Notes under the pieces: model-generated
The model's input: the letters and a program-made list of their open reading frames with translations, nothing else
Database searches by the model: none
Told to the model about the DNA's origin: nothing
In this document: positions 1 to 56,059 of the stretch, one piece after another
How positions within the stretch are numbered: position 1 is the first letter of the stretch
How the letters are laid out: every line of letters begins with the position of its first letter
IMG/VR virus record: IMGVR_UViG_3300033004_000002
Location: 1-56,059 of that record
DNA from: a virus
Taxonomy: Duplodnaviria; Caudoviricetes
DNA length: 56,059 nt
Strand: one strand, 5' to 3'
Program-made: the position numbers and the translations under genes

Positions 1-127
1 GACCTCATCCGACGAAAGCCGCGCCAGAAACCCTATCGCGTTCGTTGACCCGTCCCGCCGCAATCCAGGCGTCAACGGTTCATCGAATGGCCGCCGGGTG
101 AACCCGAGCTTCCGCTCGCCGTCGCGC
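1..127. repeat. 127-bp terminal direct repeat (copy 1), circular-assembly overlap
   Basis: Identical to 55933-56059. Confidence 0.97.
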
Positions 128-168
128 CGAACGGGGCGCTCGCTTGGATGACGTTCCTTGCGGTCCAT
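1..168 (-). CDS. Small hypothetical protein spanning the circular junction (MDRKERHPSERPVRRDGERKLGF...SSDEVED); stop at 55924-55926
   Basis: ATG at 168; frame is open through the repeat and ends in a TGATG overlap with the start of the 55541-55924 gene. Confidence 0.7.
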   Translation of the reverse strand, partial: MDRKERHPSERPVRRDGERKLGFTRRPFDEPLTPGLRRDGSTNAIGFLARLSSDEV

Positions 169-244
169 CCTACAGCCGCCTTTCCAGCGTTCCCGGAACA
201 ATCCAGATGCAATCGCTCAAACCAATGTGCGAACGGAAGTGAAA

Positions 245-412
245 TCACTCCGGAGAGACGTAGAACGGCTTCGTCCCGTAGTAGTGCACATAGTGGGGGT
301 ACGGCTCAGACATCAGATCGAAGAGAGCGGTATGGAAAGCTCTCGGAGGAGGCGTGTCGATAGCCCGCTTCAGATCCTTGAATCCGAGGGCGTTCAATGT
401 GCTCAGCGCCAT
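245..412 (-). CDS. Hypothetical protein (MALSTLNALG...), possibly extending to 170 past an internal TGA
   Basis: ATG overlaps the stop of the upstream gene; the frame reopens after the TGA until a TAG at 170-172. Confidence 0.5.
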   Translation of the reverse strand: MALSTLNALGFKDLKRAIDTPPPRAFHTALFDLMSEPYPHYVHYYGTKPFYVSPE

Positions 413-651
413 CAGTAGCCGCCCCCGAGATGCTTCGCTGCCGCCTTCGCCGAGATCGCCCCGCGCTTGATCGCGCGCTTGGCGCGGTCGCCGTCGACAT
501 GCTGTGGCAGCTTCTTCAGCTTCTTGCCCTTCGCGCCCTTGGCGAATTCTTTCCCGACCTTCTTCGGAATCCCAATGGTCGACTTGCCGGCAGCGGCTGC
601 ATGCATCGCCGCGTTTTGCGCCTTCGAGACCGGTTTCGGATAGGGAGGCAT
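412..651 (-). CDS. Small Lys/Ala-rich basic phage protein (MPPYPKPVSKAQNAAMHAAAAGKSTIGIPKKVGKEF...)
   Basis: GGAG upstream of ATG at 651; resembles small basic proteins often found near terminase genes; carries the shared C-terminal KRGxIS tag. Confidence 0.75.
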   Translation of the reverse strand: MPPYPKPVSKAQNAAMHAAAAGKSTIGIPKKVGKEFAKGAKGKKLKKLPQHVDGDRAKRAIKRGAISAKAAAKHLGGGY

Positions 652-716
652 TTCGTTCTCCACGCGACCGCGGAAGGTGACGGATTTGTTGTTGGCGGCG
701 GGCGCGGTCAGAGCCA

Positions 717-911
717 TCAGAACCCGCGCGCGACATGCCACGCCGCCTTGAATGAGGCCATCCGGCCAAATCCAAGTTGGCGGTAGTTCACATAACTATT
801 CCGAAACCGCTCACAGAACGGGCGAAGCCTCACGCGGATCATGCCGTCGGGGCGGCTCATCTCCCGTTCCACTGTCTCGCAATCATCGAGCAACTCGAAG
901 CGAAAGAACAT
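717..911 (-). CDS. Hypothetical protein
   Basis: ORF co-oriented with the operon; GAGGG upstream. Confidence 0.45.
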   Translation of the reverse strand: MFFRFELLDDCETVEREMSRPDGMIRVRLRPFCERFRNSYVNYRQLGFGRMASFKAAWHVARGF

Positions 912-927
912 GATGACGCCCTCAAAT

Positions 928-1068
928 AGGTGGCCGGCTTCTTCCGATTAGACGCGTTCTCTATGTCCGGAACGTTGCCGCTCCCCCTTCACACCCGCGT
1001 CCAAACATCGGAAGCGTGATCAGCTGCCCGCCGGCCTCGGGGCGCAGCCCAGGATGGGTGTGACGGGT
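928..1068 (-). ncRNA. Putative structured RNA element
   Basis: Nested stems 932-938/1030-1036, 941-948/1007-1014 and 949-956/996-1003; GCAA-tetraloop hairpin 969-984; extra pairing 989-996/1056-1063. Confidence 0.5.
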
Positions 1069-1072
1069 TAGT

Positions 1073-1315
1073 TCAGGTCTTCGGAGCCTTCGGAAACTCC
1101 ACGGGGCAGAACACGATGGCCATGTTTTGCGGTCTCACCCACCAAGAGTTGCCATCGAGATCGACCAGCAATGCTGGCTCCGTGATGATGGTCCCTGGAG
1201 GTAGCCTAGGCCTCGGAGCAGGCAGCGCCGTTGAACGCGCCGCCGCATCGTTCGCGCTTTGGCCGTGCTGGCGAAGGGAATTCATGTTTAGATCTTGACA
1301 GTATGCCATTCTCAA
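1073..1315 (-). CDS. Hypothetical protein
   Basis: Co-oriented ORF overlapping the upstream stop; start uncertain. Confidence 0.5.
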   Translation of the reverse strand: MRMAYCQDLNMNSLRQHGQSANDAAARSTALPAPRPRLPPGTIITEPALLVDLDGNSWWVRPQNMAIVFCPVEFPKAPKT

Positions 1316-1506
1316 ATCCCCCGCTTGGCGTAGATCTCCAGCCGCCGCCCCATCGCCTCACGAAACCGCGGCAGGAACGGCCAGGCCTTCCGCGCGATCG
1401 CCATGTGCTGCATGCCCTGCTCGATCGAGGTCGGCGGGAAGCCCTGCGCGTAGTGCCATTCGGCGAGCGACAGCTGCGTCGTGCATCCGAGCACTGCAAC
1501 CAGCAC
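1312..1506 (-). CDS. Small protein overlapping the 3' end of the O-antigen-ligase-like gene (VLVAVLGCTTQLSLAEWHYAQG...)
   Basis: Alternative frame has a hydrophobic start and helical, TPR-like composition. Confidence 0.5.
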   Translation of the reverse strand: MLVAVLGCTTQLSLAEWHYAQGFPPTSIEQGMQHMAIARKAWPFLPRFREAMGRRLEIYAKRGI

Positions 1507-2545
1507 AATGGCCCGCAAACAGCGCGCCAAGAACGACGGTGCCCGGGTCGTGGAAGGGCATGGCGAACAGCGAGAGGACGAAGAGAGCGGCGAAGACGCT
1601 GCGCTCGGGCCGTTCGTCAGCGGCAAACCAGAGCCCCAGCGAAAACAGCATGCCGAGGCCAAGGGCTGGAACGCCGCCTTCGAAGACGAGCCAGAGCCAT
1701 TCATTGTGGGGGTGCTCCGGTCGGCTTTGCCAGTGGTTGAAATCGAAGGTCTGCGCCAATGCAAGGAACACCTCGCGGAATGAGCCGAGGCCATGGCCGA
1801 AGACGGTGAGGCCCGAAATGGTGTCGCGCCAGATAGCGAGGCGTTCGCCATCGGAAGGCGCCAAACCGTGCAAAATGAGGTACGTCGGAATCGCCATCAC
1901 AAGGGACAGCCCTGCGTAAATCCGAAACGGCCGATAGAGACTCTCCGTTACGACCACTCCCGCACAGATCCCAAGCCATGCCGCCTTCGACGGCGCGAGC
2001 ACCAGGGACGGCAGCAGCAGCGGCAGCAATAGCCATACGCGAGGGAGGGCAACCAACCCCACGGCGACCACGGCCGCCGCTGCTGCCAGCCGATCGCGGT
2101 TGACGAACAGTCCGGGATAGCCGCCGTTGACGATCTCGACGCCCTGCCAGCCGAACCATTGCGCCACAGCGACCGCGCTGTTGATGCCGATGCCGAGTGC
2201 CGCCCCGATGATGAGACCGCTGAGGTCGGTCAACGTCGAGCCGACGGCGAAGGCGCACAGCACGACCAGCAGTTCAAAGCTCGCCTCGCCGCCGTCGAGC
2301 CTGCCGTCGGTGCCGCCATCGTTCCAGAGAATCGACAGAACCAGCCAGCCGATCAGCAAGAGGCCGACCCAGTGCGTCATGGTCATGCGCACGCGCGGGG
2401 CCATGAACAGCGCGAGGGCAAGCGAGGCGGCGACGATCCAGCGCGGCGTGGTAGCCGCGCCGGCGATGCCGGGCCAGTAGGCCGTCATTAGCGCGAAACC
2501 GAACAGACCAGCGAACAGATCAGAACGGCGGAAACCCTTCGGCAT
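1358..2545 (-). CDS. O-antigen ligase / O-oligosaccharyltransferase (Wzy_C, WaaL/PglL-like) membrane protein
   Basis: About 10-12 hydrophobic segments; G-L-F-x-N-R, S-K-A-A-W, R-L-x-I-W, G-H-G-L-G-S-F and H-P-H-N-E-W-L...E-G-G motifs typical of Wzy_C. Confidence 0.85.
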   Translation of the reverse strand: MPKGFRRSDLFAGLFGFALMTAYWPGIAGAATTPRWIVAASLALALFMAPRVRMTMTHWVGLLLIGWLVLSILWNDGGTDGRLDGGEASFELLVVLCAFAVGSTLTDLSGLIIGAALGIGINSAVAVAQWFGWQGVEIVNGGYPGLFVNRDRLAAAAAVVAVGLVALPRVWLLLPLLLPSLVLAPSKAAWLGICAGVVVTESLYRPFRIYAGLSLVMAIPTYLILHGLAPSDGERLAIWRDTISGLTVFGHGLGSFREVFLALAQTFDFNHWQSRPEHPHNEWLWLVFEGGVPALGLGMLFSLGLWFAADERPERSVFAALFVLSLFAMPFHDPGTVVLGALFAGHCAGCSARMHDAAVARRMALRAGLPADLDRAGHAAHGDRAEGLAVPAAVS

Positions 2546-2768
2546 CGAGCCTCTCGTTCAGCGTGTCGTCGGGATATTCGGAGTGGTCGCGCCATTCGTC
2601 GGGCTGGTCGGGATCGTCTTCGATCTCATCGTCTTCGTCTTCCGGATCGAGCGACTGCACCATCCTGACGACGCATCCACGATAGATCACGTCACCCTTT
2701 TGGTATGGTCCCCAGTTCTCGGTCACCAGCAGCGCATGCTCGCCGCCGAAGTCGATCGTGCGCATCAC
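2520..2768 (-). CDS. Hypothetical acidic protein
   Basis: Coupled by stop/start overlap. Confidence 0.65.
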   Translation of the reverse strand: MMRTIDFGGEHALLVTENWGPYQKGDVIYRGCVVRMVQSLDPEDEDDEIEDDPDQPDEWRDHSEYPDDTLNERLDAEGFPPF

Positions 2769-3028
2769 TGCGCGCCATGAACCGTTGCAATCAACTCGTT
2801 GGCGTCCGCCTGCATGTCCCTGGCGATCTTGCCGGCCTTCTGCTCTGCGGCGAGCAGCTGACCCGACAGCACCTCGCGGTCTTCGTGCGCTCCGATGCCG
2901 GCATCGAGCAGGGCCTTGAGGTCGGACATCATCACCGAGGTGACGGGCGCGTTGCTGTCCATCGCGTGCTGGAAGTCGGCCAGCAGTTCCTTGGCGCGGT
3001 CAGCGAAGGACGGGAGGGTATCTGCCAT
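2765..3028 (-). CDS. Hypothetical helical protein
   Basis: High GC3; GAGGG upstream. Confidence 0.7.
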   Translation of the reverse strand: MADTLPSFADRAKELLADFQHAMDSNAPVTSVMMSDLKALLDAGIGAHEDREVLSGQLLAAEQKAGKIARDMQADANELIATVHGAQ

Positions 3029-3031
3029 CGT

Positions 3032-3418
3032 TCAACCCTCGCCATCTTCCCCCAAAGGGACATTCGACAGCCGCTCGATCACCGCCACGGACTCGTCAAC
3101 ACCCTTGATGATGGCATCGTAATAGCTGTGATGCTTTTCGGCTGCGGCATCACGTTTTCGCTCGGCGACACCGATCTTCGCCGCGATGCCGTCGAGCACG
3201 GTTTCGGTCTTCTTGTGGAAGTCCTGTGCGCGCTCGGTCAATGCCGCCATCTTGCCGGTCAGGCTCATTCGTCGATCCCGTGCGATGGTGGTCAAAACGC
3301 GCGCCGCGACAAGACGGTCTGCGGCGCCATCGATGGCCTCCGCGCTGACGATCGCCACGTCCGCGCTGACAACCTCCTGTGCGATGCCGGTGTGATCGGT
3401 GGCGGGATCAGGCATCAC
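3032..3418 (-). CDS. Hypothetical coiled-coil protein
   Basis: GTGA overlap with the terL stop; an alternative start at 3268 is possible. Confidence 0.7.
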   Translation of the reverse strand: MMPDPATDHTGIAQEVVSADVAIVSAEAIDGAADRLVAARVLTTIARDRRMSLTGKMAALTERAQDFHKKTETVLDGIAAKIGVAERKRDAAAEKHHSYYDAIIKGVDESVAVIERLSNVPLGEDGEG

Positions 3419-5037
3419 ATCGTCACCGTCGAATACATCTCGCCGCCCCGTTCGTCCCGCGCCTCGCGGTAGCCGTCGCGGCGGACCGGTTCGTCCTTCG
3501 CCAGCGACTTGATCCAGGGCCGCGACAGGCAGGCGTAGCGCCAGTCGTCCGCCGCATGATCTTCCGCATCGGTGTCGAGATCCTCGGCGCGGCTCTGGTC
3601 GTGCTGCAGCACCGGGATGGTGCGGATCGAGTCGGTACAGGTCGAAAAGCAGTAGATCATCGGCCGTCCCGTCGACCAGTTGATCGAACCGTCGGTTTCG
3701 TTGCGCTGCGCCGATCCGATCAGCCGCGCCCGGAACATGTCCCAGCCGCCCATGGGCCCGGCCTTCTCGCGGTCGCCGGTCTGCCGCGTCACGCGCTTGT
3801 TGTCGGCGGCGATGAACGCGGCGAGCTTGGCCTTGAACAGTTCCTCGTTGATGCGCTCGGCGTTGGAGGGGCCGCCATCCTCGGTGAAAGCGGAAGGGTC
3901 CAGCACGCCGTAGGTCAGCTTGGCGAGGTCATCGCGCTCGCGCGACGCGATGCCCTTGCCGACTTCGTTCGCCGTCAGCTTTCCGCCGACGGCGCCGTAC
4001 CATTCGCGGTATCGGACCAAGGCGCCTCGGGGAAGCGTTTGCGTGCTTCTTCCCGCGTCATTGGACGAAACTGGAAGTGAAAGTCCGTCGGACTGTTGAA
4101 GAACTCCTCCTGCGGACCCGGGAAAGGCCTCCAACCTGAACTCGTCTCCGACGACCGCCCACCATCCGACACTGAACGGGCTGTAAGAACCCCAGTCACC
4201 GCTGCGAAAGCGCAGCCAATGCTCCGGAATAGCGAACGGCGTGACAACATGTTGCTCATTGCTCCATTCCGAGAAGAAGGCGCCTTCGATCGCGGTCCAG
4301 TCGCCTTCGAGCCAGGCCTTGACCAGCTGCGCGGTGCCGACCAGGTAGAGCCGCGAGCGGTAGCCCGGATCGCTCTGCAGCAGGATCTTGTTGTTTTCCA
4401 GCCGCGAGGGGATCACCGCCATCTTGTGCAGCGAACCGTCGGGCAGCTTGCGCGTCAGCACCTTCGGCCGGCGCGGGAACGGATGCAGATGGTAACGGTT
4501 GCGAAGCCAGTGCTGGCCGGCGCCGCCGGGGTTGGCGGTGAGGATCAACTGGACCGGCACGCCGTGGCTGGAGCGCAGCACGCCGAACAGCCGGTCGATC
4601 GGCGCCGAACTCGGATATTGCCCGGCTTCTTCCACCCATGCATCGGTGACGTTGCGACCCTGGTACTCGTTGGCGTCCTGCACGCTCTCCAGATACTTGA
4701 ACCGGACTTTGCCGCCGTTCGGCATGATCCAGCCCTTGTTCTCGATGTAGCGCCCACCTAGCGGGCCGTAGATTTCCTTCGACCGGTCGATCGCATCTTC
4801 CGCCGAGGTCGTGGTGCGGCGGAACATGATCGCGTTGAAGGCCGTGCCGTATCGCTTTTCCTTCAGCGCCCACTTGCCGAGCACGCCATCGGTCTTGCCG
4901 CCGCCGCGGGCGCCGCCGAAGAACACTTCCGGAAACGGACAGCAGCAGAGATCGTCCTGCGGGCCTTCCTGCGGCGACCAGGAGCGGTCCTGGTCATGGG
5001 CGACATGCGCGCTGGTCCGCGGCGCGACGACATTCAT
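3415..5037 (-). CDS. terL: Terminase large subunit
   Basis: W-x-P-Q-x-G-P-Q, Walker A GGARGGGKT, Walker B WVEEAG, LTANPGG, nuclease DWG and EDHAADDWRY. Confidence 0.95.
   Translation of the reverse strand: MNVVAPRTSAHVAHDQDRSWSPQEGPQDDLCCCPFPEVFFGGARGGGKTDGVLGKWALKEKRYGTAFNAIMFRRTTTSAEDAIDRSKEIYGPLGGRYIENKGWIMPNGGKVRFKYLESVQDANEYQGRNVTDAWVEEAGQYPSSAPIDRLFGVLRSSHGVPVQLILTANPGGAGQHWLRNRYHLHPFPRRPKVLTRKLPDGSLHKMAVIPSRLENNKILLQSDPGYRSRLYLVGTAQLVKAWLEGDWTAIEGAFFSEWSNEQHVVTPFAIPEHWLRFRSGDWGSYSPFSVGWWAVVGDEFRLEAFPGSAGGVLQQSDGLSLPVSSNDAGRSTQTLPRGALVRYREWYGAVGGKLTANEVGKGIASRERDDLAKLTYGVLDPSAFTEDGGPSNAERINEELFKAKLAAFIAADNKRVTRQTGDREKAGPMGGWDMFRARLIGSAQRNETDGSINWSTGRPMIYCFSTCTDSIRTIPVLQHDQSRAEDLDTDAEDHAADDWRYACLSRPWIKSLAKDEPVRRDGYREARDERGGEMYSTVTM
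3975..4259 (-). CDS. Overprinted ORF inside terL; twin-arginine-like N-terminus (MSNMLSRRSLFRSIGCAFAAV...)
   Basis: GGAG just upstream of ATG; terL third-position GC drops over this interval; terL has an apparent insertion here. Confidence 0.6.
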   Translation of the reverse strand: MSNMLSRRSLFRSIGCAFAAVTGVLTARSVSDGGRSSETSSGWRPFPGPQEEFFNSPTDFHFQFRPMTREEARKRFPEAPWSDTANGTAPSAES

Positions 5038-5046
5038 GCGAATCCG

Positions 5047-5310
5047 CTAATGCCGGCCGTGAAGACCATATCCCATCTGCACAGAGAAGCGCGGCACACC
5101 ATCGATGCAAAGATGCGTGATGCCGTTCTCCAGATCGATCAGCGAAAACCGCTCGATCTCAACACCGCACTCTCGGAACCGATGAATAGCGGCTTCGATC
5201 GCTTGGATTCGCGCCTCTCGCGCCTGGCGCACAAGGTCGACCGTCAGGCTATGAAAGACCTTTGAGTCAATGACCCCAGGCTCTTCATAAAATCTAGTCG
5301 GCACCTGCAC
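5047..5310 (-). CDS. Hypothetical protein between terS and terL
   Basis: GGAGG upstream; fills the gap. Confidence 0.6.
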   Translation of the reverse strand: MQVPTRFYEEPGVIDSKVFHSLTVDLVRQAREARIQAIEAAIHRFRECGVEIERFSLIDLENGITHLCIDGVPRFSVQMGYGLHGRH

Positions 5311-5743
5311 GCTGCGCCTCCCATTCGGATTCCGACATCGGCTTTTCCGAGATCAGGTAGACCGAGGCCGGGTTGTTGCCGGTGGGATCTGTCAGCGCGG
5401 TCTTGGTCACCGCCTTGAAGCCGTGCATGTCGCGGAGCTGGGCGAGCGCGCCAAGCCGATGCGGCCAATCCAGCACGACGCGGCGGCCGGGAAACTCCGA
5501 ACCATCGCCATAAGCGATTGCCGAAAGCGCCGTCTCGATCTGATCGCGCTTTTCACGAACCACGTCTTCGCTGGTCGCGACCAGTTCGGCGATGCGCGCC
5601 TGCACGGCTTTGTTGCGCTCAAGCTTGGTAGCAACGCCAGACGTCGGCTTAAGCCCGATCGCCTTCGCTGCCGCGCGCGGCGGAATCAAGATCGCGCGAA
5701 GACGCGAATACCGTTCGTGGTTCTCGTTGGTCAGGACTGGCAC
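5294..5743 (-). CDS. terS: Terminase small subunit
   Basis: Probable GTG start (MPVLTNENHERYS...), HTH followed by VQARIAEL; directly upstream of terL. Confidence 0.75.
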   Translation of the reverse strand: MPVLTNENHERYSRLRAILIPPRAAAKAIGLKPTSGVATKLERNKAVQARIAELVATSEDVVREKRDQIETALSAIAYGDGSEFPGRRVVLDWPHRLGALAQLRDMHGFKAVTKTALTDPTGNNPASVYLISEKPMSESEWEAQRAGAD

Positions 5744-5908
5744 AAGGTGATTCCAAAAGATTCCAACTTGTTCATGTTCCAAAAGATCGCCGCTCGCGCC
5801 GGGGAATGCCGGGATGGATGGACCGACACGAGCGGCAGTCAAAGGGAGGAAACGCCCTGAGAGGGCAGCGATAGCCGCAAGGTGACTACCGCATACCCTA
5901 TGCAAACG

Positions 5909-5937
5909 AAAAAGCCCGGCACTGAGGCCGGGCTCTT
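5909..5937 (-). terminator. Rho-independent terminator in the late leader
   Basis: AGCCCGGC/GCCGGGCT stem followed by a T-run on the minus strand. Confidence 0.8.
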
Positions 5938-5944
5938 GAAGATA

Positions 5945-5991
5945 TGGGGACAATGACCAGCGGAATTACATGGGACACCTGTCAGGTTATT
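5945..5991 (-). repeat. Bipartite site copy A (AATAACC-N26-GGTCATTGTCCCCA)
   Basis: Aligns with copies B-G. Confidence 0.9.
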
Positions 5992-6018
5992 GAGCGGTCT
6001 TTGCTCGGCTCTCTCCTT

Positions 6019-6052
6019 AAAAGAGAAAAGCCCGGCGCGAAGGCCGGGCTTT
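6019..6052 (-). terminator. Rho-independent terminator downstream of the NusG paralog
   Basis: AAAGCCCGGC-TTCG-type loop-GCCGGGCTTTT on the minus strand. Confidence 0.8.
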
Positions 6053-6211
6053 ATGCTTTGGAAGGCCGCCTATCCGCTGCAGCCGCTCCTCATTGCCGCG
6101 CCTGTCGGATAGCGCGCTCTGGGTATCTCAGGAATCGTTCTAATGGGCCAATCTCTTGGCCCTTCCGCCGGGCGCTTCGGCCCGTCTCCGCGTTGTCACG
6201 GGTGTAACCCG

Positions 6212-6790
6212 CTATACCGCTTCGATCTGGTCCTCATTCAAGTGCAGCAGGACCTGACGCGTCAATATCTCGATTAGAATGGTGATTCGGTAGCGCGGGT
6301 CAAGCCGCTCAATGCGACCTTCCCACATGTCGAACGGGCCGCCGATCAAGCGCACCTTCTGGTCGACCCTGAATTTGCGCTCCTCGGGCAGTCCGTTGCG
6401 CCTGGCTTCGAACCTGCGAACGTCTGCCATGACGCTGAGCGAGATTTTCAGTGCTTCCGGGCCTTGCTTGCCGCAGTATTTAACGAAGCCTCCGATGCCA
6501 TCCGCCGCATCCTTGAGCCTAGCGATATCGGCGTCGAAGTCCGGAATAAACATCGCGCCGGGAAAGATCGGGACCGTCCTCGACAAGCGACGGTTCCATG
6601 CACCCTTGATCGTCCGTTTTTCCTTCGGCACATAGGCCGAGATGCCGTGCTGATGCAGCTGCCGCTCGGCCTTCAGGTCATAGTTCGGATGCAGCCGCAG
6701 CAGGTACCACAGTTTCGGCAGCGGTGTTGCGATAACAGGCCCTTGGACGCACGCGACAAAATCCCTGGTTTCGTAAAGCGCTGCTGTCAT
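6212..6790 (-). CDS. NusG/RfaH-family transcription antiterminator
   Basis: NGN motifs (WYLL...P, PIFPG-MF) and KOW motif (F-x-x-D-Q-K-V-R-L-I-G-G-P-F); sits upstream of terminators and the late genes. Confidence 0.9.
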   Translation of the reverse strand: MTAALYETRDFVACVQGPVIATPLPKLWYLLRLHPNYDLKAERQLHQHGISAYVPKEKRTIKGAWNRRLSRTVPIFPGAMFIPDFDADIARLKDAADGIGGFVKYCGKQGPEALKISLSVMADVRRFEARRNGLPEERKFRVDQKVRLIGGPFDMWEGRIERLDPRYRITILIEILTRQVLLHLNEDQIEAV

Positions 6791-6811
6791 CTGTGGTGCT
6801 CCCTGATTGGT

Positions 6812-7972
6812 TCATTTGAAATCCGCCAGATCATCATCGGTTGCCAGCGCTTGCGGCGGGCCGGTGGTCGACAGTGTTCCATCCTTCCGGGGTGGCCATG
6901 GCCACGGCGCGCGCGAGCCTTCGCGCAGGCGTTGGCGGACCTGCAGGGTCAGATGCTCGCTGAGGAAGCTTTCCCAGGCCGCGGCCTGGTTGCGAGCCAG
7001 CGTCGCCCACTCCGCAACAGCCGGTGCCTGTGCGAGCGCCGCGAGCCGCGGCGTCATGGGAAGTTGATAGTAGACCCGGTCGCCCTTGCGGACGACACTG
7101 CGGAAGAAATCGCCCGCGCCAACGATGTCGTACAGCACAGAGACCGCGCGACCTTCGGGGCTGGCGGTCGGATAGCCGGACATTTTGGCCTCAACGGAGA
7201 CCTGCTCCAGCAGCGTCCAGCGCTTTTCCTTGAGATATTTCCATCCGGCAGGAACCGTGGTGCGCTTGTCGCGTTTCAGCTTTCCAAGAAATGCCGGGAT
7301 GCCGCCCAGCGCTGCCTCGCCCTCGTCGAATTCGAGCACGTACCACGCATCGTCGATCTTGGTTTGATCGTCGCTTGCCGCCGTCGGCCAGCGCCGCTTG
7401 AACTCGGCCAGATTGAGGGCGTGCTTTTCTCGCGCTCGCGCAAGTTCTCTCTCAGAATTTTGGTAAGATTCGTCCCTTGGTTCTTCCGTATTTGGTCCTT
7501 CTATATAGGCCACCCCTGCCTCACCACCCCTCTGGTCAACCACTACTGGCTGGGAGGGGGGTGGATCGTCTGGAATGGAGGGTGGTTCATCCGCCTCATC
7601 ATAGCCGCGCACAATGCCGTCGGGATCGACCTCGCTGGACACCAGCGACAAAGCCATCCTGATCTCGTCATCGCTCAGCTCTTTGCCGGGCAGATCGGAA
7701 ATATCGTAGAGAATGCAGAACGTTCCGTTGGGAAGGCGGATCTTGGTCGCCTGACACCAGCCGGCCGCCATCCACTTGTTCATGATGCGCTTCATGGTTC
7801 CGGGGCCGATGCTCCAGCGGCGCATCAGCGCGGAGCGGCGGATTTCCCAGTCGTGGGGACGTGACAACAGATAGGCCAGGATACCGACCTCGTCGGCGGC
7901 AAGGCGCATGTCATCGAACAGCGTGTTGCTGATCGTCGTAAAATTCTTGGTATGTCGACGGCGGATGATCAT
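6812..7972 (-). CDS. Replication initiator (N-terminal wHTH)
   Basis: NFTTISN...LAYLLSRPHDW wHTH, low-complexity linker, C-terminal FKRRWP...W..L...YL.EKRW domain. Confidence 0.75.
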   Translation of the reverse strand: MIIRRRHTKNFTTISNTLFDDMRLAADEVGILAYLLSRPHDWEIRRSALMRRWSIGPGTMKRIMNKWMAAGWCQATKIRLPNGTFCILYDISDLPGKELSDDEIRMALSLVSSEVDPDGIVRGYDEADEPPSIPDDPPPSQPVVVDQRGGEAGVAYIEGPNTEEPRDESYQNSERELARAREKHALNLAEFKRRWPTAASDDQTKIDDAWYVLEFDEGEAALGGIPAFLGKLKRDKRTTVPAGWKYLKEKRWTLLEQVSVEAKMSGYPTASPEGRAVSVLYDIVGAGDFFRSVVRKGDRVYYQLPMTPRLAALAQAPAVAEWATLARNQAAAWESFLSEHLTLQVRQRLREGSRAPWPWPPRKDGTLSTTGPPQALATDDDLADFK

Positions 7973-8184
7973 CTATTTTCTGGTTTCTTCTTGTTCGCAG
8001 GCCATAGCCCAAACCTGCATCTGTAGGCCTGCTGGCACGACCGTGCCGCGCAGATGATGGTGTCCGGGTTGAAGCACGGCTTCTCGAAATGCGGGCCGAA
8101 GCGGCGCCGGTCGAAGGGGACGAGGTGTTGGTCTTCCTCGGTCCATTCGAGGGGTGGTGTGGTGGGCGGCGGATGGGTGGTCAC
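7969..8184 (-). CDS. Hypothetical protein
   Basis: Coupled overlaps; GAGGAG upstream. Confidence 0.6.
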   Translation of the reverse strand: MTTHPPPTTPPLEWTEEDQHLVPFDRRRFGPHFEKPCFNPDTIICAARSCQQAYRCRFGLWPANKKKPENR

Positions 8185-8315
8185 TCCTCGGTCTCCCGGA
8201 TCGCGTCAGCGAGCGCTTCAAGCCCGCCCTTGAGGTCGTTACCGAGGCCCTCGATTCCGTAGGCAATGAACCAGCCAGCGACAGCCATCCCGATGCCGAT
8301 AAACAGCCCGTTCAT
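8181..8315 (-). CDS. Small membrane protein (MNGLFIGIGMAVAG...)
   Basis: ATGA overlap; one TM segment. Confidence 0.55.
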   Translation of the reverse strand: MNGLFIGIGMAVAGWFIAYGIEGLGNDLKGGLEALADAIRETEE

Positions 8316-8584
8316 GCCACCGCTCCCGCCGCCACGCCCGTGCACCTGATCGGCCAGCGCGACTGCGTCACAGCCCCCTTCTCGCGCCACTCGCGCCAGG
8401 CGTCGCCCTTCGGCGGGATCACGGTCACACGGGTGGCGCCGCAGGTGAGGCAGGTCTTTTCGTGCTGCTCGCAGCCGGTGACGGAGGCCTCCGGCTTGAC
8501 GATTTGTTCCTCGCCGAACAGGTGCTCCGGCGCGCGTGGCTGCGGCAGGTGCACGACGTAGCCCTCGGGCAGCGGCGTGCTCAA
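8312..8584 (-). CDS. Hypothetical Cys-containing protein
   Basis: Probable TTG start overlapping the upstream TGA; CxxC motif. Confidence 0.55.
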   Translation of the reverse strand: MSTPLPEGYVVHLPQPRAPEHLFGEEQIVKPEASVTGCEQHEKTCLTCGATRVTVIPPKGDAWREWREKGAVTQSRWPIRCTGVAAGAVA

Positions 8585-9345
8585 GTCAGACCACCTTGCG
8601 GCTCGCCAGTGCATGTCTGTCTCCGTTGATCTAGGGCGGAATAGCCGGGCGCGGGGTCGCCGAAAAAACAGGCCGTGAGAGACCGTTGAGCCCACGCATA
8701 GCTGCGCGCCTCGGCGTCACGCATGGCCTGCGAGATCTCGACCGGCTGCGGCAGCGGCTTGCTCGCTGCATGCAGGCCAAACGAGGCCCCGTGCGTCCGC
8801 AGCCGGCTCGCGACGGCGGTCGGCGTGCGGTCGAGTTCGGTGCCGATGACCTCGCAGACACGGCGGCGATCGGCGTGCGTGCCGCCGCCATTCTCGGTAA
8901 ACAGCTCGCGCCAGCGGGCCTGGGCCAGCGTCATGTCGGCCTCGGACCATGGCGGATTCTGCCGTTCGGCAGGAGGTGCGGTCTCGCCGGACTCGCCGTT
9001 GCCGGCGTTCGGCCTGAGCCGGTTGTACTTGTGCGAGCAGGTGCCGTGCATGCGGCCGAAATGGCTGTCGATGTCGAGCCAGCACAGCTTTTCGACCTCG
9101 CGCAGCCGGATCAGTTCGGCCTCGGTCTCGGGCGTCCAGCGCGGCCTATTGACCTGGCGCAACTTGATGGCGGTAGCGATCTCCGCTGACGGTCGTTTGC
9201 AACGCGAGGGGTGCGTTACCTTGTTCTTGCAGGACGCGACCGTGCGCCCCACGGCGTCCGCGATCTCGTTCCATGTCGCATTGCGCGCCAGCATGCGAAA
9301 CAGCGTCGCTGTCTGTTCCTCGGTCCAGACGGGGCCCCGTGCCAT
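8581..9345 (-). CDS. GcrA/Myb-like tandem HTH regulator
   Basis: Three W-[TS]-x-x-x repeats each followed by an HTH (WTEEQ, WTPET, WSEAD). Confidence 0.7.
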   Translation of the reverse strand: MARGPVWTEEQTATLFRMLARNATWNEIADAVGRTVASCKNKVTHPSRCKRPSAEIATAIKLRQVNRPRWTPETEAELIRLREVEKLCWLDIDSHFGRMHGTCSHKYNRLRPNAGNGESGETAPPAERQNPPWSEADMTLAQARWRELFTENGGGTHADRRRVCEVIGTELDRTPTAVASRLRTHGASFGLHAASKPLPQPVEISQAMRDAEARSYAWAQRSLTACFFGDPAPGYSALDQRRQTCTGEPQGGLT

Positions 9346-9382
9346 GGTTCAGTTGCTCCTGTTGATCGTGATGCATTCCAGA

Positions 9383-9429
9383 TGGGGACAATGACCGGGG
9401 TCGCCTGTGGCGGCCCCTGTCAGGTTATT
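9383..9429 (-). repeat. Bipartite site copy B
   Basis: AATAACCTGACAGG...GGTCATTGTCCCCA with a 26-nt spacer. Confidence 0.9.
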
Positions 9430-9448
9430 ATCGACCGGTTGTGCGGCG

Positions 9449-10252
9449 TTAGATCTTGCCGAACACCGCCATGACGCTGGTGCGCTCGACCACCCCCGTC
9501 ACGATCAGCTTGAACGCGGCCTGCCGGATCAATTCCGAGCGGTGCAGCTTGATGCCGAGCGTCAGCTTGGCATCGTCCAGTTTCCAGCGCAGGAAGGCGT
9601 AGACCTCGGTCGGCGGATCGCCGAAGTATACCGGGATGTTGAGCAGGAACCTGGTCGGCAATTCGAGATCGCCTTTGGTGCGCGCCTCGGTGTTGTCGTT
9701 GAACTCGAAGCTCTCGTTGTCGGTCTCGGTCCGTATCGCCTTGATGAAGCTGACGTTGCGGCGGGCCTGCAGGTCGCGGCATGCCTCCAGCAGCGAGCCG
9801 GCATCGGGTGCCTTGATGTCGGGCGCGTTCTCCTCGATGAAGCGGGCAAACTCGAGCTGCTCGCTCATCTTGCCGTTGATGCCGCTCCAGATCTTCCATT
9901 CCTCTGAGAACGGCAGATCGAGCGTGGCGCGATGCTCGACCAGCGCCGGGGATTGGGCACCGTGATAGTCGACGGCGGCCAGGATGCGGCTCGCGGCGAC
10001 GTCGGCGAGCAGCAGCGACTCTGCGGTCTTGAAGCGGTTGAGGTAGTCGGCCATCGCGTCCGCGTTCTGCAGGGTCACGCCCTGCTTGATGCTTTTCGGC
10101 TTCAGCACCTCCGTCTTGTGCGGTGGCGTCACCTCGATTGAGCCGTGATCGTTGGGGACGATCAGGTATTCGCGGCCGCTCGGCGTCGAAATGACGTGCG
10201 GCGCGGCTGCGGCTTTCTGGGCCAGTTTGGCAATCGAATCGGTTTCGGTCAT
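9449..10252 (-). CDS. DUF2303 (YfdQ-like) phage protein
   Basis: AVDYH...HRATL...SEEWK-W...Q-EFA-FIEEN and LP-RF-L-IPVY motifs. Confidence 0.85.
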   Translation of the reverse strand: MTETDSIAKLAQKAAAAPHVISTPSGREYLIVPNDHGSIEVTPPHKTEVLKPKSIKQGVTLQNADAMADYLNRFKTAESLLLADVAASRILAAVDYHGAQSPALVEHRATLDLPFSEEWKIWSGINGKMSEQLEFARFIEENAPDIKAPDAGSLLEACRDLQARRNVSFIKAIRTETDNESFEFNDNTEARTKGDLELPTRFLLNIPVYFGDPPTEVYAFLRWKLDDAKLTLGIKLHRSELIRQAAFKLIVTGVVERTSVMAVFGKI

Positions 10253-10303
10253 GGTCTCTCCGGGTTGGATATCGTCGGTTAATCGTGCAGTGCGGTTGAA
10301 CGA

Positions 10304-10624
10304 TCAGTCGCGCGCGGCCGATCGGCCGCCCGCCTCGGTGAACATCTCACGCTGTTGCGGGTCGGAGCGGTGCAGGCTGCCTTCCTCGTCCGAGAAGAAC
10401 ACCGCTTCCGGAATGTCGCCTTCCGGCATCTTGGCCTTGACGTCGCAGCCGATGGTCTTCTGCGAGCCGCCACCTTTTTCGGGCTTGACCTTGAAGGTGA
10501 TCGTCAAGGTGCCGGCCTTGCCGGTTTCGTCGACCGCCTGGACCAGTTCAGCCATCTTGCGGCTCGCCACATCAGCGGCGCGGCCGTTGCGGTATTCGCG
10601 GAGAATGTCGGTGATCAATCGCAT
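10304..10624 (-). CDS. Conserved phage protein usually paired with DUF2303
   Basis: V..TGKAG.LT.T...P...FF...G.L.R.DP.Q pattern; AGGAGG RBS. Confidence 0.8.
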   Translation of the reverse strand: MRLITDILREYRNGRAADVASRKMAELVQAVDETGKAGTLTITFKVKPEKGGGSQKTIGCDVKAKMPEGDIPEAVFFSDEEGSLHRSDPQQREMFTEAGGRSAARD

Positions 10625-10650
10625 GCGCTATTTCCTCCTGTTGGATTCGA

Positions 10651-10697
10651 TGGGGACAATGTCCAGCGCCGTGCGCTGGGACACCTGTCAGGTTATT
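10651..10697 (-). repeat. Bipartite site copy C; contains the NADAR stop codon
   Basis: Shares 21 nt with copy A; 26-nt spacer. Confidence 0.9.
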
Positions 10698-11241
10698 GTT
10701 GACCGACCTCGCGGCTTCCGCGCAGTTCGGCGCGAATTTCCATCCAGAGCTTGCCGAGCATATTCTGGCCGTCGCGGTTCGGACCCCATCCCCAGAAGTC
10801 ATCCCGCCAACTGTCCTCAATGAGTTCGCGATCGTCGGTCGCGAGGAGCTTGCGGCGCACGTATTCATGCTGGTTCGCTTTCTCGCGCAGTATTTCGCGC
10901 ATGAAGGCAATCTTTTGAAAGTCCCAATCACCAACCTGAAAACGCTGCTCCTGCTGCGCCAACTTGAAGGCATCATGAGCAGATCGTGCATTCTTGACCT
11001 TGCCAGCGATAAGCTGGGCACCGGGCAAATCCGACAACGTAAACCGCAACCAGTGATAAAGATGCTCGCTGGTCTTGAAGGTGAATCCGGACCATTCGAC
11101 CTCGAACGACGAGAAGTTCGAAAGGACATAGAAGTCCTGTTCGTAAAAGAAAACCTGCCGCTCGTTGTCGAGCTTGTGAAACTCCGGAACTGCGGGGTAA
11201 CCGATGACTGCCGACGCGGGCTCAGTGGCGCGGTGATCCAT
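10693..11241 (-). CDS. NADAR (YbiA-like) family protein
   Basis: LSNF...F-T-SEH-Y...K..QH...LLAT...E-S-D-FWG...G-N-LG-LWM-IR motifs. Confidence 0.92.
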   Translation of the reverse strand: MDHRATEPASAVIGYPAVPEFHKLDNERQVFFYEQDFYVLSNFSSFEVEWSGFTFKTSEHLYHWLRFTLSDLPGAQLIAGKVKNARSAHDAFKLAQQEQRFQVGDWDFQKIAFMREILREKANQHEYVRRKLLATDDRELIEDSWRDDFWGWGPNRDGQNMLGKLWMEIRAELRGSREVGQQ

Positions 11242-11243
11242 AT
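11189..11243. repeat. 55-bp repeat (site H) forming the 5' end of the NADAR gene
   Basis: 52/55 identical to 17503-17557. Confidence 0.95.
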
Positions 11244-11255
11244 CCTTCTCTCCGT

Positions 11256-11498
11256 TTACTTCTTGTTTTCCTTCGTCGCCGGCACGATCACATACCCCGC
11301 CTGCCGCAACAGCCGCAGCGTCTGAAAGATCACCTGGTCCCCGTCCTCAACGGGACGCCCCGGCACCCACTGCGTCCCGTTGAGCGCGAGCGCGATCACC
11401 TCGCCGGGCGTGAGCACGGGCGCGGCCGTGGGCTTGCGCAGGACGGCCGCGAGGTCGTCGATGATGAGGCGGCGGGTGGCCGAGGTACGGGGGGTCAT
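11256..11498 (-). CDS. Hypothetical protein
   Basis: ATGA coupling. Confidence 0.65.
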   Translation of the reverse strand: MTPRTSATRRLIIDDLAAVLRKPTAAPVLTPGEVIALALNGTQWVPGRPVEDGDQVIFQTLRLLRQAGYVIVPATKENKK

Positions 11499-11959
11499 GG
11501 GTGATGTCCCAGCGAGCGGGCGTCACTGACCTGACTCGGCAGAATCATTCGGGTGACCTCGTCCGGCAGCGTGAACATGCTCTGTCGCCCGCGATATGGG
11601 ATCGGTTGGTTCAGTTTGACGATCGCCGCGCGGCGCCACGCGAAGCGCCCGGCTTCCCAGTTACCGCACTGGAAATCATCGGCATGCGCCGGCTTCGCCG
11701 CAGGCATCTGCTCGCAGGCGATCAGATCGACCGCGCCGATGATTGCGCTCGTCGGCAGGTCCATGGCCCAATGGCCGCCGAACTCATCGTCGAGGATGTC
11801 CTGCATCGCAGCCCACGTGCTGAAATCCTTTTCGAAGTGCTTCGTCGCGTGCACGGCGAGCCAGCCGCGGTGCGGCGTCGACCAGTGCCGGGTTTCGTGG
11901 ACCTTGCGGTCGGTCAGCCACAGCGAGGCCCAGGGTTGCCACAGGGAGATTGCTTTCAT
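11495..11959 (-). CDS. ASCH domain protein
   Basis: MKAISLWQPWASL...K-HETR-W...RG-LAVHA...G-QS motifs. Confidence 0.9.
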   Translation of the reverse strand: MKAISLWQPWASLWLTDRKVHETRHWSTPHRGWLAVHATKHFEKDFSTWAAMQDILDDEFGGHWAMDLPTSAIIGAVDLIACEQMPAAKPAHADDFQCGNWEAGRFAWRRAAIVKLNQPIPYRGRQSMFTLPDEVTRMILPSQVSDARSLGHHP

Positions 11960-12159
11960 GCTGTCACCCCATCCGGTTCACACACAGGCGTCCCCTTCCC
12001 CTCGCCCCTCTCCCCGTCCCGCCAGAACTCCACCCCATGCACGCGGCCCTCGCGTCCAAACGGATGCAGCGTGACCTTGATGGTGCGGCAGCCGCGCAGG
12101 CATTCGCGCTCGGTCTTGTGCACCATGCGATTGCCGAGCTTGGGCCAACGATGGTTCAT
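11956..12159 (-). CDS. Hypothetical protein
   Basis: ATGA coupling on both sides. Confidence 0.6.
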   Translation of the reverse strand: MNHRWPKLGNRMVHKTERECLRGCRTIKVTLHPFGREGRVHGVEFWRDGERGEGKGTPVCEPDGVTA

Positions 12160-13292
12160 GGGCGGCGCTCCGGCATCGCGTTGTGTTCGACGTCGTCGAG
12201 CAGGCGGCCGGCGCGGGCCTTGCCGACGCGCTCGACGAACGCCGCACCGGCCTCCGGGTAAAGCTCATCGGCCCGCGCGACATGCGGATAAGCCTTGATC
12301 GCCTGCCACCCAGAACGCGGATTTCCCTTGGCCTGCTCCGGCGTCGACGGCGCCCATTCGCCCCATTGCTTGAAGAAGAAGGGCACGCCGGCAGCCTGGC
12401 ACTGGTCGCGCAGCGATCGGTCCCAATCGACATGCATCGGCCGCGCCCTCGGGCCGCTCTCGCCGCCGACGATCACCCAGTCGAGGCGCGGGCCGCAGTT
12501 CGTGGACCAAACGGAATGACTCCCGGTGCCGTCTGCCCGGCGATGTGACCAAGTCCCATCCTCATGAAGATGTTCACGCCGATCACTCCCAGTGAGAACG
12601 TTATATCTCTCCCGAACTGTTTTCCGGTCTGGTACGAAGCCTCGCATTGCCCAGGGAATCGCCGTCAAGTCGATCGGCCCCAGCAGCGGCTCGCCGCTGA
12701 TGAACCGCACCGCTGCTGGCGTCTGCAGCAGCAGCGGAATCCGTTCGTCGGCCTCCTGCTGCCGCTCGGCAGATACACCGAGCCAGACGTTCGGCAGCGG
12801 CCAATTCACTTGCCAGTCGCCGCCATGGTTGATCTTGCTGCCTTCGGGCGTGCCCAGCATTGACCAGATATGGCCGTTGATCGTGTGACGGCTCGTCCTG
12901 ACGCAATAATCCCGCATCCTTCGCGCCCGCTTCGTCAGCACCTGAAACGTATGCTGCGGGCACAACGCCATCACCGCGAAGACGCGATCGATCCATGCAT
13001 CGGGACAATCCTCGTGGAACAGGTCGCTCATCGAGTTGACAAAATACGTGGTCGGTTTCTTCCGCTTCAGCGGCTGCAGCAGCGTTGCTTCCGGTGCCTG
13101 CACCAGCTTTCCGGTCCACAACGCGTTGCCGTTGACGACGCGAGTGGTGCCGTCATAGCGGGAGATGCCCATGGCCTCGTTGCGGGCTGCAGTCTTCATG
13201 GCATAGCAGTTGGTGCAGCCGGGGGGGACGATGGAGCAGCCGACGATGGGATTCCAGACGTGTGACGTCCATTCGATCGAGGTTTTGCTCAT
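12156..13292 (-). CDS. DUF5131 / phage Gp37-Gp68 family (radical-SAM-like)
   Basis: IEWT...WNP-GC-x4-GC-NCYA, FVNSMSDLFH, LTKR, WVIVGGESG, PFFFKQWG. Confidence 0.92.
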   Translation of the reverse strand: MSKTSIEWTSHVWNPIVGCSIVPPGCTNCYAMKTAARNEAMGISRYDGTTRVVNGNALWTGKLVQAPEATLLQPLKRKKPTTYFVNSMSDLFHEDCPDAWIDRVFAVMALCPQHTFQVLTKRARRMRDYCVRTSRHTINGHIWSMLGTPEGSKINHGGDWQVNWPLPNVWLGVSAERQQEADERIPLLLQTPAAVRFISGEPLLGPIDLTAIPWAMRGFVPDRKTVRERYNVLTGSDRREHLHEDGTWSHRRADGTGSHSVWSTNCGPRLDWVIVGGESGPRARPMHVDWDRSLRDQCQAAGVPFFFKQWGEWAPSTPEQAKGNPRSGWQAIKAYPHVARADELYPEAGAAFVERVGKARAGRLLDDVEHNAMPERRP

Positions 13293-13471
13293 GTCGGCAC
13301 CCCGCAATCCGGACACCCATGCAGCCACACCTCGGCAATCTTGCGGACGTGCCAGCCCTCGCGCTTCATCATCGCGCGGGCCTCGTCGAAATCCCTGGTC
13401 CTGGTGTCAAGGACTTCATCGCAGCTGTCGCATTCGATGTGGATGATGCCGCCTTGCTGTCGATCGATCAT
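13289..13471 (-). CDS. Small Zn-finger protein (CDSC...CPDC)
   Basis: Two CxxC motifs; coupled. Confidence 0.7.
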   Translation of the reverse strand: MIDRQQGGIIHIECDSCDEVLDTRTRDFDEARAMMKREGWHVRKIAEVWLHGCPDCGVPT

Positions 13472-13755
13472 CAGATGTACCCCTTGACGATCCATCCGAT
13501 TGCAACGGCTATAAGAGGAACAAGCAGCGGATAGGTGATCGCGTCCCATGTCTCATCATCCTTCTGTGGAATCTGCTGATGGCAGAGCAGAGAGACAACG
13601 AGCGAAACCGCAGTCGCCTGCGCGATCGATAGCGGCGGCGCATGGAAAATCGGCACCATGAACCATGACCAGAGCACGCTCAGAGCCCAGCCACGCAAGA
13701 GCGTCAAACCACCGATGACGGCGCCAACTATAACGGCTGATATGATGACGATCAT
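13471..13755 (-). CDS. Small membrane protein
   Basis: Several hydrophobic segments. Confidence 0.7.
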   Translation of the reverse strand: MIVIISAVIVGAVIGGLTLLRGWALSVLWSWFMVPIFHAPPLSIAQATAVSLVVSLLCHQQIPQKDDETWDAITYPLLVPLIAVAIGWIVKGYI

Positions 13756-14205
13756 CTAGAAGTCACCTTCAGCAACTTGCGCACACGGCACCCCCGCCGC
13801 CCGCCAAGCCTTAACCACCCGCGATCGATCATCAAAAACAACCACCGGCTCAAAGCCGTCGGCGCGGACCTGTTCGAGCAGAACGATCTTCAGCACGTCG
13901 TCGTCGCGATGATCGCCGTCCGGGCGCATGTAGAGCCGCAGCGGATAGCGACCGGTATAGGCGCCGTGATCGGACAGCCATTGCGCGGTCTTCTCCCTGC
14001 AGCGCTCCGCGCGGCCCGATACGAAGACGGTCACCAGCTCGCGATCGAGGGCGCGCAGCACGCGGATCATGTGCGGGATCGGCTTGTCGTCGTGACAGAG
14101 ATCGAAATAGGCATCCCATTGCTTGGGTGTCTGTTGAATCAGGTGCAGGCGGTGATCGCCGTTGGCGAGGGTACCGTCGATGTCGAAGATCACGCAGGGT
14201 TTCAT
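13756..14205 (-). CDS. HAD phosphatase (T4 PNK 3'-phosphatase-like)
   Basis: IFDIDGTLA, VSGR, MRP..D.R.D..K, FDDR..VV..WR, QVA-GDF. Confidence 0.9.
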   Translation of the reverse strand: MKPCVIFDIDGTLANGDHRLHLIQQTPKQWDAYFDLCHDDKPIPHMIRVLRALDRELVTVFVSGRAERCREKTAQWLSDHGAYTGRYPLRLYMRPDGDHRDDDVLKIVLLEQVRADGFEPVVVFDDRSRVVKAWRAAGVPCAQVAEGDF

Positions 14206-14207
14206 GA

Positions 14208-14483
14208 TTAGATATTCCGATCCGATCCGCAAAGCATCCGCGCGCGGCGCCAGAATTCATCAGCGCTGACGCGAAAGTTCAGATTGATGTCGTTGTTGTC
14301 GATGGTCACGGTGCCGTCGTCATTGCAGATGATGGCGCCGCGATGGGCGCGCGACGCGTTATCTGCTGCGGCCCACAGAGCTATGAGCGCCGACCCGACA
14401 ATAACGACGATCGCAGCCTGTCTCACAGTCCGTTTGGTGCGGATGATTTCCCATTTCAGCCGGTCCTGCTCGAGCCAGGTCAT
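14208..14483 (-). CDS. Hypothetical membrane-anchored protein
   Basis: One TM segment; coupled. Confidence 0.6.
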   Translation of the reverse strand: MTWLEQDRLKWEIIRTKRTVRQAAIVVIVGSALIALWAAADNASRAHRGAIICNDDGTVTIDNNDINLNFRVSADEFWRRARMLCGSDRNI

Positions 14484-14773
14484 CGCACCGGCTCCGATGA
14501 TGGCGAAATCTCCCGCGCATAAGCGTAGGTCTTCGCGCGCGGCCAGCGATCCGAACGGTTGAGCGTGATCGGTCCCCGGAAGCTCCGATCCTTGACGATG
14601 TCGGGCGCGGCACGCCAGCGGCCGTGCGGCGCGATGCTGCGCGCGCCGTTCTGGCGATAGGTGTTCGCGGGTCGTGGCGTCTTGCGGCGCTTGGCCGGCT
14701 TGGATGGTTCGGTCACGTCATATCCTCCGTTCAGGAGCGCACGCGACGATGAAACCGCGCCCGTGCAAGCCAT
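14480..14773 (-). CDS. Hypothetical basic protein (start probably near 14716)
   Basis: GGAGG upstream of an internal GTG. Confidence 0.5.
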   Translation of the reverse strand: MACTGAVSSSRALLNGGYDVTEPSKPAKRRKTPRPANTYRQNGARSIAPHGRWRAAPDIVKDRSFRGPITLNRSDRWPRAKTYAYAREISPSSEPVR

Positions 14774-14906
14774 CGAGCGCGATCAGCATCCTGATGTTGC
14801 GTTCGCACGCATCAGCGTTTTCGGCATCGAAGTGTGCGAGCGAATGGCCCTGCGGAATCGGGCATAGGGCGAGATGGATGCAGGCGATGAAGACGCTGAA
14901 GGTCAT
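14718..14906 (-). CDS. Small Cys-containing hydrophobic protein
   Basis: ATGA coupling. Confidence 0.55.
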   Translation of the reverse strand: MTFSVFIACIHLALCPIPQGHSLAHFDAENADACERNIRMLIALDGLHGRGFIVACAPERRI

Positions 14907-15298
14907 GCCGCTTCGCCCTCCTGCTCATCCTCTTCAAAAGGGAAGTCGTCATCATCCCCATCGCCCGAGACCATATCGTCAGGTGTACCCGGCTTCGGTA
15001 GCGTCAGCCGTGACGGCGGCTCCCACGGTTTGTTGCGCGCGAGCACGGTTTCCTCATCGGTCAGGGCGTAGGAGAAGATCGCGGCACCAGAATAGTAGTG
15101 CGTCGTCCAGCCGTGCGCGGCCGGGTCGCCCTTGATCGGCACATCGATGCGCAGCATCTTGGCGCCGAAGCGTTCCTCTTCGCGGGCGCGGCCCCAATGG
15201 CTGCGATGGCCCATGATCTCGACCAGCATCCATTCCCAGCCGGGTTCGGTTGCCGTGGGTTGTGGTTGGGTGATCTGCTCTTGTGCTTCGTTCGTCAT
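14903..15298 (-). CDS. Conserved phage hypothetical protein
   Basis: W-LVEIMGH...GR.REEE.FG.KMLRIDVP pattern; GAGG RBS. Confidence 0.75.
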   Translation of the reverse strand: MTNEAQEQITQPQPTATEPGWEWMLVEIMGHRSHWGRAREEERFGAKMLRIDVPIKGDPAAHGWTTHYYSGAAIFSYALTDEETVLARNKPWEPPSRLTLPKPGTPDDMVSGDGDDDDFPFEEDEQEGEAA

Positions 15299-16878
15299 GC
15301 CGCCTCATCCTCGTTTGAAACGTGCGGAGGCGCGGACTGTGTCCCTACGTCTGAGCCGGCTGCCCCAACCAAGGGCTCCCCCGTCTCGCGTTCGCATAGC
15401 GTGCTGGGGGCCTCGCGAGCCGTACCAGACGCCTCCTCTCTGGGTAATTCTGAACCAGGTGCTTCATTCCCCCACGCATCCCAGCCCGGCCGCGCGCGAC
15501 GCGCGTTCAATTCGATCTTGGGAAGGTTCGGGAAGTGAAATTCCGCATGCTCATATTGCTGGTCCGGCTTCTCGCTATGCTCGCCGACAGGCGCTTCGAA
15601 CAGGCTGCGGAAATGCGCGGTTGCCGGCGGCACGACGTTGCCGCGCACGCAGATCAGGAGAATCTCGTGCTCGCCGGTCACCCAGTAACCGGGGCCACGG
15701 CCGGCGCCGTTGCGCAGCTTGGCCCAGACACGTTGGGTTACATATTTGAAGCCGCGCAGCTCGATGACCCGATGGGCGATGGCCTCGTGGGGGATCGTGG
15801 TCCACATGTAGAGCACACAGTCGTCAGCCAGGCATTTGAAGCGCTCGGCGGTCCGAGCGACGATTTCTTCCGGCGTGTGGGCATCGGCCGCCGTCGGGTA
15901 ATGATTGGAGGGATGCCGGTCCATTCCGGACTCGCGAGACCAGGGTTGATGGTCCCATTCGAAATCCTCGATGGCGACGCCGTAGGTCTTCTCGGACATG
16001 CTCTGCAGCTTGCGGCCGAGATCGGCCTCGCGATCATTGCGGCGCTCTTTCTTCGCGGCCTGTTTTTCGGCGCGGATTTCCTTGATGACGGGGGCCAGCG
16101 CTTTCTTGGCCTCCGGCGTCAGCTTTCCGGTCTCGTCGCGCGGAAGCGCCGCGAGAATGGCTTCCTGTTCTTCAGCTGGCCGGCGGGCGATCTCCTCCGC
16201 GGCCGACGCCACGATCTGACCATCGCGGACCGCTTCGTTCAGTTGCTCGGTACCATGATCGCGGACCACGGCAGCGCTCGCGATCAGGCGCGCGGACACA
16301 TGCCCGCGTTCCGCGAGATCGGCGCGCGTCGACGGGGTTGGTGTTTCGGCTGGAATATCAAGATGCAAATTTGCATCTTGCTGCTGTGGTTGCCGCGGTC
16401 CGCCCCAGCGATATTGCTCATAGGAGGCCATCGCATGCGCCCGCTGCGAGGCCTCGAGGTGCCGCCGGAAGATGTTCTTGCTGATGACGTAGTCGAGCGC
16501 CTCGTCATTGGTGCCGGTGAACTGCTCGCACAGAACCGCCAGATTTCTCTTCCTGCAGGCGCGGTAGCGGTTGCGGCCGTCGAGGATCATGTCCTTATGG
16601 ATGATGACCGGATCGCGTTGGCCGTTGGCCGCAATGTCAGCGGCGAGTTCATTCAGCTCGGTTTCGGACAGCAGCGGGAACAGGCCCGCGAAAGGATGGT
16701 CCTTCAGGCGTTCGTGGCCCGCTTCGAGCGAATAGACCTGATTCACCATCTCCCCCACCCTCGGCACCGCCACGCAGGCCTTGCAGGCCGACGCCTTGCC
16801 GTCCGGCTTGCGCTGGTCGGTCTTGAAATCGTCGAGCGGCTTGGCCTGGTGGCAGCGGCTGCAGGTTTTGGTGGTCAC
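15295..16878 (-). CDS. ParB-like domain + MT-A70-family adenine methyltransferase, N-terminal Zn finger
   Basis: CxxC pairs; HP.A.LFP...ILDGRNR..AC ParB-like block; HY-T, LYMWT, GF-Y..W-K, E.LL...RG, HS-KP, IEL-AR...GWD-WGNE. Confidence 0.88.
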   Translation of the reverse strand: MTTKTCSRCHQAKPLDDFKTDQRKPDGKASACKACVAVPRVGEMVNQVYSLEAGHERLKDHPFAGLFPLLSETELNELAADIAANGQRDPVIIHKDMILDGRNRYRACRKRNLAVLCEQFTGTNDEALDYVISKNIFRRHLEASQRAHAMASYEQYRWGGPRQPQQQDANLHLDIPAETPTPSTRADLAERGHVSARLIASAAVVRDHGTEQLNEAVRDGQIVASAAEEIARRPAEEQEAILAALPRDETGKLTPEAKKALAPVIKEIRAEKQAAKKERRNDREADLGRKLQSMSEKTYGVAIEDFEWDHQPWSRESGMDRHPSNHYPTAADAHTPEEIVARTAERFKCLADDCVLYMWTTIPHEAIAHRVIELRGFKYVTQRVWAKLRNGAGRGPGYWVTGEHEILLICVRGNVVPPATAHFRSLFEAPVGEHSEKPDQQYEHAEFHFPNLPKIELNARRARPGWDAWGNEAPGSELPREEASGTAREAPSTLCERETGEPLVGAAGSDVGTQSAPPHVSNEDEAA

Positions 16879-17102
16879 ACCCGCCCCCGCATCTGCTTGA
16901 TCTTCGCCCTCACCACCTTCGGCCACAGCACGATCATCACCGCGATGGCGAGCGCGACGAAGCCGCCCGGCGGCAGCCGGCCGAAGCGGGCGCAGTAGCG
17001 CGACAGCGCGAAATCGATGTAGGCGGATGGTTCGCACAGCATCCAGACCAGCGCCCCGATCAGGAGATAGACGAGCAGCCATGCAACGGGATCGAGCAAC
17101 AT
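16875..17102 (-). CDS. Small membrane protein
   Basis: Two TM segments; GGGAG upstream. Confidence 0.65.
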   Translation of the reverse strand: MLLDPVAWLLVYLLIGALVWMLCEPSAYIDFALSRYCARFGRLPPGGFVALAIAVMIVLWPKVVRAKIKQMRGRV

Positions 17103-17233
17103 GCGAAACACTCCCGGAAATCGAGACAAAGAGGCTCACGCGTTGCGATGATGCGACGCGCGGGCAGGCGTTGGGACTTTGGGTTGACGCAAACGGAACG
17201 CGGGTGATGCTTTACGCGTAGGAAAACGAAGGT

Positions 17234-17280
17234 TTGGGACAACTGCCGGGGTCGCGCGGGGCGGCCCCTGTCAGGTTATT
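17234..17280 (-). repeat. Bipartite site copy D
   Basis: AATAACCTGACAGGGGCCGCC...GGCAGTTGTCCCAA; close to copy B. Confidence 0.9.
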
Positions 17281-17282
17281 GG

Positions 17283-17561
17283 TCAGTCTTTGCGCGGCTC
17301 GGGATACTTGACCCCGCAGAACGGACAGAAGCTCGCGAATATCTTGGTCGGCTTGCCGCGCTTCCTCCCGTCCAGCTTCATCGATTCAATGAACGGACGC
17401 TGCAGTCCGATCCAGGGCAACATAATCTGGGTGTTGCTCTCGGCGAGCTTGGCGTTGATGCGATCGATACAATCACAGTCCGCTGCTGGTGCGTCGTAGT
17501 CGACTGCGGGGTGACCGATGACTGCCGACGCGGGTTCGGTGGCGCGGTGATCCATATTCAA
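17283..17561 (-). CDS. Zn-binding hypothetical protein (CDC...FCPFCG)
   Basis: N-terminus MDHRATEPASAVIG shared with NADAR. Confidence 0.75.
   Translation of the reverse strand: MNMDHRATEPASAVIGHPAVDYDAPAADCDCIDRINAKLAESNTQIMLPWIGLQRPFIESMKLDGRKRGKPTKIFASFCPFCGVKYPEPRKD
17503..17557. repeat. 55-bp repeat (site I)
   Basis: 52/55 identical to 11189-11243. Confidence 0.95.
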
Positions 17562-17568
17562 ATCCTTT

Positions 17569-17643
17569 TGGCTGGGAAGGCAGGATTCGAACCTGCGACA
17601 AGGCGGTTAACAGCCACCCGCTCTACCTCTGAGCTACATCCCA
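17569..17643 (-). tRNA. trnN: tRNA-Asn (GTT)
   Basis: Cloverleaf TGGGATG/CTTCCCA (one mismatch), D arm GCTC/GAGC, anticodon loop CT-GTT-AA, T loop TTCGAAT, discriminator G, encoded CCA. Confidence 0.95.
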
Positions 17644-17649
17644 TCGTCG

Positions 17650-17942
17650 ATGATCGGGCGACGGCGGGGCATATAGCGCGATCACGCGCCCTTCCCGATG
17701 GAGCTGGCATCGCCAGACGATCGCCCCATGTCATTGACCCGGGCTGTTGGATGCCAAGGCCGTCGCCCGAACTGAATTTGTGGGGGACGCATTTGCGCGT
17801 CCCCCTGCTGAATGGGGCCGGCGGTTGGTGCGGAGTTTCTTCCCGTTGGCCATATAGTCCGGCCGCCTTGTGTGCCAGGGAGCACCAACGCTCTGATCCC
17901 AGCACCCTCATGCCCTCGCCACCTTGCGGCAAAGGCCCCTCT
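17650..17942 (-). ncRNA. Cluster of structured RNA domains 5' of the tRNA
   Basis: Stems TCGGGCGACGGC/GCCGTCGCCCGA, GGGGGACGC/GCGTCCCCC, GTTGGTGC/GCACCAAC, GGGGCC/GGCCCC. Confidence 0.55.
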
Positions 17943-17951
17943 TGGATTCGA

Positions 17952-18221
17952 TTAAACGCGCTTGCGTGGCCGCAGCTCGTCAAGCACGGCCATGAGCGCT
18001 TCGTAGGACGGAGGCGTCTTGCCGGTGATGTAGAGGTTCGCGACGCGCTCGGTCTTGCCGATGATCTGTGCGAGCGCAACGCCGGGCTTGTCGATGCCCC
18101 ACAGCGCGATGCATACCCGGCCGAAGGGAGGAAGATTTTCCCGGCCAAAGTTTCGCGGAAATAAATTTCCCGGCGTTCTCCTTGAGAACCCCGCAGTACC
18201 GGCGCTTGATTCGCTTCGCAT
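17952..18221 (-). CDS. Putative CII-like HTH regulator
   Basis: LAQIIGKTERVANLYITG HTH-like segment; position downstream of cro. Confidence 0.55.
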   Translation of the reverse strand: MRSESSAGTAGFSRRTPGNLFPRNFGRENLPPFGRVCIALWGIDKPGVALAQIIGKTERVANLYITGKTPPSYEALMAVLDELRPRKRV

Positions 18222-18465
18222 GACGCACCCACTCCACCACGCACACCACCCATCATCCGAACGCCCCGGCCTCCCCCATCAAGGCGAAATGATGGCAGGG
18301 AAACTGGAAGAACGTCCGTCACAAAAAAATAACATTTATGTTTGTCACCCGCCGAAATTGTGTTTTCATGGCGTACACCATTACCAAAATGGCGAGACAA
18401 CTCGGCTGGCGGCGGCGGGGTGCGACCATGGGCGCAGTGATTCTGAAGTTTCGGCGACGTCGTCG

Positions 18466-18687
18466 TCATGTGCGGGCCTCTTCGGTGGTCTCGAAACCGA
18501 AGACCGAAGGGCAGACGTCATCCAGATGCCTCGCCGCGAGCGCTTCCTTGATCAGGATAAACTTCTGCTGCGAGATTTTCCCTCGCGCGCGCCAGTTGCT
18601 GACGGCCGACACGCCGACGCCCGCGACCTCGGCCGTTCCGGCCGGTCCTCCGAGCGCGTCGATGACGTCGTCGACTGAATTGAGCAT
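18466..18687 (-). CDS. cro: Cro-like HTH protein
   Basis: VIDALGG...A...GV..SAVSNW..RG.I HTH; divergent from the repressor. Confidence 0.85.
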   Translation of the reverse strand: MLNSVDDVIDALGGPAGTAEVAGVGVSAVSNWRARGKISQQKFILIKEALAARHLDDVCPSVFGFETTEEART

Positions 18688-18693
18688 GCCACC

Positions 18694-18722
18694 AAATTGT
18701 TCACGATATGTGAAGATGTCAA
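18694..18722 (-). promoter_or_regulatory. Leftward promoter (TTGACA-N17-CAATTT) with operator TTCACGATATGTGAA (18700-18714) in the spacer
   Basis: Sigma70-like boxes; palindrome matches three sites at 19045-19111. Confidence 0.75.
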
Positions 18723-18775
18723 CCCTTCACGGAAAGGCAATAGAAATTCCTGCGCCGGTGAGGTCTCATTTGACC

Positions 18776-19036
18776 ATGCCGGAACAACTCAAAGCATTGG
18801 CGAAGCGACTGGAATTGACGCGGGAGGCGTTGGACCTCAACGCGTCGCAGCTGTGCAAAAGGATCGGCATCAAGGAGAACCGTTGGTCTCAATATGAGAG
18901 CGGAGAGCGGCGAATCACCCTGGAAGTCGCCAACGCGCTGTGTGACGAATTCGGCCTGACCTTGGACTGGATTTACCGGGGGAACCCGGCCCAACTGCCG
19001 CATGTGCTCCGGCTGAAAATCCGTCAGGCCGCCTAA
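18776..19036 (+). CDS. XRE-family HTH repressor (no peptidase domain)
   Basis: RL...REALDL....LC.RIGI....WSQYESG.R...LDWIYRG. Confidence 0.88.
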   Translation: MPEQLKALAKRLELTREALDLNASQLCKRIGIKENRWSQYESGERRITLEVANALCDEFGLTLDWIYRGNPAQLPHVLRLKIRQAA

Positions 19037-19044
19037 CCTACTGT

Positions 19045-19119
19045 TCACATTACGTGATCTCGAAAATCACAAAATGTGATATTTTGTGCTTGACCACTTC
19101 ACAGATTGTGAAGTAGGGT
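19045..19119 (+). promoter_or_regulatory. Three TCAC-N5-GTGA operators (19045, 19067, 19099) and rightward promoter TTGACC...TAGGGT
   Basis: Repeated palindromes in an AT-rich stretch; the third lies in the promoter spacer. Confidence 0.8.
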
Positions 19120-19330
19120 AATCCCATCAGAGCAGAGATGGGAATGCCCAAGGCCCGGGTGAGACACGACCGGGGAGTGGCACAGAAAGGACCCTTCGAA
19201 GGGTTCGGTGAAGGGGAACGGCACAACGCTAACCGACAGGTTGAAAGTCCTGTCTCAACCGGCCAAATCAAGCTGGCGCCAAGCGGAAACAGCCCCCCTT
19301 CTCCGAACCCTTCCGAAAGCCTTTCTGCAA
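19120..19330 (+). ncRNA. Structured leader RNA of the early rightward operon
   Basis: Long stem CAGAAAGG..GAAGGGTTCGG..AAGGGG / CCCCTT..CCGAACCCTTC..CCTTTCTG enclosing a GACAGG/CCTGTC hairpin. Confidence 0.55.
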
Positions 19331-19370
19331 GATCCCGTCTCCGTTCATTCACATGATGGAGCCGCCGCTC

Positions 19371-19742
19371 ATGTCCACCGCCCGCCAAACCATCAACATC
19401 TCAATTTTCCGGAACGACGACGAAGAAATCTTCACCGTTCCCGCCGTCTGGATCATCTGCCCGCATTGCGAAGGCTGCGCTACCGATCGCGGCGCTTCCG
19501 TTGAATGCGATGGGGGCGGGTTCACCTCTTCCGAATGGGCCGAACAAGACGACGATTTCAAGCAAGACTATCTTGCGGGTCGTTACGACCGTCCCTGTTC
19601 ATACTGCGATGGTCTCGGCCGTATTCAGACGCCGGACCTTGACGCGCTCGATTCCGATGATCGTGAAGCTTACGAACAAAGCCTGCAGGACGATGCCGAC
19701 TATCGTGCGATGTGCGCCGCCGAGCGGAGGATGGGCGCATGA
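19371..19742 (+). CDS. Zn-finger (CxxCxG x2) hypothetical protein
   Basis: CPHCEG and CSYCDG motifs; GGAG upstream. Confidence 0.75.
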   Translation: MSTARQTINISIFRNDDEEIFTVPAVWIICPHCEGCATDRGASVECDGGGFTSSEWAEQDDDFKQDYLAGRYDRPCSYCDGLGRIQTPDLDALDSDDREAYEQSLQDDADYRAMCAAERRMGA

Positions 19743-20059
19743 CCAACACCCGCCCCAGTCCCTTCGAAACCGCCCGCCTCGCGCTGATCGCCCGCCTCTC
19801 CGCGATGACCGCCCCGCGCGGCTTCGTTTCTTTCCCGCATCCCACAGACTTCGAGGTGGTCGCTGACCACATCCGCGAGGCCGCCGCGATCTTCGATGAA
19901 TGGCTGGCCGCGATCGGCGCCGAGGTCCGCGACAACAGCAACTGCCACGTCTCGACCGATCTGTTCGCGGGATCGTTCACCGCAGCGGTCGATGGCAACG
20001 AGACCTGGGCCTGCGAAGAGGCCGGCTGCAGCCTGCGCGACAATCGGAGGGTTGCGTGA
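19739..20059 (+). CDS. Hypothetical protein
   Basis: ATGA coupling; high GC3. Confidence 0.7.
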   Translation: MTNTRPSPFETARLALIARLSAMTAPRGFVSFPHPTDFEVVADHIREAAAIFDEWLAAIGAEVRDNSNCHVSTDLFAGSFTAAVDGNETWACEEAGCSLRDNRRVA

Positions 20060-20394
20060 TGGCCCTGCGTCTTCCAGATCGAGGCCAGATCTTTTACGTC
20101 GCCATCGCCGCTTGGTTGGTTGAAGAGCGCGCGGTCCGAGAGTGTGACCTCGATCCCGATACTTACCTGATCGACGATCTCGACTTCGATGGGATCGATC
20201 TCGCCGAATTCATGCTCCATTTCGACGATCGATTCGGGTTCGAACGCAAGTCACCGGAAGCCGAGGCCCTTGCGCCCGTCCGCATCATGGACCTCGTCGA
20301 GTACTGCATCATCAACAATACCTTCAACAAATGCGTCCCCGATCCGGCACGTGGCGTCGGCTATCGCAAAGCGACAGCATGGGAGGTTGCGTGA
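20059..20394 (+). CDS. Acyl-carrier-protein-like protein lacking the phosphopantetheine Ser
   Basis: PDTYLIDDLDFDGIDLAEFMLHFDDRFG aligns with ACP P-x-x-F-x-D-D-L-G-A-D-S-L-D-x-x-E-L-x-M-x-x-E-E-x-F-G. Confidence 0.7.
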   Translation: MALRLPDRGQIFYVAIAAWLVEERAVRECDLDPDTYLIDDLDFDGIDLAEFMLHFDDRFGFERKSPEAEALAPVRIMDLVEYCIINNTFNKCVPDPARGVGYRKATAWEVA

Positions 20395-20639
20395 TGGCCA
20401 TCGGCAACTGCGACTGCTGCGACCGCACCAACGTCCCCGGTTCTGTCGTCAACTGCCCGGGTGAACCCTTCGCCTGCTTCATCTGCCAGGGCGACGACGA
20501 CGCTGACCCCTACGGCGAGCGGGAAATCGATTGCACGGACTGTGACGGCGAAGGCTGCGACGCCTGCAGCGGCTGCGGCACGGTCTGGATTGAGACCGCG
20601 CCGGTCACCCTGGCCGACTTAGAGGAGATGCCCGCGTGA
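20394..20639 (+). CDS. Cys-rich acidic Zn-finger protein
   Basis: Multiple CxxC motifs including DnaJ-like CxxCxGxG. Confidence 0.7.
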   Translation: MAIGNCDCCDRTNVPGSVVNCPGEPFACFICQGDDDADPYGEREIDCTDCDGEGCDACSGCGTVWIETAPVTLADLEEMPA

Positions 20640-20739
20640 TCCGCCCGTTCGCCATCGACCGCATCGAGGCGGTCTTCCTCGCCATCAGCTTCGTCGCGAT
20701 CGGTTTCATGATCGCGGTTGCCTTGTAGGAACAACGCCC

Positions 20740-22134
20740 ATGCATGACCGTACCGACCACAACCGCCTCGCCGCACAGTTCGCCGAGCGTCTGCGCTCCG
20801 ATTCCGCCTTCGTCGAGCAGCGCGTTGCCGAGATCAACGCCTTCGAGGCCCGCGCCCGCGGGCAGGCCCCGCGCAAGCCGAAGCGTACCCGCGTCACGCC
20901 CGTTTCCCCTCCCGTTTCCCCGGCCACGACCGCCGCACCGGTCGCAACACAAGGAGCTACCCCGACCATGTCCAGCATGTCCCTCTTCCAGCCTGCTGTC
21001 GTCACCGCCGCCTATCTCAAGATGGGCGTCATGGGCAAAGCCGGCGGCGGCAAGACCAAGACCGCCTCCAAGATAACGATCGGTCTCGTCAAGCACCTGA
21101 AGAAGCTTGGTGTCGACTATGCCGACCGGCCCGTCGCGTTCTTCGATACGGAGTCCGGGTCCGACTTCGTCATTCCGGACTTCAAGGAAGCCGGCATCCC
21201 GCTGGTGGTCGCCAAGAGCCGGACGCTCGCCGACCTGGTGCAGGCGATCGACTGGGCGGAAGCGCACGCCTCCGCGCTGATCATCGACAGCATCACCCAT
21301 CCCTACCGCGAGATGATCGCGGCGTTCCTGAAGAAGAAGCAGCGCACCTTCCTGCAGATCGATGACTGGCAGTATCTCAAGGGTGACCACGGCTGGCAGA
21401 TGTTCTCCAACCGCTACCTCAATTCCAACCTGCACATCGTCATGTGCGGCCGGGCCGGCGACGACCTCGACCAGTACACCGACGAAAACGGCAAGCGCCA
21501 GCTGGAGAAGGTCGGTGTCAAGATGAAGACCGAGAGCGAAACCGGTTTCGAACCGTCGCTGCTGGTCGAGATGAAGCTGATCGAGCAGAACTCGATGGAA
21601 AAGGCGGCCCGCAAGCGCACCTTCGTCAACCGCGCCATCGTGGTGAAGGACCGCTGGGACGTCATCAACGGCGACGAGATCGACAACCCGGACTTTGCCG
21701 ACTTCCTGCCCCACATCGAAAAGCTCGCGCTCGGCGGCCGGCACGTCGGCTTCCAGGACACCGGCGATTCCACCACCATCCTCAAGACCGAGAAGCGTGA
21801 CCATACTCCCGTGCAGCGCGAAATCTGCATCGACGAAATCCAGACCCTGTTGCAGCTGCATTTCCCCTCGCAACAGGCCGAGGACAAGAAGAACAAGCTG
21901 AAGGCGATCCTCAAGCACTTCGACGCCACCTGGACCGAAATCGAGAAGGTGATGCCGCTGCCCGACCTCCGCGCCGGCTATGACAGCCTGCACCAGGAGC
22001 TGGAGGGTCGGCCCTCCAAGTACGGCACCGCGATCGCGAAGGATGCAGCTCCTGCCGAGATCAACGACAGCCTGCCGACCTTTGCCGACATGGTTGACGA
22101 ATCCTTGCCCGAGCCGACTGCGGCGGCGGCTTAG
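20740..22134 (+). CDS. AAA-24 / Sak4-like ATPase (recombination)
   Basis: Walker A GKAGGGKT, FFDTESGS, LIIDSITH, K.E.ETGFEP, KDR. Confidence 0.85.
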   Translation: MHDRTDHNRLAAQFAERLRSDSAFVEQRVAEINAFEARARGQAPRKPKRTRVTPVSPPVSPATTAAPVATQGATPTMSSMSLFQPAVVTAAYLKMGVMGKAGGGKTKTASKITIGLVKHLKKLGVDYADRPVAFFDTESGSDFVIPDFKEAGIPLVVAKSRTLADLVQAIDWAEAHASALIIDSITHPYREMIAAFLKKKQRTFLQIDDWQYLKGDHGWQMFSNRYLNSNLHIVMCGRAGDDLDQYTDENGKRQLEKVGVKMKTESETGFEPSLLVEMKLIEQNSMEKAARKRTFVNRAIVVKDRWDVINGDEIDNPDFADFLPHIEKLALGGRHVGFQDTGDSTTILKTEKRDHTPVQREICIDEIQTLLQLHFPSQQAEDKKNKLKAILKHFDATWTEIEKVMPLPDLRAGYDSLHQELEGRPSKYGTAIAKDAAPAEINDSLPTFADMVDESLPEPTAAAA

Positions 22135-22218
22135 CGCGCGAGGCCCGGCAGGTCGCGAGCGTAGCGACCTTGCGACCTGCCGGGGATCTTTCCATCACGA
22201 CAATCAGGACCGACACCC

Positions 22219-22434
22219 ATGGGTTTCCACCGCAAAGGCCAGCCGCAAGCGCTCGACCGCGCCGCCATCCGCGCGCAAGTGATCCCGCTGTTGGCCGACG
22301 AACTCGCCTTCCTCGATCGTGCCGCCGATCCGTTTGGGATCGAACACGACTGCCTCAACCCGGCCGGGCACGAAGCCATGGCGTCCTGCGGCGCGATCGT
22401 GTGCGCGCATTGCGCGAAGGTGTTCTGGCAATGA
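22219..22434 (+). CDS. Small Cys-containing protein
   Basis: AGGA RBS; CxxC. Confidence 0.65.
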   Translation: MGFHRKGQPQALDRAAIRAQVIPLLADELAFLDRAADPFGIEHDCLNPAGHEAMASCGAIVCAHCAKVFWQ

Positions 22435-22634
22435 CCCGACGAGAGCGACATCAGCACATCATCGAGAGCTTCGGCCGCGACCGCGAGCGCTATCACCTCG
22501 CCGAGGTTCTCGCCCGCCACGGGCTTTCGGTCCTGACCGACGAGGGGATCGAACTTCTTACCCGGTCCATCGTCACCAGCCATAGGCGCCAGCAGCGCTA
22601 CAACCGCGAAGCCCGCGCGAGGAGGTCGTCATGA
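22431..22634 (+). CDS. Hypothetical protein (MTRRERHQH...)
   Basis: ATGA coupling. Confidence 0.6.
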   Translation: MTRRERHQHIIESFGRDRERYHLAEVLARHGLSVLTDEGIELLTRSIVTSHRRQQRYNREARARRSS

Positions 22635-23035
22635 CCGCGATCGACCTTTCGGCGTGCACGATGCGCGAAGAGGCGCATTACAACGGCGGCAAGGAATGGT
22701 TCGGATATCGTCACCGCTGCATCCAACATCCCCGGCTGACGCGGTTCGATAAGTACATCCGCAAAACGCGCAGCGTAGAGAGCACCTTCAGCGTTGACGG
22801 CAAGCTGGTCGCCAATCTTGAAGCAGCGGCTCAACTCCTCGCAATTCCGTATCAGCCGACGCCGGAAGACCTCGAATTGCTGAGGTTAGTTCCGGACGAA
22901 TGGACCCGCATGGAGGACCGCGTACGCTTCGTGCACCTCCAAGACTTCGGACTGATCGAATTCAAGACTGGAGATTGCCGGCGCACCGACGCCGGCCGCG
23001 CAGCGCTGCAATCGCAACCGGAGTCAGGATCATGA
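22631..23035 (+). CDS. Hypothetical protein
   Basis: GGAGG RBS. Confidence 0.7.
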   Translation: MTAIDLSACTMREEAHYNGGKEWFGYRHRCIQHPRLTRFDKYIRKTRSVESTFSVDGKLVANLEAAAQLLAIPYQPTPEDLELLRLVPDEWTRMEDRVRFVHLQDFGLIEFKTGDCRRTDAGRAALQSQPESGS

Positions 23036-23271
23036 CCGCAACCCCCTTCCTGCTCAACGGCCCCCTGATGACCGCGATCGAGCGCCGTCGCGCCGTCACC
23101 GAGCGCATGGCGAAAGACCTCACCGAGGCCGGGGCGCTGGCCTCCGACCAGGACGCCATCCGGCTGCTGCACGCCAAGGGCTATCCCATGCTCGACGTCG
23201 CGCTGCTCGCGGAAGAAGCGCGGATGCTGGCCTATCAGGAGATCGTGGCGCGGGAGATGAGTGCGCCATGA
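23032..23271 (+). CDS. Hypothetical protein (MTATPFLLNG...)
   Basis: ATGA coupling. Confidence 0.65.
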   Translation: MTATPFLLNGPLMTAIERRRAVTERMAKDLTEAGALASDQDAIRLLHAKGYPMLDVALLAEEARMLAYQEIVAREMSAP

Positions 23272-23543
23272 GCCCGCGAGGACACGACAGGCCATACAGA
23301 GGCCCGCTGATCCCGGTCGGCACAAAGGTCGCTGTCTATTGCCGCTCAAGTTCATGGTTTGGTTCTTCGAGCCGAAATCTGGGTGTGGTGGTCACGGCAG
23401 CGACAGTGCCAGGCACGAGCCGCCGCGCGCGCCGCTTCGACATGCAGCTCCCAATCTACAGTGTTCGCTTGGATGACGGCCGAACGATCAGCATCGAAGG
23501 CAATGCCGATATTTCGATCGCTGAAGAGAGTGGTGCGTCATGA
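23268..23543 (+). CDS. Hypothetical protein (SH3/Tudor-like beta pattern)
   Basis: ATGA coupling. Confidence 0.55.
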   Translation: MSPRGHDRPYRGPLIPVGTKVAVYCRSSSWFGSSSRNLGVVVTAATVPGTSRRARRFDMQLPIYSVRLDDGRTISIEGNADISIAEESGAS

Positions 23544-23908
23544 TCAAGGTCTGGGTGATGCTGGTTTGCATATCGGATGCGCAGGGCCCTTGCCATGACG
23601 CCGCACTGGCGGACGACATTACGTTCCCGACCAAGCATCAGTGCGAACAAAAAATCCACACCCGCGATCCGTTGCATCGTTTCGTGGTGCATTGCGAGGA
23701 GATCACTGTGACGGTTTCACCGAAGTATCCTCCCGCCGGAACGCCATGCGTGATTCTCGGCTCGCCCGATGCTGCCGGCGTCTATGACGAGGAGGGCAAC
23801 TGCGTTGTGCCGTTCAAGTTCACGAGGCCAGACGGCATCGCGCGGCAACCTGAGCAACCTGCGCCGGACCCCCTGATGCACGATTTCCACCCGGACGAGC
23901 GACGGTGA
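23540..23908 (+). CDS. Cys-containing hypothetical protein
   Basis: ATGA coupling; hydrophobic N-terminus. Confidence 0.6.
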   Translation: MIKVWVMLVCISDAQGPCHDAALADDITFPTKHQCEQKIHTRDPLHRFVVHCEEITVTVSPKYPPAGTPCVILGSPDAAGVYDEEGNCVVPFKFTRPDGIARQPEQPAPDPLMHDFHPDERR

Positions 23909-23912
23909 GATC

Positions 23913-24170
23913 ATGAGCGACGAAGCCCGCCAGGCCGCCCGCGCCAAGATCAGAAAAGCCCAAGCCGCTACCGCCGGCATTGACCTCGGCCTGTGGGCCG
24001 CGATCGAACGGCTGCAGCGCGCCGGCAGCCAGGGCAACGGTGCCGGCATCTACGCCGACGTGCCGCAGTTCCGCGCCGCGCTGGCGGACGCCGCATCTGC
24101 CATTTCGCGCGCACAGGAGATCGTGCGCGCGACCGATTGGCCCACGAACGAGGACTATGACGTCGCATGA
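23913..24170 (+). CDS. Hypothetical helical protein
   Basis: High GC3. Confidence 0.7.
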   Translation: MSDEARQAARAKIRKAQAATAGIDLGLWAAIERLQRAGSQGNGAGIYADVPQFRAALADAASAISRAQEIVRATDWPTNEDYDVA

Positions 24171-24322
24171 CCCTCACCCGATGGCTGCACAGCTACCTCC
24201 GCGCATGTCTGATCACCGGCTCGCCTGCGCAGGCCTGGCGCAGCGGGCGGCCTTATCTGCTGGGGGCTGCGCCGTGGTTGAGGGCGGTGTGGATGATGGC
24301 GAAGCAGAGGGGGAAAGCATGA
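24167..24322 (+). CDS. Small protein (MTLTRWLHSYL...), below the ORF-track cutoff
   Basis: ATGA overlaps on both sides; GAGG upstream. Confidence 0.55.
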   Translation: MTLTRWLHSYLRACLITGSPAQAWRSGRPYLLGAAPWLRAVWMMAKQRGKA

Positions 24323-24888
24323 GCATCGAAATTCCAGATGTCGTTGTCTCCACTATTCGCACGGCTGCGAAGATGGGATTTTCGGACGGCTATGCCAGCG
24401 CGGCAACGGCCGCCTATATCCGCCTCTGTTCGCACTTCCATGGCCATACGGGCTCGCTGATCCTGTTCAGTCGCGATCAATATCATCACTCCAGTGGCTG
24501 GATGAAAAACCCGGATTTTGAACGCTGCTGGCATCTGAGCCTGTCGTTCCGCGAACCATTTCCGACATGGCCAGTCGACCGGCTTTCGAGCCCACAGACA
24601 CTGGCGCAACTCGGTGCAGTTATTCCGCTTGTTTCTTTCGATTGGAAGCTGGCGCGAAAGTGGGTCGATCTGATTCTCGGCGATGACGCCAAGCTGTCCT
24701 GGGTTGAGACTGCGAAAAGCCCGCAAGGCAAGGAGCTGAGTGTCATGCACTGGCGCGTGTTCACCGATCCAGGATGGTCGGCGATCAAGCCTCGCGGCGA
24801 AGTCTACAGTAAGGAACTCACCAATGCGGGTTGGCGATCTTGGTCGGACCTCAACATTGAACGACCGAGCAACGTCGATGCCGATTAA
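24319..24888 (+). CDS. Hypothetical protein (RD..HHSSGW.KNPD.ERC.HLSLSF)
   Basis: GAGGGGG RBS; lower GC3. Confidence 0.7.
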   Translation: MSIEIPDVVVSTIRTAAKMGFSDGYASAATAAYIRLCSHFHGHTGSLILFSRDQYHHSSGWMKNPDFERCWHLSLSFREPFPTWPVDRLSSPQTLAQLGAVIPLVSFDWKLARKWVDLILGDDAKLSWVETAKSPQGKELSVMHWRVFTDPGWSAIKPRGEVYSKELTNAGWRSWSDLNIERPSNVDAD

Positions 24889-25312
24889 CCGCCCGCAACG
24901 CCTCACCCCGCCGTCACCGCTCGGCAGCCTGCTTAAACGCGCCGGGGTACCGACCCGGTCGCGCATCTCGCCTGAAGAGAGGAATCCCGACTATCTCGCC
25001 CTGGTCAGGCAGTGTCCCTGCCTGCGCTGCGGCATGGAGCCCTCGGAAGCGGCGCATGTTCGTTACGCGTCGGCCGCTTTCGGGAAGGCCTCCGGGATGC
25101 AGAAGAAGCCGGAGGACCGATTCGCGGTGCCGTTGTGCGCGGACTGTCACCGGCTTGATCGCGACGCACAACACAAGCAGAACGAACGTGGGTTCTGGGA
25201 ACAGATCGATATCAACCCGCTGCTGGTCGCAGCACACCTCTATGCGCAGCGGGGCGACCTGGTGGCGATGCGGGCGGTTTGTTTCGTGGCGATTGCGGAA
25301 CGGGGGAAGTGA
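24878..25312 (+). CDS. DUF968/Ref-like HNH Zn-binding nuclease
   Basis: YL..VR..PC..CG...AAHVR...KP.D...VPLC..CH. Confidence 0.75.
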   Translation: MPINRPQRLTPPSPLGSLLKRAGVPTRSRISPEERNPDYLALVRQCPCLRCGMEPSEAAHVRYASAAFGKASGMQKKPEDRFAVPLCADCHRLDRDAQHKQNERGFWEQIDINPLLVAAHLYAQRGDLVAMRAVCFVAIAERGK

Positions 25313-25488
25313 TGGGCCCTGCTATTGCTCGCTGGACTGGAAAGTGCCCGACCTGCAAATGGCGGTTTGAGGCAGTCTCCGAATCTGAGCCAGAACGCAA
25401 TCCATATCCGAGCGGACTTCGCTGCCCGCACTGTCAAAAAGATGTTTTCTTTTTAACACGCGACACTAAGCCAACAGAGGAAGTTTGA
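25312..25488 (+). CDS. Small Zn-ribbon protein
   Basis: CPTC...CPHC. Confidence 0.55.
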   Translation: MGPAIARWTGKCPTCKWRFEAVSESEPERNPYPSGLRCPHCQKDVFFLTRDTKPTEEV

Positions 25489-26204
25489 ATCACCGGACCG
25501 CCGCCGTCTCGTCGAGAGCGGAGCGGTCATCAGAGAGCGAAGGGATTTGCGACATGCGTGAAAAGCCAATTTTATGTGTCGATTTCGACGGCGTTATTCA
25601 TTCCTACACAAGCGGATGGAAAGGCGCGACCGTCATCCCCGATCCTCCGGTCAAGGGCGCGCTGCGCTGGCTGTGGAAAGCGACCGAATGGTTCGATGTG
25701 CAAGTCTATTCCTCGCGGTCGAAGGAGTCGGCGGAGCGAGAGGCGATGCTGCAATGGATGATGCGTGAGAGCCGCAAGGAGTTCGACGCGGATCATCCGA
25801 TGTGCAATCCGGAGGAGACGGAGGATCTGATCGACCTCACGACTTTCGACAAATATCCGATCACGTTCGCGCACGAAAAGCCGGCCGCGTTCTTGACGAT
25901 CGATGACCGCGCGATCTGCTTCGAGGGCGATTGGAGCGAGATCGACCCGGCCGACCTGCTCAACTTCAAGCCGTGGAACAAGCGAGACCTCGGCGCGACT
26001 GGAACCTTCCCGCAAGGCGTTCTCAACGATGACGACCAGGGCGCACTCAAGATCGGGATCGCCTACGATAAGCGGGATGGGCTCGTACATCTGAATTTCG
26101 GCAAGCCTGTCGCGTGGACTGCCTTCCCTCCGGAAATGGCCGCCAATCTCGCGCGCACGCTGTTGAAGCATGCTGGCGCGAAGAAGATCGAAATTTCCTT
26201 TTAG
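25485..26204 (+). CDS. HAD-family hydrolase fused to a C-terminal conserved phage domain (start may be 25554)
   Basis: LCVDFDGVIHSY, SSR, KPAA..IDDRA; C-terminal GATGTFPQG...DD.G.L...FGKPV.W. Confidence 0.85.
   Translation: MNHRTAAVSSRAERSSESEGICDMREKPILCVDFDGVIHSYTSGWKGATVIPDPPVKGALRWLWKATEWFDVQVYSSRSKESAEREAMLQWMMRESRKEFDADHPMCNPEETEDLIDLTTFDKYPITFAHEKPAAFLTIDDRAICFEGDWSEIDPADLLNFKPWNKRDLGATGTFPQGVLNDDDQGALKIGIAYDKRDGLVHLNFGKPVAWTAFPPEMAANLARTLLKHAGAKKIEISF
25488..25531. repeat. Degenerate bipartite site J at the 5' end of the HAD gene
   Basis: AATCAC-N32-GTCATC; GGTCATCAGAGAGCG matches GGTGATCAGAGAGCG at site G. Confidence 0.6.
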
Positions 26205-26224
26205 CCCCGCGAGCGCGACCGCCA

Positions 26225-26271
26225 GATAACCGAACAGGTCTCACCTCGCACACAGCAGGTCATTGTCCCCA
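26225..26271 (+). repeat. Bipartite site copy E
   Basis: GATAACC-N26-GGTCATTGTCCCCA. Confidence 0.9.
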
Positions 26272-26292
26272 AATCCTTAAGGAATCCCTCCC

Positions 26293-26586
26293 ATGAGCGA
26301 ACGCCTAGGCCGTCTCGAATCCACCAACTACGACGTCTACCTCAGCCTGTCGGAGCAGGCCGCGATCGAAGCCAACCAGCGCGCCAGCGAGGCCTTCGCC
26401 GCAGCGCTGAACCGCCAGATCAAGCGGGGCCGCGAGAGCGTCGCCCGCGGTACCTTCGTCGACCGCTCGCCCGCGATCGGCGCGCGGCGGCTCTATGGCA
26501 GCACGCCTGCGTCCGCCTACGGCTCGCCGGCTCAAATGTGTGCCGAGCGGGGCAGCATCAGCGTGGTTGCGGCGGCGTTGAAGTAG
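26293..26586 (+). CDS. Hypothetical protein
   Basis: AAGGA RBS. Confidence 0.7.
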   Translation: MSERLGRLESTNYDVYLSLSEQAAIEANQRASEAFAAALNRQIKRGRESVARGTFVDRSPAIGARRLYGSTPASAYGSPAQMCAERGSISVVAAALK

Positions 26587-26599
26587 AGGGCTGCGCGCA

Positions 26600-26974
26600 A
26601 TGTACTACCGTCAATGCGGCGACTTGCCCATCCATCCATTCCGACCGAACGAGAACATGGCGCCGCTCGGTCGCAGGCGCCCTGATGGCAGCCGCGAATC
26701 TGCCGGACCCTGGATGTCCATGCTCATGCTTACCGAGGGCGACGCCAAGTACGCCGCGGCGCATCTCAACATGCAAGACGACGGGTTTATCTACGTCGCT
26801 CATCCCAATTTCATGGGCTATGAGGGGCCCGACTACGGCGTGAGCCAGCATCTGAAAACCCCTTGGGGCGCGGGCCCATACTACGATTCCGTCTATCGCG
26901 ATCACCTTGCCCACATCTGCTGGGATCGCCCGATTGTGCCGCAGGCTGACGCCTACAACCATCGAGAAATATAA
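26600..26974 (+). CDS. Hypothetical protein
   Basis: GAGGG RBS. Confidence 0.65.
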   Translation: MYYRQCGDLPIHPFRPNENMAPLGRRRPDGSRESAGPWMSMLMLTEGDAKYAAAHLNMQDDGFIYVAHPNFMGYEGPDYGVSQHLKTPWGAGPYYDSVYRDHLAHICWDRPIVPQADAYNHREI

Positions 26975-26987
26975 GGAGGAAAACGAT

Positions 26988-27392
26988 ATGACGGAATTAG
27001 AAGAGCTAACAGAGCGATTACTGCAGCTCGCCAATGACGAGGGAACCGCGCAAATTCACGATGTCGCTGTGCAGATCGCGAGCCTGGCACCTCGACTCGG
27101 ATCGGCTCCTAAGCGCACGGATACAAAGACGTTGGAGCGGCTTGCCGACCAAATAAAAATAGATGCCTCCTCTGGAAGGGGGCTGAACCCATCGGCGCTT
27201 TTCTCAATCGTTGACATAATTCAGCGCGCGATCGGTGCACCGCTTATGTGGCCGAGCCGATCAGCGGGCGCAGACGCGGCAGATGCCTACTATCGGGGAG
27301 ATCCAGATCTTCGGCACGCTTTCAATGCAGGCGTGAAGTGGGCTGTTGAACAATACCATGACTTGAACCTGGACCAAGTCAGGCCGCGTTGA
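26988..27392 (+). CDS. Hypothetical protein (lower GC)
   Basis: AAGGAGG RBS. Confidence 0.7.
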   Translation: MTELEELTERLLQLANDEGTAQIHDVAVQIASLAPRLGSAPKRTDTKTLERLADQIKIDASSGRGLNPSALFSIVDIIQRAIGAPLMWPSRSAGADAADAYYRGDPDLRHAFNAGVKWAVEQYHDLNLDQVRPR

Positions 27393-27413
27393 CCTCGCAT
27401 CACCGGAGTCACC

Positions 27414-27668
27414 ATGTCCGCACTCACCCTGATGGCCGCAGCCCTCAACAAAGAACTACAGCACCGAGGCGTTTGCGACTTCACGCAGGACGCGTGCGCC
27501 GAGATCCTGCGCACCGTGATCGACCAGGTCCGCGACATCGAGGCAACCTACAACACCTCCCATCCCGGCCCCATGCCCCCCTCGACAGGCCGGGTCACTG
27601 ACGGCGGATGCATCATCGCAAGCGATGCATCCGCCGTCGATTTTGAAAATCAGGAAGAGCAGCCGTGA
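27414..27668 (+). CDS. Hypothetical protein
   Basis: GGAG RBS. Confidence 0.6.
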   Translation: MSALTLMAAALNKELQHRGVCDFTQDACAEILRTVIDQVRDIEATYNTSHPGPMPPSTGRVTDGGCIIASDASAVDFENQEEQP

Positions 27669-27904
27669 CCATAAGCAGAGACGTTCACATCCTCACCAGC
27701 CGCGATCTCGACACCATGGTCAGCGAGGCTTTTCAGCGTGGCGTAAAGCGAGGTCGTTTCGAGCAGCGAATGGATGACGGCAAAGAGCCGGTCGCCAGGA
27801 ACTGCCGGAACTGGCGCGACGGAATCTGCGATCATTGCGGAGCGCAGCACCAGGGCTGCGAAGTCGCTGCAGATTTTAAATGTCCGCATTTCGTTCGTAG
27901 ATAG
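27665..27904 (+). CDS. Cys-rich hypothetical protein
   Basis: GTGA coupling. Confidence 0.55.
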   Translation: MTISRDVHILTSRDLDTMVSEAFQRGVKRGRFEQRMDDGKEPVARNCRNWRDGICDHCGAQHQGCEVAADFKCPHFVRR

Positions 27905-27917
27905 CGGCCGGCAGCCG

Positions 27918-28367
27918 ATGACCACCACAAGCACAGAAAACTTCATTATCGTGGAGCGCGACCTCGATCTGCGGGACTCCGGCGTGTTCACCGGCCAGAT
28001 CCAGATCGTCGAAACTCGCCTGATGCTGTTCGAAGACGGCCGTCCAATCCAGAGCATCGACGGCATCGCCTCGCCGCATATCGAGCACGCCTTTGTGTTT
28101 CATTCGGCGTGGACGGCCTGGCGCTTCGCAATGCAGTTCGAGCCACACTGGGACGCCGGGCGCCGCCGCTATTGGGGCTTCCGACGCTGGGTCGCGCGCA
28201 GGGATGGTGACTTCTTTCCGGGCGAATGCCGGCACGGCATCAACGCGCCGAATCCCTGCATTCACGGCAAGACCTGGATTCCGCACGAGGCCATCATGGC
28301 AGCGGCGGCGGACAGTTTCGAACAAGGCCGACGTTCGGCGCTGGCCGAGATGGGGCAGCCGCAATGA
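27918..28367 (+). CDS. Hypothetical protein
   Basis: High GC3; coupled downstream. Confidence 0.65.
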   Translation: MTTTSTENFIIVERDLDLRDSGVFTGQIQIVETRLMLFEDGRPIQSIDGIASPHIEHAFVFHSAWTAWRFAMQFEPHWDAGRRRYWGFRRWVARRDGDFFPGECRHGINAPNPCIHGKTWIPHEAIMAAAADSFEQGRRSALAEMGQPQ

Positions 28368-28543
28368 AACACGCCCAGCGCCAGAGCGAGGACTCGCTAC
28401 CCCCCGACATCCTGCGGATCGTCGAAGGCATAGCTTTGGCGCTGGCGCAAGAGCATCATGAGATGGAAAACGCGGAAAAAACAGTTTTCAGGGCGGGACG
28501 GCCGGGATTTGATCGGCGCAGCCTTGGCCAACAGGAGCGATGA
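28364..28543 (+). CDS. Candidate recombination directionality factor
   Basis: LPPDILRIVEGIA..LA.E.HE helix of the kind often found just upstream of serine recombinases. Confidence 0.45.
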   Translation: MKHAQRQSEDSLPPDILRIVEGIALALAQEHHEMENAEKTVFRAGRPGFDRRSLGQQER

Positions 28544-28720
28544 ATGACTCTCGAAATCCACTGGGGAAAGGTTGCTCGTCATCTCAAGGATGACGCCGAG
28601 CAAATCAGAGAACGCGCGATAACCGCGTTTCACGGGGACATCGCTACGCAGAAGGAAATGCAGACCCGCGCCGCGATCCTGGAATCGTTGGCGAACGCAC
28701 TTTGGTACGGCCTAGAGTGA
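28544..28720 (+). CDS. 58-aa hypothetical protein (MTLEIHWGKVARHL...), below the ORF-track cutoff
   Basis: AGGAG RBS; GTGA overlap with the integrase start. Confidence 0.6.
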   Translation: MTLEIHWGKVARHLKDDAEQIRERAITAFHGDIATQKEMQTRAAILESLANALWYGLE

Positions 28721-30399
28721 AACGCGCCGCGATCTACGCCCGCTTCTCAAGCGACCTACAGTCCGACCGCTCGATCGAGGACCAGGTCACGCTCTGTCAG
28801 GCGAAGGCCGCCCGCGACGGCTTCAAGATCGTGGCGACCTTCTCCGACCGCGCCCGCTCCGGCGCCTCGATCCACGGCCGCGCCGGCATTGCCGAGCTGC
28901 TCGCCGCCGCCAAGGCCGGCCAATTCGACGTCCTGATCGTCGAGGAGCTCGACCGCCTGTCGCGCTCGCAGGCCGACCTTGCCTCGATCTATGACCGGCT
29001 GACTTTCGTCGGCATCGACATCCTGACCGTGCATGGAGGGGCGGGCCGCACCGACCAGATCCAGGTCGGCATCCGCGGCATCGTCGGCGCCCTGTTCCTG
29101 ACCGACCTGGCGCACAAGGTCCGCCGCGGCGCCGCCGGCAATATCCGGCTGGGCAAGCACGCCGGAGGTCTCGCCTATGGCTACGACACCACGCCGGGCC
29201 AGCCAGGCGCGTGGACCATCAACGAGGAACAGGCGGCCATCGTGCGGCGAATCTTCACAGCCTATCTCGCCGGCGAGCGGACGCCGGCAATCGCGCGATC
29301 GCTCAATGCCGATGGCATCAAGCCGCCGCGCGGCAGCTATTGGCAGCCGGGCGCTTTGACCGGATCAAACAACCGCCACAACGGCATCATGGGCAACGAA
29401 ATCTATTGCGGCCGTCTGGTTTGGAATCGCGTGCGCATGATCAAGGATCCGGAGACCGGAAAGCGCGTGTCGCGGCCGAACCCGGAAACCGAGTGGCAGC
29501 GGGCTGAGGTGCCGCATCTGATGATCGTGCCGCCGGAAGTCTTCGACCAGGCCGCGGCGCTGAAGGCCTCCCGCGGCAATCTGGCGCCGACGCACCGCCG
29601 CGCGCCGAAGGCGCTGCTCTCCGGCCTGCTCAAATGCGGCAGCTGCGGCGGCGGCATGTCGATCAAGGGCCGCGACCGCGGCGGCGTGCGCATCGTCTGC
29701 ACCACGTTCCACAATGCCAAGCTTTGCGCCAACAACCGGACCTATTACCTGCATCACGTCGAGGAGACCGTGCTGTCGGGCCTGCGGCGCCACCTGGTCG
29801 ATCCGCGCGCGATCAAGCACTTCCTCAAATGCTACCACGACGAGCGCAAACGGCTGGTAGTCGAGGCGTCCAGGGAGCGGCCGGATCTGGAGCGGCGGCT
29901 TGGCGAGGCCACCCGCAAGCTCGCCAGGCTCACCGAGGCCATGCTTGACAGCGATGCGCCCGTGGCTTCATTCACCACGAGGATCGCCGAGCTCGAGCGG
30001 GAGAAAGCCGAGATCGAGGCCAGGCTCGCGCAAATGTCGGAACCGGTCCGGGTGATCGCCCTTCATCCGGCAGCCCAAGAGCACTATCTCAAGGTCGTGA
30101 ATGATCTCGCCGCGGCGGTTCGGGACCGCGCCGACCGCAGCGCGATGGCAGCGCCGGTCCGGGACCTGGTCGACAGCGTGATCGTGCATCGGACCTTGCC
30201 GGGCGAGCCGATCCGGCTCACGGTCAACGGGCGCCTGGCGGCGCTGATCGGGCAGCCGGTGTTTCCGCAAGGTTCTCTGTCGGGGGTCAAGTTGGTAGCG
30301 GGAGCCCGCTACGGGATAGAACCCCGTGTGGATGTACCTGTTTTTGCTATGGAGTTTTTTGGCGCGCGAAAAATGGGTCGTACGGCCCCGCACCCATAG
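28717..30399 (+). CDS. int: Large serine recombinase (integrase)
   Basis: AIYARFSS..Q..SI.DQ, D.A.SG, LDRLSR; recombinase domain; Zn ribbon (LLKCGSCG...C...C); coiled coil. Confidence 0.95.
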   Translation: MKRAAIYARFSSDLQSDRSIEDQVTLCQAKAARDGFKIVATFSDRARSGASIHGRAGIAELLAAAKAGQFDVLIVEELDRLSRSQADLASIYDRLTFVGIDILTVHGGAGRTDQIQVGIRGIVGALFLTDLAHKVRRGAAGNIRLGKHAGGLAYGYDTTPGQPGAWTINEEQAAIVRRIFTAYLAGERTPAIARSLNADGIKPPRGSYWQPGALTGSNNRHNGIMGNEIYCGRLVWNRVRMIKDPETGKRVSRPNPETEWQRAEVPHLMIVPPEVFDQAAALKASRGNLAPTHRRAPKALLSGLLKCGSCGGGMSIKGRDRGGVRIVCTTFHNAKLCANNRTYYLHHVEETVLSGLRRHLVDPRAIKHFLKCYHDERKRLVVEASRERPDLERRLGEATRKLARLTEAMLDSDAPVASFTTRIAELEREKAEIEARLAQMSEPVRVIALHPAAQEHYLKVVNDLAAAVRDRADRSAMAAPVRDLVDSVIVHRTLPGEPIRLTVNGRLAALIGQPVFPQGSLSGVKLVAGARYGIEPRVDVPVFAMEFFGARKMGRTAPHP

Positions 30400-30507
30400 A
30401 GCCAATGTGGACTCGCCACATGCCAGCTCGCGCAAAAGCCCGCCAGATGGGTTCCGGCGGGCGTGGTGGCGAGGAGGACAATCACGGCGAGCAGGGGCAT
30501 GGGCCGC

Positions 30508-30807
30508 TCACGTCGCGATCTCGAACATTTCCTCGACCGCCTGGTCGGCGGTGATCTCGCCCCGCTTGTGGGCCTCCAGGATCGGCTTGACGTCCTTGAA
30601 GGACACGGTTTTGATTTCCGTCTTGAACAGGACCGCGCGGACCGCGCAATCCTTGGCTTCGAGCAGCTTGCGCAGGGCCACCGTGCTTTCCGGATTTTTC
30701 GGTAGCTCCGCTGCCAGTTTTCGGGCGAGATCGCCGAACGGTGCGCTGACAGCCTGCAGGTGCGGCGGCAGGTGCTCATAGGCGAAGAACTGCAACAGAT
30801 TATCCAT
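30508..30807 (-). CDS. Conserved small phage protein; helical hairpin reminiscent of nucleotide-sponge proteins
   Basis: FFAYEHLP.HLQ.VS.PF...LP.NPE.TVALRKLLEAKD.AVRA; AAGGA RBS. Confidence 0.8.
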   Translation of the reverse strand: MDNLLQFFAYEHLPPHLQAVSAPFGDLARKLAAELPKNPESTVALRKLLEAKDCAVRAVLFKTEIKTVSFKDVKPILEAHKRGEITADQAVEEMFEIAT

Positions 30808-30860
30808 CGGTCATTCCTTTGATCAACCGGGCATCCGGCCCGGCGCGGAGTTTTCAAGAT

Positions 30861-30906
30861 TGCGGACAACTGTCAGCGGTGAGGGGGTGAGACCGGTTCG
30901 GTTATC
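30861..30906 (-). repeat. Bipartite site copy F; contains the stop of the 30902-31231 gene
   Basis: GCCAGATAACCGAAC.GGTCTCACC shared with copy E; 25-nt spacer. Confidence 0.85.
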
Positions 30907-31231
30907 TGGCAGCGCATGATGCGGCCAAAAGCTTGGCGACTCGCTTCGCTGCGGCAATTTCACTTGCGCAATATTCTTCTTGCTGACGCGGCAGGATGAA
31001 AACGCGACCATCCCAACGTCTATCGAGAAGCACCAATTCAATCTCTGACCACGACAGACCTCCGCGTTGCGCTAGACGACTAAGTGTCTGATCGTGATTC
31101 TGTAGTGCTTGTTTTTCGTGTGGTCCGATTATGGACCATGGAATTCCTTGAGGGAAATCAGCGCCAACCATTTTTCGAGCGCTGCCTAAGACCGGAAACA
31201 AGGCATCCTCCGCTCTCTGATCACCAGTCAT
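30902..31231 (-). CDS. Hypothetical protein (IPW..I.PHE.QA..NH.QTL.RLA.RGGLS..E)
   Basis: GGAGG RBS; lower GC; bracketed by sites F and G. Confidence 0.75.
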   Translation of the reverse strand: MTGDQRAEDALFPVLGSARKMVGADFPQGIPWSIIGPHEKQALQNHDQTLSRLAQRGGLSWSEIELVLLDRRWDGRVFILPRQQEEYCASEIAAAKRVAKLLAASCAAR

Positions 31232-31265
31232 GACGACTCCTCCGCTACGCTGGCAGTTGTCCAAA
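31219..31265 (+). repeat. Bipartite site copy G (inverted relative to F)
   Basis: GATCACC-N26-GGCAGTTGTCCAAA. Confidence 0.8.
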
Positions 31266-31269
31266 ACTT

Positions 31270-31665
31270 TCAAGTCATGCTTCCCGGCATGAAGCAGCGA
31301 ATCTCGATGCGGACCGGCTCGTTTATTCCGCGCCGATAGATTGGCCACACCATGGTGCGCCCGACCCTGTTCGGCTCGGTGATCACCGCTTCGTCGGGCA
31401 CGTCCCACCACTGGTCTTCGATGCGCACGCGATAGTGACCGTCCTTGGTCTCCCAATCGATATCGCTCAAGGCGGTGCCGTCAGCGTCCGAGCAGCACGG
31501 GCCCTTGCCCGACTTCAGATTATCGAACCATGATTTGAGTGGAGACTGGGCATATTTGCCATCGAGATCACGCGCAGGCGCATGCCGAACCGAACAGCCG
31601 ACGGCGAGCAGGGCGAGCGCAATCACGGCCCACAGCCCGTACCAGCGGTTTTCCCTGGTCCTCAT
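31270..31665 (-). CDS. Secreted/membrane-anchored Cys-containing protein (CCSDADG...RCFMPG)
   Basis: N-terminal hydrophobic segment; GAGG RBS. Confidence 0.8.
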   Translation of the reverse strand: MRTRENRWYGLWAVIALALLAVGCSVRHAPARDLDGKYAQSPLKSWFDNLKSGKGPCCSDADGTALSDIDWETKDGHYRVRIEDQWWDVPDEAVITEPNRVGRTMVWPIYRRGINEPVRIEIRCFMPGSMT

Positions 31666-32078
31666 GGCTGCCTCACAAGGATCTGGTCGATCTTGCGCTC
31701 GAGACGATCGAACGCCTCCCGGTTTTCCTTGCGTCTCTCCTCGGCCGCCTCGCGGTCCTCGCTTCTCATCCGGTTGAAGTCGTCGCGGCGGACGAAATCC
31801 TTCTCGACCTCTAGGCGAAGGTCGTCGTACTGCCGGCGAATCCCCTCGAAATATTCCTGGTAATGGCCGCCCATGCCATCGATCCTCGCTTCGACCCGGC
31901 GCTCCGCCTCGCCCAGATCGTGCTGAAAATCGGCGCGGATCGTCGGCTCGATGCGCGCGACCCGCCAGAACCATGCGGCCAGGCTCGAGATCGCCCCGAA
32001 GATGGCCCCGCCCAGCGCGGAGACGGCGTGCGGCCAGTCAAACCCGGACCCGCCCGTATCCTGTGGTTGCATTGTCAC
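31662..32078 (-). CDS. Membrane-anchored coiled-coil protein (lysis-region type)
   Basis: One N-terminal TM segment and a coiled coil ending RLERKIDQI. Confidence 0.75.
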   Translation of the reverse strand: MTMQPQDTGGSGFDWPHAVSALGGAIFGAISSLAAWFWRVARIEPTIRADFQHDLGEAERRVEARIDGMGGHYQEYFEGIRRQYDDLRLEVEKDFVRRDDFNRMRSEDREAAEERRKENREAFDRLERKIDQILVRQP

Positions 32079-32231
32079 ACCTCAACAATGTTTGGTGAGA
32101 TGTGGGATTTCGGACAAATCACGCCTCAGTTCGGTAGTTGGATAAGTCTCAGCCATTGTCAGCCCCGCCCGGGTTGATGGTGGTCAGGGTCATCACGCCG
32201 TTGCTGCGACGTGATGGCCCGCTTGATCTTG

Positions 32232-33026
32232 CTACAGCGCGAGCGCAGGCAACGTGAATGGTGCCGCCGCCGGGAATAGTCCCGTCAAGGCTCCGGCGCC
32301 GACACCGACGCCAATCATGGCGAGCGTCTGCAGAAAGATCGCCTTCTCGTCTCCGATCAGCGCGCTGCAACCGAGCTTGAGATAGACGGGCAACCCGGCC
32401 TTGATCTGGGCAACCAGGTCCCGCTTGCGCTGGAACAGCACGATCATGTTGTAAGGCGCCTTGGCATTGATCACCTGCACCTGAGGCAATGACTGCAGGA
32501 ACTTGATCTGCGCCGGATAGCAGGCGTGGCTGATCGGGTCGCGGAAGCTGGTCGGATCGTTCGGATTGAGCAACGTGCCTGCGTCATCGTCGGCCTCCTG
32601 TATCGCCGCCACGACGTTGGCAACGAACTCGGCCTTCTTCGCGCTGATGTCCTCGATCAAACGCTGCAGCGGATCGATCGGCTTCAACGATCTCGGTTGC
32701 TGCTGCCCCTGCGCCATCGCCGGCGGCGCGAACAGGAACGCCGACAGCAACACGGCTGCGATCAGCACCTTGACGATCGCAGGCGGGATGACCGGAGCTT
32801 CAGCCGGCGCCGACACGAACACGCCGGTCTTGTTCGATGACAGCGCCGCCATTGCGGTCAGGATCACGCCGTTGATCTTGTAGGAGACACCGCAGAACCA
32901 CTGCACGGCGGGCGCATATTGCGCGACGATCGCGGGAGCGTGGTCGACGCTATAGCCTGCGATCAGCATCAACACGTTGGTCCAGACGCCGAACCAGAAC
33001 ATGAATTTCGGATCGATCTGTGGCAT
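32232..33026 (-). CDS. Multi-TM protein (holin-like N-terminus fused to a signal-peptide-bearing domain)
   Basis: Two N-terminal TMs, internal signal-like segment ...APPAMA|Q, Cys pair, C-terminal hydrophobic tail. Confidence 0.7.
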   Translation of the reverse strand: MPQIDPKFMFWFGVWTNVLMLIAGYSVDHAPAIVAQYAPAVQWFCGVSYKINGVILTAMAALSSNKTGVFVSAPAEAPVIPPAIVKVLIAAVLLSAFLFAPPAMAQGQQQPRSLKPIDPLQRLIEDISAKKAEFVANVVAAIQEADDDAGTLLNPNDPTSFRDPISHACYPAQIKFLQSLPQVQVINAKAPYNMIVLFQRKRDLVAQIKAGLPVYLKLGCSALIGDEKAIFLQTLAMIGVGVGAGALTGLFPAAAPFTLPALAL

Positions 33027-33044
33027 TGTCGTCCTTCTCCTTTT

Positions 33045-33209
33045 TCAGTTTCGGCAAGGCGGCGGCGATCCTAAGCCGTCGCACGGGTTCAGCAGGGTCT
33101 GCAGCTCGAGGAAGGTCTTGAAACTGTCGATGCCGCTTGCGATCAGCGGCCGGGCGAGGATCAGGATCGCAAGGCACAGGGCTGCGATCACCAGGATTCG
33201 GGGGGACAT
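33045..33209 (-). CDS. Small secreted/membrane protein (MSPRILVIAAL...)
   Basis: AAGGA RBS; hydrophobic N-terminus; Cys pair. Confidence 0.6.
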   Translation of the reverse strand: MSPRILVIAALCLAILILARPLIASGIDSFKTFLELQTLLNPCDGLGSPPPCRN

Positions 33210-33335
33210 GGGGGGGTCCTTTAGGGGGGGGGCGTGGTTGATCACGCGGCATACAGTGCTACCGCGGGGACTTGTCCGGGCGTCCCAGCAGGTGTAAGTT
33301 TCCTGCGATATCAACCGTTACGGGCAGGACTCTTC

Positions 33336-33506
33336 ATGGGAAAATGGCTGTTCTACGCGAAGGAGATCGCGCTCACCTTGGTGCTGCTGCTGGCTATCGT
33401 CGCGCTTTCGATCGAGATGATCTTGCTCTGCGCAATCGTGACCGTGTTCTTTCCGGTCACGGCGTTTCGGAAGGTATCCAGCGTCCTTGCTGACGGACTG
33501 AGCTAG
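33336..33506 (+). CDS. Small hydrophobic membrane protein, opposite strand (moron-like)
   Basis: AGGA RBS; very hydrophobic. Confidence 0.55.
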   Translation: MGKWLFYAKEIALTLVLLLAIVALSIEMILLCAIVTVFFPVTAFRKVSSVLADGLS

Positions 33507-33603
33507 ATTGTGGGCTGTCGCTGATCACCAGCCGTGAGCAGCCTGCTTCGCCTCCAGCGCAGCAATCTTCGCCATCACGTCGACGCCGTTGATGTTGATG
33601 ATG

Positions 33604-35619
33604 CTACCTGACTCGTCTTGCGCGGATGTAGCCATAAGCCCCGTTGGTGCTCACCGCAAACGTACTAGTGGCGACCAGGTAAACCGTCGTAGTCCCGGAC
33701 AGTGAATAGCGCGTCGGAGGAATGACGGCATCGATCCCGGGCTGGCTGGCCGAGGTCGCGACGCTGGTTTGATAGGAGTCGACTCGAACGTCCCCGGTGC
33801 CGGTGCCGGCCCGCGCTCCGGGGAAGGTCGCCGAGGTCGTCGTGATCGCTCCGCCGATGAACGTCTGTGTGGTCGACGCGGCCGGCGCCATTGCCACCAT
33901 GCCGGACACGTCCCAATCCCCGGCCGTCAGCGAGATGCTCGTGACGTTGGCCGCGACGCCGGAGGTCAGCGCCACGGCGGACCCGAGAACCACCGAGGCG
34001 GACACGAGCTCGCCGACGCTTCCCGCGGCCGCGTTGTTGTTGGTGTTCGTTCCGACGATGTTGGCAGTGTTCAGCGTCGGGCCGTTTATCGTCGGACTGG
34101 TCAGCGTCGCGCCGGTGGCGCGCACGTAACCGGTGCCCGCGGTGCCCGTCGGCGCGCCGCCGTTGTCGTAGACGGCGCCCTGCACGTTCAGGGTACCGGC
34201 GCCCTCGTTCGCGCCGGTCGGTGCACCGAGCGTCGTGCTACCGTCGGGATAGACGTTGATCCAGTTCGCAAGCGAACTGGTGCCTGTGAAGACGTGCCAG
34301 ACACCGCTCGCATCAGAGGTCGTGCCGGCCGCATTGGTTGCCGACGAGAAATAGACATAGACCTTACGGCCCGTCGCGCCGTCGCCGAGATAGGTGTCCC
34401 GATTGCTGTCGTTGCGGAATGCGACATTGCCCGCGCCGTCGCAGAGCTGGACCATGCTGGTCAGCGAGGACGACAGCCCGCTGCAGCTGCCGAGGATCAT
34501 GTCGTTCGAGCCGGTGATGACGCCCGAGCCAGCCTGGCCAGCGGCGGCAAAGAAGTTTCCGAGCCCCGTCGTCAGAGTCGGCGCTGCATTTTCGCCCAGA
34601 AACAGCCCGCTGCCCGATGTCAGAACCCCGGCGGAATTATAACCAACCGCCGTCGATCCATTGCTGGATAGCGTCGCCGCCGACAGGGCAAACGCGCCGT
34701 AACCCGTGTTTCTGGACGTGGGCGCCGATTGACCGCTGTTCGAGCATGTAAAGTAGCCATGGCAGGTATTGTAATCGCCGAGACCGATGCTGAGCGTGCC
34801 GAGAAGTGCTTTCCAGCCGCTCGAATCGTTGCCGGCGCCATCGATGTTGTAGATCTGGTTGGCCTCGCCCCAGCCTGCGTTGCCAAAGCACGTCGTGCAA
34901 AATTCCCCGGTTTCGAAACCGCCAAACGTATCATAGCTGGCGGTCGTCATGTTGAGGCAGGTCGTGAGACCGATGCAGGCGATGTACCGGCCCTGCAGCG
35001 AGACCGCCGTCATCGCCGTGGGAGATGCGACGGTCTGCGACGGCGAAACCGTATAATGCCCGATGCCGCCGGGCGTTCCGGAGACTTGCGCCCTGATCTG
35101 GGTGCCGACCGTGACGCCTGATCCAGAGAGCGTTGCCGTGCTAATACGCTCGACAGGTACCGTCCCCGTCGTGATCGCGGTCACGTTCATATCCGTGCCG
35201 GTAATCGTCGCCGTGAACGTGCCGGCGTTGTGCACCAGGCTCGTGCCGCCGTTGCCGACCATGAGCGTGGAGTTCGCCAGACCGTTGTCCAGCATCCCGG
35301 TCGAGGGCACGTTCCACAGGACCGTGGTTGCCCCTGTCCCGGAGTCCATCTGCACGGCGCCGAGCGAATTGATCGAAATCGTGGGATTGTTGCGCAGCGT
35401 GAGCCCGCTCGTCCCGTTCCACGTCGGGATGCCGCGATCGGTCGATGATCCGGGGCCGCCGATGGCGCCGAGGCTGGTGCGCGCAGCAGCAGCGGTCGCC
35501 CCGCCCGTCCCGCCCTTCGGGATCGACAGCGGCGAGGTGCCCTGATTGACCTGGGCCAGCGCCGGCTCAGAAATGAGCACGAACGCAAGCGCCAGCGCGA
35601 TGAGGCCGCGGAGCTTCAT
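33604..35619 (-). CDS. Tail fibre/spike-like protein with N-terminal signal peptide
   Basis: G/T/S/A-rich; [20 protein letters not shown]; N-T-x-x-G repeats; C-terminal LTAGDWDV...YIRARRVR domain; signal ...EPALA|Q. Confidence 0.8.
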
Positions 35620-35666
35620 GATGTCAGTCCGATGATGGGATGATGGGAGTTAGGAGTCGCGCGGAA

Positions 35667-36038
35667 TCACTCCGGCGCGACAGGCTCGGGTTTGTCGACA
35701 GGCCCGGCGGGGGTAGCCTGCTTGGTCTTGGCCGCATCGTCGGCGGTTTTCTTCGCGTCAGCCGCTGACTTTGGGGCAGCATCGTCGGCGGCCTTCTTTG
35801 CCGCAGCGGCCTGCGCCCTTTTCACCTCATTCTGCAGTGCCACCACCCACATCGAGATGGAGCGGCACACCGCGGCATCGTTGCGCAGCATCAGCGATGC
35901 CACGCAGCTATCGACCATCGAGGGCAACTGCGCCGCTGCGGTCTGCGCGCCATCATCGAAGTCGATCACAATGGGGGTCGCCGAGGCCGGCGCAGCAATG
36001 AGTGAGGCGGCAAATGCCGCAACATAGATCAGTCTCAT
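35667..36038 (-). CDS. Secreted protein with Lys/Ala-rich tail
   Basis: Signal peptide ...APASA|T; KKAADDAA/KKTADDAA repeat. Confidence 0.75.
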   Translation of the reverse strand: MRLIYVAAFAASLIAAPASATPIVIDFDDGAQTAAAQLPSMVDSCVASLMLRNDAAVCRSISMWVVALQNEVKRAQAAAAKKAADDAAPKSAADAKKTADDAAKTKQATPAGPVDKPEPVAPE

Positions 36039-36089
36039 GGATGGTTTCCCTTATATAGCCGCCGCTTTGAAATGGAGATCAGTGAGCAT

Positions 36090-36494
36090 TCAGTTCGCCG
36101 GCACACAAAAATCCTTGGCGAAGTAGGCATTGATCGACGTCGGATCGAGCGCGATTCCGATATCGATAGCCAGTTCGGCCGCCCGGCGCATGGCGAGCGA
36201 CTGAAACTCAGGATCCCATCGCGCGCTGTTGGGATAGACCTTTCCGTCGATGTTCAGATAGTAGCTCGTGCCCGGTGTCGGCACGTCGGCATGGCCGATG
36301 ATGATGTCGCAGCTTCCGTCTCTCAGGCTCCGCGCGGCGCCCGCACCGACGACCAGATTATTGAAGCCGATGATCTGAGTATGTGCCATTGGTGCGCCAG
36401 GCGGCGAGGTCAGATCGACAGAGGCAACGTCCGCCAGAGCAGGCATGGTAGCTAAGGCCATGGTGACGGACGCAGCGATGATGATGCATCTCAC
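36090..36494 (-). CDS. Secreted protein, fibre-repeat-like
   Basis: Signal peptide ...MPALA|D; AGGAG RBS with GTG start. Confidence 0.7.
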   Translation of the reverse strand: MRCIIIAASVTMALATMPALADVASVDLTSPPGAPMAHTQIIGFNNLVVGAGAARSLRDGSCDIIIGHADVPTPGTSYYLNIDGKVYPNSARWDPEFQSLAMRRAAELAIDIGIALDPTSINAYFAKDFCVPAN

Positions 36495-36524
36495 GGGAAT
36501 CTCCTGAATGTTTGTTGGGAAAGA

Positions 36525-37058
36525 TCAGTACGCGCCCGTCCCATCAGGCAGCGGCGTCAGCGTGATCGAGCCGCCGGCGCCGTCGATGGTGTAGGAATAG
36601 TTCACCGTGGCCATCTGCGTCTGCCCCAGCGCAGGCGTGATGGTGATCGGGTTGGCGACGGTTGCCAGCGCCGACTGGTCGACGATGCGCAGCGGCTTCA
36701 CCCGCGCCGACCAGTCCACCGTCACCGTGAACGGCACCGCATAGACCAAAAGCACGTCATCGGTTGGCAGCGCCGCATAGGGCGAACCCGGCTGGCCAAC
36801 GCCGCCCAGTTTTGTGGTGACCTTGTTCGCCGAGACCGCGCCGATCTGCAGGAACACCGCGACGTTGGTGAGTGGATTCCAGGCCAGCACGTAGGTATTG
36901 GCGGGATCGGAAACCGTCTGGGTCTGCGCGATACCATTGAAGTTGATCGAGACGGTCCAGATGTTGCCCGCCTTGGTGATCGCGACCAGACCCGACCCCT
37001 TCACGGTCGCCGGGAACGGCGAGGAGGTGTTGACCCGCACATTCGCTGGCAATGTCAT
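36525..37058 (-). CDS. Virion/tail accessory protein
   Basis: Beta-rich; coupled in the tail operon. Confidence 0.75.
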   Translation of the reverse strand: MTLPANVRVNTSSPFPATVKGSGLVAITKAGNIWTVSINFNGIAQTQTVSDPANTYVLAWNPLTNVAVFLQIGAVSANKVTTKLGGVGQPGSPYAALPTDDVLLVYAVPFTVTVDWSARVKPLRIVDQSALATVANPITITPALGQTQMATVNYSYTIDGAGGSITLTPLPDGTGAY

Positions 37059-37768
37059 GGCAGACCGTAGGGGTTGGAGGTAGAGGAGACCGCGATCGGC
37101 ATGGTGGCGACGCCGCCGCCGACGATCGGCAGTTTGCCGACGAAGGCCTGTCGCGAGTCATAGCCATCGAACAGCGTCATCGCCGCGCCATAGGTGCGAT
37201 GCCGCAGCTTGGCCATGGTGGAGGCCGGAATCCGGATCTGCAGCTGGCCTAAGCCCACCACCGTGATGCCGTTGCCGAGTTGCGCTGTGATCACCGGCGA
37301 GACCGTGTCGATGCCGATGTCGGAGGAGGACTCCGAATAGCCCGAGCCGTCGGCATGGTAATGGTGGCTGCGGATTTCGAACTCGAAGGCGCAGCCGACC
37401 TGCATCACCAGCACGCCCGTCGACGGCGCGTAGCTCGTGACATAGCCGAACATGGTGTTGAGCCCGGTCGCGTCCGAGATGGTGGCGAAGGCCCCTGCCG
37501 TGATCGCAAGGCCAGCCCCCACCACCAGCGTGACCGCCTGCATCTCGTTGCCGAACGGATAATCCTTGATCGTCAGTGACGTCACCGAGGCCGTGATGAT
37601 GGTGCCGATGGTCACCGTCCATGCGTTGCCGGTGAAGTCCCCCGGCGCGGCCAGGGTCCGGCCCGACAGATCGATCGCAGCGCCGGTGTCGTCATCGAAG
37701 AACGACACCGTGCGAAGCAGGTCTTCGCGGTTGGTCTGGACGGGAAAAAGGACGGGCCATGCATACAT
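37055..37768 (-). CDS. Tail accessory protein (BppU-N-like)
   Basis: DD.G.AIDLSG...NGIT...G...I.IPA pattern. Confidence 0.7.
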   Translation of the reverse strand: MYAWPVLFPVQTNREDLLRTVSFFDDDTGAAIDLSGRTLAAPGDFTGNAWTVTIGTIITASVTSLTIKDYPFGNEMQAVTLVVGAGLAITAGAFATISDATGLNTMFGYVTSYAPSTGVLVMQVGCAFEFEIRSHHYHADGSGYSESSSDIGIDTVSPVITAQLGNGITVVGLGQLQIRIPASTMAKLRHRTYGAAMTLFDGYDSRQAFVGKLPIVGGGVATMPIAVSSTSNPYGLP

Positions 37769-37770
37769 GA

Positions 37771-38775
37771 TCAGAGCTTTATGTAGAAGGTCTTGAGCAT
37801 GGTGGGCTGGACGAGCGGAAACGCCGTGCTGGTGCCGCCTTGCGCGTTGCCGACGAAAGAGGCGGTAATGTTGACGATGGTATTGATGGCGGCAAAGGTT
37901 GCCCCGCCGGGCGTATTGGCCACGCCGTTGGTTTGCCCGATATTGGTTCCGCTGCTGATCGGGACACTGCCGGTCGGCGTGTACGGCGGCAGGTTCGCGG
38001 TCACGAGTGTGCGACTTTGCGATCCACCGCCCACGCCAAGCACGTTCGGCGCCGCGCCGAGATAGGTCGAGGTCAGCCGCCCGGCCAGGATATTGCCCAT
38101 GTCATCGAGGCCGCCCGGGACCCGCCCGCGCATGTCCGGGGTGGCGATGGTCTTGTTGGCGTTGTAATCGTTGAGCGCATTGCCGGTGCGCCCGCCACTG
38201 ACGACTAGGTTCGGATCGATGTTGTAGAGATAGACGAACAGCGCCTGCGTGTCGGCATTGGCCCGTTCGGTGGCGCCCGAGACCGCATTACCGATGGTCA
38301 GCCCGTTTTCCCGCACCCAGCCCGACAGCGGCCCGGTGCCGTACCTGATCTTTTCATCGCCGGTCGCCATGATCGTGGTGGGATCGACCGTGCCACCGCC
38401 GCCCCCGCCGCCTGACGACGGCCCCAGCACCTGCATGGTGGTGTCGACATAGACCAGGCCCTGGCTGTCCGTGAGCCGGATATGGGTCAGCCCGTCGGCG
38501 AGCCAGTGCTGCGGCACCCGTCCGGTGGAATCGCACTGCAGCGGGTTCGGCAGCGGCGCGGTCAGGCCGAAGTCGGAAAAGATGTTCTGCCGGGTTGCCA
38601 CCGTGCCGGCGACATAGAAGTTGAGCAGGCAGCCGATCAGGGGGGCCCCGGTCGAATCAAACTGCTGCACCAGCGACAGTGGCGTGGTACCGGCGCCATG
38701 GGCCGGCGCGAGGCCTATTCCTGCCGCCGTTCCGAGTAAAAGCACAAGTCGTTTCAAGGTCTTGGCTATGGACAT
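37771..38775 (-). CDS. Tail protein with head-binding-like and collar domains; N-terminal signal peptide
   Basis: D..GAPL.G..L.FY.AGT...NP...D..GR; TGD.K...GW...NG.TIG; PDMRGR; QPT...FYIKL; signal ...APAHG|A. Confidence 0.8.
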   Translation of the reverse strand: MSIAKTLKRLVLLLGTAAGIGLAPAHGAGTTPLSLVQQFDSTGAPLIGCLLNFYVAGTVATRQNIFSDFGLTAPLPNPLQCDSTGRVPQHWLADGLTHIRLTDSQGLVYVDTTMQVLGPSSGGGGGGGTVDPTTIMATGDEKIRYGTGPLSGWVRENGLTIGNAVSGATERANADTQALFVYLYNIDPNLVVSGGRTGNALNDYNANKTIATPDMRGRVPGGLDDMGNILAGRLTSTYLGAAPNVLGVGGGSQSRTLVTANLPPYTPTGSVPISSGTNIGQTNGVANTPGGATFAAINTIVNITASFVGNAQGGTSTAFPLVQPTMLKTFYIKL

Positions 38776-38800
38776 GGGGGCCTTTTCCACACGCGCATCG

Positions 38801-38829
38801 TTGCCGGGGGTCAGGAACGGGCGTAAGCT
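38801..38829 (+). promoter_or_regulatory. Sigma70-like promoter TTGCCG-N17-TAAGCT for a leaderless antisense gene
   Basis: 17-bp spacing; ATG 6 nt downstream. Confidence 0.55.
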
Positions 38830-38835
38830 TTGCGG

Positions 38836-39183
38836 ATGTCGATTTTTCAGAAGCAACTGAAGCGCGAGGCCGGATGGGATGTCCGGGTCGCTGTCGTGCT
38901 CGGTGTGATCTTTGCCCTGTGCGGCCTGCTGTTGCCGCGCTGGACCTTCTGGTACTGGTTCACGCCGCTGGCGTTGTTCTGGTTTCGCTATCTCTTGGTG
39001 CGTTGCCGGCGCGACGAGGAGCTATTGCAGGCCGATCTCGCGGCTTCCGGTGGGACTTGCGCCCCGGGCTGCTATCGCAGCGAGGCCGGCATCTGCATTA
39101 CGGATGGCACCCAGCATGTTCTTGTTTTTCGAAATAAGCCGGATGCCCTTCTGCAGCTGCCGCACATCGTCGGAGACGAGTAG
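38836..39183 (+). CDS. Antisense membrane protein; candidate superinfection exclusion (SieA-like position)
   Basis: Two TM segments; own promoter; convergent with the last ejection gene. Confidence 0.55.
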   Translation: MSIFQKQLKREAGWDVRVAVVLGVIFALCGLLLPRWTFWYWFTPLALFWFRYLLVRCRRDEELLQADLAASGGTCAPGCYRSEAGICITDGTQHVLVFRNKPDALLQLPHIVGDE

Positions 39184-41031
39184 CTTCGCGACCTGCTGCG
39201 CCACCCGTTCGTCGATCACCCGATGCCCGCGCGCCGCGCCATAGACCAGCGCCGCATGCATCAGGGCCTGCGGGTCTCCCGTGTAGCTCTCATAGCCACC
39301 GACACCACCGGCCAAGCCCAGCTCGACCAGTTGCCGCGCCGTGGTCGAATTGCCCTGCACCGCAGGCCGCGCCAGATCCATGATATTCTCGACATGCATA
39401 TGGCCCATCACTTCGTTGGCACGGTCGCGGCCGAGCGCGATTTCCAGTTCTTCCTTCGCCGGCCCTGACTTCGCAATGCGGTTGACGATGGTGCGGCGGT
39501 CCGGGTTCTTCTCGATGGTCTGAATCAGGCGGTCGGCATAGCCATCGGCGAACAACTGCTTTTCCTCCGGCGACATTTTCGCAAGCTGCTTGCGCGCCTC
39601 GCGCAGGCCGAACTTCTCGCTTGCGCCGACGAAGTTCTGTCCGGCCTCCAGCGCATCGCCCGCGCCGAAGAACCGCGCAGCACCTGCCCGCGCAGTCGCA
39701 TAGGACGGCACCAGGCTGTCGACATGCTCGCGCAGGATCCGCGCCCAGTCCCGCGCCTCCGGCGTTCCAGTCTTGTCGAGGTTGCGCTTGACGATGTCCC
39801 AGAACTGCAGGTTCGGCTCCATCCTGGAGCCATCCGGGTTGGTCTTTAACTTCAGCCGCCCGGTTTCATCGAACTGGAACGGGTTCTTCGGCGGGGTGAA
39901 GCCGAGCTTGGCCGCATCATTCTTGGCCGACACCATCGCCTTGCGGATGGCATCCTGCACCACAGGAGCCTGGCTGATCTGCTCGAGCGACTCGTCGAAT
40001 TTCAGGTTGGCACCTTCCGAATAGGCCTTGGCGTAGGCCGGGCGGTTCACCGTGCGCGCGACCTTGTCCAAGGCTTCCTGCTGCGCATCCGCGTTCGGAT
40101 AGTGAAAGACGCCCTTCATGCGGTCGGCGAAGCGCGAGGACTGGCTTTCGAAGCGGTCGTTAATTTCCCGGTTGAGCAAAGCGCGGGCTTCTGCCGAGGT
40201 ATTCGCCGCACTCCGCGCCCCGGCACGCGTCGCTTCGCCCCCGATGTCCATCATGTTGACGGGCTGGCCCGCCTGTTTCGCGGCGGCAAATTCCTCAGCC
40301 GTCAACCCTCCAGAGCCCGATCTGATATCTCGGTCCATCCAGCCCGCGACCCGCCGTTCGGCTTCGCCGGCCGGATCACGAATGCCGCGGAGCGTGTTGG
40401 CGATTGGCTGACCCACCACCGCGTTGACGGCGCGTCCAATTGCAGGAGATGCCCCGCCGACGACGGCCCCTACTCCACCCGCTGCAAGCGGATTCTCGCC
40501 TCGCACGGCCGCGTCTGCCGCATCGATGACACCGCCTGACAATGCACCGCGCCCGATCATCTGCGGCAGTGTCTTGCCCGTCAGTCCCAGCGCCTGTGCG
40601 CCCAATTCGGTCGTCGCCGCGCCTCCCGTCGCCCCGATGCCGCCAGCGATTTCCGCCGCGGTATCGACGACCGGATGTTCTTCGTGAAAGGCCTTGTCCT
40701 TCCCCTCCTGGATGTCGAGGGCCTGTTGATAGCGCTCGCCGAAGGTCTGTCCGGGCAGCTTCTGGAAGGACTCTGGCAACAGCGGATCGACAACGGGGGC
40801 GAGGACCGCGTTCGTCGCCGCGTTCGCCTTGTTCAACAGCCCGCCGACGATCGGCACCCCACGCGCCAGCGCACGGCCGACGCCCTCCACCAAGCCCGGC
40901 GCCTGCCCCGACGGCGAAAGCTTCAGCTTCTTCGCAATCATGTCGACCTTGGCATGCTGCTCGTCCTCCGACAGATCAAGAAAACTGTCGTCGACGCGCA
41001 CCTTGCGGCCTTCGATGTTGAGGAGGGGCAT
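39022..41031 (-). CDS. Large DNA ejection (internal virion) protein
   Basis: Ala/Gly-rich helical protein, GNSTTA motif; third gene of the ejection trio. Confidence 0.8.
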   Translation of the reverse strand: MPLLNIEGRKVRVDDSFLDLSEDEQHAKVDMIAKKLKLSPSGQAPGLVEGVGRALARGVPIVGGLLNKANAATNAVLAPVVDPLLPESFQKLPGQTFGERYQQALDIQEGKDKAFHEEHPVVDTAAEIAGGIGATGGAATTELGAQALGLTGKTLPQMIGRGALSGGVIDAADAAVRGENPLAAGGVGAVVGGASPAIGRAVNAVVGQPIANTLRGIRDPAGEAERRVAGWMDRDIRSGSGGLTAEEFAAAKQAGQPVNMMDIGGEATRAGARSAANTSAEARALLNREINDRFESQSSRFADRMKGVFHYPNADAQQEALDKVARTVNRPAYAKAYSEGANLKFDESLEQISQAPVVQDAIRKAMVSAKNDAAKLGFTPPKNPFQFDETGRLKLKTNPDGSRMEPNLQFWDIVKRNLDKTGTPEARDWARILREHVDSLVPSYATARAGAARFFGAGDALEAGQNFVGASEKFGLREARKQLAKMSPEEKQLFADGYADRLIQTIEKNPDRRTIVNRIAKSGPAKEELEIALGRDRANEVMGHMHVENIMDLARPAVQGNSTTARQLVELGLAGGVGGYESYTGDPQALMHAALVYGAARGHRVIDERVAQQVAKLLVSDDVRQLQKGIRLISKNKNMLGAIRNADAGLAAIAARGASPTGSREIGLQ

Positions 41032-42848
41032 TACTTCTCGATGCTCCAGCCGAAACCGTCAGGCGTGGTGTTCTGGAAGGTGGTGGATTTTGACGACGAC
41101 GCGCCGCCCTTGGCGGTCGCGCCGGCTTCCTCGCCGGCCTTCTTCTTCGCGCCGCTGCCGTATTCTTCCTGCGTCTTCTTCAGCGCAGTCTTGGCGGAAT
41201 CGAGCTCCAGTTCCATCTGGTCGAGCGCGGCGTTGATCTGTCCGTTGCTCCACGCCTTGTCGAGAATATCGTGCGCGCGCTCCATGTCGGCCGCACCGAC
41301 GGTCCCCACGGGTTTGAGGATCTTCGCATAGACCGGGATCAGCGATTCCACGGCGACGCCGAGCCGGATCACGTTCGGGTCGCCGGTGCCCTTCTTCGCC
41401 GCCTGGATCAATTTGTTGATGCTGGGATACTCGGTGCGCGGCACCTGCGCGGAGATATCCCGCACCCGCGGAATCAGGCTCTTGGCCTCGTTCTCCGCGA
41501 GCGTCAGGCCGGCTGCGCGGTTCTCCAGGGTGCGCAGGCCTGCGGCTTGCGTTGCGAACTTCTGCCACCGCGTCGACCATTCGCTGGGGTCGCCGCCTTC
41601 GGCGATTTCCTTTTCGGCCGCGGCCGTGCGGATCGCGGTCGCCTGCTGCTGGCCCTGGATGCCGCGGCCCATGTTGGGCGGCAGTTTTCCCGTTTGCCGA
41701 TAGGTCTCCGCGTCCGCATCGAGGGTCGCGCCTGCCTCGCCGCCGGCATTGCCATAGGCCGCCGCAGCCGGGCCCTGATACAAGACCTTCCCAGAGCGCG
41801 GCTCAATCAGCGTCGTGGAGGCGCCGACCGACAGTGGCTTCAGCGAGGCCTCGATGCGATCGGCCCAGCCGTTCAAGGCCTGCGCCTGCTGCTGCCCGTT
41901 CGGCACCTGGCCGACGCGCACCGCTTCCGTGCGCAGCGCCTGAATCGCCTGCTCGGGATCGTTGAAGCCCTTCGGCAACGGCACCTGTGGCGTGATCGGG
42001 CCCTGCGGCTGTTGCGGTGCGTTCGCCGACACAGGTGCGCCAGTTCCCCCGCCGGGCGAGCCCGGCGCACCCGTGCGGCCCGCGGCCGCGCCTGCCGTCG
42101 CTCCCAGCGTCGGCGCAGGCGTGCCCGCGTTCGCAGACGGCGGCAGGTTGCCCCCCGCATCGCCGCCGAACCGATCGTTGAACGACGGCGAGGAATCGGC
42201 CGCCCGTGCGGCGCCGCCCTTCACCGGAGTGCCCGCAATCTCCGGGGCGTACTTGCGCAGGAGCCCTTTAGCCCGCGTCTGCTGGCCCGGCGTCAGGTCG
42301 GCATTGGGATCGACCCCCATCACCTGGGCGATCTTCATGATGGTCTCGCCCGTCGTCTGGTTCTGCGCCGGCAGGCGATCGGTCACCAGCGACGTCACCG
42401 TGCCGGTCCCCGCATCGCCCTGCGGACCGCGTCCGGGAGGCGGCAGCGGCCGGGCCTGCACAGATGCCGGTTGACCTTGCGGGGCAGCCTGCGGCGCCGG
42501 CTGGCCCTGCGGCTGGCCACCTGGCTGCCCCCCGCCGAACATCGGCGACAGCGGCGGCGGCTGCTGCTGCAACAGCCCGATCGCGCCTCCGATATCGCCC
42601 TTGGCCGCGAGGATGCCCGCCGCCTTGCGATAGTCGACCTGCCCGGTCTGCGGATCGGTCGGCAGTCCTCCCGCGAACGCCTTCGACAGTTCGATCTGCT
42701 GCTGGATCTGATCGAGCCGCGCCTTTTCGGTCGCGAGCTTGTACGGATCGTCCGCCGACCAGTTTGCAAAATTGGCAAAGTTCATCAGCGGCGCGGCATA
42801 GCTCGCGCCGCCCGGAGGTGAGACCGCGGTCGGAAACGACGTTGCCAT
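41031..42848 (-). CDS. DNA ejection protein (P22 gp20-like position)
   Basis: Pro/Gln/Gly-rich linker with helical C-terminus. Confidence 0.75.
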   Translation of the reverse strand: MATSFPTAVSPPGGASYAAPLMNFANFANWSADDPYKLATEKARLDQIQQQIELSKAFAGGLPTDPQTGQVDYRKAAGILAAKGDIGGAIGLLQQQPPPLSPMFGGGQPGGQPQGQPAPQAAPQGQPASVQARPLPPPGRGPQGDAGTGTVTSLVTDRLPAQNQTTGETIMKIAQVMGVDPNADLTPGQQTRAKGLLRKYAPEIAGTPVKGGAARAADSSPSFNDRFGGDAGGNLPPSANAGTPAPTLGATAGAAAGRTGAPGSPGGGTGAPVSANAPQQPQGPITPQVPLPKGFNDPEQAIQALRTEAVRVGQVPNGQQQAQALNGWADRIEASLKPLSVGASTTLIEPRSGKVLYQGPAAAAYGNAGGEAGATLDADAETYRQTGKLPPNMGRGIQGQQQATAIRTAAAEKEIAEGGDPSEWSTRWQKFATQAAGLRTLENRAAGLTLAENEAKSLIPRVRDISAQVPRTEYPSINKLIQAAKKGTGDPNVIRLGVAVESLIPVYAKILKPVGTVGAADMERAHDILDKAWSNGQINAALDQMELELDSAKTALKKTQEEYGSGAKKKAGEEAGATAKGGASSSKSTTFQNTTPDGFGWSIEK

Positions 42849-43795
42849 CAGGCCGCCTCGAGGAAACGCGCCAGCTCGGACGCATACTGCGTGGCGAGGT
42901 CGTAGCGCACCGCCTTCCAGCCGCCGATGTCGACCACGGCCGCGGGATTGTGCTGCTCGACCTCCTGCGCCATCAGGCCGATATGCGGCGTCGCATCGCC
43001 CTTGTAGCGATAGGAATAGACGTTCTGGCCGTCGTAAAGCTCGCCGACCTTGGCGATGTCTTCCTTGAGCCGTTCGTCCGACAGCATCGGCAGCAGCGAC
43101 GTGATCCCCGATGTGATTCCCGAGATGGCATTGCCGCCGACCGTGCCGCCGCCCTTGGTGCCCATACCGCCGATGCCGCCCAGCAAATTCCAGAAGTTGC
43201 CGGACGCGTTGTAGGCCGCGAGGTCAGCGTTGGCGTTGGCGTTGCCGATACCGGTCTGGGTCTGGTAGCCGAGATTGGCCAGCGTGTCGTATTGGCCCGC
43301 GGTGGCGCTGCCAAGGCCGGTATTGACGCCGGCAATGCCGCTCGCCGCATTGCCGGCTGCGCCGAGAAACGGCAGCAGGTTCTGAATATAATTTTGATAC
43401 GTGGTGCCGGCGAGACCCTGGTTGTAGTTTGCAAGCGCAATCTTTTCATTGCCGGACGACGTCTTGCCGCTCGCGGCATCTGCCGCGGTGATCGCAGCAT
43501 TGCCCTGCTGCAATGCGAACTGATAGCCCGGCGTATTTTCGAGCGTGGCCAGCGCGGAACTGGTGCCGGACGGTCCACCAAACCCAAGCGCGTTTTTGAG
43601 TTGATCGACCCCGGCCGACGCCGTTCCGTAGTTCTGCATGAACGGCTGCAGCGCGGCCGTATAGTTGGTCTTGAGCGCGTCGATGCCCTGGTTGATGTTG
43701 CCCGAGGCAAGACCATAGGCGCTGTTGAGCCCCGCGATCTGCGCGTTGGCCGCATCCTTTGCCGGCTGGTCGGAAAATATGTCAAAAATACCGAT
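42848..43795 (-). CDS. DNA ejection protein (gp7-like) with C-terminal Peptidase_S74-like chaperone domain; probable ATC start
   Basis: TPGYQFALQQG, SG....AL..Y.QGLA; SDERLKEDI...Y.YRYK...GLMAQEVE...V.Y; AGGAGG-N5-ATC GGT ATT TTT GAC. Confidence 0.8.
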   Translation of the reverse strand: MGIFDIFSDQPAKDAANAQIAGLNSAYGLASGNINQGIDALKTNYTAALQPFMQNYGTASAGVDQLKNALGFGGPSGTSSALATLENTPGYQFALQQGNAAITAADAASGKTSSGNEKIALANYNQGLAGTTYQNYIQNLLPFLGAAGNAASGIAGVNTGLGSATAGQYDTLANLGYQTQTGIGNANANADLAAYNASGNFWNLLGGIGGMGTKGGGTVGGNAISGITSGITSLLPMLSDERLKEDIAKVGELYDGQNVYSYRYKGDATPHIGLMAQEVEQHNPAAVVDIGGWKAVRYDLATQYASELARFLEAA

Positions 43796-43824
43796 TGTCG
43801 CCTCCTGTCAGGTTAGGTGCGATG

Positions 43825-44088
43825 TCACGCGGTTCGCATGTGCACGACGCCAACTGAGTCACGGTAAAGCCCGCCGACTGCCACGCCGCCCGCGGCGGCA
43901 GCCGCATCGTTGGCCGCCAGCGCTCCGCTGGCGCCGATGTTGAAGAGCGGAGGCGTATTGCCTGCCGCGATCGCCGTCACCAGCGCATCCAGCTTGACCA
44001 TGTAATCGCGAAACAGCTGCGTTGGCCGTCCGGTGGAATCGACCAGCGCAAACTGTGGATCGAACTTGGCTTTGACCGGAAGCGTCAC
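43825..44088 (-). CDS. Small tail-associated protein
   Basis: ANDAAAAAGGVAVGGLYR motif; GTGA coupling. Confidence 0.75.
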   Translation of the reverse strand: MTLPVKAKFDPQFALVDSTGRPTQLFRDYMVKLDALVTAIAAGNTPPLFNIGASGALAANDAAAAAGGVAVGGLYRDSVGVVHMRTA

Positions 44089-45794
44089 GGCAGCACCTCA
44101 CGCGGATTGTCCGACATCGTACCCCCGAGAAACGACCGATAGACCGGATCGGTGATATCGATGCGCCAGCGGGTGCCCATCGCCGTCGATTGCCCGCGGT
44201 TCTTCACCGTCGCCCGCGCCCGCTTGTTCTTGCGCTGCGGCTGCAAGGGACGGATGGCCGGGTTGTCATAGCTCCAGCCGCCATCCTTGGAACAGGAGAT
44301 CGCGACCTGCGGTTCGGCGGCGTTCGCGGTCACCGAGATATCGGTCGCGGTCCCGCCCGAGATGTAGGCGTTGACGAACACCGTGCCCTGCAGCTCGATA
44401 TGGGTGCCGTCCACCACCGTGATCGGGAAGGTGCCGTTGGCCTCCGTGGTGCCGGTCACATCAGCGACTTGAACTTCATCGCCGGTCGTCGCCAGCACCG
44501 TCTGGTTGACCGTGAGCCGGACCACGCCGCCGGTGCCGGCCGCCGCACCGGTCACGGTCATCACGTAGTTGCCCTCGACCAGGCCCGTGCCGAACACGAA
44601 ATCGAAATCGGCGCGCGCGATGCGGTGCGCTTCCGGGAAATCCCGCACCGGGCCTGACTCCATCCGGAACAGCATCGGCGAGCCGTTCTCGGTATTCGTG
44701 TCGTCATCGGGATAGAGGACGTTGCCCGACTGCGTGTCGCCCATCAGCCAGCGGCTGAAGGCCGGATGGCCGCCGACCGCGCGCCAGCGCACGTACTGCC
44801 CGGCGCTGTAGGACTGCCGCTCGTGCCATTTGCGGGTCGACAGGTTGAATTCCCAGCTCCAGTCCGGCGAGGAGATATGCCAGAACTTCTTGCCGCCGGC
44901 GATGTAGACCCCGGCATCCAACAGCTTGCCGGCCTGAATGGCGTCCTCGATCAGCTTGTCGAGATCGGGCGGCGAGACCTTGACCGGCGACAGTGAGCCC
45001 GGGTTCAGCCAGTAGACGCCATGATCCTGCGCCACCCACAACAGTTCGGAAAACCCGGTCTCGTTGCCGGCGATCGCGCCCGACTGGACGAGGCCATATT
45101 CGATCACGGTCGATCGGCTGTAGGGAAAGGCCGGTGCCGGGATCGCGGCATCCTGCCAGATCTCGCAGCCGCCGGTGGTGAACAGCAAGAGCGCCGAGGA
45201 GAACGGAATCCCGCGCAGCAAGGTCACGTCGGCCTTGGCCTGGCAGGTGATGAAGGTCAGCGCGTTCTGCGTCAGTGCGTTCAGGCCGGAGGCAAAGCAG
45301 CGGCCGTCGGCGACGGTGAAGAAGAAATAGCCGTCCTGGTTACACACCGAGTTCGGCTGCGGCAGGTTGCCGGCCCCGTTGTAAGCTGCGGGCGCACCGC
45401 CGGTCGACAATTGATAGGCGCCGTTGTCGACGTCGACCGCGACGACGTCGGGCGTGGCCGCCTGGTTGCGCGCGATCGACACCAGCTTGGTGCCGAGCAT
45501 GGTGCCGAGCACATTGACCGTGCCATTGACGTCGACCGTGGTCGCGGTGTCCTTGAACAGTTCATAGGACAGATTCTTGACCAGCAGCCCGCCGCGGTAG
45601 CCGGTCTGCCCCGTGACCGCATGCTGCAACAGGCCCGGCGAGCCCATCCATTTCTGCCGGGCCGGTCCGGTGGGCCGGCCCTGCTCCTCGAGCGGCTGCG
45701 CGTAGCAGTTGATCAGCCGCCCGCCGCCCTCCTGCGGGTTGGCGCCCGGGAACGACGACAGCGGAAACGGGATCGGGACCGGCTTCTGCAGCAT
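44085..45794 (-). CDS. Tail hub / packaged-DNA stabilisation protein (P22 gp10-like)
   Basis: G.RLIN.Y, QDGYF.F, T.KWHER, S.DGG.S, RWRI.ITDPV; beta-rich insert near the C-terminus. Confidence 0.82.
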   Translation of the reverse strand: MLQKPVPIPFPLSSFPGANPQEGGGRLINCYAQPLEEQGRPTGPARQKWMGSPGLLQHAVTGQTGYRGGLLVKNLSYELFKDTATTVDVNGTVNVLGTMLGTKLVSIARNQAATPDVVAVDVDNGAYQLSTGGAPAAYNGAGNLPQPNSVCNQDGYFFFTVADGRCFASGLNALTQNALTFITCQAKADVTLLRGIPFSSALLLFTTGGCEIWQDAAIPAPAFPYSRSTVIEYGLVQSGAIAGNETGFSELLWVAQDHGVYWLNPGSLSPVKVSPPDLDKLIEDAIQAGKLLDAGVYIAGGKKFWHISSPDWSWEFNLSTRKWHERQSYSAGQYVRWRAVGGHPAFSRWLMGDTQSGNVLYPDDDTNTENGSPMLFRMESGPVRDFPEAHRIARADFDFVFGTGLVEGNYVMTVTGAAAGTGGVVRLTVNQTVLATTGDEVQVADVTGTTEANGTFPITVVDGTHIELQGTVFVNAYISGGTATDISVTANAAEPQVAISCSKDGGWSYDNPAIRPLQPQRKNKRARATVKNRGQSTAMGTRWRIDITDPVYRSFLGGTMSDNPREVLP

Positions 45795-45795
45795 C

Positions 45796-46191
45796 TCAGA
45801 AACACTGCATCCGCTGCACTTCGTAGGTCGGCTTGCCGCGCGTGATGATCTTCAGCGACTTCGCCGCCGTGCCCGCGCCGATCTCGACCGCGCCCGCCCC
45901 GCCCAGCCCCTTGTTGACCAGCGTCATCAACTCCTCGCCGACGATCCCAAGCGAGGATCCGCATTCGCCGGCAACGATGTCGGCAAGATCGGAGAACCAG
46001 TCGCCCGGGATGTTGTCCGGATCGGCGACGTAGGCGATCTCCAAACCTGCGATCTTGCGCAGGATCGAATCCAGCTGCGTGCTGACGTTGGCGACATCCT
46101 CGACATCGGGCGGGTTGCCGATCGAAAGCACGCCGGCGCGCTGCAGCACCAGCGTGATCAGGTCGGAGGAGGTGCGGAAGGGGCCGGCCAT
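45796..46191 (-). CDS. Head-tail adaptor (P22 gp4-like)
   Basis: T..DLI..VL...GV...G..P..ED; size and position. Confidence 0.7.
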   Translation of the reverse strand: MAGPFRTSSDLITLVLQRAGVLSIGNPPDVEDVANVSTQLDSILRKIAGLEIAYVADPDNIPGDWFSDLADIVAGECGSSLGIVGEELMTLVNKGLGGAGAVEIGAGTAAKSLKIITRGKPTYEVQRMQCF

Positions 46192-46194
46192 GAC

Positions 46195-46722
46195 CTACCA
46201 GGGCAGCTGCGTGAAGCCGTGGCGTAGCCACACTTGCGCCAGCTGCGCCTCGGTGAGTTCGTCGCGCTTGGCGAGGTCGTGCAGCCTGGGCATGAACAGG
46301 TTGCCGATGAAGTCGTAATCGTCGGTGCCGACGCCGCAGACCTGGCGCATCTCGCGTTCCTTGGAGAACCGCGCGATCAGGTCTTCGGCATGCTCGAAGC
46401 TCGGCAGCTTCAGCCATTCCACGATGTACTGGCGATACTCTTCGGCCGTCGTCGGATCCTTGGCGGGGTCGCGTTTCGGCTTGGCGTTGCCGACCCGGAA
46501 ATGCCGGTTGTCGCGCGCCCGTTCGATCAGGCTCGCGTTCAGCTTCTCGCGCTCGGTGCCGCCGGCATGGCCCTTGATTTCCTTCGGAATGTTGGCCTCG
46601 AAGGTGTGGCCGCACCAGGTGGTGCGGACCGGGTCCATCGGACCGGGCACATAGGTCACGGTCTCCACCACCGGCTCATGGACCGGTTCGGACTCTTCGA
46701 CGGTACGCGGAGCTTTGGCCAT
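46195..46722 (-). CDS. Hypothetical virion-module protein
   Basis: AAGGA RBS; high GC3. Confidence 0.75.
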   Translation of the reverse strand: MAKAPRTVEESEPVHEPVVETVTYVPGPMDPVRTTWCGHTFEANIPKEIKGHAGGTEREKLNASLIERARDNRHFRVGNAKPKRDPAKDPTTAEEYRQYIVEWLKLPSFEHAEDLIARFSKEREMRQVCGVGTDDYDFIGNLFMPRLHDLAKRDELTEAQLAQVWLRHGFTQLPW

Positions 46723-46739
46723 TCATGATATCCTTTCTT

Positions 46740-46896
46740 GATTGAAGTGGACGTCTTTCCGCCCTGCCATCGGTTTGATCGGCTTTCGACGACCGACCCT
46801 CACGCATCCAGCGCACAGCATGTCTTTCAATGCCTATGGGGCGCTTCACCGAAACCCACGGCTCGGAAGTCCGGACGACGTATCGTCCGGACTAAT
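46740..46896 (-). ncRNA. Structured intergenic element
   Basis: Perfect 11-bp hairpin AGTCCGGACGA-TACG-TCGTCCGGACT plus several hairpins with GAAA-containing loops. Confidence 0.4.
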
Positions 46897-46900
46897 CGCG

Positions 46901-47413
46901 TTACATGTCGTTGTTCGGCGCGTAGGCCAGCACGCAGGTCACCGATCCTGCGGTCGCCGCGGTGCCGGTCTGGGCGTACTTGGCCCACAGCGTCACGTCG
47001 GCGGCCGAGGTGGCGTTGAGCCCAAGGCCGAGCGCGGAGGTCAGATGCTGCACCGTGGCCGAGGCCTCGTTCAGGTCGCCGGTGCCGAACACCTCGTTGG
47101 CGCTGGTCTTGGTGGTGCCCAGCGTCACCACGTTGGTGGTCGAGGCGTTGAACGCGGTGGTCACATGGCAATCGATCGAGTGGATGTACCAGTTCTGCCC
47201 CAGCGCTCCGAACGCAGCGCCGGAGGCGATGCCCGGATCGTTGAAGTTGATCGTCAGCCGATAGTAGTGCAGCTCCTGCCGCGAGGCGTCCCGCTTGCTC
47301 ATGATGCGGGTCTGGTCGACGTTGAGCGCGAACGCGGCGGTGACCGCAAACGCAGTCAGGATGAGCGCGGCAATCGCCTTGCCCCATCCCTTGAGGAGAG
47401 TGTTCAGTTTCAT
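46901..47413 (-). CDS. Capsid decoration/cement-like protein with N-terminal signal peptide
   Basis: Directly after the capsid gene; VTTAFNA.TTN...G...T.ATAG beta sandwich; signal ...TAAFA|L. Confidence 0.75.
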   Translation of the reverse strand: MKLNTLLKGWGKAIAALILTAFAVTAAFALNVDQTRIMSKRDASRQELHYYRLTINFNDPGIASGAAFGALGQNWYIHSIDCHVTTAFNASTTNVVTLGTTKTSANEVFGTGDLNEASATVQHLTSALGLGLNATSAADVTLWAKYAQTGTAATAGSVTCVLAYAPNNDM

Positions 47414-47504
47414 GGCTTGGCCTCCAATGGCCGGATGATTTGTCAGGTGAGAGGAGGCAGCGCGGAGTGATGCCGCGCTGCCGGTTGCATCACGCCATCA
47501 GGCC

Positions 47505-48668
47505 TTAGTTGTCGGCGACCGCCGCGAAGAAGCCGGTGAACGTACCCCAGTCCTTGAAGTTGCCGGCGGCGTTAAGCTTGGCGATCTTGCCAACTCCGTA
47601 AGCCATCTTGATGCCAACACCACGGATGAACTGATAGTCGTCCTCTTTCCGGAAGGTATTGGTCGGCATCTGACCCCAGCACCAGGCGACCGCCTGCTGA
47701 CCGCAGAGAAATGCAGGTGCAACCTGCCCCGCGCCGGAGCCGGCGTTGGTGTAGAACACCGGCAGCCGCAGCGAGAGTTCGGGAATCTCCCGGATGATCA
47801 CGCCGTTGTACAAAAGATCGCCGTCGACGAAGATCGGGTTCTTCAGGTAGCCCTGCTGTTCCCTTGCGCGCGAGTTCTGGTTCGCGGTCTTGATGTCGGT
47901 GTCTTGCTGCGCGTCGCGGAACTGCTCCTGACCGACGAACAGCACGAACCACTCGGTGCCGTTCTCCTTCAGCTTGAACGGACGGATGCGCGGGTTGGCC
48001 TTCTTCGCGCTCCGCTTCATCCGGTTGACCAGCGCGCCCGACAGCGTCATGGCGGCGGTGATGTTGGCCATCGAGGCCGCGAAGTTGCCCGCGACGAGGT
48101 TCGCCGTATTGCCCGAACCGATCAGGATGCGGTCGGCGTTATCGGTGATCCAGGTGTTGCGCTGGGCTGCGGTGGCCGCATCGAACAGGATCCCGTTGAC
48201 GCGCTGGCCGAGCGCGGAGCCGAGACCGGCAGGTGCAGCCTGCGAGGGAATCGCATAGAAACCGTCGCAGATTTCGTCGCGCTGCTTTTCCTGGCCCCAG
48301 TCGACCAGTTTCGGCTTGAACTCGCCGAACAGGTCGATCGAGGATTTGTTTTCATCGGCATTATTGACCGCGACCGCGTGCCGCGCCCAGTCGATCCAGA
48401 AGCGCGTGCCCTGGTTGTCAACCTGTTCTTCGTTGCCGACCAGCGGGCCGACGCCGACGCCTTGCGCATTGAGACGGGCAGACAACGGAATGTTGATCTG
48501 CTCGCCGCCCATCTTGCCGCCCTTGTCGAGGTCGGTGATCACGCGAATGATCGCGTTCTCGGACGGGCCCATGTAGGGCGAAAAGAGATTCTCGCGGACG
48601 TATTCCCGGAAGATCTGCTTGCGGAATACGACAAGCTTGTTGTTGCCAGAGGTGGTCGTGAGCGCCAT
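47505..48668 (-). CDS. Major capsid protein (N4-gp56/DUF4043-like)
   Basis: F.PYMG....II....L...GE.I.I.L...L.GNEE; NPIF.....YNGV.I.E; L.G.QA...WG; DY.F..G. Confidence 0.9.
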   Translation of the reverse strand: MALTTTSGNNKLVVFRKQIFREYVRENLFSPYMGPSENAIIRVITDLDKGGKMGGEQINIPLSARLNAQGVGVGPLVGNEEQVDNQGTRFWIDWARHAVAVNNADENKSSIDLFGEFKPKLVDWGQEKQRDEICDGFYAIPSQAAPAGLGSALGQRVNGILFDAATAAQRNTWITDNADRILIGSGNTANLVAGNFAASMANITAAMTLSGALVNRMKRSAKKANPRIRPFKLKENGTEWFVLFVGQEQFRDAQQDTDIKTANQNSRAREQQGYLKNPIFVDGDLLYNGVIIREIPELSLRLPVFYTNAGSGAGQVAPAFLCGQQAVAWCWGQMPTNTFRKEDDYQFIRGVGIKMAYGVGKIAKLNAAGNFKDWGTFTGFFAAVADN

Positions 48669-48784
48669 TGGGGCGGCCCTTTCAAAAAAAGGCCTCGCGC
48701 CAAGACGGCGGCAGTCAAACCGGCACTTACTCGCGACCGATCACTCGGTCGCGGCAGGCTTCGTCATTTTGGAAAGGCGCAGTC

Positions 48785-49837
48785 CTAACGCCAGGCGGCG
48801 TCTGCGATGGCTTGCGGCGAATCGTCGTACTGGTCCGGATCGACCCTTGAGGTTCCGACGTTGGAGCCCTGGGCGCCATTCAGCGACTTCGGCAAGCGTG
48901 TGGTGGTACGCGGTCGACCATCTTCCCCAACGCTCGCTTCCTGTCGCATGGAGGCGACGATCTGCTTGACGAACTCGGGGTCTTTCATGAGGGCTTCGCG
49001 GGTTTCCTTGGCGACACGCTCGCGATACGCAACGAAATCGTCGCCAACTTCAGCGCGGGTCTGCTCGCGCTTGTGCCACTTGATCATTGCCTCACCGGGG
49101 TTCGGTGCGGCAAGGATACGCTGAACAGTGGCGCGCGCCTCGGGGTCCTGATGGTTGAGCGATGTCATCGCTCCATAGGCTTGTTCGAACGTCTCCTTGT
49201 GGAGCGCGTGCGCAATCGCCATGGAGTTTTCGACACGCAGGTTCCTGATCTCGTTGACCAGAGGCGCGACCTGCGCCTTGATCCCATCGTCGAGATAGGT
49301 AAACACCCCGTCCGGATTTTCGAAGATGTCGGGCCTGGTGGCGGCCTTCGGCGGTTCGGCAGCCTTGGCAGGCTCCCGAGGCGCGGTCTTGAGTGCCGCG
49401 ATCTCCCGCATGACCAGATCGAGCTGCGCCTTGCTTTCGGCCTTGTCTCGCTCGATCGCCGCCTTGAGCGCATCACGCTCGGCTTCCGCTGCACGCGCCC
49501 GCTCGTTGGCCTCCCGTAACTTTCCCGGAGGAATGCGCCCTTCGGACTCGGTACGCACGGGCTGGGTCTCGCCGGGCTTGGCGGCCGTGGGTTCAACCAC
49601 CGGCTCGGCTTCGCCCTCGCCTTCGGCGTCTTCACCTTCGGCTTCTTCGCCTTCGGTTTCGTCCTCGCCTTCTTCGGCTTCGTGCTGACCCTCCAGACCG
49701 TCGCCCAGATCCTCCAGCGAACGATCGCCGGATGCATCCAAGGCTTCCGTCTCTTCGTTGTCCCACGCAAATCCCGCGATCTCTTTCTCGGTCTCGATCA
49801 TTGCGGCTTCGATCGGATCGCTACTCGCTGTTGCCAT
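48785..49837 (-). CDS. Scaffolding protein
   Basis: Acidic N-terminus, IPP..L.E..ER coiled coil, PDIFENP, P.SL; upstream of the capsid gene. Confidence 0.82.
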   Translation of the reverse strand: MATASSDPIEAAMIETEKEIAGFAWDNEETEALDASGDRSLEDLGDGLEGQHEAEEGEDETEGEEAEGEDAEGEGEAEPVVEPTAAKPGETQPVRTESEGRIPPGKLREANERARAAEAERDALKAAIERDKAESKAQLDLVMREIAALKTAPREPAKAAEPPKAATRPDIFENPDGVFTYLDDGIKAQVAPLVNEIRNLRVENSMAIAHALHKETFEQAYGAMTSLNHQDPEARATVQRILAAPNPGEAMIKWHKREQTRAEVGDDFVAYRERVAKETREALMKDPEFVKQIVASMRQEASVGEDGRPRTTTRLPKSLNGAQGSNVGTSRVDPDQYDDSPQAIADAAWR

Positions 49838-49862
49838 GATGGTCGACTCTCATTCTCTCTTA

Positions 49863-49997
49863 ATCGCGTTTCGTGCGATGACGGCGGCCCACTTTGTCTT
49901 GCGCTGGGGCCGGGTTAAGCGCCGTGCCGTCTGGTGGACACCTCCCGCAGGGTTCATAGCCGGCAACCCGTGACTGCCGTGCGCCGTTTCGTGGCGC
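49863..49997 (-). promoter_or_regulatory. Two hairpins with the identical loop ACGAAAC in the scaffold leader
   Basis: GCGCC-ACGAAAC-GGCGC (49981-49997) and ATCGC-ACGAAAC-GCGAT (49863-49879): different stems, same loop. Confidence 0.6.
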
Positions 49998-50008
49998 GGA
50001 CGAAGGGG

Positions 50009-50317
50009 TCAGTTGGCGATCACTGTTTCGCCAGCCAGGATTTCCTGCTGCTGCCGGTTGATCTCGATCGCGGTCTGCAGCGACTCGATCAGGATGGCGG
50101 CGGACTGCGGCGTGCAGCGCAGATGCGCCACGCAGACCATCTCGCCGCTCACACTGCCGTCGGGCTTGGGCTGCAGATAGCGCGCGGTCAGCTCGACCTC
50201 GACATTGCCGTTGAACGAGCCGCGCACCGGCGCGCTGTCGAAATAGATCAAGGGCGCGGTCGCGGCGTTCTTCATCATCGGAATGGACGCGGCCGGCGGC
50301 GTTGATCGGAGGGACAT
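50009..50317 (-). CDS. Hypothetical protein
   Basis: AP.IYFD...G...G.V.VEL...VAHLRC pattern; AGGA RBS. Confidence 0.75.
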   Translation of the reverse strand: MSLRSTPPAASIPMMKNAATAPLIYFDSAPVRGSFNGNVEVELTARYLQPKPDGSVSGEMVCVAHLRCTPQSAAILIESLQTAIEINRQQQEILAGETVIAN

Positions 50318-50332
50318 GAGGGGCTATTCCTG

Positions 50333-50776
50333 TTACTGCGCGAGGTAGCCGACGTTCAGCGTGATCCCGGTCGCGGCGTTGGTGTTGTCGTTGTCGGCTT
50401 GGCCGGCGACGATGCAGAAGCCGATGCCGGCCGTGAAGCGTGTGTCATCGAAGCCGATGGAAATGACGCCAGTCGAGGTCGTGGTCGGCGGCAAGGGAAT
50501 GGTGACCTGCGGCGTATCGGTGCCGCAGGTCGGCGCAGTCGCCTTGTTGTAGAACTTCAGGTAATAGATCGTCGCCGTGTTGTTGTAGACGATGATCCAT
50601 TTCAGGATGTTCTGGCCAGCGCCCGAGACCAGCGTCGAATTGTTGGACGCCTGCGACAGGTAATGAAACGGGATCGCCTGCAGCGACTGCGCCCGCGCGT
50701 CGGCCGACGCAAACGCGACAACTGCCGCAAGAAGCGCAGCGGCGACTCGCATCAGCTTTCCATTGATTGACATCAT
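50333..50776 (-). CDS. Secreted-type beta-sandwich virion accessory protein
   Basis: Signal ...DARA|Q; YLKFYNKATAPT.GTDTP, F..GI. Confidence 0.78.
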   Translation of the reverse strand: MMSINGKLMRVAAALLAAVVAFASADARAQSLQAIPFHYLSQASNNSTLVSGAGQNILKWIIVYNNTATIYYLKFYNKATAPTCGTDTPQVTIPLPPTTTSTGVISIGFDDTRFTAGIGFCIVAGQADNDNTNAATGITLNVGYLAQ

Positions 50777-51663
50777 TGCCGATACCCCCATGCCGAGACG
50801 GACACCACACCGCCGGAGCCTGGAGCTGCCGAAATCACTGCAATAGCCTGATTGGCACCAGAGGCAGGAATGCAGGCCCTGCCGAACGGTGGTTCAGTGA
50901 TTCCGATGCCACTCGCGAGAGGTGCGGTCCATTGCGTGAAATTCATCGTTCCGGTTATTGTGCCCGTGACCGTCGCATTGCCCGTTGCAGCCGCGGTCGC
51001 ATTCGCACGGATCGAAAATCCGCAAATATATGTCGTGGTGGTCGAACTCGCCGCCAGCGTTGCAGTGGTCGCGCCCGTCGTTCCCGTAGCCGATGCGGTA
51101 ATCGGAATGGCACCCAGCGGATATAACGACGTCAGCGTGACCGGAAAGTTGTTGTCGGCCATTACGGAGGAGATCGCTGTCGATCCCAGCATGGCAACGT
51201 TGACGCTGCCGCTCGCAATGTTGGTTCCGACGATCCGGATCGCCGACATGCCGGCGGCATTGATTTGGAAGATACCATTGGCTGTGATGGCCGTAACGGA
51301 GGCGCCGCTCGTCAAGGAGACGGCCGTCGTTACACCCCACGTCGCGCTGGCTGCGCCGACCTGGCCATAATCGACCGATGCCTGCACCTGCAACGCGCCG
51401 GTCCACGTCCCCGTGACGGAAAGACCAACCGTCGATTGTCCGTCGACGGGAATGACGACAGAATCGTTGGTCGACGCGATCGACCGGGACGTCGCAGCCC
51501 CACTGCATGGCACAGCCTGGGACTGACTGTTCAGGCACATGACGACTTTGCCGTCGACCTGAGAACCGCCCGGTGTCGTAAACGAGCTTTGGGCCCGCGC
51601 GGAAAATGCTGCGAGCGAGAACAGCAGCGAGAGTGTGACAGCGCGGATGATACCCAAGATCAT
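50773..51663 (-). CDS. Secreted-type S/T/A-rich virion accessory protein
   Basis: Signal ...SARA|Q; two beta-rich domains; ATGA coupling to the portal. Confidence 0.78.
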   Translation of the reverse strand: MILGIIRAVTLSLLFSLAAFSARAQSSFTTPGGSQVDGKVVMCLNSQSQAVPCSGAATSRSIASTNDSVVIPVDGQSTVGLSVTGTWTGALQVQASVDYGQVGAASATWGVTTAVSLTSGASVTAITANGIFQINAAGMSAIRIVGTNIASGSVNVAMLGSTAISSVMADNNFPVTLTSLYPLGAIPITASATGTTGATTATLAASSTTTTYICGFSIRANATAAATGNATVTGTITGTMNFTQWTAPLASGIGITEPPFGRACIPASGANQAIAVISAAPGSGGVVSVSAWGYRQ

Positions 51664-53660
51664 GGCATTGCCTGCGGCTGTGGTTGCGGCAACGGTTGCG
51701 GACCGCCCGCCCTGCCAGCTTGCGGCGGCTGCTGCCCGGCCTGCGCAATGCGATGCGCATCGAACAGCGTGTCACGGACATATTCGGCTGCGGCCAGATG
51801 CAGGTTGGTCTGGGCGTGCCCGACGCCGGCCCGTTTCTCTTCCGCCGTGGCCGCGGCCTGGTCGGCGTTGGCTAGCAGCTTCTGGGTTTCGGCCGCGGTC
51901 TTGGCATTGCGGCCCGCGACGCCTTCGAGCTGCAGCCGCTTGACCAACTCGGCCATCGGATCGGGCGGTTGCGGCTTCGGCGCGAGCAGCTGCAGCGCGC
52001 GATCCTTTTCCGAGCGCGGCATGCTCGGGTCCATCTCGATCAGCACCTGCGGTGGGATCGAGCCCGGCGGCAGCTGCCACAACTTGTTGGAGAGTTCCTC
52101 CATCATCGAGATCAGGTCCGGGCCCTGGTCGAGCACGATATCGACGTCGAGTGCGCCCACCGCGTTGACGATGACGGGGCGGCCCATTTCGTCGACATCG
52201 ACGCCGTTCAACTGGATGAACTGCGCCAGCTTGTCGTTGGAGTTGACCCGGATCCAGCGCTCCGCGGTCCAGTGCCGCTGAATCGCGTTCCAGATCGAGC
52301 GATAGATATCGAGCTTCCAGGAGCGATGCGCCAGCACGAACGGCCCCAGTTCGGCCATGCCTGGCTGCCGCAACAGTTCGATCGCCTTGCCGGAAATGTT
52401 GGTGATGCCGCCCGGCCCGCCCATCGCCGCAAGATCGGCATTGGCGAAGCCGTCGAGCTCTTTCTTCGCGTCGTCCGTGAAGGTCGAGAACACGGCGATT
52501 TCCGGCTTGGAATCGTTGATCTCAAATTTCTTTTGCGGATTGACCTCGATCACGCCGTCATGCCGCGCCGCTTCCCGCCGCGCGGTTTCGACGTCGTCGA
52601 CGGCGCCCTTCTCCAGGATCAGCCGGCGCGAGTTGGCCAGCGCCAACATCTTGGACTTGCCCTGGTTGAGCGCATCCTGCGGCCCCTTGAAGTTGCGAAC
52701 GAAGGAATAGCGGTCGCCGTCATGATCGACCATCGGGCCGAACATCTTGAACGAGGACTCGCTGTTGCCGCGGTCATCGGCGAATGGCGAGAGGCCCTGA
52801 TCCAGAAGCACGTTGGCGCAGTAGAACGCCCAGCACCATTTGCCCCGATGCTTGTACCAGTGTTCGATCATGCGCACGCGGCGTTGTGCGAGGATCATCC
52901 ACTTGATCTCGCGATCGGGATTGGTGGTCAGATCGCTGTCGCCCTGGAACAGGCCTTCGAGGTCGTCGCGGCGCTCGGGAAACATTTCCGCCGCGGCCTC
53001 GACGTCCATCCACTTCATGATGCCTTCGTAGCGGACATCCTTGAAGTTGAAGGCGTAGGAGCGCGGGTCATAGAAATACTCGTCGCCGATGACCGGGTGC
53101 AGCCCGATATCAGGGTCGCCCTTGTCGCCCTGGCGCAGGATCAGTTGTACGCCGCCGATCGCCTCGATGCCCACTTGCAGAAGGCAGGACGGCTCAATCG
53201 TGGTCTTGAACTGGTTGGCGTCGCAGACGTAGCGGATCGACTGCGTGGCGATCTCGGCTCCGGCTTCGCTCTTCGGGTTGCGCCCCATCGCCTTGGGGTC
53301 GCAGCGCATGCGCTCGACCTGGCCGACGATGCCATTGATCTTCCGTCCGACGCGGTTCCATATCTGTTCTGGCTGATGCCGCAGCCGCAACACCTTGCGC
53401 TGCTCGGCGGTCAGCTGCGCGCCGTGGTAGTAGCGGCGGGAGTCCTTCTGTTCCTCGATCTCCTCGACCTTGCCGCCGAGATAGTCCTGCAGCTGGCGAT
53501 GCAGCGTGATGACAGGAAGGAACTGCCCGCTGTCGTCCTCGCCGACCGTGTTGTCGCGCTTGTCCTCGTCCGGATTGTTGTCGCCGCGCACAAGCGGCGC
53601 CATCCGCGCGCGATCGGCGCGCGCCATGGTGGCGGACAAGGCTGCGTCAGACAGGGGCAT
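51660..53660 (-). CDS. Portal protein (P22-like)
   Basis: YYHG.Q.T....L..R.QP...NR...KIN...G; YDPRS; V.N..GPQD..N; SG.AI; N.V..LDVDI..D.GP. Confidence 0.92.
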   Translation of the reverse strand: MPLSDAALSATMARADRARMAPLVRGDNNPDEDKRDNTVGEDDSGQFLPVITLHRQLQDYLGGKVEEIEEQKDSRRYYHGAQLTAEQRKVLRLRHQPEQIWNRVGRKINGIVGQVERMRCDPKAMGRNPKSEAGAEIATQSIRYVCDANQFKTTIEPSCLLQVGIEAIGGVQLILRQGDKGDPDIGLHPVIGDEYFYDPRSYAFNFKDVRYEGIMKWMDVEAAAEMFPERRDDLEGLFQGDSDLTTNPDREIKWMILAQRRVRMIEHWYKHRGKWCWAFYCANVLLDQGLSPFADDRGNSESSFKMFGPMVDHDGDRYSFVRNFKGPQDALNQGKSKMLALANSRRLILEKGAVDDVETARREAARHDGVIEVNPQKKFEINDSKPEIAVFSTFTDDAKKELDGFANADLAAMGGPGGITNISGKAIELLRQPGMAELGPFVLAHRSWKLDIYRSIWNAIQRHWTAERWIRVNSNDKLAQFIQLNGVDVDEMGRPVIVNAVGALDVDIVLDQGPDLISMMEELSNKLWQLPPGSIPPQVLIEMDPSMPRSEKDRALQLLAPKPQPPDPMAELVKRLQLEGVAGRNAKTAAETQKLLANADQAAATAEEKRAGVGHAQTNLHLAAAEYVRDTLFDAHRIAQAGQQPPQAGRAGGPQPLPQPQPQAMP

Positions 53661-53663
53661 GGA

Positions 53664-53918
53664 TCAGAAAATACCTGGGAGAGGTTGATCAGGCGCAGGG
53701 CCGTCAACGTCGGCATCGCACCACATCGACGGATAGACGTGGCGGGTTGAACCGCGCATCTTCCACACCGACTCGGTCGCACTCCACTGCGCGACGACGC
53801 ATTCATGCGCCACGTCGAAGGGCCGGCCGCGCTCGTCGGTCTTGTAGGACGACGACGGCAGGAACACCCAGAGCGGGCGGTCGCGGGGTGCGTCGTGCGA
53901 GGGTGCCCAGACAGTCAT
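53664..53918 (-). CDS. Small DUF551-like protein (MTVWAPSHDAPRDRP...)
   Basis: W.P...AP.D...P..W pattern; ATGA coupling. Confidence 0.65.
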   Translation of the reverse strand: MTVWAPSHDAPRDRPLWVFLPSSSYKTDERGRPFDVAHECVVAQWSATESVWKMRGSTRHVYPSMWCDADVDGPAPDQPLPGIF

Positions 53919-54184
53919 GCGACCGGCGTCATCTTGTCGAGATCGGCGGTTTTCCCGCCGAGCTTCGCCATAGCCTTGTCGGAGATCATGCCTCGCTTGG
54001 CGAGATGCGCAGCGCGCTGCGCCTCGTCCTGCTTTTCCTTGGCCATGACGGCAGCATGCTTGCGCACGTGCTTCATCAGCTCCGGATTCTTGAGGTGCTC
54101 GCCGGCGCGCAGGATGGTGTGCGTGGCGTCGCGGACTTCCCATTCGTCGTACTTCTTCTGTTTCGCCGAGGTCGACTTTGCCAT
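53915..54184 (-). CDS. Small basic protein with the KRGMISDKA tag
   Basis: WE...A..T..RA.E...P.LM..V; shared C-terminal motif. Confidence 0.78.
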   Translation of the reverse strand: MAKSTSAKQKKYDEWEVRDATHTILRAGEHLKNPELMKHVRKHAAVMAKEKQDEAQRAAHLAKRGMISDKAMAKLGGKTADLDKMTPVA

Positions 54185-54206
54185 TCCGATGCCCTCTGCC
54201 ATGGGA

Positions 54207-55544
54207 TCACCCCTTCGCCATCATCTTGTCGAACTGCCGGTCGGAGATCTTCCCCGCCTTGTGCAGCCGCTCGGCTTCCTTCTGCTCTTTGGAGAGCTTC
54301 TTTTCCGGACCGAGCACCTGCTCGAGCTGCTCGCGGGCGATGTCCAGCGCATCGACGGGCTTGTCCAAGAGATGCCCCTCGACCAGTTCGCAGATGCGCT
54401 TGCACTCCGCGATCGCTTCATCAGGCGTGCTGCCCAGCGCAACCACGGCGCCAATTTCGGCGCAGCCGGTCCATTGCGGGATGACATAGTACTCGCCCTC
54501 AATGATGCAGTAGTTGCGGAGCTTGACGTTGTCGCGGACCTCGTCCGGAAACGAGACGTGCATCCAGTTCTGGTCCGCCCAGTCCGAGATCAGGAGCACC
54601 TCGGCGCCCCACTTCGCCTGGAACTCCGGCTCGATCACGATGCCTTCGGAGCCGTACCAGATGGCTTCCGCCATGTTGGTCATCAGGAGCTGATAGAGCT
54701 CGTTCGGCGGCGAGCCGGCGCGGCAGCAGGGATCGATCAGGTAGGCCTTGCCGTCCTTGGTGCAGCGGACTTCGGTGGAGATGAAGCCGCGATAGCCATA
54801 CTTCTTCAGCGCGGGCGCGAGCTTTTCGTTGACACTGCGGACCTGCTCCGGAAGTTCGGACCAGCGCACCGTCTTCATCAGGTAGGCTTCGTCCTTGACC
54901 TCGACCCCGGTCATGGCCGCCTTGGGAAACTGGCCGTCGATGGTGTAGCCGTCGTAGCCGGTCTCGACCGCGTCCGGGATATCCTGCTCGACCGTGAACT
55001 CCATGATCTTGGTGTAGGCGCCGAGGTTGTGGTCGAGCTCGTCGAGCCGCACCTCGACCTTGGGATAATCCTTGGCGCCGAAGGTCTCCATGTCGCCGCG
55101 GGTGCCGGAGATCTTCACCCACTGGTTATCATTGGCCTTGAGGTACTTGCGCAGCGCATCAAGCCCGGTGACGACCTTGTAATGGCCGATGTCGATGCCG
55201 AGCTTTCTCGACACCTCCTTCGACGCCGGCCGGTCGATCTCCAACTCTGCGCCGGAGCGGCAGCCCCACACGCGCTTGCCTTGCGCGACCAGGAAGTCCT
55301 GCAGGTCGCCCTCATAGACGTCGGGGAAGATCCACACGTCTATGTCGTCATAGAACGACCACGGCGAATCGATCCGCTCGACGCCGTCGATACCACTGCC
55401 GATCAGGCGCGCATTCGACTTCGGCATGCCGCTCGTCCACGGCACGTAGTAGAGCACGCGACCGAAGTGCTTCGCCAGCGTTTCGGCCATGGCCGTGAAG
55501 ATGCCGTTGTCCCAGACGAGGCAGCACTTCGAGCGCAGGTTCAT
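54207..55544 (-). CDS. PurD-like ATP-grasp ligase
   Basis: G..VWG.....LE.DR...K, WVK, VE.G, G.E.K, GYRGF...E, Y.ID..CR.G.PP; start MNLRSK by ATGA coupling. Confidence 0.82.
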   Translation of the reverse strand: MNLRSKCCLVWDNGIFTAMAETLAKHFGRVLYYVPWTSGMPKSNARLIGSGIDGVERIDSPWSFYDDIDVWIFPDVYEGDLQDFLVAQGKRVWGCRSGAELEIDRPASKEVSRKLGIDIGHYKVVTGLDALRKYLKANDNQWVKISGTRGDMETFGAKDYPKVEVRLDELDHNLGAYTKIMEFTVEQDIPDAVETGYDGYTIDGQFPKAAMTGVEVKDEAYLMKTVRWSELPEQVRSVNEKLAPALKKYGYRGFISTEVRCTKDGKAYLIDPCCRAGSPPNELYQLLMTNMAEAIWYGSEGIVIEPEFQAKWGAEVLLISDWADQNWMHVSFPDEVRDNVKLRNYCIIEGEYYVIPQWTGCAEIGAVVALGSTPDEAIAECKRICELVEGHLLDKPVDALDIAREQLEQVLGPEKKLSKEQKEAERLHKAGKISDRQFDKMMAKG

Positions 55545-55924
55545 TTCAGATTCAACTCCGAGTAGAACTGCCGTCCCTCGCCGCGCTCCACCGCCATCTC
55601 GAACAGGCTCGCCGTGCGATCGACAATGAACTGATCGAACGGCCTGCACGAGCAGATGAACAGATACGCGCCGCGATGGTCTGGCCATGTGTCCAGCGCG
55701 AGAAAGGAATCCGTGATCGGCATCACGGCCGTGCGGCCGTTGCCGCCCTTGCCGTGCAGCGGATAGGTCCAGAGCGCGTGGTCGCCGACCGCTGTCATGC
55801 CGATCGCGTCCGTTAGGGCCTGCAGGAATTCCACGAGGCGCGGCGCGCCGATATCCTGCTCCATCCGCAGCGTGACGCCGAAGGCGTGCATGCGCTCGCC
55901 GAGGACGAGATCGGGGAAGCCCAT
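55541..55924 (-). CDS. S-adenosylmethionine-decarboxylase-like (pyruvoyl) protein
   Basis: IGMT...G.T...ITDS.L.L.TWPD..AY..I.SC.PFD versus SpeD G-x-T-x-x-x-x-L-x-E-S-H-x-S-x-H-T-W-P-E...D-x-F-T-C. Confidence 0.78.
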   Translation of the reverse strand: MGFPDLVLGERMHAFGVTLRMEQDIGAPRLVEFLQALTDAIGMTAVGDHALWTYPLHGKGGNGRTAVMPITDSFLALDTWPDHRGAYLFICSCRPFDQFIVDRTASLFEMAVERGEGRQFYSELNLK

Positions 55925-55932
55925 CAGTCTTC

Positions 55933-56059
55933 GACCTCATCCGACGAAAGCCGCGCCAGAAACCCTATCGCGTTCGTTGACCCGTCCCGCCGCAATCCAG
56001 GCGTCAACGGTTCATCGAATGGCCGCCGGGTGAACCCGAGCTTCCGCTCGCCGTCGCGC
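55933..56059. repeat. 127-bp terminal direct repeat (copy 2)
   Basis: Identical to 1-127. Confidence 0.97.

Follow-up and report, generated by a model that had tools for sequence, protein, structure and literature searches.

The elements analyzed here, a gene-start leader and a gene-end motif that bracket unrelated single genes in a 56,059-nt stretch of phage DNA (the window, meaning the whole stretch analyzed), have their closest described counterparts in the promoter-early stem-loops (PeSLs) of T4-like phages (Arbiol et al. 2010, PMC2839356; Comeau et al. 2014, PMC4122927). As the parts of these papers at hand present them, PeSLs are short, conserved and transcription-oriented intergenic elements, which start at the upstream stop codon with an AT-rich patch and carry an SD and the next start at their 3' end. 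They lie in hyperplastic regions with ORFan flanks, mark insertions, deletions and replacements between relatives, can stand alone where a relative has element-gene-element, and owe their exchange, in those accounts, to homologous recombination. These traits recur in the phage studied here. PeSLs are further characterized by a sigma-70-like promoter, a stable stem-loop with a terminator or attenuator role and the formation of encapsidated mini-circles. Our motif lacks a sigma-70 -35/-10 pair and its stem-loop is inconsistent; it belongs to a temperate phage of 63% GC that probably infects an alphaproteobacterium, whereas the PeSLs in those accounts reside in T4-like myoviruses; and on the 5' side the arm is an element in its own right, a leader with SD and ATG that may or may not be translated, so that the cargo is often fused to it or translationally coupled.

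Integron cassettes are comparable in that single, mostly promoterless accessory genes carry a recognizable 3' site into which the ORF often runs, and in that empty and alternative alleles exist. In contrast to integrons, IntI and an attI/Pc platform are both missing here, two separate slots replace the cassette array, the junctions are variable, and the 3' element is sequence conserved without covariation, whereas attC is structure conserved and sequence variable. MITEs and insertion sequences differ in turn, since the ends described here are unlike each other, lie in the same orientation rather than as terminal inverted repeats, and come with no transposase. At the internal-protein loci of T-even phages, which are polymorphic, unrelated cargo proteins share a capsid-targeting N-terminal coding sequence. 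A short conserved N-terminal coding sequence on unrelated cargo is also seen here, but it is conserved at the nucleotide level, without codon periodicity, and its peptide is often detached from the cargo. The "stoperators" of mycobacteriophage L5, a temperate phage, are many asymmetric sites placed in short intergenic regions in one orientation relative to transcription. Our motif shares the asymmetry, intergenic position, uniform orientation and temperate setting, but it consists of two boxes, spans 46 nt and is present in just 4 to 6 copies; a link to cassette turnover is not known from stoperators. A parallel for the leader is bicistronic design (BCD), whose original paper is reportedly that of Mutalik et al. 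in 2013. According to the portion at hand of the source defining the BCD translational coupler (PMC5995908), the SD of the second cistron lies inside a leader cistron whose stop overlaps the second start, which is the layout of the uORF form of our leader, and the arrangement confers context-independent translation on any downstream gene. The leader described here differs in being a natural, putative coupler; furthermore, the window's own two leaders are fused in frame, and some copies are untranslatable. In archaeal viruses, shared regulatory sequences lie upstream of anti-defence genes (PMC11065993), so that a conserved regulatory sequence likewise marks otherwise unrelated anti-defence genes; the domain and the motif are different, and the portion of that report at hand does not claim recombinational exchange. 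In their architecture, leader and motif thus resemble PeSLs, yet on present descriptions they would belong neither to the PeSLs nor to the integrons.

The window is a complete temperate phage genome of 56 kb and 63% GC, obtained by metagenome assembly, and its features are listed in the table. The phage group is uncultivated, GC rich and temperate, it occurs in wetland and soil samples, and its host is probably alphaproteobacterial, with MAG binning of related contigs giving a hint of Hyphomicrobiales. As an earlier note on this DNA had claimed, the NADAR gene and the Cys-rich (Zn-finger-like) gene, hereafter the Zn gene, begin with the same sequence: a repeat search of the window paired 11189-11243 with 17503-17557 in a direct repeat of 55 nt (family D9) with 95% identity (52/55), and each minus-strand ORF begins at the leader ATG, giving translations that start with the common peptide, MDHRATEPASAVIGYPAV for NADAR and MDHRATEPASAVIGHPAV for the Zn gene. 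For comparison, the longest exact direct repeat of the window measures 22 nt, 30 shuffles reach 19 nt at most, and by hand arithmetic the expectation of a 52/55 match over approximately 1.6e9 position pairs is far below 1e-10. The common end site was also borne out, with 24 nt separating AATAACCTGACAGG from TTGTCCC after both genes, as was the unrelatedness of the cargo bodies, between which blastp finds no similarity. That the end sites are mutually inverted holds weakly, for an inverted core of just 4 to 5 nt (GACAG/TTGTC). Both end elements are genuine but were under-reported, the motif having four canonical and two diverged copies in the window.

Table. Positions of the boundary elements, cargo genes, flanking genes and recombination-related genes in the window
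Feature	Position	Strand	Remarks
Motif copy A, solo	5945..6013	-	Tail present, no cargo; within insertion between duplicated terminators (6052-6027, 5929-5913)
Myb-like regulator gene	8581..9345	-	Right-hand conserved landmark of slot 1
Motif copy B	9383..9428	-	Between DUF2303 gene (before) and Myb-like gene (after)
Two-gene module (106 aa, phrog_204; 267 aa, DUF2303)	9449..10624	-	Between motif copies C and B; missing from G004
Motif copy C	10651..10698	-	ATAACCTGACAGG-N24-TTGTCCCCA; includes NADAR stop TAA (10693-10695)
Slot-1 cargo, NADAR gene, 182 aa	10693..11241	-	Residues 1-18 = leader; body 54% GC vs 63% in window
Leader copy 1	11183..11247	-	ATG 11241-11239; in-frame fusion with NADAR; nhmmer E 1.8e-19
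Conserved 80-aa gene	11256..11498	-	Left flank of slot 1 in all examined relatives; 79-87% nt identity
ParB-like/MT-A70 DNA methyltransferase gene	15295..17139	-	Slot-2 right flank, conserved
Motif copy D with conserved upstream tail (GAGCCGCGCAAAGACTGACC)	17234..17305	-	Tail gives last codons and stop of Zn gene
Slot-2 cargo, Cys-rich (Zn-finger-like) gene, 90 aa	17283..17555	-	Fused to leader
Leader copy 2	17500..17560	-	ATG 17555-17553; 13 nt after tRNA-Asn; nhmmer E 8.7e-19
tRNA-Asn	17569..17643	-	Slot-2 left flank; tRNA-Met or none in relatives
AAA_24/Sak4-like candidate single-strand annealing protein	20740..22134	+	phrog_124 4.2e-10; PF13479 1.6e-8
Motif copy E, diverged	26226..26271	+	ATAACCGAACAGG...TTGTCCCCA; upstream of plus-strand genes
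Large serine recombinase (phage integrase)	28702..30399	+	phrog_95 3.1e-92; sole site-specific recombinase found
Motif copy F, diverged	30861..30905	-	Upstream of 99-aa minus-strand gene

The leader comprises 55 to 75 nt, is oriented with transcription and carries an SD and ATG; many copies contain a second SD (GGAGGATG) ahead of an ATG that belongs to the cargo itself. Both window genes, and 10 of 21 classified copies, are in-frame fusions that can start only at the leader ATG, and 6 of the 21 (L026, L025, L043 and three in G003) take the form of a uORF of 23 to 24 codons, with an embedded SD 8 to 10 nt before the cargo ATG and a stop-start overlap (ATGA). In the window, no further in-frame start precedes codon 65 of NADAR or codon 45 of the Zn gene. 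Judged by its pattern of conservation, the leader is a nucleotide-level element: the entropies of the three codon positions over 18 unique copies are 0.59, 0.67 and 0.69, showing no codon periodicity, and the copies of L043, L025, L061 and L064 are either without a start codon or interrupted by in-frame stops. A conserved peptide was rejected on these two observations. A structured RNA was likewise discarded, as RNAalifold gave no shared fold with either 4 or 15 copies. Single-copy fold z-scores ranged from +2.6 to -2.9 with inconsistent sign (10 copies), and an Rfam scan of positions 5000-20000 returned no match with an E value of 1 or less at either leader. Leader and motif also occur independently of each other, G003 having at least six leaders and one motif.

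The motif consists of two boxes, ATAACCTGACAGG-N24-TTGTCCCCA, spans 46 to 70 nt and begins at or just after a stop codon. AATAACCTGACAGG is present exactly in four window copies, all on the minus strand (5978, 9416, 10684 and 17267), and with up to three mismatches it yields 9 matches against 1.57 expected, a number reached by 0 of 100 shuffles. The conserved sequence reaches approximately 25 nt further upstream (..GAGCCGCGCAAAGACnGnnC-AATAACC). The boxes are invariant at a fixed spacing of 24 ± 1, and the N24 spacer is locus specific and kept between orthologous sites. All six window copies are co-oriented with the local genes, four of them coming after leaderless genes, and copies B, C and E are followed by an SD and ATG 15 to 30 nt downstream. 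A stop codon lies in or adjoins AATAAC, and of 33 sites examined, 28 have a best frame that terminates at this point after 80 or more open codons, including two spurious frames; the TGA of the Zn gene (17283-17285) lies 2 nt before copy D.

As to what the motif might do, a sigma-70 scan of positions 5000-20500 found 0 promoter-like sites and leaves a sigma-70 promoter unsupported; the motif contains a -35-like CTGACA (5/6 of TTGACA) and no -10 at 16 to 18 nt downstream. Compared by hand with consensus sequences, it did not fit a sigma-54, sigma-32 or Caulobacter-type promoter, and a late promoter or a loading site for a NusG-like antiterminator was set aside given that copy A lies in an insertion missing from G004. 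Hairpin fold z-scores of eight copies extend from -2.3 to +0.1, being strong in some (-2.3, -2.1) and near 0 in others. RNAalifold detected no common helix over 31 copies, in which there was no covariation beyond that of shuffles in two registers (pairing 75.5% versus 74.0%). An imperfect inverted repeat around a central ACG is good in copy C, and copies A, E and F show such symmetry only weakly. Nearby lies a candidate mmgR-like phage sRNA that bears CCUCCC.

Where leader and motif surround one gene, they define a slot. In slot 1, the NADAR gene encodes a full-length domain of this family (PF08719, E 2.1e-28, profile positions 1-163 of 163), with 64 to 80% identity to named NADAR proteins. 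The closest homologues (76 to 82% identity, 161 to 167 aa) start with M-E-L-HKLD at what is residue 19 in the window, indicating that the leader is not part of the NADAR family. Across seven relatives, window counted, slot 1 has seven different contents: NADAR in the window, DUF4326 (E 4.3e-20) in G004 and five ORFan arrangements, namely a uORF with a 99-aa ORFan (L026), proteins of 122 aa (L029, equal to L031) and 107 aa (L038, equal to L045), a 69-aa Cys4 protein (L060) and two leader-headed genes (G003). Identity to the window is 79 to 87% in the upstream gene, 84 to 93% in the leader and 85 to 94% in the motif, and the cargo is at random level. Slot 2, which precedes the methylase, is occupied by five cargos and empty in one allele across the window and its relatives: the Zn gene (a sub-threshold DUF6980 match at best) in the window, a 121-aa protein in G004, DUF551 in G002, leaderless genes of 108 aa in L060 and approximately 90 aa in L031, and none in L037. 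In this empty allele, tRNA-Met is followed within approximately 30 nt by CCGCGCAAAGACCGACCAATAACC..., where homology to the window starts exactly, and no target-site duplication was seen at the L037/window junction. The Zn-gene homologue P0004 has neither leader nor tail, which suggests that the ends are not part of that gene family either. The two slots lie 6.3 kb apart with one gene each and form no tandem array, and blastp among 11 valid cargo bodies found a single related pair. Single-gene units with standardized ends, as proposed in the earlier note, were thus recovered in relatives around other cargo; the ends do provide both start codons, and the NADAR stop, a TAA, lies within the motif. 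Alternative cargo and an empty allele, whose joint absence had been named as evidence against the proposal, both exist.

In the metagenome scan for relatives, among the matches listed, 15 of 29 loci had tblastx homology of at least 30 aa to the window and 14 had none. Genome contigs yielded 8 loci, where hand arithmetic predicts approximately 13 chance matches for 19 fixed bases in 596 Gb; L060 is clearly homologous to the window, and L059 and L054 partially. A 499-kb contig matched by a leader 20-mer (L014) was taken as a chance hit in view of its unrelated context. A pattern search of viral contigs with the 80-aa flank protein gave 115 matches, 0 of them confirmed as related loci. GenBank phage records contained just short unrelated matches (119 to 135 nt, to actinophages) to the 14-kb region. 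Comparison of the ends with phage databases, which the earlier note had recommended, found no match to either end in these records, also in a distant-homology search. In the literature, ATAACCTGACAGG, its reverse complement and MDHRATEP appear in no relevant paper, the two string matches being unrelated, and a keyword search of article text on phage cassettes or anti-defence hotspots brought up no account of elements like these. Three DNA sequencing runs compared as contigs yielded numerous short joints of low likeness that came from other organisms, and no usable signal; runs X2 and X3 showed low cover over both cargos and no bridging contig and are not used as evidence.

Recombination in the slots is inferred from end states, of which the clearest is a natural case of one gene in two slots. 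The slot-1 cargo of L026 equals the slot-2 cargo of G004 (284/300 nt, 95% aa), although its flanks, N24 and downstream sequence are all of the slot-1 type, and both breakpoints fall within the shared arms, one toward the 3' end of the leader and the other inside motif box 1. The sequences of the relatives come from metagenomic contigs, of which several are short, and chimeric assembly at repeats is possible for single contigs such as L026, in which exact shared runs do not exceed 16 nt. A further end state is the single motif of G004, which is chimeric, with a C-type N24 (19/24, hand count) and a B-type downstream flank, the pattern expected if a crossover between C and B had removed or added the 1.27-kb module. 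P0003 and the window share the same cargo and leader-cargo junction in different backbones. Junctions vary, however: on the left they occur at ATATGG, within the leader or past it, and on the right at the tail or at box 1. In slot 2 of L060 and in the window's slot 2 compared with L037, the left junction lies right at the leader's border or beyond it, and leader homology therefore cannot account for every event. Overall, PeSL-like recombination at shared boundary sequences accounts for the pattern better than site-specific cassette exchange would.

The reading we favor, with a probability of about 65%, is that leader and motif are expression-boundary elements that double as short arms of homology through which genes are replaced by recombination. 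Two families of boundary elements, both oriented along transcription, would primarily serve expression. The leader would provide whatever gene is inserted with a ready-made start of translation, through fusion in frame, as in the window, or through coupling of a uORF to the gene, as in relatives, and the motif might punctuate transcripts as a terminator, attenuator or protein-binding site. Being conserved from slot to slot and from phage to phage, the elements act, judging from the comparisons, as short homology arms, and homologous recombination of a general or relaxed type between co-infecting phages or prophages would swap the content between them. The agent may be host RecA or the Sak4-like annealase of the phage, a possible catalyst of short-homology recombination; single-strand annealing proteins recombine short diverged DNA, as stated in the parts at hand of two reports (PMC5499656, PMC8093625). 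The first capture of a foreign gene would proceed by illegitimate recombination followed by selection for expression, which would explain the varied junctions.

Among the other explanations, that the repeat is a chance or assembly artefact is a negligible prospect. Although the window comes from a metagenome assembly, the repeat and shuffle statistics rule out chance, the same architecture is present in many independent contigs from other samples, and a second, independent assembly (a Logan contig of 55,939 nt, possibly from the same sample as the window) has 0 differences across 8500-18500. A dedicated integron-like system, in which the motif and perhaps the leader are sites for the serine recombinase or an unrecognized protein, would account for the good imperfect inverted repeat around ACG in copy C, which recalls serine-integrase att sites, for ORFs that end inside the site as integron cassettes do in attC, and for the occurrence of a motif standing alone (copy A) and of a slot without cargo (L037); moreover, the diverged copies E and F bracket the integrase module in inverted orientation. 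We nonetheless consider it very improbable. The integron- or MITE-style exchange suggested in the earlier note finds no IntI-type recombinase, tyrosine recombinases (PF00589) having 0 matches in the complete genome with 14 of 14 control genomes positive, and the family of the serine recombinase is that of ordinary phage integrases. A cassette has unrelated sequences at its two ends, which share one orientation and occur independently, the junction positions vary, copies A, E and F have little inverted symmetry, and a locus-specific N24 kept between orthologous sites is not expected from repeated cutting and rejoining between loci. The accompanying statement that no transposase is in view was corroborated, as the Y1 (PF01797) and DDE (PF00665) families had 0 matches in the complete genome.

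The 18 shared residues could alternatively be a functional N-terminal peptide, a targeting, packaging or stability tag that the cargo proteins need. The in-frame fusions among the classified leader copies agree with this, and so does the virion packaging of NADAR-type proteins proposed for some phages in the part at hand of PMC9503650. We hold such a tag to be quite improbable, given the lack of codon periodicity in 18 copies, the six uORFs that detach the peptide from the cargo, the copies that are start-less or have internal stops, and the nearest NADAR and Zn-gene relatives, which lack the peptide. A different possibility is that the motif is a binding site for a repressor or regulator, similar to operators or stoperators, with the leader as the target of a regulator or sRNA and turnover resulting from illegitimate mosaicism to which homology is irrelevant. 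Invariant boxes at fixed spacing without structural covariation, orientation of every window copy with transcription, the temperate phage, the sRNA candidate nearby and certain junctions outside the shared sequence are all compatible with it. This explanation seems unlikely to us, however, as the L026/G004 swap and the C/B chimera of G004 break inside shared sequences, and P0003 and the window have the same cargo and leader-cargo junction in differing backbones.

NADAR enzymes strip ADP-ribose off DNA and defeat DarTG1, and a processing of ADP-ribose derivatives has been proposed for DUF4326. Both occur in slot 1 and both are linked to ADP-ribose, suggesting that the slots may be counter-defence slots. 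Taken together, the cargo resembles a set of accessory genes with counter-defence genes among them, NADAR and DUF4326 being the two representatives of the latter and most cargos being ORFans. A stronger version, in which leader and motif form a dedicated plug-and-play counter-defence platform, an "integron without an integrase" loaded by the annealase through standard arms of approximately 50 nt and expressed instantly through a natural bicistronic-design coupler, strikes us as distinctly unlikely; were it true, an arm search would amount to a direct harvest of anti-defence genes from metagenomes. If the slots do serve counter-defence, probing with the two arms could turn up new candidate anti-defence genes. 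Under the favored reading of boundary elements doubling as homology arms, modular shuffling of the PeSL type, hitherto seen in lytic T4-like myoviruses, would extend to uncultivated temperate GC-rich phages, and the architecture would differ in having a 5' arm that is a translation-start leader, fusing to or coupling with the cargo. In its uORF form, this leader would be a natural counterpart of the synthetic bicistronic design and perhaps a useful expression part for GC-rich hosts.

The two genes of the window said in the earlier note to share both ends, encoding a NADAR protein and a Cys-rich protein (Zn gene), do so. A direct repeat of 55 nt (11189-11243 and 17503-17557, 95% identical) provides the ATG that starts both - strand ORFs, giving MDHRATEPASAVIG(Y/H)PAV, and both genes are followed by ATAACCTGACAGG, 24 nt, and then TTGTCCC, a gene-end motif that includes the NADAR stop codon. 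The sharing is wider than had been noted, with six motif copies (A to F), all running with the adjoining genes. The sequence AATAACCTGACAGG occurs exactly four times in the window, every time on the - strand, and 9 matches were found with up to three mismatches, against 1.6 expected. The record (56,059 bp, complete virus, 62.9% GC) has a 127-bp direct terminal repeat and no close relative among GenBank phage records; between about 20.2 and 0.4 kb its genes lie on the - strand. Over 8500-18500, the window was reproduced without any difference in another assembly, made from a public run that may represent the same sample.

Features of the window and their coordinates
Feature	Coordinates	Strand	Remark
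Terminase large subunit	3415-5037	-	
suhB/mmgR-like stretch	5773-5873	-	Rfam match below threshold
Motif copy A	5945-5990	-	
Stretch 3' of NusG-like gene	about 6131-6197	-	~65 nt
NusG-like antiterminator	6212-6790	-	
Motif copy B	9383-9428	-	
Motif copy C	10651-10696	-	
DUF5131 protein	12156-13328	-	
tRNA-Phe call	13714-13807	-	94 nt
ParB/MT-A70 methylase	15295-17139	-	614 aa
Motif copy D	17234-17279	-	
AAA_24/Sak4-like protein	20740-22134	+	family match weak, E 4e-10 and 2e-8
Motif copy E	26226-26271	+	diverged
Large serine integrase	28702-30399	+	
Motif copy F	30861-30905	-	diverged

The shared ends form no part of the cargo families. In the nearest NADAR proteins (76-82% identity, 161-167 aa), the N terminus, M-E-L-HKLD, falls at window residue 19 of the alignment. 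Among relatives of the Zn gene, P0003 keeps the leader (the gene-start element) and reads through to ...PSKDASIT, and P0004 has neither leader nor tail; in P0005, the leader heads yet another cargo. Since the next in-frame starts lie only at codons 65 (NADAR) and 45 (Zn gene), both genes rely on the leader ATG. Their bodies have a GC content of 54% and 57.5%, respectively, below the 63% of the phage.

Exact-pattern scans for relatives matched 4 viral contigs, 29 metagenome loci, and 8 genome loci. Because 19 fixed bases must give some chance matches in large collections (our own arithmetic), only loci that also had synteny or a full second box of the motif were kept for comparison. The viral contigs include G004, a complete syntenic 54.5-kb phage with 66-85% nucleotide identity to the window; protein-level homology with the window was found in 15 of the 29 metagenome loci, and among the genome loci, L060, on a contig that had been assigned to a Pseudolabrys MAG, is a clear relative.

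Leader and motif bracket cargo at two sites. At slot 1, the order DUF5131 ... 80-aa gene, leader, cargo, motif ... Myb-like gene is kept, and the cargo is different in each relative. Identity to the window was 79-87% for the upstream gene, 84-93% for the leader, and 85-94% for the motif, and alignment to the window cargo was at the random level. Slot 2 lies between an 89-aa gene, in some cases followed by a tRNA, and the methylase, with leader, cargo, and motif in that order.

Contents of the two slots in the window and in contigs or loci of its relatives
Slot	Source	Content
1	Window	NADAR, full-length domain, E 2.1e-28
1	G004	DUF4326, 4.3e-20
1	L026	separate 24-codon leader ORF + 99-aa ORFan
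1	L029 (= L031)	122-aa ORFan
1	L038 (= L045)	107-aa ORFan
1	L060	69-aa Cys4 protein
1	G003	tandem pair of genes, each leader-headed
2	Window	Zn gene, 90-aa Cys-rich protein, no significant Pfam family
2	G004	121-aa ORFan; diverged leader in front (MDQRTSEIASAVIGQPAA)
2	G002	DUF551 protein, marginal match
2	L060	108-aa ORFan, start at same SD/ATGG, without leader
2	L031	ORF of ~90 aa, without leader
2	L037	empty

In the empty slot, CCGCGCAAAGACCGACCAATAACCTGACAGG... lies within about 30 nt after tRNA-Met, and window homology begins exactly at that tail. As the methylases of L037 and the window are up to 96% identical in tblastx segments, this presence/absence of cargo is recent. The same cargo was also found in two slots, L026 slot 1 and G004 slot 2 (284/300 nt, 95% aa). 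In a three-way alignment, L026 tracks G004 slot 1 across the upstream gene and into the 5' portion of the leader, changes over to G004 slot 2 around AGGATGC, and returns to slot-1 sequence after CCAATAACCTGACAGG. Other cargo or empty alleles in relatives, which the earlier note had proposed to look for, were thus both found, and together with the move between slots they support its cassette reading. Furthermore, in place of the window's motif C, two genes, and motif B, G004 has one motif with a C-like spacer (19/24, own count) and a B-like downstream flank, the outcome that a C x B crossover within box 2 should give. Copy A stands alone as a gene-end element; it has the tail but no cargo and lies inside a ~170-nt insertion that is missing from G004 and has a duplicated intrinsic terminator at its bounds. 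The move between slots, the single G004 motif, and copy A are taken as direct signs that exchange has run through the shared ends.

Leader HMM matches numbered two in the window, two in G004, at least six in the 25.7-kb G003 fragment, and more elsewhere. Among 21 copies classified from printed translations, 10 are fused in frame from the ATG, and 6 are separate ORFs of 23-24 codons, with a GGAGG-type SD in the 3' end that precedes the cargo ATG by 8-10 nt, and a stop overlapping the cargo start (ATGA in five, TAA in L026); a canonical start codon is missing from two of the six. The other five are non-standard, including L064 (in-frame stops) and L061 (stop directly before, no start). Given this, variability equal at the three codon positions (0.59, 0.67, and 0.69), and the lack of a common RNA fold or an Rfam family, the leader is a nucleotide-level gene-start element whose peptide is incidental. 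The uORF form is laid out as a bicistronic translational coupler. In G003 (L018/L019), at least six leaders head successive genes within 6.5 kb (18560-25094, -), three as 23-codon uORFs with ATGA overlap, and the gene-end motif follows the last gene only. In the window, an in-frame ..GICDM (25470-25490, +) just before the ORF at 25485-26204(+) may be a relic of a + strand leader; the identical string is found at the end of a degenerate, leader-like sequence of L031 (1786-1836).

The motif consists of two invariant boxes, spaced 24±1, immediately 3' of the stop codon. Its upstream extension of about 25 nt, GAGCCG(C/A)GCAAAGACnGnnCAATAACC, holds ORF stops in two frames, giving tails such as ...PRKD*, ...KDASIT*, or ...Q*. 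The GC-rich spacer has hairpin potential in some copies (z -2.3, -2.1, and -1.6) and none in others; no consensus helix or covariation above shuffles was found across 31 copies, and no sigma-70-like promoter was detected. The motif is tied to transcription direction and gene ends, and it may serve in termination, attenuation, processing, or protein binding. The diverged copies E and F have in common a 25-nt box (26221-26245, +, and 30886-30910, -; 96% complementarity) and face one another over a 4.6-kb segment with the serine integrase, possibly as a pair of sites that regulate the lysogeny module.

The analogy with integrons or MITEs drawn earlier was not supported. The complete genome encodes no tyrosine recombinase and no Y1 or DDE transposase, one cassette end is unrelated to the other, junction positions differ among cassettes, and spacers are kept between orthologous sites with no mixing among loci, all of which disfavors a site-specific system. 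We favor instead double crossovers in short conserved arms, by which the cargo between shared arms would be replaced, as has been proposed for the promoter-early stem-loops (PeSLs) of T4-like phages (PMC2839356; PMC4122927). The phage Sak4-like protein is a candidate catalyst, and host RecA would serve as well; phage annealases have been reported to recombine short, diverged sequences (PMC5499656, PMC8093625, PMC5928155). Some junctions fall outside the arms (L060 slot 2 and, on the left, window slot 2), which shows that illegitimate events take place too, presumably when cargo is first captured. Overall, the arrangement is best described as a variant form of PeSL-like modular shuffling in an uncultivated temperate phage group, differing from PeSLs in that the 5' arm is a translation-start leader. 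The expression functions of leader and motif, like the recombination pathway, are ones that we infer.

Phage NADAR proteins are reported to take ADP-ribose off DNA and neutralize DarTG1 (PMC11257639), and DUF4326 has been reported in viruses fused to NADAR, Macro, and SLOG domains and proposed to process ADP-ribose derivatives (PMC9503650). That these two, with unrelated folds and related chemistry, occupy the same slot suggests that slot 1 is a counter-defence slot; as the remaining cargos are ORFans, this theme stays a suggestion.

Several neighboring features were also observed. The DUF5131 protein has a large insertion compared with its family, since its 372 residues cover the whole 243-position profile. 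In the methylase, an N-terminal Cys-rich Stc1/endonuclease-VII-like finger occurs together with a ParB-like segment and an MT-A70 domain. The tRNA-Phe call is unusually long, with the anticodon at position 38, and overlaps the ends of adjoining ORF calls. Just past the late-region terminator, a stretch containing UUUCCUCCCUUUG matched the alphaproteobacterial sRNA family suhB/mmgR (34.1 bits versus a gathering threshold of 41, E 7e-4); the region is 75% conserved in G004 (3815-4015), and the stretch may be a phage-borne anti-SD sRNA. The stretch directly 3' of the NusG-like gene, with ACGCGGAGACGGGCCGAAGCGCCCGGCGGAAGGGCCAAGAGATTGGCCCATTA, is near-identical in G004, where it lies immediately 5' of an intrinsic terminator, and might act as a leader RNA or as a site where the NusG-like antiterminator loads before the late genes. 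G004 (L015) has an additional small gene (4128-4376, -; MSDIDDLEDIAEQ...) that separates its NusG-like gene from the conserved late leader, with none in the window, and this site is a further variable spot.

Follow-up and report, generated by a model that had tools for sequence, protein, structure and literature searches.

Two genes on opposite strands of an uncultured wetland phage, a HAD-like gene in the plus-strand early arm and a small gene located last in the minus-strand late arm, are interpreted here, with moderate confidence, as single-gene accessory cassettes that are held in a standard frame and exchanged by recombination within portable conserved ends. The window, to which all coordinates refer, is the complete genome of this phage (W; 56,059 nt, GC content 62.9%), which is of the temperate type and encodes a serine integrase and, according to protein profile matches, also a Sak4-like annealing protein. 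The architecture of the frames, their recurrence with eleven different cargos and once without any cargo, the position of breakpoints at the ends and the low GC content of the cargos were directly observed in W and in its relatives, namely G001, G002, G003, the L-series contigs and others, all of which are metagenomic fragments.

The frames are related to an intergenic element of 50-75 nt with the organization GCCG, 15 nt, ATAACC[TG/GA]AC[A/C]GG, about 22 nt and GGTCATTGTCC. The element can be divided into box 0 (GCCG), box 1, which in type-2 copies reads ATAACCGAAC[A/C]GG, a centre of about 22 nt, box 2 ([C/A][A/G]TTGTCC) and a CTT tail, with a fixed spacing of 19-20 nt and 36-37 nt across the three boxes. 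The extended consensus was common to 23 of the 27 stretches matched in a pattern scan of IMG/VR, and the element was seen solely in related uncultured phage contigs: it was not found in the remainder of three MAGs or in 400 other genomes from the family of the Pseudolabrys MAG G006, and no Rfam family matched it. Because the patterns used to gather the copies required exact boxes, ATAACC and TTGTCC are to some extent invariant by design. The first-pass annotation had treated type 2 as a distinct pair of ends; both types proved to belong to one element, of which type 2 is the subtype defined by ATAACCGAAC. The annotated 3' motif represents the start of the type-2 element, and the 5' end is related by inversion to the 3' end.

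The genome of W holds six copies of the element, every one of them co-oriented with the genes. Each copy starts at a stop codon or immediately behind it and ends 20-140 nt before the next start, and all six occupy the space from the upstream stop codon to the Shine-Dalgarno sequence of the next gene. Four profile matches on the minus strand belong to type 1 and are located at 5935-6011, between two similar terminators that enclose no gene, at 9378-9454, at 10643-10719, where the TAA serves as stop codon of the gene 10693-11241, and at 17229-17301; G003 contains neither the copy at 5935-6011 nor one of its flanking terminators. Located 3' of genes in a single orientation, type-1 copies have the shape of an imperfect palindrome interrupted by a 2-nt bulge and form their own hairpin of about 20 bp (about -7 to -24 kcal/mol, with a z value against shuffles of about -2). 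Most type-2 copies have no hairpin of their own and fold no better than shuffles. RNAalifold yielded no family-wide consensus structure for the set of 37 copies, which includes orthologues (W/G001, W/G002 and L009/L021) and is therefore non-independent. Solo copies account for 20 of these 37, all co-oriented with transcription. Inspection of the 37-copy alignment revealed no pair of -35 and -10 hexamers at 16-18 nt spacing, although the host may use other promoter rules, and no promoter-like sites were detected in the one-copy region 5200-6300 with the sigma-70 consensus, which may not be that of the host.

The HAD cassette extends from 25484 to 26280 on the plus strand. Its 5' leader (25484-25553) runs from the stop codon of an upstream small ORF to the ATG at 25554, contains the Shine-Dalgarno sequence AAGGGA and starts where the homology between W and G001 begins in this region (25484). 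The cargo gene (25554-26204, GC content 57.9%) encodes a HAD-like protein of 216 aa with the sequence CVDFDGVIH at residues 8-16, which holds the motif DFDGV in the HAD motif I form DxDx(T/V); the protein matched phrog_23773 (1e-20) and phrog_1238 (1e-9), with no match in Pfam, NCBIfam or PDB sequences. It is followed by a type-2 element at 26206-26280 (nhmmer E 1.2e-16), with box 1 ATAACCGAACAGG at 26226-26238 and box 2 GGTCATTGTCCCCA at 26258-26271, and the next gene starts at 26293. The 3' motif of this cassette is GCCAGATAACCGAACAGGTCTCACC at 26221-26245, and the 5' motif GGTCATCAGAGAGCG at 25525-25539 is situated 15-29 nt upstream of the ATG. The same type of leader also precedes other cargos in L012 and L017. 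It is hardly an inverted repeat and only weakly element-like, and its complementarity to the 3' element was no better than that of shuffled controls, matched and mismatched leader/element pairs giving -41.8 and -41.6 kcal/mol, respectively, and no gain in pairing.

The second cassette (31267-30859, minus strand) begins with an inverted copy of the element at 31202-31267, supported by opposite-strand nhmmer matches at 31239-31273 (E 3.6e-4 and 8.5e-5). In this frame the outer GGACAAC (31262-31256) mirrors box 2 and the inner part comprises the 5' motif GGTGATCAGAGAGCG at 31225-31211, followed by the Shine-Dalgarno sequence GGAGGA at 31210-31205; the same structure recurs in L011, L276 and L318. 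The cargo gene (30902-31201, GC content 51.0%) encodes an uncharacterised protein of 99 aa, or of 109 aa if started at the ATG at 31231, and ends with the TAA contained in box 1 as stop codon. The TTG at 31201 is the likely true start, since homologues in the two protein clusters P0117 and P0118 (E 1e-10 and 2e-8) align from LFPVL/FPIL opened by this TTG; Pfam, PHROG and NCBIfam provided no match. The 5' motif lies just after the ATG at 31231 and upstream of the TTG. On the 3' side, the motif GCCAGATAACCGAACCGGTCTCACC at 30910-30886 is part of a type-2 element at 30851-30932 (nhmmer E 4.5e-15), with box 1 ATAACCGAACCGG at 30905-30893 and box 2 CAGTTGTCCGCA at 30872-30861. The cassette is bordered by the direct repeat CTTGAAA, whose left copy (31268-31274) overlaps the stop codon TGA of the upstream gene (31272-31270) and whose right copy (30852-30858) is located just beyond box 2.

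Both pairs of motifs that the first-pass annotation had reported for the two genes are present in W at the positions it gave, on opposite strands. The 3' pair is identical at 24 of 25 positions, and none of 100 dinucleotide shuffles gave two matches at up to 3 mismatches. The 5' pair is identical at 14 of 15 positions and is weak by itself, with 0.49 matches expected at up to 2 mismatches and at least two matches in 5 of 100 shuffles; it is kept at the orthologous places in G001 and G002 and occurs upstream of type-2 elements in five more contigs. The annotation had placed this motif near the 5' end of both genes, which is correct as to position, but it lies upstream of the HAD ATG and of the likely TTG start of the second gene. 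An upstream 5' motif or inverted copy accompanies 13 of 16 type-2 copies (12 of 16 plus the W26226 copy, whose motif at -701 falls just outside the scanned flank) and none of 17 type-1 copies, in agreement with the suggestion that 5' and 3' subtypes travel together. Inverted nhmmer matches were obtained upstream of seven type-2 copies, representing units of the same kind as W 31267-30859 and not including the HAD unit. The inverted partner belongs to the type-2 copies, the mostly hairpin-less subtype, and the median self-fold is -5.0 kcal/mol for copies with a partner versus -15.2 kcal/mol for copies without one. The pairing of ends recurs in at least eight independent units, and eleven different cargos were found in such frames. 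The GC content of the cargos is 51-58% compared with 62.9% for the genome, and 4 of 9 cargos terminate at the box-1 TAA.

Comparisons with relatives located replacements and losses at the ends. The two ends of the second cassette are 92% (31202-31267 versus G002 15568-15632) and 96% (30851-30932 versus G002 15859-15913) identical in G002, where an unrelated 78-aa membrane protein takes the place of the 99-aa protein. Likewise, L009 and L021 are 94-97% identical in their flanks and carry unrelated inserts of 317 and 354 nt, respectively, the latter with a tRNA-Met gene inside and both enclosed by two full inverted copies of the element. In these two pairs the cargo was replaced exactly between both ends, and the new cargo brings its own box 0 at a fixed distance, box 1, centre and box 2 remaining with the locus. 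At the HAD locus, W/G001 and L012 have the leader type, the type-2 element and the downstream gene family in common, with a different 98-aa protein as cargo in L012. An empty frame, consisting of the ends without cargo, is present in L011/L297. The entire unit 31267-30859 is missing from G001, and the two flanking genes therefore abut (56 nt apart). G003 lacks the small ORF, the HAD gene and the 3' element (W 25302-26292), and elsewhere contains one element where W has two elements and two genes; this one combines the 5' part and centre of W10696 with the 3' flank of W9428, a chimera that fits a crossover in box 2. Since the boundaries of replacement and absence fall at the ends, as the first-pass annotation had predicted for the indels in close relatives, the cassette idea holds. 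One breakpoint between W and G001 is located at an element-free gene boundary (small ORFs 25312-25488).

In most of about 110 pairwise comparisons of the flanks (±700 nt), similarity was confined to the stretch between about -20 and +50 relative to the element, and one-sided homology begins or stops at the element in L245/W10696, in G005 or L004 versus L026, in G004/L016 and in L005/L006. Both ends of the cassettes are kept in relatives even where the flanks are only about 70% identical or unrelated altogether. Because the ends are conserved while their surroundings diverge, they can be regarded as portable patches of homology. We propose that the 3' side of the frame is provided by a type-2 copy of the lineage-specific element and the 5' side by an inverted copy, as in the second cassette, or by a strongly diverged relative of one, as in the HAD cassette. 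Leaders of both kinds carry the ribosome-binding site of the cargo gene, and the frame would thus supply translational punctuation, with the GGAG ribosome-binding site coming from the inverted copy and the TAA stop from box 1. Recombination within the ends would replace, delete or add cargo and might be mediated by the host RecA or the phage Sak4-like annealing protein during co-infection or with prophages. At the transcript level, the element may act as attenuator, processing site or leader. Several observations do not fit this proposal well: element-element recombination alone cannot place a complete inverted-repeat unit in an element-free site, the empty site of G001 along with the 7-nt repeat at the edges of the W unit fits transposition or deletion between short repeats, the boxes come without a sigma-70-like promoter in 5200-6300, a consensus RNA structure (37 copies) or an Rfam family, and the HAD-type leader is no more complementary to the 3' element than shuffled sequence.

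That the units are non-autonomous, MITE-like transposable cassettes with a cargo, in which inverted repeats of about 60 nt form the termini with box 2 at the outside, a transposase is encoded elsewhere and the solo copies are half-element remnants, is considered rather unlikely. Such an origin would account for the inverted ends of the W unit 31267-30859, its absence as a whole from G001, the CTTGAAA repeat around it, the cargo-less pair of ends in L011/L297, the two full inverted copies around the cargos of L009/L021, the near-identical left end of L276, which is combined with a type-2 right end among different neighbour genes, and the variable orientation of the cargo relative to the ends (L256 and L259). 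However, no transposase was detected inside any unit or among the 40 scanned proteins of W, a set that covers only part of the small ORFs. The direct repeat, which occurs once-like in the empty site of G001, was seen by inspection in one unit only and not in G002 or L011, and a common 7-mer is found in 1.6% of random pairs of 18-nt windows. Moreover, L004 has a solo type-2 copy behind a homologue of the upstream gene, the ends remain while the cargo changes, the HAD-type leader is hardly an inverted repeat, and transposition does not predict 20 solo copies out of 37 that all run with transcription. Accordingly, the first-pass view of the cassettes as mobile units stands as regards boundaries and subtype pairing, but the ends are not carried along with the gene, as the HAD gene of L047 is 78% identical in DNA to that of W and has neither end, and neither a transposase nor a dedicated recombinase accompanies the units, the 7-nt repeat being the sole candidate target duplication.

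The view that the elements are purely regulatory punctuation, be it as attenuator or terminator, RNase III-type processing site, leader, activator-dependent promoter or sites for a DNA-binding protein or NusG paralogue of the phage, is regarded as improbable. The co-orientation of the six W copies and their position between the stop codon and a point 20-140 nt before the next start are consistent with it, as are the fixed spacing of the boxes and the stable type-1 hairpins. The breakpoints would then reflect no more than the usual location of junctions at gene boundaries in viable phage recombinants, as exemplified by the element-free W/G001 breakpoint. This reading leaves the subtype-specific pairing of ends, the empty frame and the inverted copy that runs against transcription unexplained, and neither the promoter search in 5200-6300 nor the 37-copy folding supports it. 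A NusG/RfaH/UpxY-like gene (6212-6790) lies directly upstream of one copy in W; among eight loci with NusG-like homologues, six have no element within the flanks of up to 10 kb, and another conserved sequence follows directly downstream of the NusG-like gene. These findings speak against an ops/JUMPstart-like recruitment site for a NusG paralogue.

It is very improbable that the elements are integron attC-like or invertase-like sites of a site-specific recombinase, with a cargo-side crossover that falls between box 0 and box 1 and a distal one inside box 2. The imperfect palindromes of type 1, their bulge and their single orientation 3' of genes, the cargo-borne box 0 next to locus-borne box 1, centre and box 2, and the G003 chimera are in line with such sites, and inverted pairs could be flipped by an invertase, the catalytic domain of the W integrase being invertase-like (phrog_125). 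On the other hand, the sole recombinase among the 40 scanned W proteins is this large serine integrase, which adjoins the attachment region, and no tyrosine recombinase was detected in the set; the attC cores RYYYAAC and GTTRRRY remained unmatched by inspection, type-2 copies fold poorly, and homologous recombination is expected to give the same products. A resemblance of the ends by chance or by a single old duplication without present function, to which only the non-significance of the isolated 5' motif in the window would point, is scarcely credible in view of the shuffling result for the 3' pair, the retention of both ends between diverged or unrelated flanks and the pairing in at least eight units.

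Recombination within portable ends has its closest parallel in the PeSLs (promoter-early stem-loops), mobile regulatory cassettes that are thought to shuffle genes in T4-type phages and are built round a consensus sigma-70 early promoter, serving as strong promoters and terminators (Arbiol et al. 2010, PMC2839356; Comeau et al. 2014, PMC4122927). As far as these two reports describe them, both systems consist of a short conserved intergenic motif, often with a stem-loop, which is predicted here for the type-1 copies, that extends from a stop codon to the next Shine-Dalgarno sequence, borders small uncharacterised genes, delimits indels and replacements between close relatives and is read as portable homology for modular shuffling. 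Relative to the same descriptions, the element of W differs by three other conserved boxes in place of a recognisable sigma-70 promoter, by a temperate-type 56-kb phage with a serine integrase as its carrier, by inverted pairs that give the cargo its ribosome-binding site and stop codon, and by a subtype that mostly lacks the stem-loop. Recombination in portable ends, as in the PeSLs, is favoured over transposition.

Integron cassettes likewise pair one promoter-less gene with a downstream site that is imperfectly palindromic and keeps a constant orientation, have unrelated cargos and carry part of the site with the cargo, here box 0. In contrast to integrons, W shows no IntI-type tyrosine recombinase among its 40 scanned proteins, no attI and no RYYYAAC/GTTRRRY cores, the element is shorter, and the inverted 5' copy has no integron counterpart; with regard to the attC cores, the ATAAC of (A/G)ATAACC pairs with the GTTGT of (A/G)TTGTCC only in AGTTG variants. 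The MPME elements of mycobacteriophages possess their own small putative transposase and occur in near-identical copies. MITE and MPME elements resemble the cassettes in that inverted terminal repeats enclose a very small payload, in having a form without cargo, in the presence or absence of whole units and in a short direct repeat, found here at the edges of one unit. They differ in that the cassettes hold a tRNA or accessory genes unrelated to one another, the scanned proteins and units showed no transposase, and solo copies, oriented along transcription, make up over half of the total. The morons of lambdoid phages are also low-GC accessory genes between conserved genes, for instance at the end of a late operon near the integrase region, but what defines them is a promoter and terminator of their own and not a common pair of conserved ends. 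The stoperators of mycobacteriophage L5, which are 13-bp repressor sites, and the intergenic repeats of halovirus HF2, which reportedly carry AT-rich archaeal promoters, are comparable as asymmetric sites with many copies in short intergenic spaces and one orientation relative to transcription; unlike the element described here, neither brackets cassettes as inverted pairs. The occurrence of different genes, or of no gene, within the same frames of related phages points to one way in which such phages may swap single genes.

The window is 56,059 bases long and comprises a complete virus record, which has a direct terminal repeat of 127 nt and a GC content of 62.9%. According to a crude gene map, compiled from a GC3-based script and an ORF listing, the minus strand encodes the genes between 1 and about 20220 and between 30508 and 55940, and the plus strand those between 20331 and 30399. 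A Pfam or PHROGs scan of 40 window proteins assigned a large serine integrase (28702-30399), a Sak4-like annealing protein (20740-22134), a repressor-like regulator (18338-19036), a ParB/MT-A70 methyltransferase (15295-17139) and a NusG-like protein (6212-6790, minus strand). The DNA-binding proteins of the phage also include a Myb-like protein (8581-9345) and an HTH protein (6812-7972). The two genes that share a pair of ends are indeed located on opposite strands, as the first-pass annotation had noted: the HAD-like gene (25554-26204) belongs to the plus-strand arm, and the gene encoding a protein of 99 aa (31201-30902), here termed cargo 2, is found towards the end of the late arm on the minus strand and adjoins the integrase region. 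Between a DUF968/HNH gene and the HAD leader, the plus strand contains an ORF of 58 aa (25312-25488) with a low GC content (52%) and two CxxC pairs; its counterpart in the related contig G001 consists of two other small ORFs, and the junction is devoid of the element described below. Additionally, ARAGORN called an Rfam-confirmed tRNA-Asn (17569-17643, minus strand) and a tRNA-Phe of 94 nt (13714-13807, minus strand) without an Rfam report; the latter call may be false or represent an interrupted gene.

Both motif pairs reported in the first-pass annotation, one near the 5' ends and one at the 3' ends of the two genes, were present where it had placed them, and the 3' pair was reproduced by none of 100 shuffles and is thus far above chance. 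The 3' motif forms the beginning of an element of 50-75 nt that occurs in six copies in the window, with the first A of ATAACC at positions 5990, 9428, 10696, 17279 and 30905 on the minus strand and 26226 on the plus strand, and all six have the same orientation as the genes. The conserved parts of the element are GCCG (box 0), about 19-20 nt upstream, ATAACC(TG or GA)AC(A/C)GG (box 1), a variable centre of about 22 nt and (C/A)(A/G)TTGTCC (box 2), which sits 36-37 nt past ATAACC and is often followed by CTT another 8-10 nt beyond. The forms previously distinguished as type 2 (GAAC) and type 1 (TGAC) proved to be subtypes within this single element family. The region 5903-6060 (minus strand) carries an element copy between two near-identical terminators and no gene; at the same place the complete relative G003 contains a single terminator, and the element is absent.

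A pattern scan of IMG/VR yielded 27 stretches, of which four were excluded as chance or doubtful matches, and the extended consensus was present in 23 stretches with 26 copies. The element was not detected in the isolated phages of INPHARED, where the matches were chance 20-mers in Klebsiella phages, nor in 400 other genomes of one bacterial family. Among the at least 120 matches listed for bacterial assemblies, the true copies were five loci, located solely on small phage-like contigs of three MAGs. This distribution therefore identifies the element as a signature of an uncultured phage lineage and not as a host repeat.

The 5' motif pair alone was not beyond chance, since five of 100 shuffles contained two matches at no more than two mismatches; it is accepted as real because relatives carry it, the window statistics alone being insufficient. 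A scan of IMG/VR with the 5' motif returned three matches, of which two are at orthologous places and the third, in contig L045, was rejected as a chance product of the codons of a ParB-like GHQRA motif. According to opposite-strand nhmmer matches with E values of 3.6e-4 and 8.5e-5, the 5' frame of cargo 2 (31267-31202) represents the element in inverted form. Its outer part (GGACAACTGCC) mirrors box 2, and its inner part, which is the 5' motif, mirrors the flank of box 0 and box 1 and by inspection matches the reverse complement of the copy in contig L009 at 17 of 22 positions. This inner part also contains the Shine-Dalgarno sequence GGAG of cargo 2, whose start codon is likely the TTG at 31201, where the homologous clusters P0117 and P0118 begin to align. 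The HAD leader (25484-25553) has the motif and the Shine-Dalgarno context in common with this frame and is otherwise weakly element-like. With respect to the element subtypes, and among copies preceded by 450 nt or more of sequence, the 5' motif or inverted copy was found upstream of 12 of the 16 type-2 copies, as opposed to none of the 17 type-1 copies (Fisher 5e-6, the copies not being phylogenetically independent); the count is 13 if the HAD copy at 26226 is included, as its motif at -701 lies just beyond the scanned flank. Type-1 copies possess a different matched 5' end, a stretch of 55 nt that encodes the first 18 codons and lies 176-520 nt upstream of seven of the 19 type-1 copies and of no type-2 copy in the window and its relatives. 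Two window sequences of this kind (11189-11243 and 17503-17557, minus strand) are 95% identical and make up the Shine-Dalgarno sequence, the ATG and the first 18 codons (MDHRATEPASAVIG...) in a pair of genes that differ elsewhere; behind each of these genes lies a type-1 element. The inverted-copy form named type 3 (...CTCTGATCACCAGT...GGCAGTTGTCC) was also found in contigs L256 (7826-8232) and L259 (1479-1960) in the role of an ordinary 3' element, in the same direction as the gene, and a cargo may therefore face either way relative to both kinds of ends.

In all, such ends were located around 11 different cargos and in one empty frame. The ends of cassette 2 are 92% and 96% identical in the related contig G002, where they enclose an unrelated membrane protein of 78 aa, and contig L276 combines the left end of cassette 2 with a third cargo, a type-2 right end and different neighbours. 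The contigs L009 and L021, each with two full inverted element copies, are 94-97% identical outside the unit and harbour unrelated inserts of 317 and 354 nt; that of L021 includes a tRNA-Met gene (2977-3053) starting at the first base past the block in common with L009. In L011/L297 the two ends stand back to back with no gene between them. L012 and L017 have other small genes between the HAD-type leader and the type-2 element, at the locus that HAD occupies in the window, after the DUF968/HNH gene and before the homologue of 26293-26586. Leaders related to the HAD type were also detected in L019 and L024, and the L019 cassette separates two structural genes that are direct neighbours in the window. 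As only one of 80 loci with HAD relatives, on the G001 contig, carries the element, the ends are not linked to the HAD gene; the HAD gene of L047 is 78% identical in DNA, with the similarity confined to the coding sequence. Relatives of cargo 2 were not found in viral contigs, and another search provided the two protein clusters P0117 and P0118.

The boundaries of presence, absence and exchange in relatives coincide with the sites, as both the G002 swap and the G001 indel end there. In G001, the homologues of the flanking genes 31270-31974 and 30508-30807 are separated by 56 nt in which neither end nor cargo can be traced. Since these flanks abut without the ends, the whole unit 31267-30859 constitutes the indel, and its edges are the outer ends of the inverted copies. 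CTTGAAA flanks this unit on both sides (31274-31268 and 30858-30852), a direct repeat that is only a hint of duplication because 1.6% of random pairs of 18-nt windows shared a 7-mer in a control. G003 is devoid of the small ORF, the HAD gene and the HAD element (25302-26292) and has one element versus the two elements and two genes of the window; this one copy combines the two window copies as a chimera that changes from one to the other in box 2. In about 110 pairwise flank comparisons, most pairs were alike in the element itself only, and several were alike on one side only, the homology beginning either with the first base of box 1 or with box 2. Contigs from three DNA runs yielded the source assembly and short identical fragments only, with no informative joints at the cassettes.

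Regarding the molecular role of the boxes, Rfam (whole window, E up to 1) reported nothing at the elements, no sigma-70-type promoter was detected in 5200-6300, which includes one element copy, and RNAalifold gave no family-wide RNA structure. The self-folding copies stand alone and those that fold poorly have an inverted partner, with medians of -5.0 kcal/mol with a partner versus -15.2 without (Mann-Whitney p 2e-4), which suggests that a duplex, in RNA or single-stranded DNA, matters. Long-range pairing of leader and element is strong for the inverted-copy type, but it is absent for the HAD type and lacks cassette-specific covariation, matched and mismatched pairs being equal. A NusG-paralogue recruitment site, raised by one copy just downstream of the NusG-like gene, was dismissed as the element is not linked to the paralogue, and by eye none of the sigma-32, ECF, sigma-54, DnaA-box and LexA-box readings fits all copies. 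The early arm ends with the NusG-like gene itself, whose product has a NusG N-terminal domain (Pfam PF02357, 33.3 bits) and among NCBIfam models matches UpxY and RfaH best, below cutoff. Downstream of the gene (5770-6210, minus strand), a conserved non-coding leader, a terminator and a CCUCC-rich stretch are common to eight relatives, an arrangement reminiscent of lambda Q, qut and tR' ahead of the late genes. Just past the terminator (5773-5873, minus strand), Rfam gave a match to the suhB/mmgR small RNA family that stays below threshold (34.1 bits, gathering score 41), and this sequence is kept in relatives downstream of the NusG-like gene.

The cassette interpretation of the first-pass annotation is thus supported as an architecture and as a pattern of variation among relatives. 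The ends are the resident portable frame, and the cargo is the changing part; the low cargo GC content of 51-58% marks the cargos as imports. Fixed ends with changing cargo fit recombination within conserved ends, as in the promoter-early stem-loop (PeSL) cassettes of T4-type phages, and this explanation is favoured with roughly an even chance of being correct. PeSLs (PMC2839356, PMC4122927) are the closest described system, and a literature search for similar elements found only PeSLs and halovirus repeats. Several observations point to a mechanism more active than recombination in the ends: a whole unit is an indel relative to a site that lacks the element, the ends are inverted, one frame is empty and a direct repeat occurs at one unit. 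A corresponding enzyme was not found among the scanned window proteins or in the units. It appears rather unlikely that temperate alphaproteobacterial phages possess a dedicated system for cassette mobilisation, with the inverted-repeat frames as its ends and a trans-acting enzyme that recognises GCCG, ATAACC and TTGTCC. This enzyme would be a transposase or a site-specific recombinase, and single accessory genes and tRNAs would be inserted, excised and exchanged as plug-in units, each bringing or receiving a ribosome-binding site and a stop codon of its own. Such a system, if true, would correspond in phages to integron cassettes or cargo-carrying MITEs.

The gain and exchange of single accessory genes in phages ("morons", ORFans) have mostly been described as illegitimate recombination followed by selection; lytic T4-type phages with their PeSL system have so far provided the clearest exception. 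The frames add a second system, unrelated in sequence to PeSLs, in a temperate-type phage lineage of soil and wetland. The standard frame supplies both the start signal and the stop codon, and at least 11 unrelated cargos occupy it. The ends can be searched for in metagenomic phage contigs and thereby offer a handle on accessory genes, and the frame may provide a natural insertion frame for the engineering of such phages. Moreover, they allow a test of what causes mosaicism gene by gene, conserved punctuation by itself or a dedicated enzyme.

Follow-up and report, generated by a model that had tools for sequence, protein, structure and literature searches.

A temperate phage encodes an AdoMetDC-like protein and a PurD-fold ATP-grasp ligase as a coupled gene pair between terminase and portal

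Several pathways are known in which a decarboxylase and an amide ligase act together: PanD/PanC in pantothenate synthesis, MfnA/MfnD in methanofuran synthesis and BtrK/BtrJ in butirosin synthesis. PanD is a pyruvoyl enzyme, and MfnD (tyramine-glutamate ligase) and BtrJ are ATP-grasp enzymes. In these pathways, the decarboxylase makes or finishes an amine that is joined to a carboxylate by the ATP-dependent ligase, and by analogy the phage gene pair described here may work in the same way; the sequence kinship seen between them is at the superfamily level. To our knowledge, none of these pathways is viral or tied to virion assembly genes.

Each protein of the pair also has its own closest described relatives. 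One resembles class 1b AdoMetDC (SpeD), which works with an aminopropyltransferase (SpeE). SpeDA and SpeDC, two offshoots of AdoMetDC in phages and bacteria, are described as arginine and ornithine decarboxylases, respectively, and, like the protein studied here, they are phage-encoded and lack a spermidine synthase partner (Li et al. 2023; PMC9992855; PMC10407285). Gln, Thr, Phe and Tyr are named as their diagnostic residues, without positions, in the available text of PMC10407285, and the word ATP-grasp is absent from both papers. The other protein resembles PurD and has viral relatives in three genomes of hyperthermophilic Aquificae viruses (BK013345-BK013347), where the ORFs carry the annotation phosphoribosylaminoimidazole carboxylase or phosphoribosylamine-glycine ligase. 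In the paper on these viruses (PMC7689252), none of the words ligase, carboxylase, purine and ATP-grasp occurs in the main text. Our literature searches found no published description of a decarboxylase-ligase pair of this kind, and searches combining pyruvoyl enzyme with ATP-grasp, or ATP-grasp with portal and phage, returned nothing on the ligase family.

The window, which is the whole stretch of 56,059 nucleotides that was analysed, is a complete temperate phage genome, a circular assembly with a 127-base terminal repeat. The gene pair and its surroundings are as follows.

55541..55924, minus strand: P0002, an AdoMetDC-fold protein of 127 aa (ORF list, Pfam, model)
54207..55544, minus strand: P0001, a PurD-fold ATP-grasp enzyme of 445 aa (ORF list, model)
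55541..55544, minus strand: ATGA overlap of the decarboxylase-like stop and the ligase start (read from the sequence)
54210..54305, minus strand: C-terminal tail of the ligase, about residues 414-445 (alignment, model, tail HMM)
53915..54202, minus strand: basic protein of 95 aa with tail motif KRGMISDKAMAKLGG, beginning 4 bases past the ligase stop
51660..53660, minus strand: portal protein, P22-like (PF16510, E 1.7e-82; phrog_156, E 1e-86)
412..741, minus strand: small basic protein with tail motif KRGAISAKAAAKHLGGGY, upstream of the pair across the circular junction
3415..5037, minus strand: TerL, upstream context gene (phrog_979, E 3.4e-25; PF04466)
5294..5953: TerS, upstream of the pair

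The pair thus sits between terminase and portal, with TerL and TerS upstream across the terminal repeat and the portal gene 547 bases downstream. This agrees with the original prediction, which had placed an AdoMetDC-like gene, ATGA-coupled to an ATP-grasp gene, ahead of the portal. Both ORFs are present, and their junction reads ctgaaATGAacc, a 4-base overlap of the P0002 stop with the P0001 start. The GC content at codon positions 1/2/3 gives both a coding signature (0.64/0.44/0.85 for P0002 and 0.60/0.38/0.89 for P0001). No spermidine synthase or other purine genes had been recognised at first, and this held up. No spermidine synthase (PF01564) was found in six frames of the complete genome, while the control was detected in 10 of 14 reference genomes, and no purine enzyme was found among the 37 window ORFs scanned with Pfam.

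The model of P0001 (pLDDT 96.1, pTM 0.92) was compared to the PDB with Foldseek, and ranks 1-13 were all GAR synthetases, with TM-scores of 0.61-0.71 over about 430-465 aligned columns. P0001 matches the four-domain ATP-grasp architecture (N, B, A, C) of PurD (2yw2, 1gso, 2qk4) over its whole length, the profile of the ligase family covers the PurD C-domain region, and the LE-x-x-(K/R) and (E/D)-x-x-x-R-x-G motifs align. PurD was the sole convincing match of this profile in the PDB (best E 3.4e-10); its matches to cytochrome c oxidase subunit 4 (E ~0.005) were dismissed as chance. In contrast to these likenesses, identity to the PurD structures is 14-17%, and P0001 scores 17 bits against the PurD equivalog model TIGR00877, for which the cut-off is 288. 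None of the Pfam GARS domains (GARS_N, GARS_A, GARS_C) was detected in P0001, even at E 0.1. The HMMER alignment places a 10-residue gap in P0001 opposite the kgpntggmg loop of 2yw2; we take G-P-N-T-G-G-M-G to be the substrate-loop signature of PurD. The N-terminal strand-loop of P0001 reads V-x-D-N-G-x-F, where the PurD signature is presumably glycine-rich. P0001 also differs from PurD in having an extra C-terminal tail beyond its core (residues 1-410) and in being encoded in a phage head module. It belongs to no Pfam or PHROG family, and its best TM-score by query in the BFVD viral structure library was 0.44, with no full-length relative among named viral proteins.

Conservation in the ligase was followed across 74 diverse relatives. 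E102, R149, D198, E215, K217, D271 and R275 are invariant, and K144, E186 and E258 are present in 90% or more of the sequences. By analogy with ATP-grasp enzymes, these residues other than E102 and D198 may bind nucleotide or metal or stabilise an acyl phosphate. The Asn of the usual E-x-N metal site of ATP-grasp enzymes aligns with Cys273 of P0001, a position that varies among relatives. A prediction of the complex of P0001 and P0002 gave a score of 0.00, with a mark of 0.32, and is uninformative in either direction.

P0002 scores just above the threshold of Pfam AdoMet_dc PF02675 (25.4 bits with a cut-off of 25; 25.3 in the six-frame search). In the PDB, its model (pLDDT 92.3) is matched best by five class 1b AdoMetDC chains, from T. 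maritima and A. aeolicus (TM 0.57-0.66), and next by N-domains of spermine synthase. The best PDB matches of both models agree with the folds first proposed for the pair, a pyruvoyl-type AdoMetDC and a PurD-like ATP-grasp enzyme. Matches of P0002 to voltage-sensor phosphatases in the PDB (phmmer, E 0.009-0.045) were set aside as chance since the fold search and the profile both indicate AdoMetDC. Like class 1b AdoMetDC, P0002 has an internal Ser after an acidic residue and a Cys 20 residues on. Its motif is ITD-S-FLALDTWPDH, with a predicted cleavage site at Asp72-Ser73 that would make it a pyruvoyl proenzyme. In the residue-level alignment, Ser73 falls on the E-S of 2iii (S63 in T. maritima), and Cys93 lies 20 residues past it, as in 2iii, at the position of the catalytic Cys (T. 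maritima C83). Ser73, the pyruvoyl serine position, is kept in 51 of 51 relatives and Cys93 in 50, the sole exception being a truncated ORF.

The position of the processing and catalytic His (T. maritima H68) is occupied by Asp78, so that L-D-T-W-P-D stands against I-H-T-W-P-E of 2iii. Across the 51 relatives, this position is Asp in 43, His in 6, Glu in 1 and Leu in 1. D-S-F and LDTWPD had both been pointed out previously and both are present in P0002, but the consensus of the family is E-S-F and D-S-F is a local variant. Judged from the alignments, the real departure of P0002 from AdoMetDC is the Asp that replaces the processing His. The available text of PMC10407285 calls the His68-type residue essential for AdoMetDC self-processing and, therefore, self-processing of P0002 is not assured. 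The threshold Pfam score and the ATP-grasp neighbour in a head module also distinguish P0002 from class 1b AdoMetDC, as does the lack of an aminopropyltransferase in its genome. A second decarboxylase subfamily with the canonical His (ES-G..IHT..YCC motif) fills the same slot in 7 loci, and a member of it scores 62.7 bits on Pfam AdoMet_dc. The two subfamilies differ at the TWP(D/E) positions, and their sequences suggest that their products may not be the same. A tblastn search with P0002 of 50,697 GenBank phage records gave no match, and no decarboxylase-ligase fusion was found when P0002 was searched against longer proteins, which is weak evidence.

A survey of gene neighbourhoods in relatives, proposed with the original prediction, showed the two genes to be strongly linked, and not unlinked as would have spoken against that prediction. 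Of 73 informative ligase loci, 50 have a decarboxylase gene ahead of the ligase on the same strand; it is first in all 50 pairs, and in 32 of these the two genes overlap or are no more than 60 bases apart. Conversely, the ligase is downstream in 36 of the 37 informative loci fished with the decarboxylase alone. This pairing is far beyond chance. The single decarboxylase locus without a ligase (L127) has the decarboxylase beside a portal-sized gene. No decarboxylase was recognised in the remaining 23 of 73 ligase loci. The same is true of the Aquificae viruses, where the ATP-grasp ORF, as in our phage, belongs to the structural module and is two genes away from the portal, but lacks the C-terminal tail; no decarboxylase-like or HExxE gene was detected beside it, and the upstream ORFs are not decarboxylase-like. 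These loci suggest that the job of the ligase does not need a decarboxylase. The linkage is therefore asymmetric, with the ligase as the conserved core and the decarboxylase as an optional partner. The ligase tree calls for at least 10 losses or gains of the decarboxylase, and A1-type decarboxylases are present on both sides of the midpoint root. The order in relatives is TerL, small protein, decarboxylase, ligase, small protein, portal. In one distant relative (L062), the ligase gene overlaps a portal gene, and in this locus and L048 the ligase is beside genes for very large proteins, some of which match DarB-like, transglycosylase-type or minor-head PHROGs.

The ligase belongs to a large family of 1251 clusters at 50% identity in the representative library; in an automatic atlas, the labels of these clusters are 96-100% viral. 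A few database copies are labelled phosphoribosylamine-glycine ligase, and the label 'RNase H-like HicB family nuclease' carried by some homologues was rejected since the fold search does not support it. Among the 50,697 GenBank phage records, the only ligase matches were the three Aquificae viruses, at 23-30% identity, and apart from these genome assemblies the family has no cultured representative; a prophage relative was found in the cultured strain Bradyrhizobium sp. YR681 (L085). A profile search of genome contigs with alignment A2 yielded only 4 loci. Of the 150 ligase representatives listed, 10 contain intein-size inserts, at four sites (about residues 150, 196-201, 218-224 and 273-274) that are all in or adjoining conserved motifs, as expected for an enzyme that the phage needs. 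In other phages, the ligase is fused to HAD or acylphosphatase domains, and a small HExxE protein often adjoins it. These partners are diverse and not obviously all amine suppliers. One locus was recovered for the HAD fusion P0229 and none for the acylphosphatase fusion P0267. The HAD_PNKP phosphatase of the window (13756-14232) was considered as a part of the module and rejected, being weakly similar to the ligase-fused HAD domains (best E 0.007).

The tail of the ligase is predicted to form two short helices (419-429 and 435-444) joined at G-K-I-S, and its G431 and S434 are invariant in 25 ligase relatives. An HMM built from this tail alone retrieves flanking small ORFs on both sides of the ligase. 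The ORF at 412..741 was its best non-self match in the window (E 0.0017 among 441 ORFs), and in 31 of 80 loci the ligase is preceded by a relative of this protein. The 95-aa protein on the other side has no Pfam family, and 37 of 80 loci have a relative of it between the ligase and the portal. The occurrence of one tail motif in the ligase and in both flanking proteins suggests shared docking, with the product on or in the head.

The best reading of these data, which we put forward tentatively and at somewhat less than an even chance, is that during head assembly an ATP-grasp enzyme acts as an amide ligase on an amine that an optional decarboxylase supplies. In the original prediction, too, an amine would be made and then joined to a protein, peptide or small molecule. 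The data show both folds, the coupling and synteny of the genes, their asymmetric linkage and the conservation of residues of catalytic type; from these we infer the enzymatic activity, the order of steps, the substrates, the target and the location of the cassette. The two genes would form a late, head-module enzyme cassette. P0001 would be a catalytically competent ATP-grasp ligase of PurD descent that has given up the GAR synthetase role and, like other ATP-grasp enzymes, would spend ATP on converting a carboxylate to an acyl phosphate, which is then joined to an amine. It is the conserved core of the system, and its gene is found next to the portal in phages that differ widely. P0002 would be a self-processing pyruvoyl-type decarboxylase that converts an amino-acid-type substrate into the primary amine for the ligase. 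The decarboxylase may be dispensable where the host pool is enough, which would account for its repeated loss. The helix-turn-helix tail of the ligase and the two small basic proteins would dock on one assembly partner, possibly the procapsid, scaffold or portal. In a more specific form of this proposal, which is unlikely as it stands, ATP would drive covalent modification in head assembly throughout this large group of phages: the tail-docked ligase would amidate carboxylates of head-internal proteins, or of another packaged component, with an amine produced there by the decarboxylase, altering interior charge or stability before or during packaging.

Another explanation, rather unlikely in our view, is that the steps occur in reverse order, with the ATP-grasp enzyme ligating an amino acid or carboxy-amine to an acceptor and the pyruvoyl enzyme then decarboxylating the product. 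Phosphopantothenoylcysteine synthetase/decarboxylase works in this order, and so do BtrJ/BtrK in the synthesis of butirosin. If the substrate of the decarboxylase were the ligase product, it would be expected to occur with the ligase, as it does in 36 of 37 loci, and the phosphatase, acylphosphatase and putative metallohydrolase partners could also be read as product-trimming enzymes. However, the order of the genes, weak evidence in itself, puts the decarboxylase ahead in all 50 loci that have one, and the characterised AdoMetDC-family enzymes in the available text of PMC9992855 and PMC10407285 act on free SAM, Arg or Orn.

The two genes could instead have independent functions, P0002 being a SpeD-, SpeDA- or SpeDC-type polyamine gene for DNA packaging and the ligase an unrelated neighbour among late genes. 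PMC9992855 documents phage homologues of AdoMetDC with dcSAM, agmatine or putrescine as their product, the decarboxylase came or went at least 10 times while the ligase stayed, and L127 has one without the other. We consider this quite unlikely given the overlap or near-contact kept in 32 of 50 pairs, the ligase in all but one of the decarboxylase loci, and two diverged decarboxylase subfamilies in exactly the same slot. The genome also has no spermidine synthase, and the His-to-Asp change departs from the S63/H68/C83 pattern that the available text of PMC10407285 leads one to expect for SpeD, SpeDA and SpeDC.

Less probable again is that P0002 is no enzyme and serves the ligase as a subunit or adaptor whose AdoMetDC fold stays unprocessed. 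There is a parallel in spermine synthase, whose AdoMetDC-like N-terminal domain has no catalytic role. Such domains are the next-best structural matches of P0002, and its Pfam score at threshold and the loss of the processing His to Asp in 43 of 51 sequences also fit this idea. A scaffold would have no need of Ser73 and Cys93, which are kept in essentially all copies over deep divergence, and the triad is complete in the His-type subfamily that occupies this slot elsewhere.

We find it equally improbable that the cassette serves counter-defence through packaged or early-acting enzymes. The ligase, alone or together with the decarboxylase, would enter the head by means of its tail and reach the cell along with the DNA, where it would alter or deplete SAM, a signalling molecule or some other metabolite of the host. 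Portal-adjacent enzymes carried in heads include MuF-type toxins, T4 Alt and P1 Dar. The very large protein genes beside the ligase in L048 and L062, some of them DarB-like, transglycosylase-type or minor-head, would suit this role, as would the tail that the ligase has in common with the small basic proteins encoded around it. The decarboxylase, however, has no such tail, and a 50-kDa globular four-domain enzyme would be awkward ejection cargo.

Finally, although PurD is the best structural and sole convincing sequence relative of P0001 and supplies the label of a few database copies, we rejected as extremely improbable that P0001 is an ordinary purine auxiliary gene, a phage PurD (GAR synthetase), because of its TIGR00877 score, the missing GARS domains, the low identity, the deleted loop, the lack of any other purine gene in the genome and the conserved head-module position.

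The ligase thus represents a large family in the well-charted stretch between terminase and portal that is yet without a Pfam or PHROG model. Its intein-size inserts in conserved motifs and its spread from Bradyrhizobium-type phages to the viruses of hyperthermophiles argue that it is important for the virion or for packaging. Its function should be directly testable since a relative is a prophage in a cultured strain and both proteins are small, with high-confidence models. If it is true that the pair makes an amine and attaches it, head morphogenesis or DNA condensation would have an enzymatic step that is new, and the AdoMetDC family a new branch, in which processing occurs with Asp instead of His.

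The record, 56,059 bases long, is complete and bounded by direct terminal repeats. The repeat is exact and 127 bases long (1-127 and 55933-56059), and it forms the junction of a circular assembly. The genome is that of a temperate tailed phage. Read on the minus strand over the circular junction, the order was TerS, TerL, a Wzy-like membrane protein, small ORFs, the decarboxylase-like gene, the ATP-grasp gene, a 95-aa ORF, and the portal gene. The main features are as follows.

412-741, minus strand, upstream small ORF
3415-5037, TerL
5294-5953, TerS
28702-30399, serine integrase
47505-48668, major capsid protein
51660-53660, portal, P22-type
53915-54202, minus strand, 95-aa ORF
54207-55544, minus strand, P0001, ATP-grasp ligase, 445 aa
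55541-55924, minus strand, P0002, decarboxylase-like protein, 127 aa

The genes for P0002 and P0001 overlap in ATGA, as the original prediction had stated, and the motifs that it quoted were found in P0002 (I-T-D-S-F-L-A-L-D-T-W-P-D-H). The 95-aa ORF begins 4 bases past the ligase stop. GC content was 0.85 (P0002) and 0.89 (P0001) at the third codon position, against 0.44 and 0.38 at the second. Since both proteins have many conserved homologues, these are real genes. The end copy of the repeat lies 9 bases upstream of the decarboxylase-like start codon, and a putative ORF of 67-69 aa spans the repeat junction, ending in TGATG that overlaps this codon.

Several other ORFs were seen in the genome. 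An ORF at 1358-2545 (minus strand), located between TerL and the module, encodes a multi-pass membrane protein of 395 aa, which gave a sub-threshold match to Wzy_C (O-antigen ligase/polymerase; 28.7 bits, cut-off 31.7) and is likely a lysogenic-conversion moron. Two ORFs between portal and scaffold (50333-50791 and 50773-51663, both minus strand) have signal-peptide-like N-termini and Ser/Thr/Ala-rich bodies, a content unusual for the position, and matched no family in Pfam or PHROGs. The early region has minus-strand ORFs at 15295-17139, 12156-13328, 10693-11241, and 9449-10252; it encodes a 614-aa protein with ParB-like, MT-A70 methyltransferase, and zinc-finger/HNH-like matches, and also DUF5131, NADAR, and DUF2303 proteins.

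Linkage of the pair was surveyed from both sides. With the ligase as bait, 80 viral loci were collected and their ORFs were searched with profiles. A decarboxylase of the window's type was found upstream on the same strand in 43 loci and a second type in 7, while 23 had none upstream by this search. The remaining 7 had no upstream sequence, leaving 73 informative loci, 50 of them with a decarboxylase. The pair predicted from one genome is linked in others, and 32 of these 50 pairs either overlap or are separated by no more than 60 bases. Baiting with the decarboxylase gave 40 loci, 37 of which were informative (at least 700 bases downstream), and the ligase followed in 36 of the 37, although many contigs are shared with the ligase-bait set. 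The sole exception was the decarboxylase at L127:2989-3372; ahead of it lies a portal-sized ORF (746 aa), and after it come small basic ORFs together with an acidic one of scaffold-like appearance. For 76 ligases, leaving out rows below 380 residues, we drew a quick maximum-likelihood tree. The first decarboxylase type fell on both sides of the midpoint root, and presence or absence of the decarboxylase needs at least 10 changes on this tree. Dependence is one-sided: the decarboxylase needs the ligase much more than the ligase needs it.

The recurrent order in closer relatives was TerL, small protein, decarboxylase, ligase, small protein, portal. Counts over the 80 loci, a set with many short members, were 44 for the portal, 37 for the 95-aa type, 31 for the upstream small type, and 17 for TerL. 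In the distant locus L062 the ligase gene overlaps the portal gene (phrog_1216). In distant loci it also adjoins genes that encode very large proteins, some matching DarB-like, transglycosylase-type, or minor-head PHROGs. The last ~30 residues of the ligase (54210-54305, minus strand) occur in closer relatives only. In the model they form a pair of short helices that meet at G-x-I-S, where G431 and S434 are invariant. Among the 441 window ORFs, an HMM of this tail alone gave as best non-self matches the upstream small ORF (E 0.0017) and then the 95-aa ORF (E 0.13). Run on the 4713 ORFs of the 80 loci with an E limit of 0.01, it matched 48 distinct small ORFs (L004-L052 and others), of which 19 lie upstream of the ligase and 29 downstream. 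The motif common to the ligase and the small basic flanking proteins is ~20 residues long, near the C-terminus, and reads roughly L-A-K-x-G-x-I-S-x-K-x-x-x-K. It lacks a conserved acidic residue of the kind that would point to the tail as ligase substrate, and may be a common docking peptide.

P0002 scored at the threshold of Pfam AdoMet_dc (25.4 bits, cut-off 25). The five best PDB matches of its structure model, built on 44 relatives (pLDDT 92.3, pTM 0.86), were class 1b AdoMetDC of T. maritima and A. aeolicus (TM 0.57-0.66). Profile alignment to the A. aeolicus proenzyme paired E-S with E-S, L-D-T-W-P-D with I-H-T-W-P-E, and C-S-C with Y-T-C. In the numbering given in PMC10407285, S63, H68, and C83 of T. 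maritima correspond to Ser73, Asp78, and Cys93 of P0002. We then compared 51 decarboxylase copies (the window and 50 loci; 49 distinct sequences). The pyruvoyl-position Ser was kept in all 51 and the Cys in 50, the exception being a truncated ORF. At the His68 position, Asp stood in 43 copies and His in 6, and one copy each had Glu and Leu. The D-S cleavage site noted originally is present in the window, but it is a minor variant, as Glu precedes Ser in 46 of the 51. On these alignments, the family-wide departure from AdoMetDC is His to Asp rather than D-S. All three residues are expected to be conserved in SpeD and its arginine and ornithine decarboxylase derivatives, according to PMC10407285, so the P0002 family is probably a further AdoMetDC offshoot. 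The second type carries P-L-I-E-S-G-I-Q-I-H-T...D-I-Y-C-C and scored 62.7 bits on AdoMet_dc. HHalign aligned it to the first type with 92% probability, placing its His at Asp78. Since it too lies upstream of the ligase, two diverged subfamilies fill the same slot.

Neither Pfam (E up to 0.1) nor PHROGs gave a family for P0001, and its weak sequence matches were all PurD (2yw2, E 0.079). A model from 74 diverse relatives (pLDDT 96.1, pTM 0.92) matched GAR synthetases over the full length at Foldseek PDB ranks 1-13 (TM 0.61-0.71, identity 14-17%), followed by biotin carboxylases, PurK, and PurT. The family profile found five PurD sequences in the whole PDB (E 3.4e-10 to 1.5e-4); the only others, cytochrome oxidase subunit 4 at E near 0.005, were read as chance. 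"PurD-like ATP-grasp" is thus a correct description of fold and descent. Among 74 ligase sequences, E102, R149, D198, E215, K217, D271, and R275 were invariant, and K144, E186, and E258 were conserved in at least 90%. By analogy with other ATP-grasp enzymes, we take these to be residues that bind nucleotide or metal or stabilise the acyl phosphate. The Asn usual in E-x-N is replaced by Cys273, at a position that varies.

With an E limit of 0.001, an exhaustive search of 1.84 billion representatives gave 1251 ligase clusters, of which 745 also passed a limit of 1e-30. As a lead, the nearest were labelled 96-100% viral in the automatic atlas. Ten of the best 150 representatives (P0170, P0186, P0197, P0198, P0199, P0211, P0260, P0277, P0281, and P0293) have intein-size inserts of about 340-360 residues near residues 150, 196-201, 218-224, and 273-274, all in or beside invariant motifs; the three inserts tested had LAGLIDADG or intein signatures. 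Five of the 150, one lacking a start, have an N-terminal HAD-type phosphatase domain with D-x-D-x-T (P0191, P0214, P0229, P0239, and P0255), and P0267 has an N-terminal acylphosphatase domain (PF00708, E 6e-14). The window encodes a stand-alone HAD_PNKP-type phosphatase in its early region (13756-14232, minus strand; PF25109, E 4e-31), weakly similar to the fused HAD domains. P0219, also among the 150, ends in a small domain with H-E-x-x-E. This domain is a separate gene adjoining the ligase in 13 of the 80 loci, 7 of which also have a decarboxylase, and is absent from the window. Genes for it include the following.

L051, 4537-4998
L073, 4603-4977
L081, 6290-6697
L084, 7261-7650

The HExxE proteins are about 125-150 aa long, with H-E-x-x-E and P-G-D-D-P-x-A-P-Y. 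No Pfam family was found for them, and an atlas model weakly resembles SprT-like and ImmA/IrrE-like zinc peptidases (TM 0.52-0.57), which is a lead. Bradyrhizobium sp. YR681 is among the Rhizobiales that carry close relatives of the ligase. In the Bradyrhizobium oligotrophicum S58 strain E20 chromosome (L088), ligase and TerL are each split into two overlapping ORFs, a pattern that suggests frameshifts as the prophage decays; this prophage has no decarboxylase gene. GenBank phages gave three ligase matches, all in Aquificae virus assemblies (23-30% identity), and in both assemblies examined the homologue comes two genes after the portal. In the paper on these viruses (PMC7689252), none of the words ligase, carboxylase, purine, and ATP-grasp appears in the main text.

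We tentatively favor, at somewhat below even chances, a reading in which P0001 would act in head assembly as an ATP-grasp carboxylate-amine ligase, P0002 would be an optional pyruvoyl decarboxylase supplying the amine, and the product would stay with the head. The main points against this reading are that the processing His is missing from P0002 and that many ligase loci have no decarboxylase. In addition, the ligase's alternative partners (phosphatase, acylphosphatase, and HExxE protein) do not obviously suit the supply of an amine. Another possible explanation, though an unlikely one, is that the two steps run in reverse order, ligation and then decarboxylation. Less likely still, the two functions are independent and the decarboxylase is a polyamine auxiliary gene; phage AdoMetDC homologues are described in PMC9992855 and PMC10407285, where the word ATP-grasp does not appear. 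Lower again we place a non-catalytic subunit role for P0002, whose next PDB match was the AdoMetDC-like, non-catalytic N-domain of spermine synthase, and it is just as improbable that these are packaged counter-defence enzymes. Plain PurD can be set aside as very improbable, since P0001 falls far short of the curated TIGR00877 score (17 bits, cut-off 288), lacks the loop aligned to kgpntggmg that 2yw2 has, lies in the head module, and, as originally noted, has no other purine gene in its genome among the 37 ORFs scanned with Pfam.

Within the main-text literature searched, nothing relevant paired pyruvoyl with ATP-grasp. The superfamilies and the logic of a decarboxylase plus a ligase, which the favored reading would use, are known; the ligase family, its pairing, and its head-module setting are undescribed in that literature.
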